A DNA stretch of 64,000 nt from contig JALOOU010000003.1 of assembly GCA_025454255.1 (NCBI GenBank), positions 16,585 through 80,584 on the forward strand. The letters are read 5' to 3'. This DNA is from Desulfobacterales bacterium. GTDB taxonomy: Bacteria; Desulfobacterota; Desulfobacteria; Desulfobacterales; SpSt-501. This document shows positions 1-64,000 of the stretch, one piece after another (the stretch's first letter is position 1; the number at the start of each line of letters is the position of its first letter). A model generated the notes under the pieces. That model ran no database searches and had not been told where the DNA came from. It was given only the letters and a program-made list of their open reading frames with translations. Made by a program: the position numbers and the translations under genes.

Positions 1-1167
1 ACCTGCCGCGAGCATCTGGTGGCTCAATACCAGCGCCGCAACGCCCCGCGCAAGGTCCTCGATTCCATCGAAAAGACCCTGGCCCCGGACGTGCTGACCA
101 TCGTGTTCGCCCGGCGCTTCGCCACCTACAAGCGCGCCTTCCTTCTGATCCAGGACCCGCAGCGCCTGGAGGCGCTGATCAACGACGAGCAGTGCCCCAT
201 TCAGTTCATTTTCGCGGGCAAGGCCCACCCGCGCGACAATGAGGGCAAGGGGCTGGTCCAGCAGGTTTTCCAGTTCGCCAACCGGCCCTCCGTCCGCAAC
301 CGCTTCGTGTTTCTGGAGAACTACGACATGCATCTGGCCCGGCACCTGCTGCAGGGGGCGGATGTGTGGCTGAACACCCCCCGGCGCCCCTTCGAAGCGT
401 GCGGGACCTCGGGCATGAAGGCCGCGATCAACGGCGCTCTGAACTTCAGCATTCTCGACGGATGGTGGTGCGAAGGGTATCGGGACGCAACGGGCTGGAG
501 CATCGGCAACGGCGAGGAGTACGAAGACCACGCCTTCCAGGATGCGGTCGAAAGCCAGGCGCTCTACAACATCCTCGAGAACGAGGTCGTGCCCTGCTTC
601 TACGACCGCAAAAACGGCCATCTGCCGAACAGTTGGCTGCTCAAGATGAAGGCTTCGATGAAGATGGCCATGGAAAAATTCTGCAGCCTGCGCATGGTGA
701 TGGAGTATTCCGAAAAGCTCTACACGCCGGCCGCCCGTTGGCACGCAAGGCTCACGGCCGAGGGGGGCGCCGAAGCCGCTCGCCTGGCGGATCGAATGGC
801 CAGACTGCGGACCCACTGGAAAGAGGTCTCGATCGGCCAGCCGACACGCGACGTGCACGGCCCCCAGCGCGTGGGCGATGCCTTCCAGGTCGCCGTGGAG
901 GTCGGCTTGGGCGAACTGCTGCCGGAAGAGGTCGATGTCGAGCTCTACTGCGGGCATTACAAAAGTTTTTCGGAGCTTGCCGACAGCCGCGTGATCCCCA
1001 TGCAGGTGCTCGAGGCCCGCGGCAACGGCGCCTTCCGCTACGGCTGCACCTTGACCTGCGACACGGCAGGCCGATTCGGGTTTTCGGCCCGGGCGACCCC
1101 GCGCGGGGACGACTGGATCAAATTCTTTCCCGGGTTCATCACGTGGGCCGAGGAGCAACCTTTATAG
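1..1167 (+). CDS. glgP: alpha-glucan (glycogen) phosphorylase, C-terminal part (5'-truncated by window)
   Basis: Motifs FARRFATYKRA, FAGKAHPRD, DVWLNTPRRPFEACGTSGMKA (PLP lysine), SILDGWW; frame open from the window edge. Confidence 0.95.
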   Translation, partial: TCREHLVAQYQRRNAPRKVLDSIEKTLAPDVLTIVFARRFATYKRAFLLIQDPQRLEALINDEQCPIQFIFAGKAHPRDNEGKGLVQQVFQFANRPSVRNRFVFLENYDMHLARHLLQGADVWLNTPRRPFEACGTSGMKAAINGALNFSILDGWWCEGYRDATGWSIGNGEEYEDHAFQDAVESQALYNILENEVVPCFYDRKNGHLPNSWLLKMKASMKMAMEKFCSLRMVMEYSEKLYTPAARWHARLTAEGGAEAARLADRMARLRTHWKEVSIGQPTRDVHGPQRVGDAFQVAVEVGLGELLPEEVDVELYCGHYKSFSELADSRVIPMQVLEARGNGAFRYGCTLTCDTAGRFGFSARATPRGDDWIKFFPGFITWAEEQPL

Positions 1168-1179
1168 AGGACCTGAGCC

Positions 1180-2709
1180 ATGGACACCGCGCGCCGCAAC
1201 CCCCGGGTGCTCGTCATCACCCCCGAAGTCACCTACCTGCCCGACCGCATGGGCAACCTGGCCTCGTTTTTCACGGCCAAGGCCGGCGGGTTGGCCGATG
1301 TGTCGGCGGCCCTGGTGAGCGCGCTCTTCGACCAGGGCGCCGACGTGCACGTGGCGCTGCCGGATTACCGCTCGATCTTCAGCGACCGGCTGGTGCCGTT
1401 TCTGAAAGAGGAGATATCGAGCATTCAGCGCAAGATGCCCGACGACCGCGTGCATCTGGCCGAAGACCGCGCCTTCTTCTACATCAACCGCGTCTACTCC
1501 AAGCACGGGGATGAAAACATCAAGTTGGCGCTCGCCTTCCAGCGGGAGGTCATCAACAACATCATCCCGCGGGTCCAGCCCGACTTGATCCACTGCAACG
1601 ACTGGATGACCGGCCTCATCCCGGCGGTGGCCCGCCGGCTGCGGATCCCCTGCCTGTTCACGATCCACAACATCCACACCGTGAAGAGCACCCTCGCCTT
1701 CATCGAAGACCGGGGGATCGACGCCGCCAGCTTCTGGCAGCACCTGTACTACATGCACTATGCCCCCGGCTACGAGGCCTCGCGGGACGCCAACCCGGTG
1801 GACTTTCTAACCAGCGGCATCTTCGCCGCGCATTTCGTCAACACGGTGAGCCCGAGCTTCCTGGTCGAGGTGGTCGACGGCCAGCACCATTTCGTCGAGC
1901 CGCAGATCCGCCGCGAGCTGGCCAACAAGTACTATGCCGGGGTCGGCTTCGGCATCCTGAACGCGCCCGACCCGGCCTTCAACCCCAAAACCGACCCGGA
2001 CCTGAAGAAAAACTACGGCCCCAAGGACCATGCCAGCGGCAAACGCGAGAACAAGCGCTTCCTGCAGCGCAACTTGGGCCTGATCGAGGACGAACAGGCT
2101 CCCCTGTTTTTCTGGCCCTCGCGCCTGGACCCGGTCCAAAAGGGCTGCCAGCTGCTGGCGGAGATCTTTTTCCGGGTCATCTCGACCTGGTGGAACCGCA
2201 ATCTGCAGGTCGTCTTTGTAGCCAACGGCGAGTACCAGGGGGTCTTCCAGGACATCGTCAACCACCACCATTTCCACAAGCGGGTGGCCATCTGCGATTT
2301 CAGCGAACAGATGGAACATCTGGCCTACGCCGCCTCGGATTTCATCCTCATGCCCTCGCGCTTCGAGCCCTGCGGCCTGCCGCAGATGATCGCTCCGATC
2401 TACGGATCGCTGCCGGTCGCGCACGACATCGGCGGGATCCACGACACCCTCCAGCACCTGGACGTGGCCGCCGGCACCGGCAACGGGTTCCTGTTCAATG
2501 TCTACGACGCCCCCGGCCTGTTTTGGGCCATCGAGGAGGCGATGAAATTCTACGGCCAACCGGCCGCGGTCAAAACCCGGCAGATCAAGCGCATCATGAC
2601 CGAGAGCGCCAAGACCTTCACGCACGAGCGCACGGCCAGAAACTACATCGAGCTCTACGAAAAGATGCTCAAGCGGCCGCTGATCGTCGAGGACGGCTCG
2701 GCGGGTTGA
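1180..2709 (+). CDS. glgA: glycogen synthase (GT5)
   Basis: KAGGLADV (KxGG ADP-glucose motif), IHCNDWMTG, FTIHNI, MPSRFEPCGLPQM. Confidence 0.93.
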   Translation: MDTARRNPRVLVITPEVTYLPDRMGNLASFFTAKAGGLADVSAALVSALFDQGADVHVALPDYRSIFSDRLVPFLKEEISSIQRKMPDDRVHLAEDRAFFYINRVYSKHGDENIKLALAFQREVINNIIPRVQPDLIHCNDWMTGLIPAVARRLRIPCLFTIHNIHTVKSTLAFIEDRGIDAASFWQHLYYMHYAPGYEASRDANPVDFLTSGIFAAHFVNTVSPSFLVEVVDGQHHFVEPQIRRELANKYYAGVGFGILNAPDPAFNPKTDPDLKKNYGPKDHASGKRENKRFLQRNLGLIEDEQAPLFFWPSRLDPVQKGCQLLAEIFFRVISTWWNRNLQVVFVANGEYQGVFQDIVNHHHFHKRVAICDFSEQMEHLAYAASDFILMPSRFEPCGLPQMIAPIYGSLPVAHDIGGIHDTLQHLDVAAGTGNGFLFNVYDAPGLFWAIEEAMKFYGQPAAVKTRQIKRIMTESAKTFTHERTARNYIELYEKMLKRPLIVEDGSAG

Positions 2710-2718
2710 GCTTCCCCT

Positions 2719-4773
2719 ATGCCCGCGCACCGCAAACCAGCCTATAGTGGGGCAGCGGCAGGTCGCGCCGTCGGGCGCCTGCTGAGGCGGGACCCGCTCC
2801 TCGAGCCCTACGCCGACATCATCCGCCGCCGCATGGCCGCTATCGACAAGGCCGAGCGCCGCCTCACCGGCGGCCGTGTCAGCCTTGCGGATTTTGCCTC
2901 CGGCCACGAGTACTTCGGCCTGCACCGCCGGGGGCGAAAATGGGTCCTGCGGGAGTGGGCCCCCCATGCCACCCGGATGTTTTTGATCGGGGATGCCACC
3001 GGCTGGGAGGAAAAACCGCCCTTCGCCCTCAAACGCAAGACAGCGGCGGGTGTCTGGGAGCTGCGCCTGCCGGAGAGCGCGTTGCGCCACGGCGCGCTTT
3101 ACCGGCTGAAGGTTCACTGGGAGGGCGGCTGCGGCGACCGCATCCCGGCCTGGGCCCGCCGAGTGGTCCAGGACCCCGAGACCCTTATTTTCAACGCCCA
3201 GGTCTGGCAGCCGGAATCGGCCTACCGTTGGCGCCGGCCCCGCTTCCGGCGCCAAAACGCCGCCCCGCTCATCTACGAAGCCCATGCCGGCATGGCTCAA
3301 GCCGAGGAGAAAATCGGGACCTGGAGCGAGTTCACCGCGAAAACGCTGCCCCGGATCATCGCCGCCGGGTACAACGCGATCCAGCTGATGGCCATTCAGG
3401 AGCACCCGTTCTACGGCTCCTTCGGCTACCAGGTCTCCAGCTTTTTCGCACCCAGCTCGCGCTTCGGAACCCCCGAGGATCTCAAGGCCCTGGTGGACGC
3501 CGCCCATGCGGCCGGCGTCGCCGTGATCATGGACCTGGTCCACTCGCACGCGGTCTCAAACGAGGTCGAAGGCCTGAGCCGCTTTGACGGCACCCTCTAC
3601 CAGTATTTCCACGATCTGCCCCGGGGCCGGCACGCGGCCTGGGACTCGCGCTGCTTCGACTACGGCAAGATCGAGGTGCTCCATTTTCTCCTGTCGAACT
3701 GCCGCTATTGGCTCGACGAGTTTCGCTTCGACGGCTTCCGCCTCGACGGCGTGACGAGCATGCTCTATTTAGACCACGGCCTGGGGCGCAGCTTCGTCTC
3801 CTATGCCGATTACTTCAATGCGAACGTCGACGAAGATGCGCTCACCTACCTCGGCCTGGTCAACCGCCTGGTCCACGCCGTCAGGCCGGACGCCGTCACG
3901 GTGGCGGAGGACGTGAGCGGGATGCCGGGGCTCGCCGCCCCGGCATCCGAAGGCGGCTTCGGGCTCGACTACCGCCTCGCCATGGGCGTGCCGGACTACT
4001 GGATCAAGCTCATCAAGGAGGTGCCCGATGAGCATTGGCCCGTGGGCCACCTGTGGTATGAACTCACCAACCGCCGCCGGGAAGAGAAGACGATCGCCTA
4101 CGCCGAAAGCCATGACCAGGCGCTGGTGGGGGACCAGTCCCTCATCTTTCGCCTGATCGGCGCGGACATGTATTGGCACATGCAGGACGGCGACCCCCAC
4201 CTGCGCGTGGCCCGCGGCATGGCGCTTCATAAACTGATTCGCCTGATCACCCTTGCGACCGGCGGCCACGGATACCTCAATTTCATGGGCAACGAGTTCG
4301 GCCACCCCGAGTGGATCGACTTTCCGCGCGAGGGCAACGGCTGGTCCTTCCGCTATGCCCGGCGCCAGTGGCACCTTGCCGACGACCCCGGCCTCAAATA
4401 TCGGTTCCTGAACGCTTTCGACCGGGCGATGATCGCCCTTGCCAAGACGCACGCCATCTTCGACCGCGGGGAGCCCCGCCTGCTGCACGAGCGCAGCGAC
4501 ACCCAGACGATCGCCTTTCAGCGGGCGGGGCTCGTCTTGGCCTTCAACTTCCACCCGGTCGATTCGCATGTCGCCTACCGCATCGATGCGCCGCCGGGAA
4601 AGTACCGGACCATCCTGGACAGCGACGCGCCCGCATTCGGCGGCCTCGGCCGCATCGACCCGAAGCAGGAACACTTCACGCGGGTGGCGCCCGCGTCCGG
4701 CGGCGCACGCCATCAGCTCAGCCTCTACCTGCCCTCCCGCACGGGGATGGTCCTGGAGGCCGCAGATGGGTGA
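2719..4773 (+). CDS. glgB: 1,4-alpha-glucan branching enzyme (GH13, resembles GH13_8 type)
   Basis: REWAPHA, SFGYQVSSFFAPSSRFGTP, DGFRLDGVTSM, AEDVSG, YAESHDQALVGD, LNFMGNEFGHPEWIDFPR. Confidence 0.95.
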   Translation: MPAHRKPAYSGAAAGRAVGRLLRRDPLLEPYADIIRRRMAAIDKAERRLTGGRVSLADFASGHEYFGLHRRGRKWVLREWAPHATRMFLIGDATGWEEKPPFALKRKTAAGVWELRLPESALRHGALYRLKVHWEGGCGDRIPAWARRVVQDPETLIFNAQVWQPESAYRWRRPRFRRQNAAPLIYEAHAGMAQAEEKIGTWSEFTAKTLPRIIAAGYNAIQLMAIQEHPFYGSFGYQVSSFFAPSSRFGTPEDLKALVDAAHAAGVAVIMDLVHSHAVSNEVEGLSRFDGTLYQYFHDLPRGRHAAWDSRCFDYGKIEVLHFLLSNCRYWLDEFRFDGFRLDGVTSMLYLDHGLGRSFVSYADYFNANVDEDALTYLGLVNRLVHAVRPDAVTVAEDVSGMPGLAAPASEGGFGLDYRLAMGVPDYWIKLIKEVPDEHWPVGHLWYELTNRRREEKTIAYAESHDQALVGDQSLIFRLIGADMYWHMQDGDPHLRVARGMALHKLIRLITLATGGHGYLNFMGNEFGHPEWIDFPREGNGWSFRYARRQWHLADDPGLKYRFLNAFDRAMIALAKTHAIFDRGEPRLLHERSDTQTIAFQRAGLVLAFNFHPVDSHVAYRIDAPPGKYRTILDSDAPAFGGLGRIDPKQEHFTRVAPASGGARHQLSLYLPSRTGMVLEAADG

Positions 4774-6079
4774 GACGCTTAAGACTCCCGCCGCTGCCCG
4801 ACTGCGGCGTGCGGCCGGCCTGAGGCCGGTGGACATCTACCGACGGGTGATCATGGCCGCCTCCGAGGGCTTCATGCTGCTCGACCGCAGCCAGGTCGTC
4901 ACGGAGGTCAACCCCGCGGTTCTCCTGCTCACCGGCCACGAGCCGCAGGAGCTGATCGGACGGCGTGCGGACAGCCTTTATCGGCGCGATCGGGTCGAGG
5001 TCTGCTCGGCCAGCCGGGATCACCTGAGCTTCGAGACGCTGCTGCACGGCCGGGACGCGCGTGACATCCCCGTTCTGATCACGCGCGGAATCCTGAGGGA
5101 AGAATCCGGGGAGCCGGCCGGATACATGGTCTTCATCGTCGATCTGACCGAGCTCAAGGCCACCCAAGAGGAGCTGCGCCGGTCGGAGCGGCGCTATCAC
5201 AACATGTACCGCAACGCCGTTCAAGGCATGTTCCAGAGCCGTCTGTCCGGCGAGCTGATCCGCGTCAATCCGGCCTACGCCCGTTTTTTGGGCTACGCGT
5301 CCGTCGAGGAGATGCGGAAACTCAAGGCGGGTGCGGCAGAGCTCTATTACGACCCCGCCGAGCGCCAGCACATCGTCAAGTTGCTCAAACGCAAGGGGTT
5401 CCTGGTCAATTACGAGGTGATGCTGCGCCGCAAGGACGGCAAGCCGGTGTGGGGCCTTGCCAACTACCGGCTGAACCGCGACGATCCCGGCCAAGAGCCG
5501 ATCATCGAAGGCATCATGGTCGACAACACCCGCCATAAGCGGCTGGAGGAGGAGCTGCGCCGCGAGCACCGCAAGCTGCAGGCCTTGTCGCTGCGCGACA
5601 ATTTGACGGGGCTGCACAACACGCGCTTTCTCTACCAGGCATTAGACAGGCTGATCAGCGAGAGCCGCTCGTGCGGGGCGCCGTTCTCGCTGATTTTCAT
5701 GGACATGGACAACTTCAAGGCCGTCGTGGACAAGCACGGTCATCTCAACGGCAGCCAGGCGCTGCGGGAGGTGGCCCGCACGATCCGCTCGCTCATCCGC
5801 AAACCCGGTTTCGGCGTCGCCTATGGCGGGGACGAATTCGTCCTGGTGCTGCCGGGGTTCGACAAAGCCCGGGCCATGGCCAAGGTTGAGGCGGTGCGCC
5901 GCAAGATGAAGCGCACGGTCTATCTGGCCGAAAAGGGATTGGCCGTGAAACTCCAAGCCAGCTTCGGTTTGGCCACCTTCCCGGAAGACGCCCAGGACCG
6001 CACGGGGCTTTTGGCCCTGGCCGACCAGGCCATGTTTCGCATCAAGCAAACCGGAAAAGGGGCGGTGGGGGTGGCGTGA
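4766..6079 (+). CDS. PAS-PAS-GGDEF diguanylate cyclase
   Basis: ATG at 4766 overlaps glgB stop; two PAS-like segments; DNLTGL, DMDNFKAVVDKHGHLNG, YGGDEF. Confidence 0.88.
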   Translation: MGETLKTPAAARLRRAAGLRPVDIYRRVIMAASEGFMLLDRSQVVTEVNPAVLLLTGHEPQELIGRRADSLYRRDRVEVCSASRDHLSFETLLHGRDARDIPVLITRGILREESGEPAGYMVFIVDLTELKATQEELRRSERRYHNMYRNAVQGMFQSRLSGELIRVNPAYARFLGYASVEEMRKLKAGAAELYYDPAERQHIVKLLKRKGFLVNYEVMLRRKDGKPVWGLANYRLNRDDPGQEPIIEGIMVDNTRHKRLEEELRREHRKLQALSLRDNLTGLHNTRFLYQALDRLISESRSCGAPFSLIFMDMDNFKAVVDKHGHLNGSQALREVARTIRSLIRKPGFGVAYGGDEFVLVLPGFDKARAMAKVEAVRRKMKRTVYLAEKGLAVKLQASFGLATFPEDAQDRTGLLALADQAMFRIKQTGKGAVGVA

Positions 6080-6097
6080 GCGCGCAGGGGTTGCGGC

Positions 6098-6661
6098 TCA
6101 CATGCTCTTGTAGCGGTGGTAGTAGCGCATGACCCGCTCGATGTAGTTCTCGGTTTCCTGGTAGGGCGGGATTCCGTTGTGCCGGTCGACGGCGCCGGGG
6201 CCCGCATTGTAGGCCGCCAGGGAGAGCGCCACCTTGCCGTTGAAGCGGTCCATCATCTCCCGCAGGTAGCGCGCCCCGGCGTTGATGCTCTGGTGGGGGT
6301 CATAGGGGTTGCTGACGTTGAGCATGGGGAAGTTCTGGGGCATGATCTGCATCAGCCCCTTGGCGCCCTTGTGCGAGACGGCATTGGGATCGAAGTCGGA
6401 TTCGGCCTTGATGACGGCCTTGAGCAGAGGGGCCTCGAGGTTCTGCGCCTTGGCCGCCTCGGCGATGATGTGGTCGAATTTGTTGTTGTCGAGATTGGCT
6501 ATGAACCGCTGGCGCTCCCGCATGAAAAGCTTGAATTTGGAAGAGGTCGGGGCGTTGGTGAAATGCATGACCCCGTCTTCGTCGATGTAGCGGTAGATGT
6601 CCGCCTGCACGGCGGCCGTCGCCAGCGCCAGGAGCGCCACGGTCAAAAGAGTCGCTTTCAT
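6098..6661 (-). CDS. lytic transglycosylase (SLT domain) with N-terminal DUF4124-like domain and signal peptide
   Basis: ADIYRYIDEDGVMHFTN, AVIKAESDF, GAKGLMQIMP, LAAYNAGPG; start taken at MKATLL. Confidence 0.9.
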   Translation of the reverse strand: MKATLLTVALLALATAAVQADIYRYIDEDGVMHFTNAPTSSKFKLFMRERQRFIANLDNNKFDHIIAEAAKAQNLEAPLLKAVIKAESDFDPNAVSHKGAKGLMQIMPQNFPMLNVSNPYDPHQSINAGARYLREMMDRFNGKVALSLAAYNAGPGAVDRHNGIPPYQETENYIERVMRYYHRYKSM

Positions 6662-6860
6662 CCGTGCAGTGTTTGATTTCGGTTGCATGTCGCGCAGCGG
6701 GTCGCGGCGACCGTGCCGCCTTGATCGCCAGTTGGTATTTTACAACCAAAAGGGCCTTGAGTTCAAGTTTTTATTGGATTTGCGAGTGATTATAAAGCGA
6801 TGAACACTATATCGGCCGATCGGCCGACATCTTTAGCCGAGGGTGGCGTCGGCCGGCGGC

Positions 6861-9800
6861 TCAAAACAGCTTTAACTGGTCCGGGTTTTTCCGTTTGCCT
6901 CCCGCCCAGGGTTTTTCGTTTTTGAGCAGCCGCTCCTCGATCCGGCCCACGAAGGCCGATACCCGCCGCGGTTCGGGTCTACCGTAAACGCTGCGCTGCC
7001 GGGACCAGGTGAGATAGAGCCTCTCCTTGGCCCGGGTCATCGCCACGTAGAAAAGCCTGCCCTCTTCCGCCAGGTCTGCGAGGGCATCCTCCCCGGCCCC
7101 GCGCCGCAATGGAATCAACCCGTCCTCGCAGCCAGCGATAAAAACTACACTAAATTCCAAACCCTTGGACGCATGCATGGTCATCAGGGCCACTTTTTCG
7201 GCCCTGGGGTGGTAGCTGTCGGTGTCGCTGTGGAGGGCGATCCGCGTCAGCAAGCCGAGCCCGGAATCATCCGCCTCCTCGGCCGCCAGCAAAAGAAGCC
7301 GCTCCAGCGCCCCTTGAGCCTCTTGGCTGCCGAGATCCTCGGCCAGCTTCGGCAGCCGTGAAAGACGCCGAATTTTTTCCGCCGCCGTCTGCAGGCCGCC
7401 GGTCTCCTCGGACAACGCATCCAGCGCAGCGGCAAACTCCATCAGCCGGACCTGCTGACTGCGGCCGAGATTGGGAATCGGAAAACGCGCCGCCCGCACC
7501 AGCCCGTCGCGGACCCCCATCCGGTGGGTCAGGCACCAGCGCCTGAACTCCGCGAATATCTTTCGGCTCAGCGCCGGCGCGAGCACGCGCGCCCCGGCCG
7601 CCATGTCGGCGTAGGTCCCCGCACCGAGCACCAGCCTCGTCAAACTCAAAAGCGCGGCCACCCCCGGCAGTTCGAGGCTGTGCCGACGGCTGACCGCCTG
7701 GTATGGGATTCCCCTTTTTTTGAAAGCCTCCGCCACGAACCGGATTTGATCGAGCGTGCGGAAGAGGACCGCAACGTCAGCGAAGCTGGAGGCCGCCGCG
7801 CCGGACAGGCGTTTGACCCGCCCCGTGTCGATGGAGTGATATCCCGTTCCGCCCACCAGGGCTTCGACGGCGCGGGCGATGACCTCGGCTTCAGCCGCTT
7901 CGTTCGGCGCTTCGAGAACGCTCACGGTCCGGAGGCCGTCGATGTTCGAAAAGAGGCGCTGCGGTTGGGCCCCTTCGGCGCAGAGGACCTGGACCGAGGC
8001 GCTGAGGATGGTGTCGGTGGAGCGGTAGTTGCGGTTCAGTTCAATCTCGACGGCAGCGGGGTAGTCCCTTTTGAAGTTCAGAAAATAGGACGGGTCGGAC
8101 CCGCGAAAACCGTAGATCGCCTGATCCGGGTCCCCGATCACGCACAGCCAGCGCGCTCCGGCGCCCGGCGGCGCCAGGGCCCGGATGATCCGGTATTGGC
8201 CATGGTTCACATCTTGAAACTCATCCACGAAAACGGCCCGGAAGCGCTCCCTGCAGGCATCGCGAAAATCCGGATCCCTTTCCAGGCGGACGGCCACTTG
8301 GAAAATGAGCTCCTCGTAGTCATAAAGCCCCTGGCCCTGAAGAAGGCGCTGATAGGACCGGTAGACATCGGCGAGATCCGCGGCCGCCTGCTCGGCCCCG
8401 GGCCCCCCGGCCACCTCCTCGGGGGTCGACAGGTTCTGCTTGGCGTGCATGATGAGGCGCTGGAGCTCTTTGAGGGATTGACCGATGGGCCGACCCACCG
8501 AGGAGGCCGCTTCGGCCATCAACGCCGCCTGCAGCGGCTCGTCGGCGACGACGATGGGTCTGCCCGGCTCCATCGTCTGGAGGAGGCTCCAGCATAGACC
8601 GTGGAAGGTGACGGCCAGGGGCGGCGCCTGCCTTTCGCCCAACAGCGCCGACAGCCGCGAGCGCATTTCATCGGCCGCCTTGTGGGTGAAGGTGAGCGCA
8701 ACAATGTTGGCCGGCGCCACGTGGCGGTGCAAGACCAAAAAGGCGATCCGGCGGGTCAGAGTCCTGGTCTTGCCGGTGCCCGGCCCGGCCACGATCATGA
8801 GCGGGCCTTGCGCCTGCACGACCGCCCGACGCTGATCATCGTTCAACCCTTCGAGAAGACCTTGCGCATCGGGGCCATGCCCCCCCCCGGCGCCCACCGA
8901 CGGCGTTGGTTCACCGTCGCCCGGCGAAGAAACCGGCACTGCCGGCTCCTCGATCGAGGCGCGCAGCGGCCTGCCGCCGGTTTTGCCCGGCGCGTCGGCT
9001 GCGACGACGGTGAAAAGCGTTTTTTGGCCTATCAGCTGCGCGCGCTCCCCGGCGCTGAAGATCGCGACGGTGCCGTACTCGCCATCGAAGCCGGGGCGGA
9101 TATCCACTCTCTTCTCCCGCATGCGGCCGATGGCCTCGGCCAGCAGCGGGATCGGAAGCGCTGCGATCTGCTCCAGCTCGAGTTCCATGAGAACCGGCAG
9201 CTCCGGACCCAGCCGGTCTAAAACGGTGCGGCAGGCGTGGGCGACTTTCGCGGTTTTGGGCCCGGCTTGCAGGACCTCGGCCAATATGTCCGCCAGGGGG
9301 ATAAGGCTGAAGAAAAGGGGGGCGTGGTCCGGTCTTTTTCCTTCGGGCCGGTCGGCCAACTCCTCCACGCGGGACAGCACGCCGACGGTAACCGGTTTCC
9401 CGCAGGCCGGGCAGTTTCCGGCCAACCGCCGGGTCTCTCCGGGCGCCAGGCAAACCCCGCAGCCGCGATGTCCGTCCAGATGGTATTTGCCCTGCTCGGG
9501 GAAAAACTCGATTGTCCCCCTGAACCGCTCGGGATCTTTGGTTTTCAGGGCATCGCGCAGCGCAACGAAGGAGAGGTCGGCCTCGAGCAGGTTGGCTTCA
9601 CGACCGACATTGCCCGCTGAGTGGGCGTCCGAATTTGATATCAGGCAAATGGAATCCAGGCTTGACACGCGCCAGTTCATGGCCGGGTCGGACGACAGTC
9701 CGGTTTCGGCGGCAAACACATGCTCAGTTAGATCGCCGAAGCACTCAGCGATGGAATCGAAGCCGGACTTCGAGCCCAGGACCGAAAACCAAGGCGTCCA

Positions 9801-10295
9801 GATGTGAGCCGGGACGAGAAAAGCATCCGCTGAGGTCTCGAGCACGATCTCTAAAAGGTCGCGGGCGTCGAGGCCCAAGATGGGCCGGCCGTCGGAGGAG
9901 ATGTTTCCGATGGCCCCCAGCCGGGCGTTGAATCGACGCGCCGATGCGAGATCGGGCATGAACACCAGGTTGTGGTTTTTTCGGGTCCGGCCGTTTTTTT
10001 TGTAAATATTGCTGATTTCAGTGACGAGGACAAAACGGACCCGTCCCTGGCAGGCACGCGGTATTTCCGCTTCGACCCGACGCGCCGCCTCCTTTTTCAG
10101 CTTGAGCAGCCCCGGCTCTGCCTCATCCAGCTTGGCCTCTATTTCCGAGAACCAACCGGGATGTGCAAAATCACCGGTTCCAACCACACCGACCCCTTTT
10201 ACGCGACAGGCGGCGTAGAGGTTTTCAAGCGTTAACTCTCTGGATGTGGCCCTTGAAAACCTGGAGTGAATGTGAAAATCGGCCGTGATTTTCAT
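6861..10295 (-). CDS. endonuclease Q (PHP domain + Zn finger) fused to a UvrD/PcrA-type SF1 helicase
   Basis: N-term ADFHIHSRFS, GTGDFAHP, HIWTPWFS, ETGLSSD, SNSDAHS, GKYHLDGHRGC..CPACGK; C-term AGPGTGKT, VDEFQD, GDPDQAIYGFRG, NYRS, TMHASKGLEF, LFYVAMTRAK. Confidence 0.9.
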   Translation of the reverse strand: MKITADFHIHSRFSRATSRELTLENLYAACRVKGVGVVGTGDFAHPGWFSEIEAKLDEAEPGLLKLKKEAARRVEAEIPRACQGRVRFVLVTEISNIYKKNGRTRKNHNLVFMPDLASARRFNARLGAIGNISSDGRPILGLDARDLLEIVLETSADAFLVPAHIWTPWFSVLGSKSGFDSIAECFGDLTEHVFAAETGLSSDPAMNWRVSSLDSICLISNSDAHSAGNVGREANLLEADLSFVALRDALKTKDPERFRGTIEFFPEQGKYHLDGHRGCGVCLAPGETRRLAGNCPACGKPVTVGVLSRVEELADRPEGKRPDHAPLFFSLIPLADILAEVLQAGPKTAKVAHACRTVLDRLGPELPVLMELELEQIAALPIPLLAEAIGRMREKRVDIRPGFDGEYGTVAIFSAGERAQLIGQKTLFTVVAADAPGKTGGRPLRASIEEPAVPVSSPGDGEPTPSVGAGGGHGPDAQGLLEGLNDDQRRAVVQAQGPLMIVAGPGTGKTRTLTRRIAFLVLHRHVAPANIVALTFTHKAADEMRSRLSALLGERQAPPLAVTFHGLCWSLLQTMEPGRPIVVADEPLQAALMAEAASSVGRPIGQSLKELQRLIMHAKQNLSTPEEVAGGPGAEQAAADLADVYRSYQRLLQGQGLYDYEELIFQVAVRLERDPDFRDACRERFRAVFVDEFQDVNHGQYRIIRALAPPGAGARWLCVIGDPDQAIYGFRGSDPSYFLNFKRDYPAAVEIELNRNYRSTDTILSASVQVLCAEGAQPQRLFSNIDGLRTVSVLEAPNEAAEAEVIARAVEALVGGTGYHSIDTGRVKRLSGAAASSFADVAVLFRTLDQIRFVAEAFKKRGIPYQAVSRRHSLELPGVAALLSLTRLVLGAGTYADMAAGARVLAPALSRKIFAEFRRWCLTHRMGVRDGLVRAARFPIPNLGRSQQVRLMEFAAALDALSEETGGLQTAAEKIRRLSRLPKLAEDLGSQEAQGALERLLLLAAEEADDSGLGLLTRIALHSDTDSYHPRAEKVALMTMHASKGLEFSVVFIAGCEDGLIPLRRGAGEDALADLAEEGRLFYVAMTRAKERLYLTWSRQRSVYGRPEPRRVSAFVGRIEERLLKNEKPWAGGKRKNPDQLKLF

Positions 10296-10321
10296 AACCC
10301 TCTTTTTACAGAAAATAGAGC

Positions 10322-10390
10322 TTGAAAAATAATTATAAATCCGCTATATATTTACGTAATTTTTTCATTACCCCACATAGTGTGGTAATG
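10322..10390 (+). promoter_or_regulatory. putative sigma70 promoter and downstream imperfect inverted repeat in the divergent EndoQ-UvrD / rdgC intergenic region
   Basis: TTGAAA (10322-10327), 17 bp, TATATA (10345-10350); CATTAC-CCCACA-TAG-TGTG-GTAATG at 10366-10390; AT-rich. Confidence 0.5.
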
Positions 10391-10406
10391 TTTGGGAATT
10401 GTATTT

Positions 10407-11021
10407 ATGGGCATACTATCATCGTCCATGGCGATCACCCGTTACCGGGTCGAAGGCAAGCTTGCCGGGGCCGCGACGGAGGCTGTCCGTCGCGGCCTCC
10501 AAAAAAATGCCATCGCCGAGATCGACAACGAGGCCGAAGAGACCGCCACGGGCTGGACCTCTTTCGAGAGCCCTTTTTTCCCCAGCTTCGAGGGCTCCTC
10601 CTTCCTGTTTGGTCCCTTGTATGTTTTTTCCATGCGGGTCGATCGAAAGTCCGTCTCTGCCAAGCTCATCAGAAAACACCTTGGCATCGCCGTTGCCGAC
10701 CGGTTGGCTAAAACCAAAAAACAGTTTCTGTCCAAAGATGAAAAAACCGCGTTGAAAGAAAATGTGTTGAAAGACCTCCTGGTCAGGATGCCATCCACCC
10801 CCAGCGTCTATGACCTTGCATGGGACTATGAACATGCATCTGTGTTTTTCTTCTCCACTTTGCGCGCCGCCAATGAGAAGTTGGAAGGCCTTTTCAAACG
10901 ATCTTTCAATCTGGGGTTGATCCGGATATTTCCTTTCACCGCCGCCGACTCCCTGGCCGGATTGTCCGATTCCGAGAGGGATGTTCTGATCGGCCTCTCT
11001 TCTACACAGTTTTCGAGTTGA
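10407..11021 (+). CDS. rdgC: RdgC-like recombination-associated protein, N-terminal half
   Basis: ITRYRV..EETATGW..MRVDRKSV..LSKDEKTALKENVLKDLL pattern resembles RdgC N-terminal region; ATG at 10407. Confidence 0.72.
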   Translation: MGILSSSMAITRYRVEGKLAGAATEAVRRGLQKNAIAEIDNEAEETATGWTSFESPFFPSFEGSSFLFGPLYVFSMRVDRKSVSAKLIRKHLGIAVADRLAKTKKQFLSKDEKTALKENVLKDLLVRMPSTPSVYDLAWDYEHASVFFFSTLRAANEKLEGLFKRSFNLGLIRIFPFTAADSLAGLSDSERDVLIGLSSTQFSS

Positions 11022-11047
11022 TTTAAAGCGTCGACTACAGGCACCCC

Positions 11048-11581
11048 ATGCTCGATGTTTCCACAGCCTATCAACGTTACCGCTTTCTGGGCGACGAGTT
11101 TCTGACCTGGCTCTGGTTCTGCATCGAAAAAGATCAAAAGCTGTTCACCGCGGCGGATGCGGACTGCACCGCCCTTGAGATCGGCAACCGGATGGTTCTC
11201 GAAAACCGCAAGACCAAATCGGTCGAGCGCATCACCATCAAAGGAGACGATGCCGGCTTAGAGGAGGGGCGCCTTGCGCTGCGCAAGGGGGCTTTGGTTT
11301 CAGAAATGGCGCTGGTTTTCAAAACCGGGGAGTACCAGTGGCAGTTCAGTGTCAAAGGAGAATCCCTGAACATCAGCAACCTCAAGACGCCGGGAGCAAC
11401 GGCACCTCAAGGCCCGGAGCAGCTCGAACCATTTTTGTTGGAACGATTTGATTTTATAAATAAAATTATTTTTTTTATTGAAAATTTATACAAATTGTTC
11501 ATCCGTGCCCGCCTCTCGAGCCAGTGGGTGAGCAAACAGGTGCCTTCCATCCGGAAGTGGATCGAGGCAGCGGACGGCTGA
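11048..11581 (+). CDS. conserved protein resembling the C-terminal half of RdgC
   Basis: EFLTWLW and EEGRLALRKGALVSEMAL resemble the RdgC C-half (LTEW..EEITNHIEAGKVVTKLAL, recalled from E. coli); directly follows the N-half gene. Confidence 0.6.
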   Translation: MLDVSTAYQRYRFLGDEFLTWLWFCIEKDQKLFTAADADCTALEIGNRMVLENRKTKSVERITIKGDDAGLEEGRLALRKGALVSEMALVFKTGEYQWQFSVKGESLNISNLKTPGATAPQGPEQLEPFLLERFDFINKIIFFIENLYKLFIRARLSSQWVSKQVPSIRKWIEAADG

Positions 11582-11817
11582 ATGCGATAGGTTTGTTCAA
11601 ATGCGGACGATTGGGATCACAATAACCGGCGGGTTATCGACAACGCGGAAGGAACGGATCTAAAAATCCTCTATTCCGGAAAGAGAACCGAGCTTTTATT
11701 TACATCGTCATTTCTTTTTTTATTAAATAATTAAAAATAGTTATGTATTTATAAACATATTGACAGCCCACCTTCTCCTAACCATAACTTATCATTAACT
11801 GAAAAAGGGGAAATACA
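11582..11817. other. AT-rich intergenic region, candidate oriC and/or dnaN promoter
   Basis: TTATCGACA (11634-11642), tandem TTATAAACA-TATTGACAG (11749-11766), then CCC and CTT-CTC-CTA trio-like run; AT tract about 11711-11760; also TTGACA-N17-CATAAC. Confidence 0.5.
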
Positions 11818-15394
<3,577 letters not shown>

Positions 15395-15407
15395 GCCGGA
15401 TGGGACC

Positions 15408-16202
15408 ATGATGAAAATCCACCAGGTTTTTGCGCGCGACCTGCCCGATCTTTGGTTCCAAGCCGTGCACGACATTCTGGACCATGGCCGGCGGTTCGTC
15501 ATCGACCGCGGCTCCTATGCCGGCCAGACCCGCCTGGAGTATGACTTTTTCACCGGCCACGTCACCTACCCGGGCACCCAGCCGATCATCCCCGACATCC
15601 CGCCCGGCTGCGGCATCCCCAACCCGGTCGAACACGACTATATCTACGGCGGCCCCGGCTACGAGCGCGCCTACATCGAATATCTCATGTCCGCGCGCAA
15701 GGAGCCCGGAGAGTCCTACACCTATGGCGAGCGCCTCACGCGGGTGCCCATCACCGGCGACAAGCTCGCCTGGTGGCGAGCCGGCCACAGCGAGATCGTC
15801 GACCAGCGCGCGGTGGACGGGAAGGTGGTCTTCGAAGAGCAGGGGGGGCTTTATCTCAACCAGATCGAATGGGTGATCGCCACCTACAAAAAATTCGGCC
15901 ACCGCAACAACCAGATGGTGCTGCAGGTGGCGCACCCCTCGGACCTGACCCTGTTGGACCCGCCCTGCCTGCGCTCGATCGACACCCGCATCCAGGACGA
16001 GCGGCTGCATTTCGTCGTCTACTTCCGCTCCTGGGACCTGTGGAACGGGCTGCCCGCCAACCTTGCCGCGATCCAAAACCTCAAAGAGTATATGGCGGCC
16101 GAGATCGGGGTGCGGGACGGGGAGATGATCGTCGAAAGCAAGGGGCTGCACCTCTACGGCTACGCGGAGGATCTGGCCAAACTCAGGTGCCTGCGGACCT
16201 GA
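15408..16202 (+). CDS. thyA: thymidylate synthase (archaeal-type ThyA-like)
   Basis: YTYGERL, DPPCL (catalytic Cys), FRSWD, GLPANL, GLHLY. Confidence 0.8.
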   Translation: MMKIHQVFARDLPDLWFQAVHDILDHGRRFVIDRGSYAGQTRLEYDFFTGHVTYPGTQPIIPDIPPGCGIPNPVEHDYIYGGPGYERAYIEYLMSARKEPGESYTYGERLTRVPITGDKLAWWRAGHSEIVDQRAVDGKVVFEEQGGLYLNQIEWVIATYKKFGHRNNQMVLQVAHPSDLTLLDPPCLRSIDTRIQDERLHFVVYFRSWDLWNGLPANLAAIQNLKEYMAAEIGVRDGEMIVESKGLHLYGYAEDLAKLRCLRT

Positions 16203-16237
16203 CGGCGGCCTGTCCGGAGCGGTGGTTCCGGGCGGCG

Positions 16238-17128
16238 TCAGTCGTAGTGCAGGGTGATCTGCGGCGACGGCGGGTGGATGATCCTCATTTTGGATTTGGC
16301 GATCGCGTGCCGCCGCAGCACGTCGGCCACCACCTCCGCCACGCCCCTGAACCTGTCTGCGCCGAAAACCTCGCGGTAGCGCTTGGCCTGCTCCTCCACC
16401 GGCGCCGCAATCTGCTCGTGGCGGCTGAGCTCTGCGGCGCTCAATCCCTGGCCGAAGCCCTCGGTCACCAACTCGACGACATCGTAGTCGTATCCCAGGT
16501 CTTTGAAGTCGCTCTGGCCGGGTTCCAGGCCCGCCGTCGGAACGCGGTTGACGATCCGGCTGTCGATTCCCAGAAAAGCGGCCATCTGGCGCACCAGCCG
16601 CTTCGAGAGGCCGCCGATCGGGCTCAGGTGCACGGCCCCGTCGCCGAAGAGCGTGTAGTAGCCGATGCCGAAATCCTCGTCCTTGTTCCCCGTGCCGGCC
16701 ACCAGCTTTGCTTCGGTCGCGGCTTTGGTGGAGAGGACGTTCGCGCGCACGCGCGAGATCATGTTGCCCTTGTGGAAGATGCTTGCGAAGGCCTCCGGGT
16801 TGGTCGCACGCATGGCCTCCACCGGCGCCTCGATGCCGTGGAGTTCATGGCGGATGCCTAAATGCGCCGCTACCGCCCGGGCGTCGCGGATGTCGGCCTC
16901 CTGGTTCAGGCGGGTGGGCAGGATATAGCCGACCAGCTCGTAGGCTGCCGCCCGGTGGCGGTCGAAGGCGCGTTTGATCAAAGCCGCGGTCGTGCTCGAG
17001 TCGACCCCGCCCGAGAGGCCGACCACGCATCCCGTCCTCGCTGCCGCTTCCACCTGCCGGAGGACAAACCGCCCAATTTCGCCGCTCACCGTTTCCGCAT
17101 CCATGCGTGCGAGCTTGATCCGTTTCAC
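16238..17128 (-). CDS. nadE: NH3-dependent NAD+ synthetase
   Basis: GLSGGVDSS, GNMISRVR, GTGNKDE, GYYTLFGDG, PTAGLEPGQSD; no glutaminase domain. Confidence 0.92.
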   Translation of the reverse strand: MKRIKLARMDAETVSGEIGRFVLRQVEAAARTGCVVGLSGGVDSSTTAALIKRAFDRHRAAAYELVGYILPTRLNQEADIRDARAVAAHLGIRHELHGIEAPVEAMRATNPEAFASIFHKGNMISRVRANVLSTKAATEAKLVAGTGNKDEDFGIGYYTLFGDGAVHLSPIGGLSKRLVRQMAAFLGIDSRIVNRVPTAGLEPGQSDFKDLGYDYDVVELVTEGFGQGLSAAELSRHEQIAAPVEEQAKRYREVFGADRFRGVAEVVADVLRRHAIAKSKMRIIHPPSPQITLHYD

Positions 17129-17160
17129 ATCGATCCTCCGGCGTTAATCGAAAAATGGTC

Positions 17161-17345
17161 AGAAGTGGTTTCCCAACCGCGGATCACGGTTGCGGGCAAG
17201 GCGCCGGCCGAATCGAAAGCGCCGCAACCAAAATAGGTGGTGAGCACGTTCGAGAGACCTGCCATCCCGCCTTGGCGGGAACCGCCCGGCGACACGAAAG
17301 GTGCGCGCCATGACTCTTGGCGCTTTTTACAAGCCCCACGATATT
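17161..17345 (+). repeat. dispersed MITE-like repeat, copy A
   Basis: AGAAGTGGTTTC..CGGTTGCGGGCAAGGCG..GGCCGAATCGAAAGCG..GCAACC..GTGAGCACGTTCG, shared with copies at 24.66, 27.25 and 37.32 kb. Confidence 0.75.
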
Positions 17346-17387
17346 AAACGGGAAGCGACGGGGCTGCAAGGGTCCGCAGCCGCAGGT

Positions 17388-19022
17388 TCAGGTGGGGGGC
17401 TCGCGTCCGTCGGCCCCAAGGCGGTCGCGCGCCAGCTCGACGGCCTTGTTGTAGTCGACCTGGATGCCGTCCTTGCCGAAAATATCGCTGCACCCCAGAC
17501 CCTGCAGCAGGCGGTCCAGACCGACCCCCTCCGTGATCACCAGGATCGGCCGGATGCCCGCCTCCTTGAGTTTGTCGACCATCTCGCTCAAGGCGAACGC
17601 CGCGGAGATATCCATGAACGGGACATTCAGACAGTTGATGATGACAACCTCGGCGCCGATCAGCTTGTTGATTTTTCCCTGCATACGGGTGGTGGTTCCG
17701 AAGAAAAAGGCGCCCCTCACCGATATGACCCGAATGCGGAAATCGCTCTGCTCCTGAAGGTCCTTTCCGATCCTTCGCTGCCACTCGGCCGGCGGGACCT
17801 CGGACACGTTGATCTGGGTCTGCTGCGCCATCCGATAGGTCAACAGCAGGGCGGCCAGGGCAACTCCAATGGTGACGGCGGCGATCAGGTCGACGAAAAC
17901 AGTGATGCCGAAAACCGCCAGCATGACGATCAGATCTTCGCGCGGCGCCCGATTCAGCACTTTCAGCATGCGGTAGTCGAGAATGTCGACTCCGACTTTT
18001 ATGAGGATTCCGGCCAGAACGGCCATGGGGATGTGGGCCGTGTATTTGCCCAGCCCCAGCAGGACCGCCAGCAGGAAAAGCGAGTGAATCATGCCGGAAA
18101 GCCGCGTGCTGCCCCCCGCTTTGATGTTGACCACGGTGCGCATGGTGGCCCCGGCGCCGGGCAGGCCTCCGATCAGGCCGGATACCATATTGCCGACGCC
18201 CTGGCCGATGAGCTCCCGGTTGGAATCATGGCGTTCCCGGGTCATCGAATCGGCCACAATGGATGTCAGCAGAGAGTCCATGACCCCCAACACCGAAAGG
18301 GCGATGGCCATGGCGAGGATTTTCGGCGTCTGTTCGGCCGAAATCGAGGGAAAACTCAATTGCGGCAGCCCCGCCGGGATCTTGCCGATGGTGTCCACCG
18401 GGAGGGACAACACCGCCGATAACAGGCTCATGCAAAAAAGTGCGATGAGGGGCGACGGCAGCACCCGGGAGATGCGCAGCGGCGTTTTGAAGACGATCAG
18501 CAGCGTGAACCCGGCCAGCAGCAGGCTGTACGGATTGGCCCCGGCGATGGCTTTTGGCAGTTCGATCAGGGCGACGAGAGGGGAGCCGACGCTTGCGCCT
18601 CCCAGCAGCGGATGGAGTTGAAGCAGGAGGATGATGACCCCGATGCCGCTCATGAAGCCCGAAATGACAGGGTAGGGTATGTAGCGGACAAAGCCTCCCA
18701 GCTTGATCAGGCCAAAAACGATTTGCAGCAGGCCGGCGATCAGCACCACGGTGAAGACGGATGGCAGCTCTCCCGGAAAGGCTGCAACCGCTGCGGCCAT
18801 GATGACCGTCATTGGGCCGGTGGGCCCCGAAACCTGCGTGCGGGTGCCGCCCAACCATGCCGCAAAAAAACCCACGGCGATCGCGCCGTAGAGGCCGGCA
18901 ATGGCGCCGGCCCCGCTGGCAACCCCGAAGGCGAGCGCGAGCGGCAGCGCCACGACTCCAGCGGTCAGGCCGCCGAAGAGGTCCCCGCGCAGTTGAGCGA
19001 AAGTATAACGGGGCTTTTTCAT
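17388..19022 (-). CDS. SulP/SLC26 anion (sulfate/bicarbonate) transporter with STAS domain
   Basis: GLTAGVVALPLALAFG, QVSGPTGPM, PYPVISGF, NRELIGQG, GAFFFG STAS. Confidence 0.92.
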   Translation of the reverse strand: MKKPRYTFAQLRGDLFGGLTAGVVALPLALAFGVASGAGAIAGLYGAIAVGFFAAWLGGTRTQVSGPTGPMTVIMAAAVAAFPGELPSVFTVVLIAGLLQIVFGLIKLGGFVRYIPYPVISGFMSGIGVIILLLQLHPLLGGASVGSPLVALIELPKAIAGANPYSLLLAGFTLLIVFKTPLRISRVLPSPLIALFCMSLLSAVLSLPVDTIGKIPAGLPQLSFPSISAEQTPKILAMAIALSVLGVMDSLLTSIVADSMTRERHDSNRELIGQGVGNMVSGLIGGLPGAGATMRTVVNIKAGGSTRLSGMIHSLFLLAVLLGLGKYTAHIPMAVLAGILIKVGVDILDYRMLKVLNRAPREDLIVMLAVFGITVFVDLIAAVTIGVALAALLLTYRMAQQTQINVSEVPPAEWQRRIGKDLQEQSDFRIRVISVRGAFFFGTTTRMQGKINKLIGAEVVIINCLNVPFMDISAAFALSEMVDKLKEAGIRPILVITEGVGLDRLLQGLGCSDIFGKDGIQVDYNKAVELARDRLGADGREPPT

Positions 19023-19201
19023 CCCATGCTCGACCCCCGGTTCGATGCGTGCGAGGCCCTTGACCGGGGAGGCGGGATATTATCCGGCCGATTCCTTCTT
19101 GTCAAAACGGTCCCGGCATGCGATGTCACAGCCGGAAGCCGCCCCGCCTTGAAAACCGATCCCCGTCGGTCCGGCCGGGCCGCCTCCAGGAGGGTTGCGC
19201 G

Positions 19202-19531
19202 ATGCGGATGCAGGAGATTGCCTTCGGCACCACCGATTGGTGCAGCGTCGAAAAAACCGAGCATGCCGGAGCCTCCGGTGTCGCCCACTGGCGCACGCGG
19301 CAGTTCGGCGGCATCCGGGTGCGGATGGTGGAGTACTCGCCCGGCTATCTGGCCGACCACTGGTGCTCCAAGGGGCACATCTTGCTGGTGTTGGAGGGTG
19401 AACTTCAAACCGAGCTTGCCGACGGACGCACCTTCACCCTGACTGCCGGCATGAGCTACCAGGTGGCGGACGGGGCCGAGCCGCACCGCTCCTCGACTCT
19501 GCGCGGCGCCAGGCTGTTTATCGTGGATTGA
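19202..19531 (+). CDS. DHCW-motif cupin fold protein
   Basis: RVRMVEYSPGYLADHWCSKGHILLVLEGEL; AGGAGG SD upstream. Confidence 0.85.
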   Translation: MRMQEIAFGTTDWCSVEKTEHAGASGVAHWRTRQFGGIRVRMVEYSPGYLADHWCSKGHILLVLEGELQTELADGRTFTLTAGMSYQVADGAEPHRSSTLRGARLFIVD

Positions 19532-19568
19532 GGAGGGGCGCCGCCTGCCTGTGGCGCCGAGGGGTTTC

Positions 19569-20258
19569 ATGGATAGCCGCAGTTCGTTTGAATCCGCACT
19601 GACCGCCGAAGAGCGCAACCTTTTGGAGGGGCTCACGCACCCGTTTCGGATCCAGCAGTTCCTGGATTCGATCCCCTACAGCCCCGATGACTTCTACCGC
19701 TCTCCGCGGCGGGTGCTGCGCGACCGGACGGCCCACTGCTTCGACGGGGCGGTCTTTGCGGCCGGGGCGTTGCGGCGGATCGGCTTTCCCCCGCTGATCC
19801 TGGACCTTTTTTCAAACGGCCGGGACGACGAGCACCTGCTCGCTCTATTCAAGGTGGCAGGACGGTGGGGGGCGGTGGCGAAATCGAACTTCGTCGGCCT
19901 GCGCTATCGGGAGCCGGTCTACGGCTGTCTGCGCGAGCTCGCCATGTCCTACTTCGAGCAGTACTACAACACTGCGCGCGAGAAGACCCTGCGCGGCTAC
20001 AGCGGGCCGCTGCGGCTGGTCTCCTTCGACCGGCTGGACTGGATGGCGAGCGATGCGGCCATGGAGGCCATCGCCCGGCGCACCGATGAGATCCGGCGCG
20101 TGGTGCTGATCGACGCCGAGATGGAACAGCGCCTCTCCCCGGTGGACGAGCGCTCCTACCGGGCCGGGCTGATCGGCGCCGACCCCCATGGCCTGTTCCG
20201 AGTCAACGAAAACCCACCCCGCAGCGGGTCCGGCGCCCCCGACGACCGACCTGCGTGA
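19569..20258 (+). CDS. conserved hypothetical protein, possible transglutaminase-like fold
   Basis: AHCFDGAVFAA..DDEHLLALF..WGAVAKSN; coding-like codon usage. Confidence 0.65.
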   Translation: MDSRSSFESALTAEERNLLEGLTHPFRIQQFLDSIPYSPDDFYRSPRRVLRDRTAHCFDGAVFAAGALRRIGFPPLILDLFSNGRDDEHLLALFKVAGRWGAVAKSNFVGLRYREPVYGCLRELAMSYFEQYYNTAREKTLRGYSGPLRLVSFDRLDWMASDAAMEAIARRTDEIRRVVLIDAEMEQRLSPVDERSYRAGLIGADPHGLFRVNENPPRSGSGAPDDRPA

Positions 20259-20340
20259 GAGCCCCCATCGGCGCTCGGGAGCCGCTCCTCGTTGCCCCGG
20301 CCCGCAGTTTCGATGGGCGCGGACCGATCCGCCAGGCGGT

Positions 20341-22320
20341 CTACCCGGCGGGAACAGCTGCGGGGTTCCGGTCCGGAGGTGTCGCGGGCGTGCGGACGCA
20401 GACGACAGCTTCACCTTCGACGCCCGGGCGCCGCCGCCCCCCGGAATCGGCCGCATGTGGGTTCAGCGTTGCGCGGACGGTTTGAGCGAGGTCGGCCATC
20501 TGGTAGGGCTTCTGGAGAAAACCGTCGCTCAGCATCCGCAGGCCCTGCCGGCGTTCATCCATGAGGCTGTAGCCGCTCGAGAGCAGCACCTTGGCGCTGC
20601 TCTGAAGAGAGCGGATTTCGCCCAGCAGCCGATCCGCGCTCACGTCCGGCAGCACCAAATCCATGATCACCAGATCGATCCGCTCACGCGCGGCCTTCAG
20701 GAACTCGAGGGCCTGGCTGCCGGATTCGACCGCATGGACGCAATAGCCCAGCCGCTCCAGCATCTTGGAGACGGTCACCCGGACGATGGCCTCGTCATCG
20801 ATGACCAGGACGTGCCTCGTCGCCGCCTGGGCCGGGGGGAGGTCCCGGTAGGCGCAGCAGCGGTTGCGCCCGGAGTTTTTGGCCTCGTAGAGCGCCTCGT
20901 CGGCCATTTTGACCAGCCCCTGGACGTCGATCTCCCGGCGGTTCTCCAGAGCGGCCACCCCGAAGCTCATGGTCACGGCAATGGTGCGGCCTTCGTGGAC
21001 GATCGGCTGGGATTCGATCGACCGCCGCAGGCGTTCGGCCGTGCGCAGGGCCTCCTGCATGGAGGTCGAGGGCAGGATGGCGGCGAACTCCTCGCCGCCG
21101 TAGCGGGCGATGTGGTCCGAGTCCCGCAGCAGCTCGCGCAGTTGAGCGGAGAGGCGTTTCAAGACCTGATCTCCGGTGGGGTGGCCGAAGAAATCGTTGA
21201 TCGCTTTGAACCGGTCGACGTCGGCCATGAGGATCGACAGCGGCGTGTTGTAGCGCTTGGCGCGGCTGATCTCCTGCTTGAGGATTTCCTGAAACCGCTG
21301 GTGGTTGTCGAGCCGGGTCATGGGGTCGAGGCCGACCTCGTGCGTGAGTTCGTCGAGGCGCCTGGCCTGCTGGTGCACCTGAACCACCAGGTCGCCCGAG
21401 AGCTTGGCCAGCTCGGCGCGGGCCGCTTCGATGATTTCAAGATGCTGCTTCAAATCGATCTGGAGCTCGAACATGGGAAAGAGGGTCTCGGCCTGGGCGC
21501 TGATCTGTCCGGCGAGGTCGAATGGCCTCATGACCCCGACGAGCCCCTGCGCGCGCAGGCACTCTTCGATGGCGGCATAGCCGGCGGCGGGGTCGGAATG
21601 CTTGAACATGTCGATGAACAGCGAAGAGAGGTGGAGCATTCGGGTCAGCAGCTCGAGATCGCCGGAGTGGCCGGCCAGGCGCTCGGGACAGTGATGGAAC
21701 CCGATCGGCACGCTGATGCTGGTCGGCAGGCCCCAGGAGCCGGTGACGGATCTGCCCACATCCATGTGGTTGAAGCCCAGCACGCCGTGCTCGGCGGCAT
21801 GCGTCGCCAGCCCGCGGCCGCCGCCGGCCGCGATGGCCTTGCCGTACTCGACCGGCAGGGCCTCCGCCATGACCGGCATGCCGATGTTCTGAAGCAGGCC
21901 CAGGATGAAGGCCTCTTTTCCGAGCTGCGGGTTGATTTTTTCAGTCAGCGCTTTGGCCGATAGGGCGCCGATGAGGGAATCCTTCGAGAATTGGGCATAG
22001 TCGAAGAGCCCGCTGCGCCGCCGAGCGAACCCGTCCAGGAGCGAAAAGCTCATGGCCAGGTTCTTGACGGCGTTCAGCCCCAGGTAGATCATCGCCTGGT
22101 GGATGGATGCGATTTTGGTCGAAAGACCGTAGAAGGGCGAGTTGACCGTTTTTAAAAGCCGCGCGCTCAGCGGCGCATCCGCGGAGATGATGTCGGCAAG
22201 TTCGCCCAGCCGGGGCGCATCCCGGCGCATCGCCTGCAGGATCCGGATGGCCACCCCCGGCAGCGTGGGCAGTCTCTCGATCTGGTCATTCAGGCGCTGC
22301 CAATGCCTTCCACGGTCCAT
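20341..22320 (-). CDS. HDOD-GGDEF-REC diguanylate cyclase, paralog 1
   Basis: LPTLPGVA..VNSPFYGL (HDOD), RDSDHIARYGGEEF, VLVIDDE..IMDLVLPD..FLQKPY (receiver). Confidence 0.9.
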   Translation of the reverse strand: MDRGRHWQRLNDQIERLPTLPGVAIRILQAMRRDAPRLGELADIISADAPLSARLLKTVNSPFYGLSTKIASIHQAMIYLGLNAVKNLAMSFSLLDGFARRRSGLFDYAQFSKDSLIGALSAKALTEKINPQLGKEAFILGLLQNIGMPVMAEALPVEYGKAIAAGGGRGLATHAAEHGVLGFNHMDVGRSVTGSWGLPTSISVPIGFHHCPERLAGHSGDLELLTRMLHLSSLFIDMFKHSDPAAGYAAIEECLRAQGLVGVMRPFDLAGQISAQAETLFPMFELQIDLKQHLEIIEAARAELAKLSGDLVVQVHQQARRLDELTHEVGLDPMTRLDNHQRFQEILKQEISRAKRYNTPLSILMADVDRFKAINDFFGHPTGDQVLKRLSAQLRELLRDSDHIARYGGEEFAAILPSTSMQEALRTAERLRRSIESQPIVHEGRTIAVTMSFGVAALENRREIDVQGLVKMADEALYEAKNSGRNRCCAYRDLPPAQAATRHVLVIDDEAIVRVTVSKMLERLGYCVHAVESGSQALEFLKAARERIDLVIMDLVLPDVSADRLLGEIRSLQSSAKVLLSSGYSLMDERRQGLRMLSDGFLQKPYQMADLAQTVRATLNPHAADSGGRRRPGVEGEAVVCVRTPATPPDRNPAAVPAG

Positions 22321-22641
22321 CGCTGTGCTCCTTTTAAGTCTCGACTCCCGGCAAGATTCATCCACTCGTCCAAGAGCGTTCGGGCCGGCGTGTCGCCGGC
22401 CCGCGCATACCTCCGCATGACCCTCGCTCGGGCAGGAGACCGGGTCCCTCTCCCCCGGTCGGCGCCCCCGCGGCCGCCCCTCCCCGGTGCATCCAAGTAC
22501 AGGTAAGATCGGTATAAGCTTAGCCGACTTGAATCTAAAGAGTGATGATAAAATGATGAGGGCGGCCGGTCGGCGACGCGCCGCCTCCGAAATGGCCGCG
22601 GGGTGAAGCGCAACGCAGATAGTGGGGTTTTTGCGAAGTCG

Positions 22642-24243
22642 TCAGGATTGGAGCAGCGTGCGCAGGTTGACCTTCTTGTTGCGGATGCCCAGCTTCTTGC
22701 GCAGGTGGTGGCGGTGGGTCAGGATGGTGCTGACGGAAAGATTGAGAAGATTGGCGATCTCTTTGTTGGTTTTGCCGTCCCGGACCAGGCGGGCCACCTT
22801 CACCTCGGTGGGCGAAAGCTTGTATTCCACGTTCGACAGATTGGCAGCCATCGGCTCGTAGAAACGTTTGAGGTTGTCATCGATCAGCTGGACGAATTCT
22901 TGCTGGTCCGGAGTCATGGGACTCTGCTTGAGGCTCTCCAGATAGGGGAGCACCAGGCGCTTGATCCGCTCCCCGGCGTCGGTTTGGGTCGCCGGAGCCG
23001 TGGTTTTCTGGTGTTCGAGAACAACGCGCAGCGCCGTTTCGGTTTCGGCAAGCCTGCGCGTCACCTCCCCGAGCCGATCCGCGGCCGGCTCCGGCGGATC
23101 GATCTTCAGCGCCAGACCGAGGATCCCGGTGATCGTGCCGCTCTTTCCGATGAGGGGGATTTTATCGAGGCGCACGAAGATCCCCTCCGGGGGCTGCGGC
23201 TGCTTCACCAGGTTCATCAGCGGCCTGCCCGTGCGGTAGACCGTTTCGTCCTCCTCGCGCAGCGCCGCCATGAGCTGCGGATCGTTGATGAGCTCTTCCA
23301 CGCGTTTGCCTAACAGCTCCTCGGCCTCGAATCCCACCATCTTAGCAAAGCGTTTGTTCAGCCAGATATAGCGGTTTTCCCGGTTCTTCAGAAAAATTCC
23401 GACGGCGCCGTCCTCCATGAACCGGCTCATTTCGGCCAGCCTGGGTTCGAACGGGGCAGGGGCCGGCCCCGGGCCCGGCTGGTGCTTCGTGGCATCGTCA
23501 AGCAGCGGACTCTTGCTTACGCCGAAGACGGCCAGCAGCTTTTTCTGGGAGGTGCTGGAATCGAAGAAGGGCAGAAAGGAGATCGAAGGGCCGAACGCCG
23601 CTGTAAAAAAATGGCCGCCCTGGTATCTTTCGTGGTGTCCGCTCAGCAGGGCGGCGCGCATTTTCTCAGCGACGGCATCGGCCTGTTCCTTAGGCAGGCT
23701 GTCGATGAAGGGCTTGCCGGTGCAGTCGAAGGCCGGAAAGCCGAACAGTCGACTTGCAGCCTGGTTCATGGCCGTGATGCAAAGGGTTGAATCGATGACG
23801 GCCACCGGGTTGTCGAATGCCTCCAACACGATCAGGAGCTCGCTTCGCTGGCTGGCCACATCGATCACCGCCACGGGCGGCTTCTTCGGGTCGACCAGAA
23901 ACAGGGCGCACGCCTTCTGTCCCCTGCTCTGTATGCGCAGGGCGGAGTATTTCAAGACAGGCTCCTCCTCCTGGCTGGGCAGTCGGAACTTCAGCTCCCG
24001 CTGCTCTTCAAAGCCGCTGCGGCGCTCCACTTCATCCCAGACACGGGCCCATGCGTCGGGCGTCATCGCCGGGGCGAGGTCGCCGATATTCCGTTCCAGC
24101 AGCATCTGCTGCGGATACCCGAGCAGTTCGGTGGCGGCGGCGTTGGCGTAAACGATCCTGCCTGAGGGCAGCAACCCAAGAGTGGCGACGCCGATCGTGT
24201 CGATCAATGCAATCGCCTGCTTCAGCTCCGCAAGCTCATTCAT
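22642..24243 (-). CDS. multi-PAS LuxR-family transcriptional regulator, paralog 1 (start uncertain)
   Basis: three PAS-like segments; C-term LSPTEVKVARLVRDGKTNKEIANLLNLSVSTILTHRHHLRKKLG. Confidence 0.85.
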   Translation of the reverse strand: MNELAELKQAIALIDTIGVATLGLLPSGRIVYANAAATELLGYPQQMLLERNIGDLAPAMTPDAWARVWDEVERRSGFEEQRELKFRLPSQEEEPVLKYSALRIQSRGQKACALFLVDPKKPPVAVIDVASQRSELLIVLEAFDNPVAVIDSTLCITAMNQAASRLFGFPAFDCTGKPFIDSLPKEQADAVAEKMRAALLSGHHERYQGGHFFTAAFGPSISFLPFFDSSTSQKKLLAVFGVSKSPLLDDATKHQPGPGPAPAPFEPRLAEMSRFMEDGAVGIFLKNRENRYIWLNKRFAKMVGFEAEELLGKRVEELINDPQLMAALREEDETVYRTGRPLMNLVKQPQPPEGIFVRLDKIPLIGKSGTITGILGLALKIDPPEPAADRLGEVTRRLAETETALRVVLEHQKTTAPATQTDAGERIKRLVLPYLESLKQSPMTPDQQEFVQLIDDNLKRFYEPMAANLSNVEYKLSPTEVKVARLVRDGKTNKEIANLLNLSVSTILTHRHHLRKKLGIRNKKVNLRTLLQS

Positions 24244-24303
24244 GGATGGGGAGTGTTTGGTTTTGTGCATACCGTCTTTTTTTTGAGTCGACCTGAGTTG
24301 AGG

Positions 24304-24403
24304 TTGCAAAAGGCCCGATGCCTGGCATCGCGCATCTTCCATGGCCGTGTAAGCGGCTTTCACGGCACGCAATCGACTCGACCAGCTCTCGGTCTTTTTG
24401 CAA
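24304..24403. repeat. about 100 bp element with terminal inverted repeats and internal hairpin
   Basis: TTGCAAAAGGCCCGA (24304-24318) / TCGGTCTTTTTGCAA (24389-24403); inner GCCGTG..CACGGC. Confidence 0.55.
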
Positions 24404-24660
24404 ATCCCGCCGGAAAACAGCTTTGCGACCCCATCAAGATTTCAACCATAATCTTACAAATATTTTAAACGGCTGGAAAGGTCCGATAATTGCGGATACT
24501 TTATTGATCAAAACCTCGGAGCTGCCCCGTCGAACGTCGTCAACGATCACTTTCGGCCGGAAGAGCGCCAGCGGCGCTCCCGTGCTCAAACGACCAGCCG
24601 CAGCGCTTAATTTTCGGCCACAGGCCGAAAAGGCAAACGCGCGCGAAGGCTTCCCGTGTT

Positions 24661-24740
24661 TAGAACCGGTTTCAGAACCTCGGGACCACGGTTGCGGGCA
24701 AGGCGGGAGACCGATTCACGCGGGCATAGCGCACCGGCTG
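24661..24740 (+). repeat. dispersed MITE-like repeat, copy B (partial)
   Basis: TAGAACCGGTTTCAGAACCTCGGGACCACGGTTGCGGGCAAGGCGGGAGACCGATTC. Confidence 0.7.
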
Positions 24741-24762
24741 ACCGCTCGCCGCGGCGGGCGTT

Positions 24763-25902
<1,140 letters not shown>

Positions 25903-26138
25903 CGTGATTGAACGCCGCGAGGTGCAGGCGCACAAAACCCCCGGCCTCAATTTATCACAAGGGATCGATGGTCGCTGGCCGAAAAAAAATGAAAAAGTAT
26001 TTATAAAATATCGATAGCGGAGGGACGGAGGCGAGGCGCGGTGGAATGCCGGGGTCCGAAGGCCTGTCGGGCGGCGGCGTCCGTTGCCGCGGGGAGGTCG
26101 ATTTTTCAGGGCCCCGCCGCCGCGAGCCGCCGGCGGGG

Positions 26139-27206
26139 CTATTGCTTGGGTTCCGCCATGCGGCTTTTGGCCCGCAGCAAAAAGGCCTCGCGCATGTCCT
26201 TGGGCACCGGCGGCTGCCGCCCGGCCGGTTTGCGCACCAGGCTCAGCGCCCCGCCGGGGCAGGCGGCGACGCACAGCCCGCAGCCGATGCAGCGGTCGGC
26301 ATCGAGCGCCGCCCGGCCGTCCGCCATGCGCAAGGCATCCATCTGGCAGCGCTCCAGGCAGGCCTCGCAGCCGGTGCAGAGCGCCGCGTCGAGAGCGGCG
26401 ATGAAGGCCGAGGCCACCGCGGCGGCCGGCTGCGGCATGCGCTTGAGGTGCTTGAGGACCTGGCAGCAGTCTCCGCAGCAGAGGCAGATGTTGACGATCT
26501 CGCGGGCGTTGCTGGGCTGCAGCACCAGCCCCTGCGCTTCCGCCTGCTTCAGGATCTCCAGCGTCTCCGCGAGGCTGATGTACCGGCCCAGGCCGTTTCT
26601 GGCGTAGTAGTCGGCGCCCCAGCCGAAGATCAGGCAGGCCTCCTCGAGTTTGCCGCAGCCCTCCCCCTTGATCTGATGCTCGCGGCGGCAGATGCAGGGG
26701 GCCACCAGGAACTTGGTCTGCCGGCGCACGAGCGCTTCGGCCTCTTCGTAGGGCAGGGTTTCCAGGCCGGCGCTGATGCTCGCTCCGACCGGAATCGTGC
26801 GCAGCTGGGGGACGCGGCCGAAGGCCGAGCGCGACAGGATCGGGATGTAGGCGTCCATGTCGCGGACGAACTCGGCGTCGAGCTCGTTCACATGGTATTC
26901 CCAGATTCCGATGACGAACTGGGCGGCCATGTAGACAGGCGGCCGGTCGGGGGCCTCGATCGAAAAAATGAGCCCCCTGCGCGCCATCCGCCGCAGCCGC
27001 TCACCGGCCTCGGCCTCCGGCAGGCCGGCGCGGGCGGCGATGGCGGCGGCCGGCTCGAGCTTCATACCGACATGCACGGCCAGCGCCGCCTCCTCGGCGT
27101 TGAAGAGGCGCTTTAGAATGCGCAGCTCGACTCCGTCCGCGGTCGCCGGGAAGCCGGCCGGCAGGCTGTCCAGGTGCTCTCTCAACCGGGTGTAGACGTC
27201 GGTCAT
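26139..27206 (-). CDS. 4Fe-4S dicluster domain protein with N-terminal HTH-like region
   Basis: PCICR, ICLCCGDCC, CTGCEACLERC, CIGCGLCVAACP. Confidence 0.88.
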   Translation of the reverse strand: MTDVYTRLREHLDSLPAGFPATADGVELRILKRLFNAEEAALAVHVGMKLEPAAAIAARAGLPEAEAGERLRRMARRGLIFSIEAPDRPPVYMAAQFVIGIWEYHVNELDAEFVRDMDAYIPILSRSAFGRVPQLRTIPVGASISAGLETLPYEEAEALVRRQTKFLVAPCICRREHQIKGEGCGKLEEACLIFGWGADYYARNGLGRYISLAETLEILKQAEAQGLVLQPSNAREIVNICLCCGDCCQVLKHLKRMPQPAAAVASAFIAALDAALCTGCEACLERCQMDALRMADGRAALDADRCIGCGLCVAACPGGALSLVRKPAGRQPPVPKDMREAFLLRAKSRMAEPKQ

Positions 27207-27247
27207 GGCGGTATCCCTTCGCGATAGAGCGCAGAGCAGGCCGCTGC

Positions 27248-27372
27248 TTGGAGCTGGTTTCATAACCCCCGGCCGCTCGAAGGTGCTCACAACCGGTAGA
27301 GGTTGCTGCGCTTTCGAATCGGTCTGCCGCTTCGCCCGCCACCGCGACCCGAGGTTTTGAAACCGGTTATAA
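27248..27372 (-). repeat. dispersed MITE-like repeat, copy C (both terminal inverted repeats visible)
   Basis: TTGGAGCTGGTTTCATAACCCCCGG ... CCCGAGGTTTTGAAACCGGTTATAA. Confidence 0.8.
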
Positions 27373-27470
27373 GCACAAAAAAGAGACAAAGACGGCCGAG
27401 GCTTCTTTTTGTCTCCATATATAGAGCTTTAGTTGAGTCCCCGTCAATCTGCATCGACGGCGCTGAAGGC

Positions 27471-27641
27471 TCACAACGCCCTGATGTAATCGATGACTTT
27501 TTGTTTAACCTGTTTTTCAAAGTCCGGAGATTCCGCCGCCACGGACTGGAGGATCTCATCCCCCGGAACCTCTATCTCAATGAACTTCTCGCAAGTTTTC
27601 AGATTGAAAGCGATCTTTTTGATCCTGATATCCTCTCTCAA
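27471..27641 (-). CDS. small 56-aa hypothetical protein absent from the ORF track
   Basis: TTG start after AAAGGA SD, 18 bp downstream of the HDOD-GGDEF-REC stop; MREDIRIKKIAFNLKTCEKFIEIEVPGDEILQSVAAESPDFEKQVKQKVIDYIRAL. Confidence 0.62.
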   Translation of the reverse strand: MREDIRIKKIAFNLKTCEKFIEIEVPGDEILQSVAAESPDFEKQVKQKVIDYIRAL

Positions 27642-27659
27642 TTTCCGAATCCTTTATTG

Positions 27660-29525
27660 CTAGTTGTTTAAGGCTGCTGCAACGATGCGCGCCAATTCCT
27701 CCAACTGATAGGGCTTCTGGAGAAACCCATCGGTTCTGTTCAAGAGGTCTGCATAACTTTCTTGGCTCAACGCATAGCCGCTTGAAATCACCACCTTCGC
27801 TCCGGCGTGAACGTTTCGGATGGCGCCCAGCAACTGATCCGGGTTCTGGTCCGGAAGCACCATATCCATGATCACCATGTCGATCCGGTTTTGGTTTTGC
27901 CTCAATAAGGCCACAGCATCCCGGCCGGATCTGGCCGTTCGAACGGCATATCCCAGCCGCTCCAGCATTTGGGTGAGGGTCACGAGTACGACCTCTTCGT
28001 CATCGACAACCAGCACCTTGAACGCCTGCTCCTGTCCCGAGCTTTGTTTCTTGTAGAGGCAGACTCTGTTGCGGCCTGAATTTTTCGCTTCGTAAAGCGC
28101 TTCGTCGGCCTTTTTAATTAAACCTTCGATACCGCTTTTGCGGCTGTTTTCCCACGTGGCGACCCCGAAACTCATGGTGATGGAAAACGATCGGTCATCG
28201 TGGCTGATTTTTAGTGATTCGACAGACTTCCGCAACCTCTCGGCCGCGAGAGTGGCCTCCTTGGCCTCCACCATCGGCATTATGATCGCAAATTCCTCCC
28301 CTCCGTAGCGGGCGATCTGGTCCGAATCCCGCAGCTGTCTTTTCAGATGGGCGGCCACCGATTTCAACGCGTGGTCCCCCGCCTGATGTCCAAAAGAGTC
28401 GTTTATGGATTTGAAATGGTCCACATCGGCCATAATGATGGAGAGGGGGGTCTTGTAGCGAGAAGCCCGGCCGCTCTCTTTTTCGAGGATTTCATGGAAC
28501 CGCTGATGGTTGTAGATCTGCGTCATGCCGTCAAGGCCGAGCTGCTGCCTGAGCTGGTCCAGGTGCTTGGCCTGGCTGTGGACCTGTATCAGCAGCTCGT
28601 TCGAGAGATCGGCTAATTGTCTTCTGGCGGCATCGATTATTTCGAAATGCTTTTTCTCGTCGATGTGAAGGTCAAAAACGGGAAAGAGGATTCTACTCCC
28701 TTCCACAACCTGCTCGGCGAAGGCGCTCGGGTCGATCGCGGAGGCGAGGCCGTACGCGTGGGTATATGTTTCGATTTCGGCGTGACCGGTCTTCGGGTCG
28801 GCGCATTTGAACAGATCGATGTACAAGGATGAAAGGTGGAGCAAGCGGGTCGACAGGACGACATCTTCCGGTTGGCCCGCCAGCCGCCGGGGGCAATGAT
28901 GATGCCCAATGGGGATGCTGAAGGCCGGCGGCAGCCCCCACGAATCGGTTGCAAAGGCGCCCACCTCCATGTGGTTGATGCCTAGACGCGCAGTTTCGAC
29001 CTCGTGCAGGGGGCTTCCATCGGATGCGGCTTCTTGCACTACCGCCGCATATGTCTCGGGCATGGCGTGCACCGCTATTAAAATGCCGATGTCCTGAAGC
29101 AGGCCCAAGAAAAATGCGTTTTCTCCAAGTTGGCGGTCGACATTTTCGGCCAGCAGCTTGGCTGCAATCGCGCCGGTGAGGGCGTCTTTAGCGAATTGAG
29201 CATGGTCGAATCCGCCCATACGTTTAGACGCCAACCCCTTCAACAGGGAAAAGCTCAGGGCCAGATTTTTGACCGTGTTTAATCCAAGGAACACGATCGC
29301 CTGGCGCACCGAAGTGATTTTGCGTGAAAGGCCGTAAAAAGGCGAGTTGACCGCCTGCAACACTTTAGCGCTCAACGGGGAGTCCGCAGAGATGATTTCT
29401 GAGATTTCGCTGATGCTGGGCGCCTCCCGCTGGGTGGCCTGCAAGATCCGGATCGCCACGCCGGGAAGCGTGGGCAGGGACCCAAGTTTTTTAGAGAGGT
29501 GTTTCAAATTCTCGTGAGTGGCCAT
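27660..29525 (-). CDS. HDOD-GGDEF-REC diguanylate cyclase, paralog 2
   Basis: LPTLPGVAIRILQA, RDSDQIARYGGEEF, VLVVDDE..IMDMVLPD..FLQKPY. Confidence 0.9.
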   Translation of the reverse strand: MATHENLKHLSKKLGSLPTLPGVAIRILQATQREAPSISEISEIISADSPLSAKVLQAVNSPFYGLSRKITSVRQAIVFLGLNTVKNLALSFSLLKGLASKRMGGFDHAQFAKDALTGAIAAKLLAENVDRQLGENAFFLGLLQDIGILIAVHAMPETYAAVVQEAASDGSPLHEVETARLGINHMEVGAFATDSWGLPPAFSIPIGHHHCPRRLAGQPEDVVLSTRLLHLSSLYIDLFKCADPKTGHAEIETYTHAYGLASAIDPSAFAEQVVEGSRILFPVFDLHIDEKKHFEIIDAARRQLADLSNELLIQVHSQAKHLDQLRQQLGLDGMTQIYNHQRFHEILEKESGRASRYKTPLSIIMADVDHFKSINDSFGHQAGDHALKSVAAHLKRQLRDSDQIARYGGEEFAIIMPMVEAKEATLAAERLRKSVESLKISHDDRSFSITMSFGVATWENSRKSGIEGLIKKADEALYEAKNSGRNRVCLYKKQSSGQEQAFKVLVVDDEEVVLVTLTQMLERLGYAVRTARSGRDAVALLRQNQNRIDMVIMDMVLPDQNPDQLLGAIRNVHAGAKVVISSGYALSQESYADLLNRTDGFLQKPYQLEELARIVAAALNN

Positions 29526-29589
29526 TGGCGGTCTCCAGCTCCACCTGTTCGAACCGAGGCTGCCGTGTCGATCGGCAGCTGAGGGATTT

Positions 29590-30093
29590 TCAGGCAATAC
29601 TGTAAAGATACGAGTGCCAGGCCATCACCAGGAAATAGAGCAAAAGAATGGCCGGGAAGATGTCCTTGACTTTTATTCGGTCGTTGAAAACCTGGTTGTT
29701 GTTGACCACCAGCAGACACATTGCGCCGAAACAGGTCAGTAAAAATTTGCTGTACAGAAAAAACCACGGGCCCAACGACAGGCAGAAGGCCATGACGGGG
29801 TTGACTTCATACATGTCGTGCTCGAGCAGATAGAGCGTCATGAAACCGTCCAGGAACGACAGCACGAGAAGGGCGGCGATGCATCCCATCAACGCCGGGC
29901 TGTATTCGTCCACGAAAAGCAGCGCGTGTTTGTCTTCTTTGCGCCTCAGCTGCCGCCGCTTGCCGCCGAAGAGGAAATGGTGAAAAGACAACCCGCGGCG
30001 GCATCTGCGGTCCGAAGGGTTGCGCCGGTTCAGCGGGCGGCGGGGCTCTTCGGCATCCGGGCCGATTTCGTGTTTGTCGTCTCGCGGTTTCAT
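29590..30093 (-). CDS. DUF5658-like membrane protein with Arg-rich N-terminus
   Basis: NRRNPSDRR..RRKED, then LSFLDGFMTLYLL..EVNPVM and three hydrophobic helices. Confidence 0.7.
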   Translation of the reverse strand: MKPRDDKHEIGPDAEEPRRPLNRRNPSDRRCRRGLSFHHFLFGGKRRQLRRKEDKHALLFVDEYSPALMGCIAALLVLSFLDGFMTLYLLEHDMYEVNPVMAFCLSLGPWFFLYSKFLLTCFGAMCLLVVNNNQVFNDRIKVKDIFPAILLLYFLVMAWHSYLYSIA

Positions 30094-30225
30094 GGGGCCA
30101 CGCCTACAGCCACCCCATGACGGCGGAGAGTCCGATGGCCGACAGCAGCCCGAAGATCGCCCCGACGGCATGCAATAATTTCATGACCATTCCGCCACCC
30201 ATTCCCGGAGGAGCGTCCTTCGCCG

Positions 30226-33200
30226 TCAATTGAGCAATTCGCGCCACCACCGATAGAAAAAGTTATTGGACGGCATCAGCGGGGCCATGCGCACCACGCC
30301 CGCTGCGAATGACTCCGAATCCTCGTCCGCGTTGGTGCTGCCGACCGAAATCAGCAGTTTACTGAGGCTGTCGGTGATCACCGGGACCGCCCTGGACGGT
30401 ATCCCGCCGCCGATCGCCACCGATCTATCCCGGGTGGCATCGTTGTTGAAATCCAACACCGGCGCCGCTGTCTTGTAATGGAGTGCATACAGGTGCGCAT
30501 AGCCGCCGGGCACGCAGGGGTCGCTGTTCGGCTGCAAGGTGGTCAGGTAGACCGTCTTGAAAAAAACCAAGCTTTCGCTGAGAACTTTTTCGCCGGGGCC
30601 GAGCTGCAGAAACCAGCCCTGGTCCCTGCGGCCATTGCCGTCCGCGTCTGCCGCCAGATCATCCAGGCAGGGCGGGGTCGTCGAGGCGCTGGTGACATCG
30701 ACCAGGTCGGCTTCCGTAAGTGAGACCGTCTCGTGCCGGTCGCGGATGACATAAAATCGGTCGGAGGCAGATGGCGAGCAGGGATCCTCGCGGTCTCCGG
30801 AGCCGATGAAGAGGAGGTCGTAGCCCTTCTCCAGCGTCAACGCCGGCGGATAGAAAAATTTCCGGGGAAAAGAGCCGTCTGCTGAAAATAGGATTCGCGC
30901 CTCCCAGTTCATGATGTTTTCGTCGCAATCGGGGAACGGAAGCGAAACGTTCGCGGAGGTGGTAAATTTGCCGAAACGCCACAGCCGTCCTCCGAGATCG
31001 CCCACATAGACCTTGTCCACGAACCCGTTGTCATTCGCATCGAAAAGGGCCACCGAGCTGGGGATGGCGAAGTTCATGCCGAGCAGCGAGCCGTCGTTTT
31101 TAAAAACTCTGACCGCGGCGCCGCTGAAAACGCTGATGGCCAGAACGGCCCTGCCGGAAGAGTTGTCCGGGCTGAAGCCGCCCCCGATGAAAAACACGGG
31201 GGTACCGACGGTATCGAGATCCGATGTCTTCACCACGCCGAACTGGGGCTCGGACCAGCTCTGGCCCAGCTCAGGGATCACCAGGCTCGGGGCTACCGGG
31301 CCGCTGCTGTCGGGAGCGATCCTCCAGAGAAAATGCGGGTTGTCGGGATCGGTGATGTCCAGGGCAAAGTAGCTGCTGCCGCCCTTTCGTTCACCGCACA
31401 CCAAAACCACCCGGTCGCCGGGGTCGATGAGGCCGTTTTGGTTGATGTCCATGAAATAGACCTTTGGGCTGGCATCGACGTAATAGGGGTGGCTGCCGCC
31501 TTCGATCACCGCTTTGAGGCGGGGGAGCAGGTCGGGCGGTATGAAGGCCCACGCCTCGGTTCCGTAATGGACGGCGCTGGTGCTGTTGGCGGCGATGGAC
31601 TCGTCGTAGACCGCGTGCAACATTCCGTCGTTGGACCCGAAAAACACGTAGCTCTTTGTGCTGCCGTCGGGATAGCTGTAGCGGAACACCGAGGGCTCGC
31701 TGTGGAGGATGTCCCCGGTTATGATCGCCCGGTTCTCGGACCTGTTGCCGTCTGCGTCCTCGTCGAACTCGTCTGCTCCTCGAATGTAGTCGATCACCTG
31801 TGCGGTCGTATGCGCCGGGCTGCCGAGGACGGCGGCGGTGAGGCGCGGATTGGCGGCGGAGAAGCGGTTTTCTGAATCCAGCAGGCGCGTGGCCGCTGCA
31901 CCCAAATACGTACAGATGATGCGGTCGGCATGGTGGATGTAATTGCTTTTGCCGGGGGTCGCCCAATCCTTGGTTTGCCAATATGGAAGGGCTTCGTTGC
32001 GAATCGCTCCATTCGGCCAGGTGGCGTACGCATTGTTTTTGTCTACGATTTCCAGATTCGGCGAGAGTGCGAATTTGGTGAGATTGCCCTCCCAGAAATT
32101 GGATTCGCCCGGTTTGAAGAACGCCATGTAGATCCGGTTGCCGCTGGTGGTCCGGGTCACCGGAACGACCGGCGCGGTGAACGAGTTGGTTTGCGATATG
32201 ATATCCATGACCGCTGACAGAATGGCGGTCGCCAACTGGTCCGGGTTTTCGGCGACATAGTGGTATTTTCCGTAGTACTTATCGGCGGAGTCATAGAGGT
32301 TCAGCTTCCCGTTTCCATTGTTCGAGGTGTTGATCAGGAAGAGATTGTTGAGCACATCGCCCATGAAGCCGACCGTATAGGTCCGCAGATTCTGCAGACC
32401 GGGTCGATAGCCGACGACATCCCGCGTGTAGAGGGCATAGGCGACATCGTCCAGGTGGGTCGACCCGTTGCGATTGACCGGGATGTCGTAGATCGAGAGG
32501 TCTTTTTTTATTTTTCCCTCGCCGATGCCGCTCTGGTCGCCATCGTAGTCCGAGAACGAGGAGGGGAAAGAGCCTGCGGCCGGGCTTTGATCTTCGGAGG
32601 AAAGCCCTGGTGACACCACCAGGGCGAAGTTTTCGGTGCAATAGGTCGCCACCACCTGAGAGGAGGGTGAATTGTAGTAGCCTCCTATGGTGGCCAGCCC
32701 CTCGGCCAGCGGCGAGTAGGTCACGGTCCCCATGTTGTTGATGTTGTTGATGTAGTTCGAATCAAGGATGTTGTCGGCCGGGTCGGCGGCCAAGGGGGGG
32801 GCGACCACGAGCCCCAGCGGCTGCACGCGGCTGGCACCGCTGGCGTTGGCGGTGAAATTGTAGATCGAAAACTGCGCCCGGTTGGCGGCAAGCTTTGCGA
32901 CCGTCATCAGGGCCTTCTTGGCGTAATAAAAGCGCGTTTTACCCGGCAAGTCGGAGCCCGATCCGCTGTAGGGGCCATAGAAGATCCAATTCAGATAATT
33001 CCGCGAATATCTGAAATTGGCGGCCTTATCGATGACGCCGTCCACGGTGTGGTTGGCGGGTACGGCCGGCAAAGCGATGCTGCGGTTGTTGATCGTCCAG
33101 ACCGGCGATTTGCCGTCCCCGTCGGCCATGCGCTGAAACTGGCTGTCGGCAATGACCAGGCTGTCCGGGATTTCCGCTAGATAATATTTGCCCCCTCTCA

Positions 33201-33510
33201 CCGTTGTCGCGTAGCCCTTGTCCCGGCAGAATCCGATGCCGCCCGGAGAATTCTGAACGACGTCGGTGCAGTTCGACGGAGTATGGCTTGCGCTGTTGTT
33301 GTACAAGGGATGCCAGGTGATCTCCTCCATGGAGGCGCCGTTGTCCAAAAGGATGACGATGTTCGGGGGGACGTCGTCGGCCGTCGTGGCGAACACACAG
33401 GTATCGTCGGTCCGGGCGGTGCCGGTCATGCCGAGGATCGCCAGGGCCATTGCCGCCATGCGGATGGATTGGATAAGATTCATCGATCTCACCTGTCGGC
33501 CGCGCATCAA
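30226..33510 (-). CDS. pilY1: type IV pilus tip adhesin PilY1/PilC, copy 1 (start may be 33483)
   Basis: signal peptide, vWA-like PPNIVILLDNGASM, GDILHS, GSNDGMLHA, EAWAFIP, YYVDASP, DANDNGFVDKVYVGDLGG. Confidence 0.9.
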   Translation of the reverse strand: MMRGRQVRSMNLIQSIRMAAMALAILGMTGTARTDDTCVFATTADDVPPNIVILLDNGASMEEITWHPLYNNSASHTPSNCTDVVQNSPGGIGFCRDKGYATTVRGGKYYLAEIPDSLVIADSQFQRMADGDGKSPVWTINNRSIALPAVPANHTVDGVIDKAANFRYSRNYLNWIFYGPYSGSGSDLPGKTRFYYAKKALMTVAKLAANRAQFSIYNFTANASGASRVQPLGLVVAPPLAADPADNILDSNYINNINNMGTVTYSPLAEGLATIGGYYNSPSSQVVATYCTENFALVVSPGLSSEDQSPAAGSFPSSFSDYDGDQSGIGEGKIKKDLSIYDIPVNRNGSTHLDDVAYALYTRDVVGYRPGLQNLRTYTVGFMGDVLNNLFLINTSNNGNGKLNLYDSADKYYGKYHYVAENPDQLATAILSAVMDIISQTNSFTAPVVPVTRTTSGNRIYMAFFKPGESNFWEGNLTKFALSPNLEIVDKNNAYATWPNGAIRNEALPYWQTKDWATPGKSNYIHHADRIICTYLGAAATRLLDSENRFSAANPRLTAAVLGSPAHTTAQVIDYIRGADEFDEDADGNRSENRAIITGDILHSEPSVFRYSYPDGSTKSYVFFGSNDGMLHAVYDESIAANSTSAVHYGTEAWAFIPPDLLPRLKAVIEGGSHPYYVDASPKVYFMDINQNGLIDPGDRVVLVCGERKGGSSYFALDITDPDNPHFLWRIAPDSSGPVAPSLVIPELGQSWSEPQFGVVKTSDLDTVGTPVFFIGGGFSPDNSSGRAVLAISVFSGAAVRVFKNDGSLLGMNFAIPSSVALFDANDNGFVDKVYVGDLGGRLWRFGKFTTSANVSLPFPDCDENIMNWEARILFSADGSFPRKFFYPPALTLEKGYDLLFIGSGDREDPCSPSASDRFYVIRDRHETVSLTEADLVDVTSASTTPPCLDDLAADADGNGRRDQGWFLQLGPGEKVLSESLVFFKTVYLTTLQPNSDPCVPGGYAHLYALHYKTAAPVLDFNNDATRDRSVAIGGGIPSRAVPVITDSLSKLLISVGSTNADEDSESFAAGVVRMAPLMPSNNFFYRWWRELLN

Positions 33511-34019
33511 AATCCCATGCGGTAGAAACCGGCTTCGATTCGGCTCACGGAATCTCGCGGACCGTGCCCGCGACAGTCCATGCGGTAAATGTGGGCCCGG
33601 AACTTGGCGGCCTGGAAGCCGGATCCGCGCGGCGGCACACTTGAGTGGAGGTACTCGACCTCCCCGTTGAAAGAATCGCTGGCTCCGGAGGCGACCGCCT
33701 GCGTGGCCTGCGGATCGGCCGGGCTCGGGAAACGGACCGGGCTTCCCGGAGAGACATTCTGCGACCCGTACAGGTCCGGATGGTTGCGCACATAGGCTTT
33801 GGCGGCCTCGGCCGCATAAAACGACTTGTGGTAGATCTGATGGTTGGTCGAGATCTGCAGATCCGCTGTCGACGTTCTGATCGACATGACGCCCATAACG
33901 GTCACCAGCAAGAGGACCAGCAGGCAGACCGCCATCGCCATGCCGTTTTGATTTTTCAGAACTGCGCGAGCATTCTCCGGCGGAGTCAATGGCATTGCTG
34001 CTGTTTTACGGGCCGCCAT
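33507..34019 (-). CDS. pilX: minor pilin PilX, copy 1
   Basis: NQNG/MAMAVCLLVLLLVTVMG (no Glu5), SFYAAEAA. Confidence 0.85.
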   Translation of the reverse strand: MAARKTAAMPLTPPENARAVLKNQNGMAMAVCLLVLLLVTVMGVMSIRTSTADLQISTNHQIYHKSFYAAEAAKAYVRNHPDLYGSQNVSPGSPVRFPSPADPQATQAVASGASDSFNGEVEYLHSSVPPRGSGFQAAKFRAHIYRMDCRGHGPRDSVSRIEAGFYRMGF

Positions 34020-34022
34020 GGC

Positions 34023-34427
34023 TTAGTCCTCATGTTTAATGAAGGCGATGTTAACCTGGTTTTGGCTTGGCCCTGAGGGCAGGAGTTTTTTCCAGGCCAC
34101 GGCCAGGTCGACGGTTTTCGATTCAAAGATGCCGTCCGCGTTCAGATCCGTTTCGACCACGGTCCAGCGGATCAGATATTTTCCAGAGGATTTCGAATGC
34201 GGGTTGGATGCCGGGTCAAGCTCGCTGTGCAGGAAGGGCAACCGCAGGATGACTTCCATCTGGCTGGATGCCAGCTGGGATGCGTGGCTGATTTCGGCCG
34301 AAGCCCGGCTGCTCATATGGGCGGATACCTGAAGCGCGGCGACGGCCAGCAACCCGATCGCCAAAATCGACAAAGTGATCTGGACTTCAATTAGGCTGAA
34401 GCCTGCCTGCGCTGAAATTCGCCGCAT
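34023..34427 (-). CDS. pilV: minor pilin PilV, copy 1
   Basis: QAG/FSLIEVQITLSILAIGLLAV prepilin motif; start at 34427 inside a longer track ORF. Confidence 0.85.
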   Translation of the reverse strand: MRRISAQAGFSLIEVQITLSILAIGLLAVAALQVSAHMSSRASAEISHASQLASSQMEVILRLPFLHSELDPASNPHSKSSGKYLIRWTVVETDLNADGIFESKTVDLAVAWKKLLPSGPSQNQVNIAFIKHED

Positions 34428-34456
34428 CGATCCGTTTTTCTCCTTGGCCGCGCAGC

Positions 34457-35083
34457 TCACATCGAAAGGTTGCGGATGAAAACGCTTTTCGTTGCCGTTC
34501 GCACGACGCGTCGATTGAAACCCGACGGCTGGGCGATGGTCAGCGAGATCTCCACCGACCGTATGCGCGCGAGGTCGGCAATGGGAAAGCTCAACAACAT
34601 CCCGTTTTCGTCGAAATACCGAAGCTGCAGGTCCGCCACATGATTCGCCACCGTGTCCCATGACTCGTTCGGCGTCCCCTCGGAAAGGCACTGCCACAAA
34701 CGTTTGGTGGCCGAGTCGTAGGCATAGGTAATCCTTTCGAGGTCCCCTTCCTGAATCCCATCGGAAAGATCGGCTGCGTTGATGGCGCCATCCAGATTGC
34801 GGTCCGCCGTGAATCGGATGGCGATAGCCGAGGCCGCCTCGATCCCGGCGTCTGCGGTACCGAAGCGGTCCAAGCCCGCCATGCGGATGTCCGCCTCCAT
34901 GTAGCCGAGGCTTGTCCGCAGATGGTTCATCACCTCGGCCGTGACCTCGTTGTCGGTGTTCGATTTTGCGGCCGAGGCGAAGACGGCATAAATGGAACCC
35001 AGTGCGAGGCTGACGATCGCCATGACGATCAACAGTTCGATCAGGCTGAATCCGCATTGTCGTCTGCATGTGAGCGGTGTCAT
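34457..35083 (-). CDS. pilW: minor pilin PilW, copy 1
   Basis: QCG/FSLIELLIVMAI, MEADIRMAG. Confidence 0.85.
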   Translation of the reverse strand: MTPLTCRRQCGFSLIELLIVMAIVSLALGSIYAVFASAAKSNTDNEVTAEVMNHLRTSLGYMEADIRMAGLDRFGTADAGIEAASAIAIRFTADRNLDGAINAADLSDGIQEGDLERITYAYDSATKRLWQCLSEGTPNESWDTVANHVADLQLRYFDENGMLLSFPIADLARIRSVEISLTIAQPSGFNRRVVRTATKSVFIRNLSM

Positions 35084-35104
35084 CCTGCGTTCACCGGGTG
35101 TGCG

Positions 35105-35584
35105 TTACTGGGAATGTATTCTTCCGAATCGGTTGTTCATATCCAACTTGACGGATCTGCCGTCCCGGTCCGCCACTACCAGTTCGCCGCTGTTCGCGAC
35201 ATATCCCCTTCCGTTGAAGCGCGTTCGTTTGTTCTCGAAGGTGACGTGGTTCAGGTCTATTTTCAGGCCCTGCGGCAGGCTGCGGCTGAACAACAGCTTT
35301 TCCCCGCCATCCCTGACCCAATTCTCCGGAATTCCTCCGCCCGCCCCGTTGTCGATGAAAATACTATAGCCGTCCTCTCGCAGCACAACGGCCGCCGGCG
35401 CATTCTCCCGGATCGCGCGAGACCGCGCCGTTTCGAGGTCCCCCCGGATCATGCTGAGCGCATCCCGCATCAAGGCGGCCCGGCGCTGGCTCATGAACGA
35501 AGGCAGCGCCGTGGCGGCCAGAATGGCGAGAAGCCCTACCGCGATCATCAGCTCGATCAGCGTAAATCCCTTGTTTTTTACCAT
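35105..35584 (-). CDS. fimT: minor pilin FimT/FimU (GspH family), copy 1
   Basis: NKG/FTLIELMIAV, DLETARSRAI, RFNGRG. Confidence 0.85.
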   Translation of the reverse strand: MVKNKGFTLIELMIAVGLLAILAATALPSFMSQRRAALMRDALSMIRGDLETARSRAIRENAPAAVVLREDGYSIFIDNGAGGGIPENWVRDGGEKLLFSRSLPQGLKIDLNHVTFENKRTRFNGRGYVANSGELVVADRDGRSVKLDMNNRFGRIHSQ

Positions 35585-36051
35585 TCCGACCTCTTAGCCG
35601 CAGGCGCTGCTCCGACGGGTGCTGACGGCAGCTCGACCCTGCTGAATCCTGGATCGGAACCCCCGGGGCTTTCTTGAATTTAAAAAAAGATTAGCAAATG
35701 TGGATGAAGACAACGGGGGCAGCAACCGCAGCGGCCTGCGGACCGGTGGGCGAAGTGCGCGGCAGATGACGTTCTATCTATGAATGGTGTCGATCTGTAT
35801 CGAAGGCAACGGTACGGCGACGGTTGTGCCGATGGCTCCGGTACGACTCGCAGGCGGGGCGGGCCGGCCCACCGGAGGCCATCCGCGCAAATCCCGCCGG
35901 AGAAAAAGCGTCCAGAGGGCTCTCCTCAGGGTCGGCAGCGTCACGGCGAGGGTAATGCGCCGGACCTGTCCGCGCCGCCGGCGGCAGGTTTGGCGAGCGC
36001 ATCTAAAAAAAGAACCGTCGTCCTTACCGATCGAAGATCCCCCGCAGCCTG

Positions 36052-37263
36052 CTACAGCGCGTCGAGATACGAGCGCAGGTTGGTCTTCTGGTGCTTGAGT
36101 CCGAGCTTGGTGCGGATGTGGTTGCGGTGCGTGAAAATGGTGCTTTGGGAGACGTTCAGGAGCGCGGCGATCTCCTTGTTGGTTTTGCCGTCGCGGACGA
36201 GTTGGGCGATTTGAGTCTCCACCGGGGAGAGTCGGGCCAGGGAGGCGGCCATCTTCGCGGTGAAGGGATCCGTCAGTTTTTTCAGGTTCCGGTCGATGAG
36301 GGCGCACAGTTTGCCGGCTTTGCCCTCGAGCCGCATCCGGCACAATTGATCCACGTAGGGCGCCACCGTGCGCTTGATCTCGGCGCGGTAGCCGCCGGCC
36401 GGCGAGGAGGCGGCCTCGTCCAGTCTTTCCGTCATGCTGTCGACGGCGGCCTGCATCTTGATGACTTTTTGGTGGGCGTCGCCGATGACCCATGCCGACT
36501 GCTGCAGGTGGATTTCGGAGGCCTGCCGCTCAGCGACCGGGAGGGCGATGATCAGGATGGACTCCAGCTTCCCGTCGCGGCCGAGGATGGGTATCTTGTC
36601 AATGTGGAACCAGCGGCCGTTGCCGCTTTCGATGATGTTCACCAGCGGCTGTCCGGTCCGCTGAAGCTCCCGGTCCTCTTGCGCCCATTTTTCGGCCAGC
36701 GCCGGGTTGTAGGCCTCCGGATCGAAGCGGGCGCCGATCAGCTCCGCCTGCGAAACCTTTATGGCCCTGGCGCAGGCCTCGTTGATCCACCGCACGGTGT
36801 TGTCGAGGCCCTTCCACAGGATGTTGATGTGCGGGGCGGAATGCAGCTGGCGGAGGAGCGCGTCGGGCATGGCGCCGGGGGCCGGTGTGCGGCCGCGGCC
36901 GCCGTCGGCGATCGCGATCAGGCTGATGAGCAGCTGTTGCCCGGTGGCCGGATCCGAGAAGGGCTGCAGGCTGCATCGCAGTCTCCGGTCCCGGCCGGAC
37001 AGCTTCGCCGTCAGTTCGAATGCGACCGCCCGGCGCGATCTCAGCGCCGCTCGGCGCTTGCGGTCGTAAAGCCCCGCCTGGGCCTGCGGCAGCAGGCTAG
37101 GGCAGGCGTGGCCGATGAGCGCCGCCGGGGGTTTCTTGAAAAAGCGGGCAGCGGCCTTGTTGATGCAGACCACCCGGCCGCCGCTCTCCTCGACGATGAC
37201 CAGTATCTCCCGAAGATCCGGTATGCGGGCGATCGGCAGCGATGTCGTCTTCAGCCTATCCAT
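36052..37263 (-). CDS. PAS-PAS LuxR-family transcriptional regulator, paralog 2
   Basis: C-term LSPVETQIAQLVRDGKTNKEIAALLNVSQSTIFTHRNHIRTKLG. Confidence 0.85.
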   Translation of the reverse strand: MDRLKTTSLPIARIPDLREILVIVEESGGRVVCINKAAARFFKKPPAALIGHACPSLLPQAQAGLYDRKRRAALRSRRAVAFELTAKLSGRDRRLRCSLQPFSDPATGQQLLISLIAIADGGRGRTPAPGAMPDALLRQLHSAPHINILWKGLDNTVRWINEACARAIKVSQAELIGARFDPEAYNPALAEKWAQEDRELQRTGQPLVNIIESGNGRWFHIDKIPILGRDGKLESILIIALPVAERQASEIHLQQSAWVIGDAHQKVIKMQAAVDSMTERLDEAASSPAGGYRAEIKRTVAPYVDQLCRMRLEGKAGKLCALIDRNLKKLTDPFTAKMAASLARLSPVETQIAQLVRDGKTNKEIAALLNVSQSTIFTHRNHIRTKLGLKHQKTNLRSYLDAL

Positions 37264-37322
37264 TTCCGCTGGTCGCCATGGCGCGCTGCGGCGCCGGGGC
37301 CTTGTGTCTCCGACAAAAACAC

Positions 37323-37482
37323 AGAACTCTTTTCACACCCCGGTCTGACGGCCGGGGGTCCCTTCGTGGCGGGTTTGCCGGTCTCGCGAACGTGCTCACA
37401 GCCTCCTCGAGGTTGCTTGGCTTTCGAATCGGCCAGCCGCCTTGCCCGCAACCGCGCCCCGAGGTCGTGAAACCAATTCCAA
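37323..37482 (-). repeat. dispersed MITE-like repeat, copy D
   Basis: AGAACTCTTTTCACACCCCGG ... CGTGCTCAC..GGTTGC..CTTTCGAATCGGCC..GCCTTGCCCGCAACCG..CCCGAGGTCGTGAAACCAATTCCAA. Confidence 0.78.
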
Positions 37483-37761
37483 CAAAAATCTAGCATGATT
37501 CCGCTGCAGATGGTAGTAAAATTGATGGCCATAAACTATCGATTCAATATCGATCGAAATCGACAAATCGGCCTCGCCGCGTGGTCGCCGTCAGGTGGTG
37601 AGCTGGAGGTGGTCAGAGCCGCAGGGGGTGAATGAGGTCTATTTGTACTAATTCTAAAGCACGCCGTCCGGTTCTGCAACTAAGGCCGCCGGTTACCGGC
37701 CCTCGCTCGCGGGCGCCGAGCGGCCGGGGCCCGCGGCGGGGTCGGTTGCCGAACGGCGGCC

Positions 37762-38421
37762 TCACGCCGCCCGATCCGGCGGTCGCGAAAATTCATCCGG
37801 GGCCCCGGATTCGATGTAATGCTCTTCCCCGCTGCGGCCGCGGAAGCGCAGGCTCGCGGCATGCAGCATCAGGCGCGGGAAGCGCTCCTGCAGCCGGCGG
37901 TCGCCGTAGAGCCGGTCGCCGACGATCGGGTGTCCGCGGCCGTACAGGTGGGCCCGGATCTGGTGCTTGCGGCCGGTCAGGGGCTCGACCCGCAGCAGGG
38001 TATAGCCGGGAAAGCGCGCGGCCACCGCAAATTCGGTGCGGCACGCTTTGCCGCCGGACGAGGCGGCCCCCATCCGGCCCGAGCCGAAGGGCCGCAGCGG
38101 CATCGTGATCGCCCCCCGCGCCTCCTCGACCGCGCCGTGCACCAGGGCGAGATAGGTCTTGTAAACCCGCCGCTGCGCGAAGAGCCGGTTGAGGTGGCGG
38201 TGGGCGTCGGCGTGTTTGGCGAACAGCATCACTCCGCTCGCCTGTTTGTCGAGGCGGTGGACGGCCAGGAGCTTTTCCCCGCGCTGCGCCGCGAGAAGCT
38301 TGAGCAGAGAGGGCGCCTGCGGGTTGCGCTCCGGAATGGAGGCGAGCCCGTGCGGCTTGTCGACGGCGATCAGGTCGCTGTTCTCGAAGAGGACCCGGAT
38401 CTGGCGCGGCCGCGCATCCAT
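37762..38421 (-). CDS. RluA-family RNA pseudouridine synthase
   Basis: VDKPHGL, VHRLDKQASG, KTYLALV, TGRKHQIRAH, HPIVGD. Confidence 0.92.
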   Translation of the reverse strand: MDARPRQIRVLFENSDLIAVDKPHGLASIPERNPQAPSLLKLLAAQRGEKLLAVHRLDKQASGVMLFAKHADAHRHLNRLFAQRRVYKTYLALVHGAVEEARGAITMPLRPFGSGRMGAASSGGKACRTEFAVAARFPGYTLLRVEPLTGRKHQIRAHLYGRGHPIVGDRLYGDRRLQERFPRLMLHAASLRFRGRSGEEHYIESGAPDEFSRPPDRAA

Positions 38422-38425
38422 CGGG

Positions 38426-39154
<729 letters not shown>

Positions 39155-39207
39155 GCCCGTTTTTCCGATGCCGCGGCTCCGAAGGCGCTGCCCCCGCGAT
39201 GGGAGGC

Positions 39208-39882
39208 TTAATCTCGGCTCCGTGTATAGCCTGCCGACATCCGGTTTTCCAGCCTGTTGGAGAGGCGGATCAGCGGATAGCAGATGATGAAATAAAGGAG
39301 CGCCACCAGGCCGAAGACCAGAAGGCCCTGGGGCACCCGCTGCACGGTGAGCCAGCCCACGCGGGTCACGTCCACGACGCCGATGGCCGAAACCACCGAG
39401 GAGTCCTTGATCAGCAGCACGTACTGGCCCACCAGCGGGGGGAGCGACACACGCAAGGCTTGGGGCAGGATCACGTAGCGCAGCTGCTGCAGGCCGCTCA
39501 GCCCCGTCGATGCGGCCGCCTCCCTCTGGCCCGGGGGCACCGACTCGATGCCGGCCGCGACGATCTCGCAGATGAAGCAGGCGGCGAGGTTGGTGAGGGC
39601 GATGACGGCGGCCGCAAAGGCCTCCAGATGGATCCCGAACTCCGGGAGAATGAAAAAGATGATGAACACCTGCACCAGGAAGGGGGTGCCGCGCACGAGG
39701 TCCACCCAGGCCCCGATCAGGGGCTTGAGCAGCCGGCTGCGCGAGGCGCGCAGGATCCCCCAGAGGAACCCGACGAGGGTCCCGGCCAACAGGCTCAGGC
39801 CCGAAACGGCGATCGTCATCCACAAGCCCTTGAGGAAAAAGGGCAGGCTGCCGAGGAGCTGTTCTATGTAGAAAAGCCACAT
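39208..39882 (-). CDS. polar amino acid ABC transporter permease
   Basis: [38 protein letters not shown]. Confidence 0.9.
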
Positions 39883-39890
39883 ATGAAGGA

Positions 39891-39989
39891 GAGGGTTCCA
39901 GGGTTCGAGGGTCCACGGGTTCGAGGGTAAAGGCCACGGGTGCTTTCGAAGTTTGTTTTCACTTGGCCCCTCGAATCCTTGAACCCTTC
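39891..39989. repeat. inverted arrays of 8-bp repeats (GGGTTCSA) forming an intergenic hairpin
   Basis: GGGTTCCA GGGTTCGA GGGTCCAC GGGTTCGA ... TTGGCCCC TCGAATCC TTGAACCC. Confidence 0.75.
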
Positions 39990-39992
39990 CGT

Positions 39993-40658
39993 CTACGTCT
40001 GCATGTAGATCAGCCGCTTCTGCGACCAGTGCGTCAGGGCCTTGAGGCTGTAATAAATGAGCAAATAAAACAGTGCGGAGGTCAGAAACCCCTCGGCGGG
40101 CATGAAGCGCTCCGAGGTCATGATCTGCCCGGCGCGGGTCAGCTCGGGCAGCGAGATCAGGGAGAGCAGCGCCGAGTCCTTCACCAGCACGATGGCCTGC
40201 CCGAGCAGCGGCGGCAGGGTGACGCCGATCGCCTGGGGCAGGATGATGTGGCGCATGCGCTGCAGGTAGTTCAGGCCCGAGGAGACGGCGGCCTCCACCT
40301 GGCCGTGCGGGATGGACTGGATGCCGGCCCGGATGATTTCGGCCATGTAGGCCCCGCTGTTGAGGGTCAGGGCGAGGATGCCGGTCGCCGCCTCGGACAT
40401 CCGTATCCCCAGCGAGGGCAGGCCGAAGTAGAAGAAGAAGAGCTGGACCAGCAGCGGGGTGGAGCGGATGCTCTCGATGTAGGCGCCGGCGGCCCAGGAG
40501 AGCAGCGTGAAGCGGCCGATGCGCATGCCGCAGGCGAGCGTGCCCACGACCAGCGCCCCGAGCAGGCCGGCGCCGGAGAGCCACAGGGTCGCCCAGAAAC
40601 AGCGCAGAAAAAGCGGCATGTACTCGAGGATGACCCTGAAGTTGAAAGTCTCCAGCAT
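39993..40658 (-). CDS. polar amino acid ABC transporter permease
   Basis: IRSTPLLVQLF, AYMAEIIRAGIQSIPHGQVEAA, ILPQA. Confidence 0.92.
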   Translation of the reverse strand: MLETFNFRVILEYMPLFLRCFWATLWLSGAGLLGALVVGTLACGMRIGRFTLLSWAAGAYIESIRSTPLLVQLFFFYFGLPSLGIRMSEAATGILALTLNSGAYMAEIIRAGIQSIPHGQVEAAVSSGLNYLQRMRHIILPQAIGVTLPPLLGQAIVLVKDSALLSLISLPELTRAGQIMTSERFMPAEGFLTSALFYLLIYYSLKALTHWSQKRLIYMQT

Positions 40659-40737
40659 GGACCGTCGCTCGTCGGGGTCGAGCCGCCCTTTGGCGGCGGC
40701 TCAACCCCTCCTCATGAAGCCGCTCGCGGATTCATCG

Positions 40738-41532
40738 TTAGTGATCTTTTTTCCAATCCAGCGTGTTGACCCAGTAGTTGAGGTTCTGCTCCAGCCGTCC
40801 GTCGAGCCCGGCATTATGGAAAAAGAGGTTCACGACTTCGAGCAGGTCCATCGAGTCGTAGCGCACCGCAAAGGAGAGCGGCTCCTTCGAGAGCTGGTCC
40901 GGCAGGATGCGGATGCTGTTCGGCGGGTAGTTGGCGAGCCCCCCCACCACGGCCGAGGCGTCGTTCACCCCGAAATCGGCCTGGCCCTGCATGACGGCAT
41001 CGAGCAGGAGCGGGCCGCCGCCCTTGTATGATTTCAGCTCCGCCTGGGGAAAGGCCTTCTTGGCCTCGTTCTCCCCGGTCGAGCCCAACAGCACCGCGGC
41101 TTTCAGCCCCGCCTTCTTCGCGTCCGCAATGCTCTTGATGGGGCTGTTGGCCTTTACGAAAACCACGCTGCCCGTGTACATGAACGGCTTGGAGAAAGCG
41201 ATTTTCATGGCCCGCTTGATGGTGGGGGTCATATCGGCGGCCAGGATGTCGGCCTTCTTCGAGAGCAGGGCCGGGATGAGGCCGTCCCAGTCGAAATCGA
41301 GGAAGACCACCTTGACGCCCATGTCCTTGGCCAGCATTTCGCAGAGCTCGATCGAGCTGCCGGTGCGTTTGCCGTTCTTGTCGATGAAGCTGAAGGGCGG
41401 GCCCTGGGTCTGGCAGGCCACGCGCAGCTCGCCGCGCTGGGCGATCTCGTCCAGGGTCCCCGCTGCGGCGAAGGACGCGATCCCCAGCATCATCATGACC
41501 ACCATGACCGCACTGATCCGTTTCATACGCAT
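40738..41532 (-). CDS. amino acid ABC transporter substrate-binding protein (family 3)
   Basis: signal peptide, GTLDEIAQRGELRVA, PPFSF, DWDGLIPAL. Confidence 0.9.
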   Translation of the reverse strand: MRMKRISAVMVVMMMLGIASFAAAGTLDEIAQRGELRVACQTQGPPFSFIDKNGKRTGSSIELCEMLAKDMGVKVVFLDFDWDGLIPALLSKKADILAADMTPTIKRAMKIAFSKPFMYTGSVVFVKANSPIKSIADAKKAGLKAAVLLGSTGENEAKKAFPQAELKSYKGGGPLLLDAVMQGQADFGVNDASAVVGGLANYPPNSIRILPDQLSKEPLSFAVRYDSMDLLEVVNLFFHNAGLDGRLEQNLNYWVNTLDWKKDH

Positions 41533-41563
41533 TGCCTCCTTTGTGGGTTTGGGTTGCTGTTGG

Positions 41564-42736
41564 CTACGCTGCTTCTTCCGACTCATGTACGAGGATGCCG
41601 CGTTCCCGCAGTTGCGCCATGAACGGGCCGTGCGGGACGTCCACGGCGGGGTTGAGGACCCCCTTGCTGGGGATCTCGCCGGCGGCGAGCATCTGGGCCA
41701 CGATGCTGGCCGGGCAGCCCACGCCCACGCTCATGGCGAAGAGCCCGGATGTCAGGTCGCGTTCGATCAGCAGGGTCGAGGTGAGGGTTTTGCGGCGGCC
41801 GCCCTTCAGTCCGGAGAAGACGTTGATCATGGCCACGAGGTCTTTTTCGTCGTCCGCATACTGGAGTTGGGGCTCGAGCAGCCTGACCATGAACGCATGC
41901 GGGGTGAGAGGGGGGCTCAGGCCCTTCAACGGCTCGTCGGAGAGCAGCCCCAGGCGCTTGATGGCCGCGAAGAAGGCGCACCAGCCGGGCCAGCGCAGGG
42001 AGTAGCGCCCGGCCTCGCGGATGGTGCCGCCGATGCCCAGAAGCCCCGTGTAGAAGGCGGCATCGCCGTTGGGGATGGCTTCCAGCTCCCCTAAACCGGG
42101 GAAGTGCACGGTGTGGATCATCTCGTTCTCGTGCTGCCGCTCGGCCGGGATCGACACGGTGCGCCCCTCGCGGACGAACACCGCCGGCCGCTTGTGCGAG
42201 CGCAGCACCATGTCGAAGTTCCAGCTGATCTTATAGTTGAGCGGGTTGGTGCAGGCCTTCTTTTCGGGGAAGCCGCCGCAGTAGGAGTTGAGCAGGTGCA
42301 GCTCGTCGAACTGCTTGACGGCGTGGCCGCAGATCACCAGATCGATGCCGGGGTCCAGCCCGCACTCGGGCATCAGGGCGACGCCGGCGGCCCGGGCCTT
42401 CGCGTGCAGGTGATGGACGGGCTTGCCGTAGTTGGTGCTGACCAATGGCACGCGGGCCTCGAGGGCCGCCTCGAAGGCGTTCACCATGAGCGGCTGGGGC
42501 AGCAGGTCGATGACCGCATCGACCCCCTGCCGGAGGAGGGCGGCCAGGGCCGGTTGCGAGGAGGCGTCGATTCTGACCGGCGCGATCTTGGCCGTGTCGC
42601 TGCGGGCGGCGAAGGCGTCCCACCCCGCCAGGCTCGCATCCGCGCAGACGACCTGCTTGACCCGTTCGCTGCGCGCCAAATCCAGCAGGGCGGCCTTGCC
42701 CTGCATCCCCAGAGCGCCAAGCACTGCAATTTTCAT
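41564..42736 (-). CDS. saccharopine dehydrogenase / lysine 6-dehydrogenase family protein
   Basis: MKIAVLGALGMQG, ECGLDPGID, SYCGGFP, NPLNYKISW, RYSLRWPGW. Confidence 0.85.
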   Translation of the reverse strand: MKIAVLGALGMQGKAALLDLARSERVKQVVCADASLAGWDAFAARSDTAKIAPVRIDASSQPALAALLRQGVDAVIDLLPQPLMVNAFEAALEARVPLVSTNYGKPVHHLHAKARAAGVALMPECGLDPGIDLVICGHAVKQFDELHLLNSYCGGFPEKKACTNPLNYKISWNFDMVLRSHKRPAVFVREGRTVSIPAERQHENEMIHTVHFPGLGELEAIPNGDAAFYTGLLGIGGTIREAGRYSLRWPGWCAFFAAIKRLGLLSDEPLKGLSPPLTPHAFMVRLLEPQLQYADDEKDLVAMINVFSGLKGGRRKTLTSTLLIERDLTSGLFAMSVGVGCPASIVAQMLAAGEIPSKGVLNPAVDVPHGPFMAQLRERGILVHESEEAA

Positions 42737-42786
42737 GGGGTGCTCCTGGTTTGTGTAAGATCTTGTTCGACTGCGATCGTCAACGG

Positions 42787-42815
42787 ATATTACTCCGGCA
42801 GCCAAGAACCGTCAA
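42787..42815 (-). promoter_or_regulatory. putative sigma70 promoter of the dehydrogenase/ABC operon
   Basis: minus strand TTGACG-N17-TAATAT, about 50 bp upstream of the start codon. Confidence 0.5.
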
Positions 42816-42857
42816 ACGCCTTTGCGGCGGGACAGGCCGGCGGGGGCGAGGCCCCCG

Positions 42858-44291
42858 TCAGAGGCTCACCGTCACGTAATATCCCTGCTCGCCCCTTTGA
42901 ACGAGCAGGACAACCGAGCTTTTCAGCCGTGATTTGATCACGGCCTTTCTGAAGTCCTCGAGGTTGCCGACCCCGCTGTCATCGACCTGGCGGAGCAGGT
43001 CGCCGGGCCGGGCGCCGATGCGCGCCAGATGGCTGCCGGCTTTCAGCTCGAAAATCACCACCCCTTCCCGCGCGGCGATCCTGAACTCCTTGCGGTTTTT
43101 GGGGGAGAGATCCTGAACCCGCACCCCCAGGAGGTTCCAGGCCAGCTGATCGGCGTTCTCGACCGGATAGAGCCGGGTCTTGATGCCGGCCGTCAACGTG
43201 CGGCCGGCGCGCCAGACCTGGAGCTCGAGCGTTTCGCCCGCAGTCACCGCCCGGGTGGCGGCCAGGTAGTCGTCCAGTTCGGCGATTTTCCTGGTGCCCA
43301 CGGCCAGCAGCACATCCCCTTCTTTCAAGCCGGCCGCCTGGGCCGGGCTTTCCGGTTCCACTGCCCGGATCATGGCCCCCTTGCGGTTGGGGTATTTCAG
43401 GTACTGGGCAAGCCGCTCGTCGAGCTCCTGGGCCACGATGCCGATCCAGGCCGGCTGGACCTCGCCGTACTGGATGAGGCTGGCGACGATTTTCTTCGCC
43501 TTGCTGATCGGAATGGCGAAGCCGATGCCCTGGGCCTTGGCGTAAATGGCGGTGTTGATCCCCACCAGCTCACCGTTGATGTTGAGCAGCGGCCCGCCCG
43601 AGTTGCCGGGGTTGATGGAGGCGTCGATCTGGATGAAGTCGTGCAGCACCCGATCGTCCGCGCGGATGCTGCGGTGAACCGCGCTCACCACCCCGGTGGT
43701 GACCGTGTGGGAGAAGCCGAAGGGGTTGCCGATGGCGATCACCGTCTCGCCGATCATCAGGTCCTCGCTCTGGCCCATGGCGATCGCGGGCAGTTTTTCC
43801 CGCGAGTCGATTCTGAGCACCGCCAGGTCCGAATCGGGGTCCGCGCCGACGAGTCGGGCCTCGAATTCGCGCCGGTCCTCCAGCACCACCGTGATGGTGC
43901 CGGAGCGCTGGATGACGTGGGCGTTGGTCAGGATGAGCCCGCGCTCGCCGTCGATGATCACCCCGGAGCCGAGGCTTGCGTTCTGCCGGCGCTGCTCGAA
44001 CCCGGGGTCGAAGAAGTCCTTGAAAAACTCTTCGAAAAACGGGTTGCCGAACCCGAAGCCCGAAAACGGGTTCGGCCGGGTGCGGGTTTCGTAGGCGGAG
44101 CTGATGTTGACCACCGCCGGGCTCGCCTTGCGCACGGCCCTCACCACCGGGCTCTCCCGCATGCTGTCCGTCGCCCCGGCGCCGGTGAAGGGATGAAGCC
44201 AGAGGATGAGCAGCAGCGATGCGCTGAAGCCGCGCACGGCGGGAGGGCAGGTTGAAAGCAGCTTCGAAATAAGGGTTGGCATTTTCAGCAA
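42858..44291 (-). CDS. htrA: HtrA/DegQ-family serine protease with two PDZ domains (start uncertain)
   Basis: SLGSGVII, LTNAHV, SDLAVL, DASINPGNSGGPL. Confidence 0.93.
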   Translation of the reverse strand: MLKMPTLISKLLSTCPPAVRGFSASLLLILWLHPFTGAGATDSMRESPVVRAVRKASPAVVNISSAYETRTRPNPFSGFGFGNPFFEEFFKDFFDPGFEQRRQNASLGSGVIIDGERGLILTNAHVIQRSGTITVVLEDRREFEARLVGADPDSDLAVLRIDSREKLPAIAMGQSEDLMIGETVIAIGNPFGFSHTVTTGVVSAVHRSIRADDRVLHDFIQIDASINPGNSGGPLLNINGELVGINTAIYAKAQGIGFAIPISKAKKIVASLIQYGEVQPAWIGIVAQELDERLAQYLKYPNRKGAMIRAVEPESPAQAAGLKEGDVLLAVGTRKIAELDDYLAATRAVTAGETLELQVWRAGRTLTAGIKTRLYPVENADQLAWNLLGVRVQDLSPKNRKEFRIAAREGVVIFELKAGSHLARIGARPGDLLRQVDDSGVGNLEDFRKAVIKSRLKSSVVLLVQRGEQGYYVTVSL

Positions 44292-44389
44292 TATGAGTTA
44301 ATCATAAAAATTTTAGGCAAATGGAGTCGTTGCGTTCCGTTCTGTTTCTTATATACCTCCAAGCGCCGGACGGCAACCTAATCTGCTGC

Positions 44390-46912
44390 ATGAGAATCGA
44401 CTCGATCCAAGAGCTTCTGCCCCGGGTCGAAAAACCCAGCCGGTACCTGGGGACTGAGGTCAACGCGACCCGCAAGGACCCCGCGCGGGTCCAGCTGCGC
44501 TTCGCCCTGGCGTTTCCCGACCTCTACGAGATCGGCTCGTCCCACTTCGGGATGCAGATCCTCTATCATCTCCTCAACAGCCGGCCGGAGATCGCCGCCG
44601 AGCGGGTGTTCGCTCCGGCGCGGGACATGGAAAGCGAGCTGCGCGCCAGCGCAACGCCCCTCTTCAGCCTGGAGACGCAGACCCCGCTGAACCGCTTCGA
44701 CATCCTCGGCTTCAGCCTCCTGTACGAGCTCAACTACACCAACGTCCTCACCATTTTGGAGTTGTCGGGCATACCGGCCCTGGCCGCAGACCGCGGCCCA
44801 GGGCATCCGCTCGTCATCGGCGGCGGCCCCTGCACGTGCAACCCCGAGCCGGTGGCGGACTTCTTCGACGCCCTGGTGGTCGGAGACGGCGAGCAGGCGG
44901 TGCTCGAGCTTGCCGCGGCGTGGCTGGAGTGGAAAGCGGCCGGCAATCCGGAACGGCAGGCCCTGCTGCGCCGCTGGTCCGGCATCGGGGGGGTCTATGT
45001 CCCGTCCTTTTTCGACCCGCGCTACGATGCCGATGGGCTTCAGCGGCTGGTGCCCCGCTTTCCGGAATACAGCCGGGTGCGGCGCGCCATCGTGTCCGAT
45101 TTGGACTCGGCTCCCTTTCCGGACCGGCCGATCGTCCCCTTCGGCAAGCCGGTCCACGATCGGTTGCGGATCGAGGTCTCCCGCGGCTGCAGCCGCGGCT
45201 GCCGCTTTTGCCAGGCGGGGATGATCTATCGGCCGGTGCGCGAGCGCTCACCGCAGAGGCTGCTCGACCTGGCCCAGGCCTCGCTCGCCGCCACCGGCTA
45301 CGAGGATCTCTCGCTGTTGTCCCTGAGCACGGGCGACTACGGCTGCATCGCGAGTCTGCTGGAGCGCTTGATGGCGCGCTTTGCCCCGGAGCGGGTGGCG
45401 GTGTCGCTGCCCTCCCTGCGGGCGGGGACGCTGACGCCCGAGCTCATGGAGCTGATCCGGCAGGTCCGAAAGACCGGCTTCACCATCGCCCCCGAGGCCG
45501 GAAGCCAGCGGCTGAGGGACGTCATCAACAAGAACGTCACCGAGGCCGAAATCGTCGCAACCGTGCAGGATGCCTTCCGGAGCGGCTGGCAGCTGATCAA
45601 GCTCTACTTCATGGTCGGCCTGCCCACCGAGACCGAGGAGGACCTGGCGCAGCTGGTGTCGCTGGTGCGCCGGCTGACCCGGCTCAAAGGCTCCGGCCGC
45701 CGCCGGGCGCAGATCAACGTGAGTGCGGCGACCTTCATTCCCAAACCCCACACCCCCTTCCAGTGGCAGCCCCAGGTGGGGCTGTCGGAAGCCCGCTCCC
45801 GCCTGCGCCGGCTGCAGGAGGAGTTGGCGCTGCCGGGGGTGCAGTTCAAATGGCAGCAGCCCGAGATGAGCCTGCTCGAGGGCGTGTGGGCGCGAGGCGA
45901 CCGCAGGCTCGGCCGGGCCCTGCTCGCCGCCTACCGGCGGGGCTGCCGGTTCGACGGCTGGGGCGACAGTTTCAATTTTTCAGCCTGGATGGACGCCTTT
46001 GCCGAGGCGGGGATCGACCCGGCGTTCTTCACCGCCCGGCCGCGCTCTCCGAGCGAGCCGCTGCCGTGGGATCACATCGACTCGGGCGTGTCGAAGGAGT
46101 TTCTGGCGCGCGAATGGGAAAACGCGCTCGCCTCCCAGCTCACCCCGGACTGCCGCTGGGGGGCGTGCCAAGGCTGCGGGGTCTGCGACCTTGCCAGCCT
46201 GCGGCCGCTGGTTCACCGGGCCGACCCGCGCGGGTTGAAGCGCGCGGCGATCGTTGACGGGCCGCCCTATAAAAAGATCCAAATCTCCTATGAAAAGCTC
46301 GGCTCGGCCCGCTTTTTCGGGCACCTTGAGCTTGCGAACATCATGCTCCGGGCGCTGCGGCGGGCGGCCATCCCGGTGAAGTTTTCGGAGGGGTTCCACC
46401 CGAAGCCGAAGGTCTCCTTCGACAACCCGCTGCCCACCGGTACCGAGAGCGAAGAGGAGCGCCTGGTGCTCACGGTGCCCCAGCGCGTGACCCCGTTGGC
46501 CGTCATGGAGGGTCTCAACGCCCAGCTTCCCGAGGGGCTTCGCGTCCACACCTGCAGCGAGGAGATCAGCGCCGCCGCAGCCAGCTGCACCTACCGGGTG
46601 ACCTTCGCGGCGCCGGTTCCGCTGCCGAGCATCCGGGGCGACCGCGGTCGGTTGATCCAGGCCGCCACCCATGGCGGCAAGTTGAAAAAAATGGAGCTAA
46701 AGGATATTCTGTTGAAGGTGGAGGTTCTAGACCCCCAACGCCTGGAGATGACTCTGAGCTGTGAGCCGGGAAAAAGCCTACGGCCGGCAGAAATCCTCAA
46801 GCAGGTTTTCGAACTGCCCGAAAGCGCTGTGCGCAGCGCCGTCATCCGCAAACTCAAGCCCGCACGCAACGCACTGAACATGGCACCCGACCCTTCACCC
46901 AAAGGACACTGA
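44390..46912 (+). CDS. B12-binding radical SAM protein (TIGR03960-like) fused to a TIGR03936/DUF2344-like domain
   Basis: VEKPSRYLG, FPDLYEIG, RGCSRGCRFC (CxxxCxxC), APEAGSQR, C-term FSEGFHPKPK. Confidence 0.88.
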   Translation: MRIDSIQELLPRVEKPSRYLGTEVNATRKDPARVQLRFALAFPDLYEIGSSHFGMQILYHLLNSRPEIAAERVFAPARDMESELRASATPLFSLETQTPLNRFDILGFSLLYELNYTNVLTILELSGIPALAADRGPGHPLVIGGGPCTCNPEPVADFFDALVVGDGEQAVLELAAAWLEWKAAGNPERQALLRRWSGIGGVYVPSFFDPRYDADGLQRLVPRFPEYSRVRRAIVSDLDSAPFPDRPIVPFGKPVHDRLRIEVSRGCSRGCRFCQAGMIYRPVRERSPQRLLDLAQASLAATGYEDLSLLSLSTGDYGCIASLLERLMARFAPERVAVSLPSLRAGTLTPELMELIRQVRKTGFTIAPEAGSQRLRDVINKNVTEAEIVATVQDAFRSGWQLIKLYFMVGLPTETEEDLAQLVSLVRRLTRLKGSGRRRAQINVSAATFIPKPHTPFQWQPQVGLSEARSRLRRLQEELALPGVQFKWQQPEMSLLEGVWARGDRRLGRALLAAYRRGCRFDGWGDSFNFSAWMDAFAEAGIDPAFFTARPRSPSEPLPWDHIDSGVSKEFLAREWENALASQLTPDCRWGACQGCGVCDLASLRPLVHRADPRGLKRAAIVDGPPYKKIQISYEKLGSARFFGHLELANIMLRALRRAAIPVKFSEGFHPKPKVSFDNPLPTGTESEEERLVLTVPQRVTPLAVMEGLNAQLPEGLRVHTCSEEISAAAASCTYRVTFAAPVPLPSIRGDRGRLIQAATHGGKLKKMELKDILLKVEVLDPQRLEMTLSCEPGKSLRPAEILKQVFELPESAVRSAVIRKLKPARNALNMAPDPSPKGH

Positions 46913-46916
46913 CGCC

Positions 46917-48503
46917 ATGTACAAGCAGCTGATCATAAATGTGACCGAACAGGAGACGCGGGTGGCGCTCCTGGAGGATGGCACCATCGTCGAGCTCCAC
47001 GTCGATCGCGGGGACGACTCCGACATCGCCGGCAACGTCTACAAAGGCCGCGTGTTGCGGGTCCTGCCGGGCATGCAGGCCGCCTTCGTCGACATCGGGC
47101 TGAGCCAGGCTGCGTTTATCTACGTCGATGACGTGGTCGACAACACGTTCAAAGACATCGAGCGGCTGTTTATCCTGGGCATGGATGAAAACGGGGAGCC
47201 GGGCGAAGAGGAGGCGGCCGCGGCGCCCAGCCGCGAGCGCAACTCCGTGATCGAGGAGCTTCTCGTCGAGGGCCAGGAGGTATTGGTCCAGGTTGCCAAA
47301 TCGCCGATCGGGACCAAGGGGGCGCGGATCTCCTCCCACGTGTCGATCCCCGGGCGCTTTCTGGTGCTCATGCCCTCCTCCACCCACATCGGGGTGTCAC
47401 GGCGCATAGAGGAGGAGTCCGAGCGGCAGCGGCTCAAGAAGCTGGTTTTCGACCTGCGCCAGGACGACTTCGGCTTCATCGTCCGCACCGCTGCCGAAGG
47501 TGAAAGCGAGGAGCGGATCGCTTATGAGATGGGATTTCTCACCAACCTGTGGGAGAGCATCCAGCGCAAGTACAAAACGGCGCCGGCCCCCTCGTTGATC
47601 TACCAGGACCTCTCTGTCAGCCTGAGGGCCGTACGCGATCTGCTCATCCACGAGGCCGAGAAGCTCGTCATCGACTCGAGGCCCACCTACGAGGCGGTGC
47701 TCTCCTTTTTAGACACCTACATGCCGAGCCTCAAGGAGAGCGTCATTCTCTACGACGGGTCGGAGCCGGTCTTCGACGCCTACAACCTCGAGGCCGACAT
47801 CTCGCGTGCGCTCAAGCGAAAAGTGTGGCTTAAATCAGGCGGTTATATATTAATCGAACACACCGAGGCGCTCACCGCGATCGATGTCAACACCGGCCGC
47901 TACGTGGGCAAGCACAACCTCGAGGAGACCATCCTCAAGACCAACCTCGAGGCGGTCAAAGAGATCGCCTACCAGGTCCGGCTCAGGGACATCGGCGGCA
48001 TCATCATCATCGATTTCATCGACATGGAAAAGAAGCTGAACCAGGAGCGGGTGTTCAGCGCCTTCCGGGAGGCGCTCAAGCGCGACAAGAGCAAGACCCA
48101 TGTTCTGCCGATGTCCGAAATGGGGCTGATCCAGATGACCCGCAAGCGAACGCGGGAGCCGCTGACGCGCATCTTGTGCGAACCCTGCTTTTACTGCGAA
48201 GGCGAAGGCTACATCGTGTCGCGGCAGTCGGTGTGCTACGTGATCTACCGCGAGCTGATGCGAAACTGCCGTGATGTCTTCGGCCAGCGGGTGGCGATCC
48301 GCGCCAACCCGCAGGTGGCCGAATACCTGCACCGCGAAGAGAACAACCTGGTGACGAACCTGGAGCGCTCGCTCGGCAAACAGATCGTCATCTACCCCGA
48401 ACCCCAATTCCACCTGGAGCAGTTTGACATATTCGAAATCTCAGACAGCCAACCCGGACACGAAAAACCCCTCCTTCCACCCGCCTCCTCAAACACCCGT
48501 TAA
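46917..48503 (+). CDS. rng: ribonuclease G (Rne/Rng family)
   Basis: GNVYKGRV, PGMQAAFVDIG, EALTAIDVNTG, RLRDIGGIIIIDFIDM, CFYCEG. Confidence 0.93.
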   Translation: MYKQLIINVTEQETRVALLEDGTIVELHVDRGDDSDIAGNVYKGRVLRVLPGMQAAFVDIGLSQAAFIYVDDVVDNTFKDIERLFILGMDENGEPGEEEAAAAPSRERNSVIEELLVEGQEVLVQVAKSPIGTKGARISSHVSIPGRFLVLMPSSTHIGVSRRIEEESERQRLKKLVFDLRQDDFGFIVRTAAEGESEERIAYEMGFLTNLWESIQRKYKTAPAPSLIYQDLSVSLRAVRDLLIHEAEKLVIDSRPTYEAVLSFLDTYMPSLKESVILYDGSEPVFDAYNLEADISRALKRKVWLKSGGYILIEHTEALTAIDVNTGRYVGKHNLEETILKTNLEAVKEIAYQVRLRDIGGIIIIDFIDMEKKLNQERVFSAFREALKRDKSKTHVLPMSEMGLIQMTRKRTREPLTRILCEPCFYCEGEGYIVSRQSVCYVIYRELMRNCRDVFGQRVAIRANPQVAEYLHREENNLVTNLERSLGKQIVIYPEPQFHLEQFDIFEISDSQPGHEKPLLPPASSNTR

Positions 48504-48524
48504 GGCCAAATTTGCGCATATCTG

Positions 48525-48554
48525 TTGACAGATTCAGTCTATTGTGATTATTTC
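48525..48554 (+). promoter_or_regulatory. putative rpmH promoter
   Basis: TTGACA at 48525-48530 with AT-rich -10-like ATTATTT 16-18 bp downstream. Confidence 0.45.
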
Positions 48555-48670
48555 AGCAGGTTCAAGTAGAAGCGGTGTCCACCCTGAACCGACCTTAATA
48601 GAATTCAAGCCGCAGACGGTCGCACCGCCGCATGGGGGCAGACCGCCGGCCAACGAGAAAGGCAACGGCA

Positions 48671-48805
48671 ATGAAGCGAACGTTTCAGCCCAGCAGGATC
48701 AAGCGCGCCCGCAACCACGGATTTCGAAAACGCATGTCCACCAAGGCCGGGCGTGCGGTCATCAACCGTCGACGCGCCAAGGGGCGTAAGCGTTTGGCCG
48801 GCTGA
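48671..48805 (+). CDS. rpmH: 50S ribosomal protein L34 (below ORF-track cutoff)
   Basis: translated by hand: [44 protein letters not shown]. Confidence 0.97.
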
Positions 48806-48862
48806 GCCGGCGCATCCCGAGCGGATGCGCTCGCCGCCTCCCCCCCCTGAGGATCCCGAGCG

Positions 48863-49216
48863 GTGCGCTTTTTCCTGAAAAAGGCCGACCGGATTTTAAA
48901 GCGCAGCGATTTTGTCGAACTTACGCGGGTCGGGCGGCGGGTCTACAGCGGGGTTTTCATGGCGGTGGTGGCGCCCAACCGCGCCGGCCGGCCCCGTTTG
49001 GGGGTTACCGTAACGCGCAAAGTGGGCCCAGCGGTCCAGCGCAACCGCATCAAGCGTCTCGTGCGCGAAGTCTTCCGGCTGCATCGCCAAAAAGTGAAGC
49101 TTGACGGGGACATCAATGTCATTGCCCGCAGCGGGGCCGCCAGACTCACAAACCATGACCTGAGGCAGGCCATCGAGGAGTTGTTTGAAAGCGTTCCGAG
49201 GCAAATCGGCGGTTAG
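48863..49216 (+). CDS. rnpA: ribonuclease P protein component
   Basis: RLGVTVTRKVGPAVQRNRIKRLVRE (RNR motif); position after rpmH. Confidence 0.93.
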   Translation: MRFFLKKADRILKRSDFVELTRVGRRVYSGVFMAVVAPNRAGRPRLGVTVTRKVGPAVQRNRIKRLVREVFRLHRQKVKLDGDINVIARSGAARLTNHDLRQAIEELFESVPRQIGG

Positions 49217-49433
49217 CCATCTATCCGCGCGTCTGCTCCATTGGATCATCCGGGCCTATCAGTTGACGCTCTCCCCGGTCCTGGGTCCGGCATGCCGTTA
49301 TTATCCATCCTGCTCGGAATACACCCTTCAGGCCATCGCCCGCCACGGACCGACCCGGGGCACACTGTTGGGCGTCAAGCGCGTGATGCGCTGTCATCCA
49401 TTCAGCGCCGGCGGAGAGGACCCGGTCCCCTGA
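49185..49433 (+). CDS. yidD: membrane protein insertion efficiency factor (start uncertain)
   Basis: YQLTLSP..CRYYPSCSEY..RCHPF..GGEDPVP. Confidence 0.9.
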   Translation: MKAFRGKSAVSHLSARLLHWIIRAYQLTLSPVLGPACRYYPSCSEYTLQAIARHGPTRGTLLGVKRVMRCHPFSAGGEDPVP

Positions 49434-49513
49434 AATCATGGGGCGAAGGCTGTGTCCGGGTGTTTTTTCACCGGGGCTGAAAACAAAAAGGCTATTTCTC
49501 TCAGGAGATCGAA

Positions 49514-51160
49514 ATGGATCAGATGCGCTTGATGGCGGCCCTGGTGCTCTCTTTTGTGGTTTTCTTTCTTTGGAACTCGTTTTTCGCGCCCGAAACGCCG
49601 CCCAAGACCGCTCCTAAGCCGGAGATCGCCGCTGAAAAGATGCCTGACGCCCCGCCTCCATCCGTGGTGGAGGGATCCACGGCGCCGGCGCTATCGGCTG
49701 CGCAACCTGCCGCCGCACCAAGCAGAGTCGCGCGCGAAATCACCGTCCATGCGCCCCTCTACACCGTCGGGTTGTCCGAGAAGGGGGCGGTCATAAACCG
49801 CTTCGTACTCAACAACTACCGCCTCAACGTCGAAAAAGACTCCCCGCTTCTGAACCTCTTTCCGGATGACGGGTCGGTCGGCTCACTTCAACTGGGCGCT
49901 GCGGGGATCCCCGGCCTCGAAGAGGCGCTCTTCCAGGTTCAGGGTGCGAGCGATTCGATCGATTTCACCGAGGGGTCGCGGGAGGTCGTCTTCGCCTATC
50001 GCACGGCAAACGGGCTGCTGGTCGAAAAGATCTACCGCTTCATGGCCGACTCCTATGTGATGGGCTTCGATATCCGCATCACCAACGCCGGCGAGCAGGC
50101 GGTGAAGGAGGTTTTCTCCGTCGCGCTGCGTGAAGCGACCTCCGGAAAGAAGAGCTCCTACGTCTTCGAAGGGCCCAGCGCCTTGATCAACAATTCCCTG
50201 GAAACGGTCGAAATCGGCGACATCGCCAAAAACAACACCCTAAAAGGCAAAATCACCTGGGCCGCGATTCAGACGCGCTATTTCATGACCGGCCTCATCC
50301 CGCTCAAGGAGCAGGAGACCGTGCTGAGGCTCTCTGTTTTGCCGGGAAACGTCGTGGAGGCGCGCTACGAGGAGCCCGAAGTCCTGCTCCCCCCCGGAAC
50401 CCGGCAGAGTTTCGACCATCTTCTCTTCTTTGGACCTAAAAGCAGCGAAGCCCTCAGCCGGGCCGGCCATGAGCTGATCCGGGTCATCGATTTCGGCACG
50501 TTCCATTTTCTCGCCAACCCACTGTTATTGCTAATGAATTGGATTTACGGGATCCTGCCCAACTACGGGGTGGCCATCATCATCCTGACGATCCTCACCA
50601 AGGTCCTGCTCTGGCCGCTCGGCACCAAGAGCTACAAGTCCATGAGCCAGATGAAAAAACTTCAGCCGCTGATTCAGGAAATCCGCCAAAAGTACAAAAA
50701 CGATCGCAAGCGGATGAACGAGGAGGTCATGCGGCTGCACCGCACCTACAACATCAACCCTCTGGGCGGGTGTCTGCCCATGGTGCTTCAGATCCCGGTC
50801 TTTTTCGCCCTCTACCGGATGCTGGACTCGGCCATCGAGCTGCGGCATGCCCATTTCCTGTGGTGGATCAACGACCTCTCCGCCCCCGACCGGCTTTTCA
50901 ACTTTGGCTTTTCAATTCCCTTCATGGAGCCGCCCTACGGGATACCGGTGCTGACGCTGGTCATGGGCGCCACCATGTTCCTGCAGCAGAAAATGACCCC
51001 GCCGGTCGGCGATCCCACCCAGGCCAAGATGATGATGCTCATGCCGGTGGTCTTCACGTTTATTTTCATCAACTTTTCCTCCGGCTTGGTGCTTTACTGG
51101 CTGATCAACAACGTGCTTTCGATCGGCCAGCAATACTACACCCAGAAAAAGTTCGGTTGA
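49514..51160 (+). CDS. yidC: membrane protein insertase YidC
   Basis: NYGVAIIILT, KSMSQMKKLQP, NPLGGCLPM, WINDLSAPD, GLVLYW. Confidence 0.96.
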   Translation: MDQMRLMAALVLSFVVFFLWNSFFAPETPPKTAPKPEIAAEKMPDAPPPSVVEGSTAPALSAAQPAAAPSRVAREITVHAPLYTVGLSEKGAVINRFVLNNYRLNVEKDSPLLNLFPDDGSVGSLQLGAAGIPGLEEALFQVQGASDSIDFTEGSREVVFAYRTANGLLVEKIYRFMADSYVMGFDIRITNAGEQAVKEVFSVALREATSGKKSSYVFEGPSALINNSLETVEIGDIAKNNTLKGKITWAAIQTRYFMTGLIPLKEQETVLRLSVLPGNVVEARYEEPEVLLPPGTRQSFDHLLFFGPKSSEALSRAGHELIRVIDFGTFHFLANPLLLLMNWIYGILPNYGVAIIILTILTKVLLWPLGTKSYKSMSQMKKLQPLIQEIRQKYKNDRKRMNEEVMRLHRTYNINPLGGCLPMVLQIPVFFALYRMLDSAIELRHAHFLWWINDLSAPDRLFNFGFSIPFMEPPYGIPVLTLVMGATMFLQQKMTPPVGDPTQAKMMMLMPVVFTFIFINFSSGLVLYWLINNVLSIGQQYYTQKKFG

Positions 51161-51198
51161 CGACGCCTCCCCCGAACCGGGGTGGGGCTTTGCATGCC

Positions 51199-52593
51199 AT
51201 GGATGATTCCACTATTGCCGCCGTGGCCACGCCGCCCGGAAGCGGCGGAATCGGTATCATCCGCGTCTCGGGCCGCAATGCGATCCCCATCGCCGCCGCG
51301 CTCTTCAGAGCCTCCCTGGCCGGTACCGGCACGAAACCGCCGCGGAGCCAGTTTGAATCCCACCGCCTTTATCACGGTTATGTAGTCGATCCCGCCGGCG
51401 GCCGCGTCATGGACGAGGTCCTATTGTCGGTCATGATCGCCCCCCGCTCCTACACCCGCGAGGATGTGGTCGAGATCAATGCTCACGGCGGCCATCAAGC
51501 CGCCCGGGCCATCCTCGAGCTGGTGCTGAACCAAGGGGCGCGGCTGGCCGAGCCGGGCGAGTTTACGCGGCGGGCCTTTCTCAACGGGCGTATCGATTTG
51601 ACCCAGGCCGAGGCTGTCTGCGACCTGATTCAGGCCCGATCGCAGCGCGCTTTGGAGGCCGCGGCCGCTCTGCTGACAGGCGGGCTTAAATTAAAAATAC
51701 AACAAATACAAAATGTTATAAATGATATTCAAATCGCGATCGAGGCTGCTATCGATTTTCCGGAAGAGGTTGCCCTCGACGCCGAGAACCTGAAGCGCCG
51801 GATCAGCGAGGATGTGATCGCCCCCTTGCAGGCGCTCATCCGAAACTGCATCGCCGGGCGCACGATTCGAGAGGGCCTATCGGTAACCATCATGGGCCGC
51901 CCCAACGTGGGCAAGTCCAGCCTGATGAACCGGCTGCTGGCAAAGGATCGTTCGATCGTAACGGATCTGCCCGGTACCACGCGCGATGTGGTTCAAGAAA
52001 GCACGGCCATCGAGGGTGTCGTCTTTCATCTCCAAGACACGGCCGGGTTGCACCGAAGCCCGGACCCGGTGGAGAGCATCGGGATGGCTAAAGCCATAGA
52101 GAGCGCCGACGAGGCGGACCTGGTTCTGCTGGTGGTGGAGGCCCATCGGCCGGTCGGCCCGGAGGATATTCGAATTTTCGAACTGGTCGGTACCAAGCCG
52201 TGCATCGTCGCGCTGAACAAGAGCGACCTTCAAAGCGGCCCGGCCGCCTGCCCGGATCTGCCTGAAAGCTGGCGCGCGAACCGCTGCCTTGCCGTTTCGG
52301 CCCTCACGGGAGAGGGGATCGAAGCGCTGCGGGCGCAGTTGCACCAAGCGGCAGTCGGCGGCGCTGCGAAAAGCCTCGGGGAGCTGATTCCCAACCTGCG
52401 CCAAAAAGGGTTGATGGAGCGCTGTCTCGCAGCGGCCGCCGCCGCCGCGCAAGATCTTGCCCGGCAAGCGGCTCCGGAGCTGGTTGCGGTCAATATCGGG
52501 CTGGCGGCCGATTGCCTGGGCGAATTAGCGGGGACCCATGCCAAGGCGGACATTCTAAATGGCATCTTCGAACGGTTCTGCATCGGTAAATGA
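51199..52593 (+). CDS. mnmE: tRNA modification GTPase MnmE (TrmE)
   Basis: TIAAVATPPG, PRSYTREDVVE, GRPNVGKSSL, PGTTRD, DTAG, C-term FCIGK. Confidence 0.96.
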   Translation: MDDSTIAAVATPPGSGGIGIIRVSGRNAIPIAAALFRASLAGTGTKPPRSQFESHRLYHGYVVDPAGGRVMDEVLLSVMIAPRSYTREDVVEINAHGGHQAARAILELVLNQGARLAEPGEFTRRAFLNGRIDLTQAEAVCDLIQARSQRALEAAAALLTGGLKLKIQQIQNVINDIQIAIEAAIDFPEEVALDAENLKRRISEDVIAPLQALIRNCIAGRTIREGLSVTIMGRPNVGKSSLMNRLLAKDRSIVTDLPGTTRDVVQESTAIEGVVFHLQDTAGLHRSPDPVESIGMAKAIESADEADLVLLVVEAHRPVGPEDIRIFELVGTKPCIVALNKSDLQSGPAACPDLPESWRANRCLAVSALTGEGIEALRAQLHQAAVGGAAKSLGELIPNLRQKGLMERCLAAAAAAAQDLARQAAPELVAVNIGLAADCLGELAGTHAKADILNGIFERFCIGK

Positions 52594-52603
52594 ATTTTGG
52601 AAA

Positions 52604-52619
52604 TGTTTCACGTGGAACA
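52604..52619. other. parS centromere-like site
   Basis: TGTTTCACGTGGAACA, one mismatch to the palindromic consensus. Confidence 0.9.
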
Positions 52620-52651
52620 TCAACCCTTGATCCCCAACAATCAATCACCAT

Positions 52652-52667
52652 TGTTTCACGTGAAACA
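52652..52667. other. parS centromere-like site
   Basis: perfect TGTTTCACGTGAAACA. Confidence 0.93.
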
Positions 52668-52708
52668 ATGGGCCGGGCCATCAACCTGGAGAATACGAGC
52701 GGAGGATT

Positions 52709-53407
52709 ATGGACTTCGACTTCACGCCCTATTTCGAAAAGTACGAGAAGCTGGTGGCGGCCTCGGATGAGGCCTTCAACCGCGTAAAGGCCGCCCATGC
52801 GGACTGCGTCAAATGCGTCGAGGGGTGTTCCGACTGCTGCCTTGCGATATTCGACCTGACCCTGATCGAGGCGCTTTACATCCATCACCGGTTCAAGCAG
52901 GCCTTCGATCAGACGGCCGGCGCCGAGGTGCTGGAAAAGGCCAACCGCGCCGACCGCCAGATCGCCAAGATCAAGCGCCGGGCGCATGAGCAGCTGAAGG
53001 CTGGAAAGCCGGAAGGCGAGATCCTGGCGGACCTGGCGCGCGAGCGCGTGCACTGCCCGCTGCTGAACACCCGGAACTTGTGCGCGCTCTACGAGCACCG
53101 ACCGCTGACCTGCCGCTTTTACGGGATCCCGACCGCCATCGGCGGCGCCGGCCACACCTGCGGGAAGTCGGGGTTCAAATCGGGGCAAACCTACCCCACC
53201 GTCAACCTCGACACGATCCACGCTCGTCTACAGGAGATCAGCGCGGAGCTCGTCCGCGACCTGAAATCCAAGTATGTCGGGCTTGCCGACATCCTCGTGC
53301 CGCTCTCTTTCGCCCTGATCAATGACTACGACGAGGTTTACCTGGGGCTAAAGGATGAACCCCCCGAAGACCCGGGACCCAAAAGGACCCGGAAGAGGAG
53401 GCACTGA
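52709..53407 (+). CDS. YkgJ-family (CxxCxxCC-like) Fe-S/Zn cysteine cluster protein
   Basis: CVKCVEGCSDCC, CPLLN..CALYEHRPLTCRFYG. Confidence 0.85.
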   Translation: MDFDFTPYFEKYEKLVAASDEAFNRVKAAHADCVKCVEGCSDCCLAIFDLTLIEALYIHHRFKQAFDQTAGAEVLEKANRADRQIAKIKRRAHEQLKAGKPEGEILADLARERVHCPLLNTRNLCALYEHRPLTCRFYGIPTAIGGAGHTCGKSGFKSGQTYPTVNLDTIHARLQEISAELVRDLKSKYVGLADILVPLSFALINDYDEVYLGLKDEPPEDPGPKRTRKRRH

Positions 53408-53763
53408 TGGGCGCGCTGACCCCGGAGGAGGCCGAGAAGCGCAAGCGGGCCGTCTTTGACAGCATGTCCCCCCGGCGCCAGAAACACATTCTCGCCAGGG
53501 GATACGAAAAATGGGACCCTTTCGAAGAGCCCAAGGACCCCATCGACATCCGCAAGGACCCCTCCCGGCGCACCACCCACCAGCTGGTCAATGAATTTCT
53601 GCAATCCCGCAGCAGCGAGGCCAAAAACAATGCCTACAACCGGGGCGTGTTGGAGATGGCCCTGGGGATCGTCAACGGCGAAGACCGCTTCAGGGGGATG
53701 TACGAGTTTGCCTGCTGGCACCGGGACCTCCTGAAAAAGGAGGGCATCGAAACCAAGGGGTGA
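53407..53763 (+). CDS. conserved hypothetical protein, translationally coupled to the YkgJ gene
   Basis: TGATG stop/start overlap, GAGGAGG SD, coding-like codon usage. Confidence 0.75.
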   Translation: MGALTPEEAEKRKRAVFDSMSPRRQKHILARGYEKWDPFEEPKDPIDIRKDPSRRTTHQLVNEFLQSRSSEAKNNAYNRGVLEMALGIVNGEDRFRGMYEFACWHRDLLKKEGIETKG

Positions 53764-53772
53764 AGGCCGCCG

Positions 53773-54129
53773 CTAATCGGCCCCATGGGCGGGCGGCGGC
53801 CCGAAGCGCCTCAAGTAGTCCTCCCACTCCATGGGCAAGAGCTGCTTCTTGGCGGTGTTGCACTCCTTGCAGCAGGGCACGACGTTGCCCTTGGTGCTGC
53901 GGCCGCCGCGGGAAACCGGCACGATGTGGTCCATGGTGAGTTCCCGCGGCGAAAAGCTGCGGCCGCAGTAATGGCAGAGGCCCTTTGCAAGGCGCCGTTT
54001 CCACCATTGGGACGCCCTGAGCTCCCGCGCCTTGCCGCGCTCCTGTCTGAGGTCCGCCTCCTCCAGGTTGAAATCGAACTCCCCAGCATCCCGGTTGCGT
54101 GGCATGCCCGAATAACCCCCCTGCATCAT
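53773..54129 (-). CDS. small HNH endonuclease
   Basis: CHYCG..TMDHIVPVSRGG..GNVVPCCKECN. Confidence 0.88.
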   Translation of the reverse strand: MMQGGYSGMPRNRDAGEFDFNLEEADLRQERGKARELRASQWWKRRLAKGLCHYCGRSFSPRELTMDHIVPVSRGGRSTKGNVVPCCKECNTAKKQLLPMEWEDYLRRFGPPPAHGAD

Positions 54130-54971
54130 TGGTCGCCGGCGCGCTTCAATCCGGCGTTTTCAAGCCAGCGGCCGATTTCTTCTTTCAAGATGGCATAGTA
54201 GGCTTCAGAGCCCCCGAGCCCGGCCCGGCCGAAATAGTAGTTTATCTCAAGCAGCAAGGGCGCCGGTGGATCCTCCGAAAGGTCGAAGATCACGTCGATG
54301 CCTGCCAGGTTGATGCCGCTCTTGCGGCAGAAGCCGGCCACCATTTTTGCGGCTGTCATTTTCAGCTCGGGATCGGCATCGGCATCGATCCTGGCGCCTT
54401 TCGAAAGGCTGGCCTTGAAGGCGTGAGCCTCCGCGCCCACCCGCCAATATGAAATGAGCCGATCTCCTATGACCGCAACTCGCAGCGATCTCCCCCCGCA
54501 GCGGATAAATTTCTGGATCAGGAAGCCGCTCTGCCCCGAGCGTTCGCAGCGGTCGGCATGATCGAGAAGCTCCTCCAACCCGTTCGGGCTGTCCACCAGG
54601 AACACCGTGTCGCCCTCGCCGCCCCAGTCGAATTTGAAAACGAGGGGAAACCGCATCGGGGGGGCCTCCGCGGATCGGGCCCTGTATTCGGCCAGGCCGG
54701 CATAGACTGCGGTTTCCGGGTGGGGGCAACCGATCGCCTTGAATAGCCTGATTTGACCGGTCTTCCCGGGATAGTCGAACCTGGCGTCGTAATTCGGGAA
54801 GACACGGCTGCAGGCGGTTCGGGCCATTGCATAGAGGCGCCGGGGGCATCCCTGGGGCAGAATGACCGCCGCGGCGCCGCGCATGGCGGCCTGATCCTGC
54901 GGGCCGGGCTCCCGGCCCGCGCACAGGATGTTGGCGTCGCCTCGGTACAGGGGGTGGAAGGAAACGATCAT
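54126..54971 (-). CDS. ATP-grasp (RimK/GshB-like) ligase
   Basis: FPLVFK..GGEGDTV, LIQKFI, LAGIDVIF, LLEINY. Confidence 0.8.
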   Translation of the reverse strand: MIVSFHPLYRGDANILCAGREPGPQDQAAMRGAAAVILPQGCPRRLYAMARTACSRVFPNYDARFDYPGKTGQIRLFKAIGCPHPETAVYAGLAEYRARSAEAPPMRFPLVFKFDWGGEGDTVFLVDSPNGLEELLDHADRCERSGQSGFLIQKFIRCGGRSLRVAVIGDRLISYWRVGAEAHAFKASLSKGARIDADADPELKMTAAKMVAGFCRKSGINLAGIDVIFDLSEDPPAPLLLEINYYFGRAGLGGSEAYYAILKEEIGRWLENAGLKRAGDQ

Positions 54972-55137
54972 GCAACACCGCAACTAAACCGGCTGCAGAA
55001 AAAATGAAAGCGAAGCCCGGAAATGGGGCCGAGGTCTATTGGGAATATTGCAGGAGAGTGCCGCTCCTAGTCAACAAAAACTTGAACCCGCGGCAAGGCG
55101 GGCGCTGTTTGCCGCGGGTTCAGTCAGGTCGGGAGAC

Positions 55138-58100
55138 CTAAAAGTTCATTTCCATCCAGTAGGATACGCCCAGCAGGGGCGATTTGGCATGGATCAGGGC
55201 GATCTCGCCGCTCGAGGAGCTCAGATACATGCCGTCGCTCCCGGGCAGCTTGAGAATGGCGGGCGAGTGGATGTTGCCCGAATTGCCCACCCCGGAGGGG
55301 GCCCAGTCGCTTGGAAGCCCGCTGAGGCTCAGGAGGTCTTTTTCGTCGATTTTGCGGTCGCCGGTTATGTCGAAAACCCCTCCGCCGGAGTAGCCCCCGG
55401 TAAAGGCGTTGATGGCCATGAACATGGAGTCGCCCCCCGGTCCGCAGCGGTCGCTGTTGGGGGTGAAGCCGATGGCCAGCAGCAAACGGTCCCGGATGAC
55501 GACATCGCTGATCACGCGCTCGCCCGGGGGCAGGTCCAGGTAGAACCCGCCGTGGTTGGCTTCGGTGCTGCTCAAGTCGGGTTTTTGGGCGGTGGGGTCG
55601 TTTGCGTCCGGCATGGTGATCCAGGAGGGCTTTTGGTTCGAGAGCATCCGAAACATCCGCTCTTCGGCGCCGATGGCAACCGTGCGGTCGGTCAGGGTCT
55701 GCTGCAGCAGAGTCACGGCGGCAGGCTGGTTGGAGAGCTGCGGGCTTGCGCCCCGATCGAAGGCCCCGAGGAACTCCTCATTGTCATCCGGGCTCCAACT
55801 CCTCTTTCTCAAGTCGTAGAACCGGTCGCCATAGTCCCAGATCCCGTAGATCGTCTGCGTGCTGTTGTCGGCCTGGTCCCACTCGCCCAGATATTTCCCG
55901 GTGCCGAAACAGACCATGTACCCGTGCTTTTTGGGGTGGAACATCACGTCGGGCTTGGTGGTGATCGGCTGCAGCGCCCCCCCCGGGCCCCTGGCCTGGA
56001 AGAGCGGCTGGCGCTCCCCGTTTTTGAAAAAAGCCACGTCCCAGGCGCCGGGGTCGCTGCCGGTGAGGTCGAATTTCCAGAGGTTACCCTTGAGATCGCC
56101 GGCATAGACGAAATCCACACGGCCGTCGCTGGAGACGTCGACGGCGATCGGGTGGGACATCCCGTTGTCCGGGCCTGCGCCGGCAACGATTTTCCTGATC
56201 AGGGAGCCGTCCCGGGGGTCGACGACGTAGAGCGCGGAGACGCCGCTTTCGCTGTTGTATCCGTTGCCGAAGATCACCGCCCATGGTTCGCTTCCGCCCC
56301 GCAGCGTTTTGACGATGACCGGCTTGCTGAAGGAGTAGCCCATGTCGGGGTCGGCGGTCTGCGGAAACTCCCACAGGACGCGGCTCGCCAGAACGCTTTC
56401 CGAGTCGATCTGGGCCTTGGCCGCGGTAATGTCGAGGGCGAAGTAGCCCTTGCCGCCTTTGCGCAGGCCGCCGACCAGCAGCGTCTTGGGGTTTTCGAGC
56501 GTCCCCCCCAAAATGTCGCCCCTTTTGACCGTGGGGGTGAGGTCGACATAGAACCGGTGGCTGTAGTTGGTTTCGGTCAGGAGCTTGAGGTTTTCGAAAA
56601 CAAGGTTGGGGACGTAGGCGAAAAGCTCTTCGCCGCTCCTGGCGTCGAAGGCATGCAGCATGCCGTCGTTGCCCCCGGAGTAGACCACGTCGTCCATGAA
56701 AACCGGGGCGGAGCTCACGATGTCGCCCAGTTTCTGCGAGCGGTAGCGGTATCCGCTGACCTCCCCTCCCCGCAGGTACATGACCTTGTCGGCCGGCTCG
56801 GCGCCCAAAGCCGTTTTTTGGGCCGCCGACAGATTTTCCTCGCGGAAAGGTATTCCGGCGGCACCGTTGAATGTGGCGATGAGCCGCGCTTCCCACCCTT
56901 TCGATTCCAGTTTTTCGGCCGCGGACCACCCCTTGGGGTCGCTTTTTTTCAGCTGGCCGGTAACGGGATCGACCGGAAAGGCCTTTATGTCGCCCGCCCA
57001 CTCGTCGTTCTGGTTGCTGTAGAGGGCCTGGTAGAGCAGCGTGTCGGGCCCGGCCTTGGCGTAGAGGTAGTCGCCGTTGACCGTCACCGAAGAGGAGGAG
57101 GCGATCAGGATCTCGCCGATGGCCTCCATCAGCTCGTTCAGCGCATTGGTCAATTCGATGGGGTTTTGGGCGCTGTAGAACCGCCCCCGGCCGTTGACGG
57201 CCGCGTGCCAGAGGTCGTCGACCGTGGTCGCCGCGTAGGCATCGTCCACCTTGGGCCATACGATCGGCAGGCCGGTGGTCTTGTGCTTGAGCTCCGCGTC
57301 GTAGTGGTTCGGGTTGAGCGTCCCGCTCACCCCGAAGGCGACGCTGTAGACGGCCAGGTGTTGGTGCTGGGCCTTGTCGTAGCGGCTCTTGGGGACTTCG
57401 TCGGGCAGCGAGGCATTCAGATCGGTGGCATAAAAATACATCGCGAAGTCGGCCAGCGTGTTGGAGTAGGCGTCGGCATAGGGGTGGCCCTTGTCGCCGT
57501 CGCTGTTGCCCGCAAGCGTCGTGGTCAGGTCGTTGTAAAAACCATCCGTGAAAAGCACCGCAAACGACTGCTGGCACGAACCGCCCTCCGCGAGGGTGCC
57601 GTAGGGCTTTGGCCCGCTGACGCCGGCCAGGACCCCCGTGTTGTCCTTGAAGTAGTTGCCGACCGTTTTGAGCCCGCCTTTGAGGGGCGTGCCCCCGTAG
57701 GATTGGTAGGCGTAGATTTTTTCGATGAGCAGATTGGTGTTGTCGCTGATCGCGGCGCCCTGCTTGACCTTGATGTCCGCCAGCGGCTGGACGATGGTTT
57801 GGTTGATGCCGTAAATTCCGACCCTCACCTCCGCCAGATCTTTCAGGATTTTGGCAAGGGCGTTCTTGGCGACATACTCGCGCCGGCGGTGGTAGGTGAA
57901 CCAGTTGGCGAAGTTCTGGCGCTCCTCATCATAGCTTCGGCCCGAATCGAGGCCTGCGGGCAGCGCGCCGACCGGCGCCAGGCCGGAGATCTTTTCTTCG
58001 AGGCCATCCAGGACCGTTGATATTTCATAATATTTTTTAGTGCTGGTGGCGCTGTCGAGCACCACCAGATATTTTTTGTTTTCGGCCGGGTCGAAGAGCG

Positions 58101-58671
58101 CATAGCGCGCGTGCGGCACGTTCACCGCGCCGATCGTGTACGACGTGCTCGAAAGATTGAGCGCTGGGCTCGCAAAATTCGGGTGGCTGCGCGGGGTGTT
58201 CGCATGCGCATTCGGGTAGGCGACGCTGCCGTAGCTCGGCCAGGGCAGGTAGGCGACTTGCGGGTTGTAGTACATCGCGTTGACGCCAAAGTACTGGGTT
58301 TTCCAATATTTTCGTCCTTCGCTGCCCGCATACCAGCTCGGCAGGGCTGCCTGGCTGTACTTGTTGTCGCCCAGGTTGTCGAAAAGATAGCAATAGCCGC
58401 GAAGGGCCGGATTGGTCGGGTTGAAGGAGCCGTCGAAGCCGCCGCTGACCATCACCTCGAAGTTCATGCTGCCCGAGTCGTCCAGCACGAACATGATGTT
58501 GGCCGGCGGCGGGAGAACACGGGTGAACATGGGGGTGTCCGAAAGCTGGATATCGGCCGAGGCGCCAAAGTGGATCGGAACAAGCCCCCAAAAAAGCAGA
58601 GCGACAACCGCGAACAAGGCGGCCCCTCTCCGATGTGAATCCATCCCGGGCGGCATTTCGGTTTTGAACAT
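55138..58671 (-). CDS. pilY1: type IV pilus tip adhesin PilY1/PilC, copy 2
   Basis: vWA MIDAS NIMFVLDDSGSM..GGTPL..LFTDG, QNFANWFTYHR, LGDIVSS, GGNDGMLHAF, DVSSDGRVDFVYAGDLKG. Confidence 0.92.
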   Translation of the reverse strand: MFKTEMPPGMDSHRRGAALFAVVALLFWGLVPIHFGASADIQLSDTPMFTRVLPPPANIMFVLDDSGSMNFEVMVSGGFDGSFNPTNPALRGYCYLFDNLGDNKYSQAALPSWYAGSEGRKYWKTQYFGVNAMYYNPQVAYLPWPSYGSVAYPNAHANTPRSHPNFASPALNLSSTSYTIGAVNVPHARYALFDPAENKKYLVVLDSATSTKKYYEISTVLDGLEEKISGLAPVGALPAGLDSGRSYDEERQNFANWFTYHRRREYVAKNALAKILKDLAEVRVGIYGINQTIVQPLADIKVKQGAAISDNTNLLIEKIYAYQSYGGTPLKGGLKTVGNYFKDNTGVLAGVSGPKPYGTLAEGGSCQQSFAVLFTDGFYNDLTTTLAGNSDGDKGHPYADAYSNTLADFAMYFYATDLNASLPDEVPKSRYDKAQHQHLAVYSVAFGVSGTLNPNHYDAELKHKTTGLPIVWPKVDDAYAATTVDDLWHAAVNGRGRFYSAQNPIELTNALNELMEAIGEILIASSSSVTVNGDYLYAKAGPDTLLYQALYSNQNDEWAGDIKAFPVDPVTGQLKKSDPKGWSAAEKLESKGWEARLIATFNGAAGIPFREENLSAAQKTALGAEPADKVMYLRGGEVSGYRYRSQKLGDIVSSAPVFMDDVVYSGGNDGMLHAFDARSGEELFAYVPNLVFENLKLLTETNYSHRFYVDLTPTVKRGDILGGTLENPKTLLVGGLRKGGKGYFALDITAAKAQIDSESVLASRVLWEFPQTADPDMGYSFSKPVIVKTLRGGSEPWAVIFGNGYNSESGVSALYVVDPRDGSLIRKIVAGAGPDNGMSHPIAVDVSSDGRVDFVYAGDLKGNLWKFDLTGSDPGAWDVAFFKNGERQPLFQARGPGGALQPITTKPDVMFHPKKHGYMVCFGTGKYLGEWDQADNSTQTIYGIWDYGDRFYDLRKRSWSPDDNEEFLGAFDRGASPQLSNQPAAVTLLQQTLTDRTVAIGAEERMFRMLSNQKPSWITMPDANDPTAQKPDLSSTEANHGGFYLDLPPGERVISDVVIRDRLLLAIGFTPNSDRCGPGGDSMFMAINAFTGGYSGGGVFDITGDRKIDEKDLLSLSGLPSDWAPSGVGNSGNIHSPAILKLPGSDGMYLSSSSGEIALIHAKSPLLGVSYWMEMNF

Positions 58672-58694
58672 GGCTCTCTCCGTTTCGATATCGA

Positions 58695-59210
58695 TTAGTA
58701 GGCCGCACGATAGCCGACGCGCACGATCGAGACCCCATCCCACTCGCAGCGGCCGTAAATGGAAAGATTGTGAATCTTGGGTTTGTCCGGGTCCAGGCTC
58801 TCCCCCGGGGCGATCCCCTCGACGCCGGCTACGTACTGGGCGCGGACGGGATCTATATGCGAATTATGGAAAGGGGTGGTGCTGGACGTCAGCAGCGTGT
58901 TGCGGACGGAGGGATCTTTGAAATACTCCCTGACGTTTTCGACGGTCAGCTCCCCTGTCAGCGTATCGACCCACACCGGCATGCCGCTTTTGAGGTTGGC
59001 GATGTTTTCCAATTCGTCGATGGCCTCGATGGCCGCACCCTCGGCGAGGTAGAAGTTGCGGTGATAGAGGATCGCGTTGCGGGACATGGCGGCCTCCGTG
59101 TTGGCCACCTGCGAGGCCGAAATGCCGATGATGGTGATCAACACCAGAATGACCAGGGCGGCAAGTATCGCCATGTACCCCTCTTGCGACTTCAACCCGG
59201 GAGCTGTCAT
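58695..59210 (-). CDS. pilX: minor pilin PilX, copy 2
   Basis: QEG/YMAILAALVILVLITIIG (no Glu5), NFYLAEGA. Confidence 0.85.
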   Translation of the reverse strand: MTAPGLKSQEGYMAILAALVILVLITIIGISASQVANTEAAMSRNAILYHRNFYLAEGAAIEAIDELENIANLKSGMPVWVDTLTGELTVENVREYFKDPSVRNTLLTSSTTPFHNSHIDPVRAQYVAGVEGIAPGESLDPDKPKIHNLSIYGRCEWDGVSIVRVGYRAAY

Positions 59211-59221
59211 CGTGCGTGCCT

Positions 59222-59884
59222 CTATATTCCGATGTTGCGCAGGCGCACCCGCGCGGAGAAGGTGCGCGCCACCAGCGCGCCCCTGCCGGCCGGCTCCTCC
59301 ACCGTCAGCGTTACGATCACGGTTCGGATCAGGCCGCGTTGGTTGTTGTCCACGACCGGGTTGCCGGCGTCGTCCAAAAATGTGAAGAGCGGCACATTGC
59401 CGGGGTTCGGCGCAACCCCCGATACCAACGTCATCCATGATTCTGAAAGGGTGGCCTCGTAGAGGCAGCGCCGCAGCGTTCGGCTGGCGGAGTCGTAGGC
59501 GAAGCTCACGCGCTCGTTCTTGCCCTCGACATCTCCGTCCGCCAGCGGGTGGTCGCAGCTGCCGCTCTCCCCGATCGCGAGGTTGCAGCGGTCGGCCGTG
59601 AACCGGATCCGGCTGCCGTCGGCGGCGATCAGCTCGATGCCGGCCCCGGCCTCCTTGAGCGGGTCCAGGCCGGCCAGGCGCAGCTCCTGAACCATATAAT
59701 CCACCCCGGCGCGTGCGGTCTGCTGGGCGGCGGCGGCTGCGTTCTGGGCGGTCGAGGAGCGGCCGAGGCTGGTGAAGAACGACACGACCAGGGCCAGCAC
59801 CACCATTGCCGTGCCCAACCCCACCAGCAGCTCGGCCAGGCTGAAGCCGCTCTCGCCGCTGCGCGGTCTGCTTGAATCTCTCAT
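59222..59884 (-). CDS. pilW: minor pilin PilW, copy 2
   Basis: ESG/FSLAELLVGL, MVQELRLAGLD. Confidence 0.85.
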   Translation of the reverse strand: MRDSSRPRSGESGFSLAELLVGLGTAMVVLALVVSFFTSLGRSSTAQNAAAAAQQTARAGVDYMVQELRLAGLDPLKEAGAGIELIAADGSRIRFTADRCNLAIGESGSCDHPLADGDVEGKNERVSFAYDSASRTLRRCLYEATLSESWMTLVSGVAPNPGNVPLFTFLDDAGNPVVDNNQRGLIRTVIVTLTVEEPAGRGALVARTFSARVRLRNIGI

Positions 59885-60318
59885 GTGCCGTTCCCCCTGG
59901 TGATGGTTGAGAGTTCGACCCTGCGCTGCTGCCCCAGACGATCCCACCTCACCGTGACCGTGATCCGCCGCGAGGAGTCGAAGCCCACCGGGTCGCTGAC
60001 GCTCCAGCTGCGCCAGAAAATTCCTCCGGCATCGCCCCGGTAGTCGATCGGGCCGTGCTCGTCCACGGTGCCGAGCGTTGTCAGGTCGGCGGTGCTCTTA
60101 AGGTTTTCGAGCGTCCGGGAGGCGAGCATGGTGGCCTGGGTGGCGATATTTCCGGTCGTGTTGTTTCTGCTGGTCGACAGGATCAAGGTTCCCACCGCCA
60201 GAAAGCCGATCGCAAAGATGCCGATGGCGATCATGGTCTCCAGCAGCAGATAGCCTTGGCTGTGGCGTCCTATATATCGGCTTGCCCGGCTGCGGGCATG
60301 AGTCGGCGTGTTTGGCAT
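59881..60318 (-). CDS. pilV: minor pilin PilV, copy 2
   Basis: SQG/YLLLETMIAIGIFAIGFLAV. Confidence 0.85.
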   Translation of the reverse strand: MPNTPTHARSRASRYIGRHSQGYLLLETMIAIGIFAIGFLAVGTLILSTSRNNTTGNIATQATMLASRTLENLKSTADLTTLGTVDEHGPIDYRGDAGGIFWRSWSVSDPVGFDSSRRITVTVRWDRLGQQRRVELSTITRGNGT

Positions 60319-60320
60319 GT

Positions 60321-60794
60321 TCAGTCCCTCACATCGATTCGCCCGAGGAAATTGACGACGATCGACCGGCGTTTGCCCCTTTCGTTTTCCAGCACCAGGG
60401 CGCCCGGTTGAGCGGTTCCCCGGGAGGTGAAGCTGGTTTTGTTGCCGCTGCTGTCAAAGGTGTAGTCCGGGTTCTCCACTGCGAAGCGCACCCCCTGGGG
60501 CAGCGCCTGCGACTTTATCGAGACCAAGTTGCCTTCCGGGTCCGGGTAGGTCAGATGGTAGCGGCCCTCGGCTGGCAAAAACGCCACGCTGACCGTGGCG
60601 TTCTCTTTGACCGCGCGCGACTTTGCGCGTTCCAAATCGCCGCGCACCTCGTTGACGGCCGCCCGCAGCCGCAGCCCGTGGCGCCAGTCCATGAGATGGG
60701 GCAGCGCAATCGCCGCCGCGATCGTGAAAATCCCGATCACGACGATCACCTCGAGCAGGGAAAATCCCAGCGCTTTTGCTGCAGGCCCCGGCAT
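60321..60794 (-). CDS. fimT: minor pilin FimT/FimU, copy 2
   Basis: ALG/FSLLEVIVVI, DLERAKSRAVKEN, FTSRG. Confidence 0.85.
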   Translation of the reverse strand: MPGPAAKALGFSLLEVIVVIGIFTIAAAIALPHLMDWRHGLRLRAAVNEVRGDLERAKSRAVKENATVSVAFLPAEGRYHLTYPDPEGNLVSIKSQALPQGVRFAVENPDYTFDSSGNKTSFTSRGTAQPGALVLENERGKRRSIVVNFLGRIDVRD

Positions 60795-60928
60795 GGCTCT
60801 GGGCCCCCTATGACTAATTTTGCGCCGATTGTAGTCAAGCATCCGAGTTGCCCCAACTGGTTGTGATTTGCCTTTTCCCCGCAGGCCGGCAAGAGGCCCA
60901 AAACGTGGCCGCGGTCACCCTGCCAGCA

Positions 60929-60945
60929 AGCAATATCCGTTCCAA
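60929..60945 (-). promoter_or_regulatory. sigma54 (-24/-12) promoter of pilus operon 2
   Basis: minus strand TTGGAACGGATATTGCT (GG-N10-GC), with an AT-rich tract upstream. Confidence 0.7.
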
Positions 60946-61241
60946 AAAAATTTTTAAATTAATTTATCAATGATATCGATTGGTTTTGATTTAAACGGGG
61001 CTTTCCACACCATTTGGAAGGCGGCGGAATGTGAAATGTTTTTGCCAATCCCGCTTGCAGTTTGCGCCAAGAAACAATGAAAATATCTTAATTATAGATA
61101 GTTATAACCTTTCGACCTTTTCCCCCTCCATCTGCATCAAGCAATTTTAAGCTCTTAAAAAGTTTTAGGCCCTTGCCGCCGCTCATTTTCCGGCAAAACG
61201 GTTTGACTCTTTCCCGCCGCCGGCCGCCCCGAAAATTTTTC

Positions 61242-61269
61242 TTGCATCCCGGAAAGGACGTGCTATATT
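61242..61269 (+). promoter_or_regulatory. putative sigma70 promoter with extended -10
   Basis: TTGCAT (61242-61247), 16 bp, TGc-TATATT (61261-61269). Confidence 0.55.
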
Positions 61270-61426
61270 CCGCGCAACTGAAACACGACAATCGGAAAAG
61301 ACGCGGAATCTGAAAGCAGGGAGTTTTTCTCTGCTTCTTCTTTTTGGGCGCTGAGGCGACTACAAAAAACCGGCGGCGCGGCTTGCGCCGGCGATAAACG
61401 TTCAACCACAACTGGAACCATGTTCG

Positions 61427-61453
61427 AGTCCTTCGGTCGAGGGCTTTTTTTTT
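61427..61453 (+). terminator. intrinsic terminator in the leader upstream of the ndvB-like gene
   Basis: AGTCCTTCG-GT-CGAGGGCT hairpin running into a long T tract. Confidence 0.65.
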
Positions 61454-61518
61454 GGCGTCCGGAAAAATTGCTAACAACCACGAACTAGTAATTTGGAGGG
61501 CGGAGACACCTCCGGTAT

Positions 61519-64000
61519 ATGCGCAAATCGACGTGGGTCATCATCGGCATCACCTGTGCGTTCAACATTGCCTTGTGGTCCTTCTTCAACCGACCCGAAA
61601 CCCCGGAGCCGGGATGGCAGGGCGTTTTCAACTACGTCTCTTTCAGCCCGTACCGCTCCGGGCAGGATCCCATCGAAAACAGGTTCCCGACCCCCGAGGA
61701 GATCTGGGAGGACCTCAATTTTCTCAAGGGGAAAACCCGCGGGATACGCACCTACTCCTCCCTGGACGGAATGGAGGTCATTCCCGGAATGGCCGCCCGG
61801 CTGGGCTTCGAGGTGACGGCCGGGGCGTGGCTTGACGGCCGCTGGGAGCGCAACGAGGACGAACTCGAAAACCTGGTGGCCAACGCCAAACGCTACCCGA
61901 ACACGATCAAGCGCGTGATGGTCGGCAACGAGGCCATCTACCGCAACGACCTGACCGTCGAGGAGATGATCGGCTACCTCGACCGCGTGCGCGCCGCGCT
62001 GAAGGTGCCGGTGGGCACGGCCGAGCCCTGGCACGTGTTCATGAAATATCCCGAGCTGGTCGATCACATGGATTTCGTCGCCATCCACGTGCTGCCCTAC
62101 TGGGAAAAGGTGCCCTTCAACGACTCGATCGGCTGGGTGCTCGACCGCTACCGGCAGGTCAAGGAGGCCTTTCCCGGCAAGCCCGTGTTCCTCGCGGAGG
62201 TGGGCTGGCCGAGCAACGGGGAGAACTTCGGCAAAGCCAAACCCGGCCGGGAGTCCGAGGCGCGCTTTCTGCGGCGGTTTCTCAACGTGGCCGACCTGCG
62301 CGGGATCGACTACTGCATCATGGAAGTTTTCGACCAGCCCTGGAAGAAGCCCCACGAAGGTGTCGTCGGCGGCTTCTGGGGCATCTACGACGTCAAACGC
62401 CAGCCCAAGTTCTCCTTCGTCGGCCCGATCATGGACAGCAGCCTGTTGTACTGCCAGATAGCGGCCGTGCTGCTGGGGCTCTTGTTCGTGTGGGGCTACA
62501 CCAGGACCCGGCCCTCCCAGACCTTCAGCGGCAGGCTCTTCTTCGCGCTGCTGCTGCAGACCACGGCCTCGGTGTTCGTCTGGGTCATGGCCTCTCCGCT
62601 GATCGGCGAGTTCATTTTCTGGGAGACCTTCATCTGGGCCGTCCTGCTGCCCATGCAGGCCGGGCTGCTCATGATCATCCTGGTGAACGGCTTCGAGATG
62701 TCCGAGATGGTGTGGGCCCAGGGGCTCAAGCGCCGCTTCACGCCGCTGGCGCCGGCGCCGGATTTTGCTTACCCGCGGGTCTCCATCCACGTTCCCATCT
62801 GCAAGGAGCCGCCGGACATGGTCGTCGAGACGTTGAACAGCCTCGCGGCCCTGGAGTACCCCAACTTCGAGGTGCTCGTCATCGACAACAACAACCCCCA
62901 CCCCGAGCTGTGGCGGCCGGTCGAGGCCCACTGCGCGCTGCTGGGGGAGCGATTCCGCTTCTTCCACCTCGAAACCCACCCGGGCTACAAGGCCGGGGCG
63001 CTCAATTTCGCCCTGCGGCAGACCGACCCGCAGGCCGGGTTCGTGGCCGTGGTCGACAGCGACTACATCGTGCGCCCCGACTGGCTCAATTCGCTCATGC
63101 CGCATTTCGACCGCGCCGAAGTGGGCGTGGTCCAGGCCCCCCAGGACCACCGCGGCTGGGAAGCCAGCCCCTTCAAGGAGATGATCAACTGGGAGTACCA
63201 CGGGTTTTTCGAGATCGGCATGGTGCACCGCAACGAGCGCAACGCCATCATCCAGCACGGGACGATGACGATCGTGCGCAGGTCCATGCTGGAGCACTCC
63301 GGCCGTTGGGCGGAGTGGTGCATCTGCGAGGATGCCGAGCTCGGCCTGCGGATCCAGAGCCTGGGCTGGGAGACCGTCTACGTGAAAGAGAGCTTCGGCA
63401 AGGGGCTCACGCCGGACTCCTTCGCGGGCTACAAGCGCCAGCGGTTCCGCTGGGTGTACGGGGCGGTGCAGATCATGAAGCGCCACTGGGCGGAGATCTC
63501 CCCGCTGAGCCGCACGAGCGGGCTGAACCTGGCGCAGCGCTACCACTTCATCGCCGGGTGGCTGCCCTGGTTCGGGGATGCGATCAGCTTCGTCATGAAC
63601 GTGCTCTGCATCTGCTGGGCCCTGGGCATGCTGCTCTTTCCGAAGTACTTCGGCTCGCCGCTCTACGTGCTGATGCTGCCGCCGATCGGCGCCTTCATGT
63701 TCAAGCTGCTGCACTTTCTGTGGCTCTACAGCGTGCGCGTGCCCTGCACGTTCAAGCAGCGGATCGGCGCGGCCCTCGCCGGCACGGCGCTGACCCACAC
63801 CATCGCCACCGGAATCATCAGCGGCCTATTCACATCCAGCAAGCCGTTCCTGCGCACGCCCAAGTGCGAGAGCAGGAGCGCCGTGATGAAAGGGCTGATG
63901 ATGGCCCGCGGCGAGGCGCTGATGATGCTGGGCCTGTTTGCCGCCGTGGCCATTCAGCTCAACTTCGGCAACGACCAGACCGAGGAGCGGCTGGTGTGGG
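61519..64000 (+). CDS. ndvB: GH17-GT2 fusion, NdvB-like cyclic beta-(1,3)-glucan synthase (3'-truncated; missing from ORF track)
   Basis: translated by hand: MRKSTWVIIG..SFSPYR..IRTYS..MVGNEAIYR..AEPWH..AEVGWPS (GH17), then VSIHVP..IDNN..GYKAGAL..VDSD..ICEDAELG..QRFRW (GT2). Confidence 0.88.
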   Translation, partial: MRKSTWVIIGITCAFNIALWSFFNRPETPEPGWQGVFNYVSFSPYRSGQDPIENRFPTPEEIWEDLNFLKGKTRGIRTYSSLDGMEVIPGMAARLGFEVTAGAWLDGRWERNEDELENLVANAKRYPNTIKRVMVGNEAIYRNDLTVEEMIGYLDRVRAALKVPVGTAEPWHVFMKYPELVDHMDFVAIHVLPYWEKVPFNDSIGWVLDRYRQVKEAFPGKPVFLAEVGWPSNGENFGKAKPGRESEARFLRRFLNVADLRGIDYCIMEVFDQPWKKPHEGVVGGFWGIYDVKRQPKFSFVGPIMDSSLLYCQIAAVLLGLLFVWGYTRTRPSQTFSGRLFFALLLQTTASVFVWVMASPLIGEFIFWETFIWAVLLPMQAGLLMIILVNGFEMSEMVWAQGLKRRFTPLAPAPDFAYPRVSIHVPICKEPPDMVVETLNSLAALEYPNFEVLVIDNNNPHPELWRPVEAHCALLGERFRFFHLETHPGYKAGALNFALRQTDPQAGFVAVVDSDYIVRPDWLNSLMPHFDRAEVGVVQAPQDHRGWEASPFKEMINWEYHGFFEIGMVHRNERNAIIQHGTMTIVRRSMLEHSGRWAEWCICEDAELGLRIQSLGWETVYVKESFGKGLTPDSFAGYKRQRFRWVYGAVQIMKRHWAEISPLSRTSGLNLAQRYHFIAGWLPWFGDAISFVMNVLCICWALGMLLFPKYFGSPLYVLMLPPIGAFMFKLLHFLWLYSVRVPCTFKQRIGAALAGTALTHTIATGIISGLFTSSKPFLRTPKCESRSAVMKGLMMARGEALMMLGLFAAVAIQLNFGNDQTEERLVW

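Follow-up and report, generated by a model that had tools for sequence, protein, structure and literature searches.

A Desulfobacterales bacterium encodes, within the window studied here (the whole analysed stretch of 64,000 nucleotides), a protein that joins an EndoQ-type nuclease to a UvrD-type helicase, and the gene faces rdgC and dnaN, the gene of the beta sliding clamp. The locus raises two questions: whether this protein is a repair enzyme for deaminated bases that works at the clamp, and whether its neighbours belong to the same pathway. The original prediction had answered both in the affirmative.

Architecture of the fusion protein

The gene and the parts of its product are as follows.

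6861..10295, minus strand: EndoQ-UvrD fusion gene, 1144 aa, uninterrupted open reading frame
9036..10295, minus strand: EndoQ domain, aa 1-420, by alignment to PfuEndoQ, conservation in 144 sequences and fold match to 5zb8/7k30
9012..9026, minus strand: internal clamp-type motif QKTLF, aa 424-428, where stand-alone EndoQ has its C-terminal motif
8868..9011, minus strand: linker, aa 429-476, variable in sequence and predicted to be disordered
6912..8867, minus strand: UvrD/PcrA-type SF1 helicase, aa 477-1128, with Walker A, DEFQD and motifs III-VI
7818..7853, minus strand: family-specific Gly-Gly insertion, aa 815-826, with no counterpart in UvrD1 of M. tuberculosis
6864..6878, minus strand: C-terminal clamp-type motif QLKLF, aa 1140-1144, near-consensus and conserved

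The open reading frame, the profile matches and the fold matches confirmed that the protein consists of an EndoQ domain and a full SF1 helicase, and translation placed both predicted QxxLF motifs at the positions listed. The predicted structure (AF2) of the 1144-aa fusion had a mean pLDDT of 88.8. Its low-confidence segment, aa 424-473, begins at the internal motif; both motifs lie in low-confidence segments of the model and are likely exposed.

The N-terminal 420 aa matched the whole of TIGR00375 (E 1.5e-51), with 176 bits against a cut-off of 326.6, and matched PfuEndoQ 5zb8/7k30 with an E-value of 3e-49. By sequence, the nuclease is classed as an EndoQ homologue outside the curated cut-off of TIGR00375. 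The model of the domain superposed on PfuEndoQ with a TM-score of 0.88 by target length. Alignment to PfuEndoQ gave a PHP catalytic site of H8, H10, E93, H108, R137, H164, D223 and H225, in which H8, H10, E93, H108, H164 and D223 correspond to the two-zinc site of PfuEndoQ (H8, H10, E76, H84, H139, D193), and R137 and H225 to its R114 and H195. The lesion pocket and wedge of PfuEndoQ (W144, G169, L170, S171) correspond to W169, G199, L200 and S201. Mutation of the corresponding catalytic or pocket residues abolishes or lowers the activity of PfuEndoQ, according to PMC5961232, and the equivalents of the mutated residues (H8, H10, E93, H108, R137, H164, W169, G199, L200, D223, H225) were kept in 135-144 of 144 sequences. 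The zinc domain presents H276, C279, C295 and C298, with the histidine found in 142 of 144 aligned sequences and the three cysteines invariant; it is a putatively zinc-binding His-Cys-Cys-Cys variant of the EndoQ C4 site. The nuclease had been predicted to be an intact PHP/Zn-finger EndoQ. This holds for the catalytic residues, but the zinc site is His-Cys3 and not the four-cysteine site of PfuEndoQ.

The helicase part matched the Pfam models UvrD-helicase and UvrD_C, both above cut-off. Motifs I-VI are intact, the four-subdomain SF1A fold is present, and K509, D691, E692, R758 and R1088 were kept in 143-144 of 144 sequences. Against the curated PcrA profile it reached 366 bits (cut-off 911), in a match that stops at position 641-649 of 725. 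With a score below the curated cut-off and with no C-terminal Tudor domain found, the fusion does not qualify as a PcrA/UvrD orthologue. The Gly-Gly insertion is a family trait: G815 and G816 each occur in 139 of 144 sequences, and the insertion is also found in partner helicases encoded separately from EndoQ.

Clamp-type motifs and the proposed mechanism

The motif of beta-clamp clients has the consensus QL[SD]LF. Homologues were aligned, and the conservation expected by the original prediction was borne out for both motifs among close relatives. Of 112 complete close homologues, 111 carry the terminal motif; with a loose pattern it is found in 94 of 112 complete representatives of 50% clusters (background 1.3%). 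Such an ending is rare in the genome, where 3 of 4662 open reading frames of at least 300 aa (closed, six-frame) end in QxxLF. The internal motif was present in 115 of 117 close homologues and in 71 of 127 cluster representatives (background 3.2%). Chance alone would give 0.14 internal QxxLF per 1144 residues, so the internal motif gains significance through its conservation only. It strays from the consensus: position 2 is L, M or I in only 3 of the 117 close fusions and 14 of the 127 distant ones, in contrast to 10 of 11 motif-bearing tails of stand-alone EndoQ. Since 56 of 127 distant fusions and 21 of 40 fusions of other orders lack the motif, it may be dispensable.

The origin of the two motifs can be read from relatives in which the gene is split. 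In all five intact split loci examined, a motif closes both EndoQ and the neighbouring UvrD, and the family insertion is present in the UvrD; each of the two motifs is the tail of one half. The terminal motif is likely the main tag; the internal one is likely weaker, a remnant of the tail that belonged to the nuclease itself.

Structure prediction of DnaN with fusion residues 1-440 gave a complex score of 0.41, against 0.07 for the best control, which lends weak support to the predicted binding and does not give an interface. The runs shared at least 84% of contacts, and the pLDDT of the partner was 88. Of 157 solved pairs, 116 attained the mark for this score, as did 2 of 215 mismatched ones; among the pairs attaining it, 18 of the 157 solved and both mismatches scored at most 0.60. 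The score may also mirror likeness to solved clamp-peptide complexes.

We favour, with some caution, the reading that the fusion is a clamp-recruited nick-and-unwind enzyme for deaminated and abasic sites, with two clamp-docking motifs, in an inherited locus. Such a single-polypeptide enzyme, proposed in the original prediction together with a gene cluster, is the best explanation; the cluster part fails, as described below. The fusion would dock on the beta clamp (DnaN) via its conserved QxxLF motifs, and the EndoQ domain would cut one strand immediately 5' of a uracil, hypoxanthine, xanthine or abasic site, assuming the substrate range of PfuEndoQ and B. pumilus EndoQ. The helicase would then strip away the strand with the lesion, so that it could be removed and the gap refilled. 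UvrD/PcrA helicases have an established 3'-to-5' polarity; tracking on the intact strand, the helicase would raise a 5' flap that contains the lesion, and Pol I and ligase would presumably see to flap removal and fill-in.

Alternatively, the two halves could be largely independent, the fusion merely co-expressing two clamp clients and the helicase serving as a general clamp-tagged UvrD-like motor in nucleotide excision or mismatch repair, or in clearing forks or RecA. None of the 61 genomes of the order held a PcrA match over the TIGR01073 cut-off, the matches stopping near position 630-665 of 725, which leaves room for such a motor, as do the separate tags of the halves in split loci. Moreover, a tree and a comparison of loci indicated that the helicase was lost several times while the nuclease stayed, and the coupling is therefore not obligatory. 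The tree is a quick, midpoint-rooted version that omits several sequences (L052/L195, L075, L120, L182), so the direction of fusion versus fission is not fixed. Against independence, most genomes of the order hold a second, stand-alone UvrD-like gene (here on contig C124), the EndoQ-linked helicases share an insertion absent from UvrD1, and split helicases remain directly downstream of EndoQ. We regard independent halves as unlikely and retain the nick-and-unwind enzyme.

Gene neighbourhood and distribution of the family

Five genes on the opposite strand lie head-to-head with the fusion, confirming the divergent arrangement predicted for this locus.

10392..11021, plus strand: rdgC N-half, likely start ATG 10407 by family consensus; Pfam RdgC over cut-off
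11048..11581, plus strand: rdgC C-half by predicted fold, the top three PDB matches all being RdgC
11818..12933, plus strand: dnaN, beta sliding clamp, TIGR00663 over cut-off; predicted binding partner of the fusion
12956..15394, plus strand: gyrB, neighbour, TIGR01059 over cut-off
15408..16202, plus strand: thymidylate synthase of ThyA fold; best model methanogen-type TIGR03283, below its cut-off

The split of rdgC is real: adjacent open reading frames match the two halves, and in relatives the halves can form a single frame, as in 6 of 20 loci. The N-half matched 2owl by profile (E 1.9e-4), and a search for a meaningful sequence match to the C-half found none. A weak Atlas lead for the C-half was one cluster set with 12% RdgC. 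The thyA gene is a housekeeping neighbour of the fusion; a search for ThyX found none in the genome (87% complete), and thyA is the sole thymidylate synthase found. Two-piece matches suggesting a split thyA in four genomes (G030, G033, G051, G057) proved to be single open reading frames of ~220 aa without a ~38-aa insertion. An origin of replication in the rdgC-dnaN gap was not supported: a perfect match to the DnaA-box pattern is absent there, a genome-wide search for a three-box cluster found none, and dnaA lies away from the gap on contig C59. A promoter scan remained at chance level (2 found, 1.6 expected).

The neighbourhood could be a selected, co-regulated module of EndoQ-UvrD, dnaN, split rdgC and thyA for uracil control and anti-recombination, close to the functional cluster of the original prediction. 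Linkage indeed extends beyond a single genome. The fusion is linked to dnaN, rdgC or thyA in 20 of 21 genomes of the genus and 16 of 30 from the order's other families, five of the latter 16 having it directly head-to-head with dnaN, without rdgC between, and the distance from EndoQ to thyA is at most 11 kb in 15 of 18 genus and 12 of 24 other-family genomes. Outside the order the linkage vanishes: none of dnaN, gyrB, rdgC and thyA was near EndoQ at the 60 loci taken from the phylum's other orders, of which 50 had 4 kb or more of upstream sequence, or at the 21 loci of the set from outside the order, of which 14 had 4 kb or more. Within it, at least six genomes are unlinked (G031, G038, G041, G043, G045, G049), and one (G030) has the rdgC-dnaN-gyrB-thyA block without an EndoQ match. 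Helicase-less EndoQ copies still face dnaN, four of five without the motif, and an unrelated lytic transglycosylase (SLT) gene is about as steady a neighbour (23 versus 26 of 80 loci). The linkage neither recurs in independent lineages nor is tied to the motif; it is confined to one order and survives loss of helicase and motif. We consequently abandoned the functional cluster and consider a selected module improbable. The head-to-head position is most likely the inherited gene order of one bacterial order.

The family was found in 55 of 61 genomes of the order and 113 of 161 of the phylum, in 1 of 72,556 plasmids and in none of 50,697 phages, with an estimated ~6,600 stored stretches in the genome collection. 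Its spread is chromosomal and housekeeping-like. There is accordingly little to recommend an anti-phage enzyme directed at phage DNA with uracil, which it would nick and unwind out of Ugi's reach: Bacillus EndoQ, which Ugi does not inhibit, may have a role in antiviral defence (PMC8307549), defence systems are known to include nuclease-plus-UvrD pairs, and the helicase part is matched by PADLOC GajB models, but the 25 of 51 PADLOC matches listed all fall on the generic UvrD part only, the gene is near-universal in the order at a fixed chromosomal place with almost none on plasmids or phages, and the clamp tags point to host replication. Among the matches listed, none was to the rdgC halves or thyA, and neither a partner specific to Gabija or another defence system nor a mobile or island location was found.

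The original prediction had also asked whether ung, mutS and nucS are missing from the genome. UDG-family genes and mutS are present, which rules out EndoQ as a replacement for an absent UDG or MutS; NucS was searched for in the 87% complete genome and not found. The uracil glycosylases, labelled from sequence motifs, are presumably a family-4-type UDG and two SMUG1-like enzymes. Uracil would already be covered by these genes, which counts against the favoured reading. A more far-reaching version of the favoured reading is doubtful: glycosylase-free excision by one protein, whose two tags fill both pockets of the DnaN dimer and whose nuclease hands the nick to the helicase behind the fork, the Desulfobacterales gene being kept head-to-head with dnaN (directly in five families) for co-production of clamp and client.

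Relation to known systems

No study or biochemical test of an EndoQ-UvrD fusion was found in the literature searched. With nuclease and helicase naturally fused and two clamp tags present, the protein makes the post-nick steps and clamp use testable in one molecule, and its cognate DnaN, encoded beside it, is handy for such tests; the gene cluster itself adds little, and EndoQ-UvrD fusions as such had already been catalogued.

RdgC of E. coli (2owl) and P. aeruginosa (2owy) resembles the N-half by sequence and the C-half by predicted fold. The version here is distant, in two genes of together ~380 aa versus ~303, and its RdgC function is putative. The helicase shares all core motifs and the fold with the SF1A enzymes UvrD, PcrA and UvrD1 (2is6, 4c2t, 3pjr, 9dci), the best fold matches giving TM-scores of 0.83-0.86 by target length. 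It differs in ending in a clamp-type motif, in its family-specific insertion and in that its match leaves out the last ~75 profile positions, the place of the RNA-polymerase-binding Tudor domain in PcrA/UvrD (PMC6511836).

The nuclease has relatives in both domains. Bacillus EndoQ, unlike the fusion, is a stand-alone nuclease. For the bacterial enzymes of B. pumilus and B. subtilis, nicking at U, Hx and AP sites is reported. Shiraishi 2017 reportedly divides EndoQ into three families by domain organisation; the helicase fusion may be among them. Long bacterial EndoQ homologues (~1,000-1,240 aa) with a clamp motif have already been published (PMC4858679, Suppl. Fig. S1): 34 of 44 listed motifs lie at residues 941-1244, including 1152-1156 in Desulfobacterium autotrophicum and 1084-1088 in Desulfobacter curvatus, and 10 at 401-464. 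By their length, these homologues of Shiraishi et al. 2016 very likely belong to the same family. That work gives one motif per protein, versus two in the fusion, does not use "helicase" in its main text and did not assay the bacterial proteins, and bacterial use of the beta clamp by EndoQ was an open question at the time.

Archaeal EndoQ (PfuEndoQ PF1551, TkoEndoQ; 5zb8, 7k30-7k33; PMC4357722, PMC4858679, PMC5961232) has the same catalytic and pocket residues and the same fold (TM 0.88). It likewise has a clamp-type motif in the disordered tail that directly follows the nuclease, and is stimulated by PCNA via this C-terminal motif (PMC4858679). The steps after its nick are still a model, with strand displacement or helicase removal, according to the legend of Fig. 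10 in PMC4357722. In place of the PIP box the fusion has the bacterial QxxLF, and its first zinc ligand is a histidine; it also has a helicase and, at its end, a second motif that the archaeal enzyme lacks.

Architecture of the EndoQ-UvrD fusion

The original prediction described one protein that joins an EndoQ-type nuclease to an SF1 helicase and carries two QxxLF motifs of the beta-clamp type. This description was borne out by the open frame and by profile and structure matches.

6861-10295, minus strand: EndoQ-UvrD fusion, a single open frame of 1144 aa
6864-6878, minus strand: QLKLF, the terminal motif (from translation)
9012-9026, minus strand: QKTLF, the internal motif at the nuclease/linker junction (from translation)
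Next to the fusion gene, plus strand: two RdgC-like ORFs, dnaN, gyrB and thymidylate synthase (profile matches)

TIGR00375 matched aa 1-420 in a profile search (E 1.5e-51, under the model cut-off), the archaeal PfuEndoQ aligned with the same residues (E 3e-49), and Pfam UvrD models exceeded their cut-offs across aa 484-1099. The AlphaFold2 model (70 sequences) reached a mean pLDDT of 88.8; confidence was low only in residues 424-473 and at the very C-terminal end. It resembled both UvrD/PcrA and EndoQ structures. Residues important in PfuEndoQ by mutation, as given in the accessible text of PMC5961232, map to H8, H10, E93, H108, R137, H164, W169, G199, L200, D223 and H225, which are kept in 135-144 of the 144 family sequences aligned; helicase residues K509, D691, E692, R758 and R1088 are kept in 143-144. 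The zinc site of archaeal EndoQ is C4, whereas the first ligand is His in 142 of the 144 members. The helicase domain contains a Gly-Gly insertion (aa 815-826) opposite a gap in UvrD1. Since the domain covers the PcrA profile only up to position 649 of 725, the terminal motif appears to stand in place of the RNA-polymerase-binding Tudor domain. PcrA above the cut-off was found in none of 61 genomes of the order Desulfobacterales. A stand-alone UvrD-like paralogue in the source genome, G000 (contig C124, 35831-38029), likewise ends before the Tudor region; its frame seemingly shifts ahead of motif V in the assembly.

Clamp-type motifs and a proposed repair mechanism

The expected conservation of both motifs was upheld among 119 close homologues: of the 112 whose helicase is complete, 111 had a terminal Q[LMI]x[LM][FL], and Qxx[LM][FL] lay at the junction in 115 of the 117 where this could be located. 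Farther out, in cluster representatives above 900 aa (129 of 150), the internal motif is less well kept, at 71/127 against 94/112 for the terminal motif with a loose pattern. Random helicase windows gave a chance background of 1.3% for the terminal and 3.2% for the internal pattern. Other orders of the Desulfobacterota were sampled with 60 of 109 same-phylum matches, comprising 40 fusions and 20 short EndoQs; the fusions had the terminal motif in 30/33 and the internal one in 19/40, and 13 of the 20 short EndoQs had a motif at the C-terminal end. At five intact split loci (L107, L162, L164, L165, L167), the EndoQ tail is a motif and the adjoining UvrD, which has the family insertion, is also motif-ended; L120 and L182, short ORFs with UvrD close by, were left out as apparently broken. 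Because each half carries its own terminal motif there, the two fusion motifs are, judging from these sequences, the tails of the two halves. Position 2 of the internal motif drifts in fusions (L/M/I in 3/117 close and 14/127 distant homologues), so this site may be weaker or dispensable.

Structure prediction for DnaN with aa 1-440 scored 0.41 against 0.07 for the best control, with at least 84% contact agreement between runs and a partner pLDDT of 88. Among solved pairs, 116 of 157 attained the complex-prediction mark, as did 2 of 215 mismatched pairs; at scores of 0.60 or less only 18 of the 157 did, along with both of those mismatched pairs. The prediction gave no interface, and solved structures include many clamp-peptide complexes, so it nudges only modestly towards DnaN binding by this region.

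Some helicase-less EndoQ copies are without the five-residue motif (L045/L196, L075, L100, L101, L108, L198, L163, L170, L174). Eight of them were placed in a quick tree and all nested among fusions, which suggests that helicase and tag were lost together repeatedly. L052/L195 is helicase-less and retains the internal motif. A 327-residue open frame in G000 (C121:19930-20910) also ends in a QxxLF-type motif, and its product is a possible further clamp client.

EndoQ cuts 5' of the lesion, leaving 3'-OH and 5'-phosphate (PMC4858679, accessible text), so after the nick the lesion would lie at the 5' terminus of the downstream strand. By tracking 3'-to-5' on the intact strand, the helicase would lift this terminus as a 5' flap and leave the upstream 3'-OH available for priming; Pol I and ligase would complete repair, and the clamp tags would target the reaction to newly replicated DNA. 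We infer every step, and somewhat favour the mechanism as a whole for this protein. The two halves, separate genes at the split loci and one open frame here, could instead work independently, which we consider unlikely.

In G000 (87% complete), three UDG-family matches, MutS and a second UvrD-like gene were found, and NucS had no match; of the three absences looked for (ung, mutS, nucS), only that of NucS stood. Because UDG-family genes and MutS are present, EndoQ adds to glycosylase repair rather than replacing it. Two genes that we take by motif to be SMUG1-like glycosylases (C175:1750-2610 and C89:6613-7323) are very similar, probably through duplication or bin contamination.

Gene neighbourhood

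Linkage was counted in the same 60 relatives searched for EndoQ, DnaN, RdgC-N and ThyA, and it reaches beyond one genome. Of the 21 genus genomes having both genes, 20 place EndoQ no more than 4 kb from dnaN (the odd one out lies at a contig end), as do 16 of 30 from other families of the order, five of these without intervening rdgC. Six of the other 14 are clearly unlinked (G031, G038, G041, G043, G045, G049); eight are not assignable, several owing to contig ends. Near EndoQ, dnaN, gyrB, rdgC and thyA occurred at 0 of 60 loci from other orders of the phylum (50 of them with 4 kb or more of upstream sequence) and 0 of 21 assigned outside the order from their record titles (14 with that much upstream sequence).

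Within 80 EndoQ loci, a lytic transglycosylase gene is about as frequent a neighbour as dnaN (23 and 26). Five helicase-less copies still face dnaN, with the motif kept in L052/L195 and lost in L100, L101, L108 and L198, which occupy at least three separate places in the quick tree. G030 (97% complete) has the rdgC-N/C-dnaN-gyrB-thyA block and no EndoQ match. For these reasons the position beside dnaN is most likely inherited gene order, not function. That fusion, dnaN, rdgC and thyA form one functional module, as originally proposed, is improbable, given a link that is confined to the order and survives motif loss, and a block that occurs without EndoQ. Direct head-to-head EndoQ/dnaN pairs in five families, where the pairing outlives rdgC, count against a reading by inheritance only; selection for co-expression may act inside the order. 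An anti-phage role is likewise improbable, the gene being found in 1 of 72,556 plasmids and 0 of 50,697 phages.

That RdgC is split was confirmed. Sequence comparison identifies the N-half as RdgC. The C-half lacks both a sequence match and a Pfam model, but the three best PDB matches of its predicted model are all RdgC (E 9e-4 to 2e-3), and 6 of the 20 loci inspected encode the two halves as a single ORF. Searches detected the C-half in 34 of 81 phylum genomes. This protein of ~380-420 aa is a single gene in some Desulfobacterota and two adjoining genes in others (window 10392-11581; L207, L208, L214, L217, L220, L221). Four loci (L049, L054, L071 and L089) have an extra gene between rdgC-C and dnaN, whose ~500-aa product seems to carry a signal peptide.

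ThyA is the sole thymidylate synthase found in G000, with no ThyX found (87% complete). The enzyme (15408-16202) is nearest to a methanogen-type model, under cut-off, and has a ~38-aa insertion at about aa 110-148 that is missing from the ~220-aa enzymes of G030, G033, G051 and G057 (L222-L225).

Pfam identified yidC and mnmE in the window, preceded by ORFs that are presumably rpmH, rnpA and yidD; these and dnaN-gyrB are classic origin-proximal housekeeping genes.

48680-52593: rpmH-rnpA-yidD-yidC-mnmE block, ~33 kb from dnaN-gyrB
Contig C59, 18816-20240: dnaA, on a separate contig from the window

With the block this far from dnaN-gyrB and dnaA on another contig, this is a rearranged origin-proximal region. 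The contig has a weak cumulative GC-skew minimum near window 13-18 kb. In the AT-rich gap upstream of dnaN (11582-11817), a TTGACA/TTAACA-like hexamer was seen by eye ~55 bases before the dnaN start in many relatives, possibly a promoter element; a promoter scan of the gap missed it. The window also holds two PilY1-domain genes (30226-33510, 55138-58743) and two ORFs without a Pfam match at E 1e-5 (34023-35069, 348 aa; 61471-63798, 775 aa).

Relation to known EndoQ systems

A beta-clamp motif in bacterial EndoQ homologues is stated in the accessible text of PMC4858679. Its Fig. S1 gives 44 motifs, 34 at residues 941-1244 and two Desulfobacterales among these; the word 'helicase' is absent from its main text. 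According to the accessible text of PMC5961232, a Bacillus study of 2017 divided EndoQ into three families on the basis of domain organisation; the fusion may already have been described in print. The literature searched on EndoQ, the clamp and the helicase yielded no experimental study of it. New from the window are the confirmed split RdgC and the dnaN-side position, which is restricted to the order and most likely inherited. EndoQ-UvrD itself is real, well conserved and already catalogued, a putative variant of clamp-coupled EndoQ repair.
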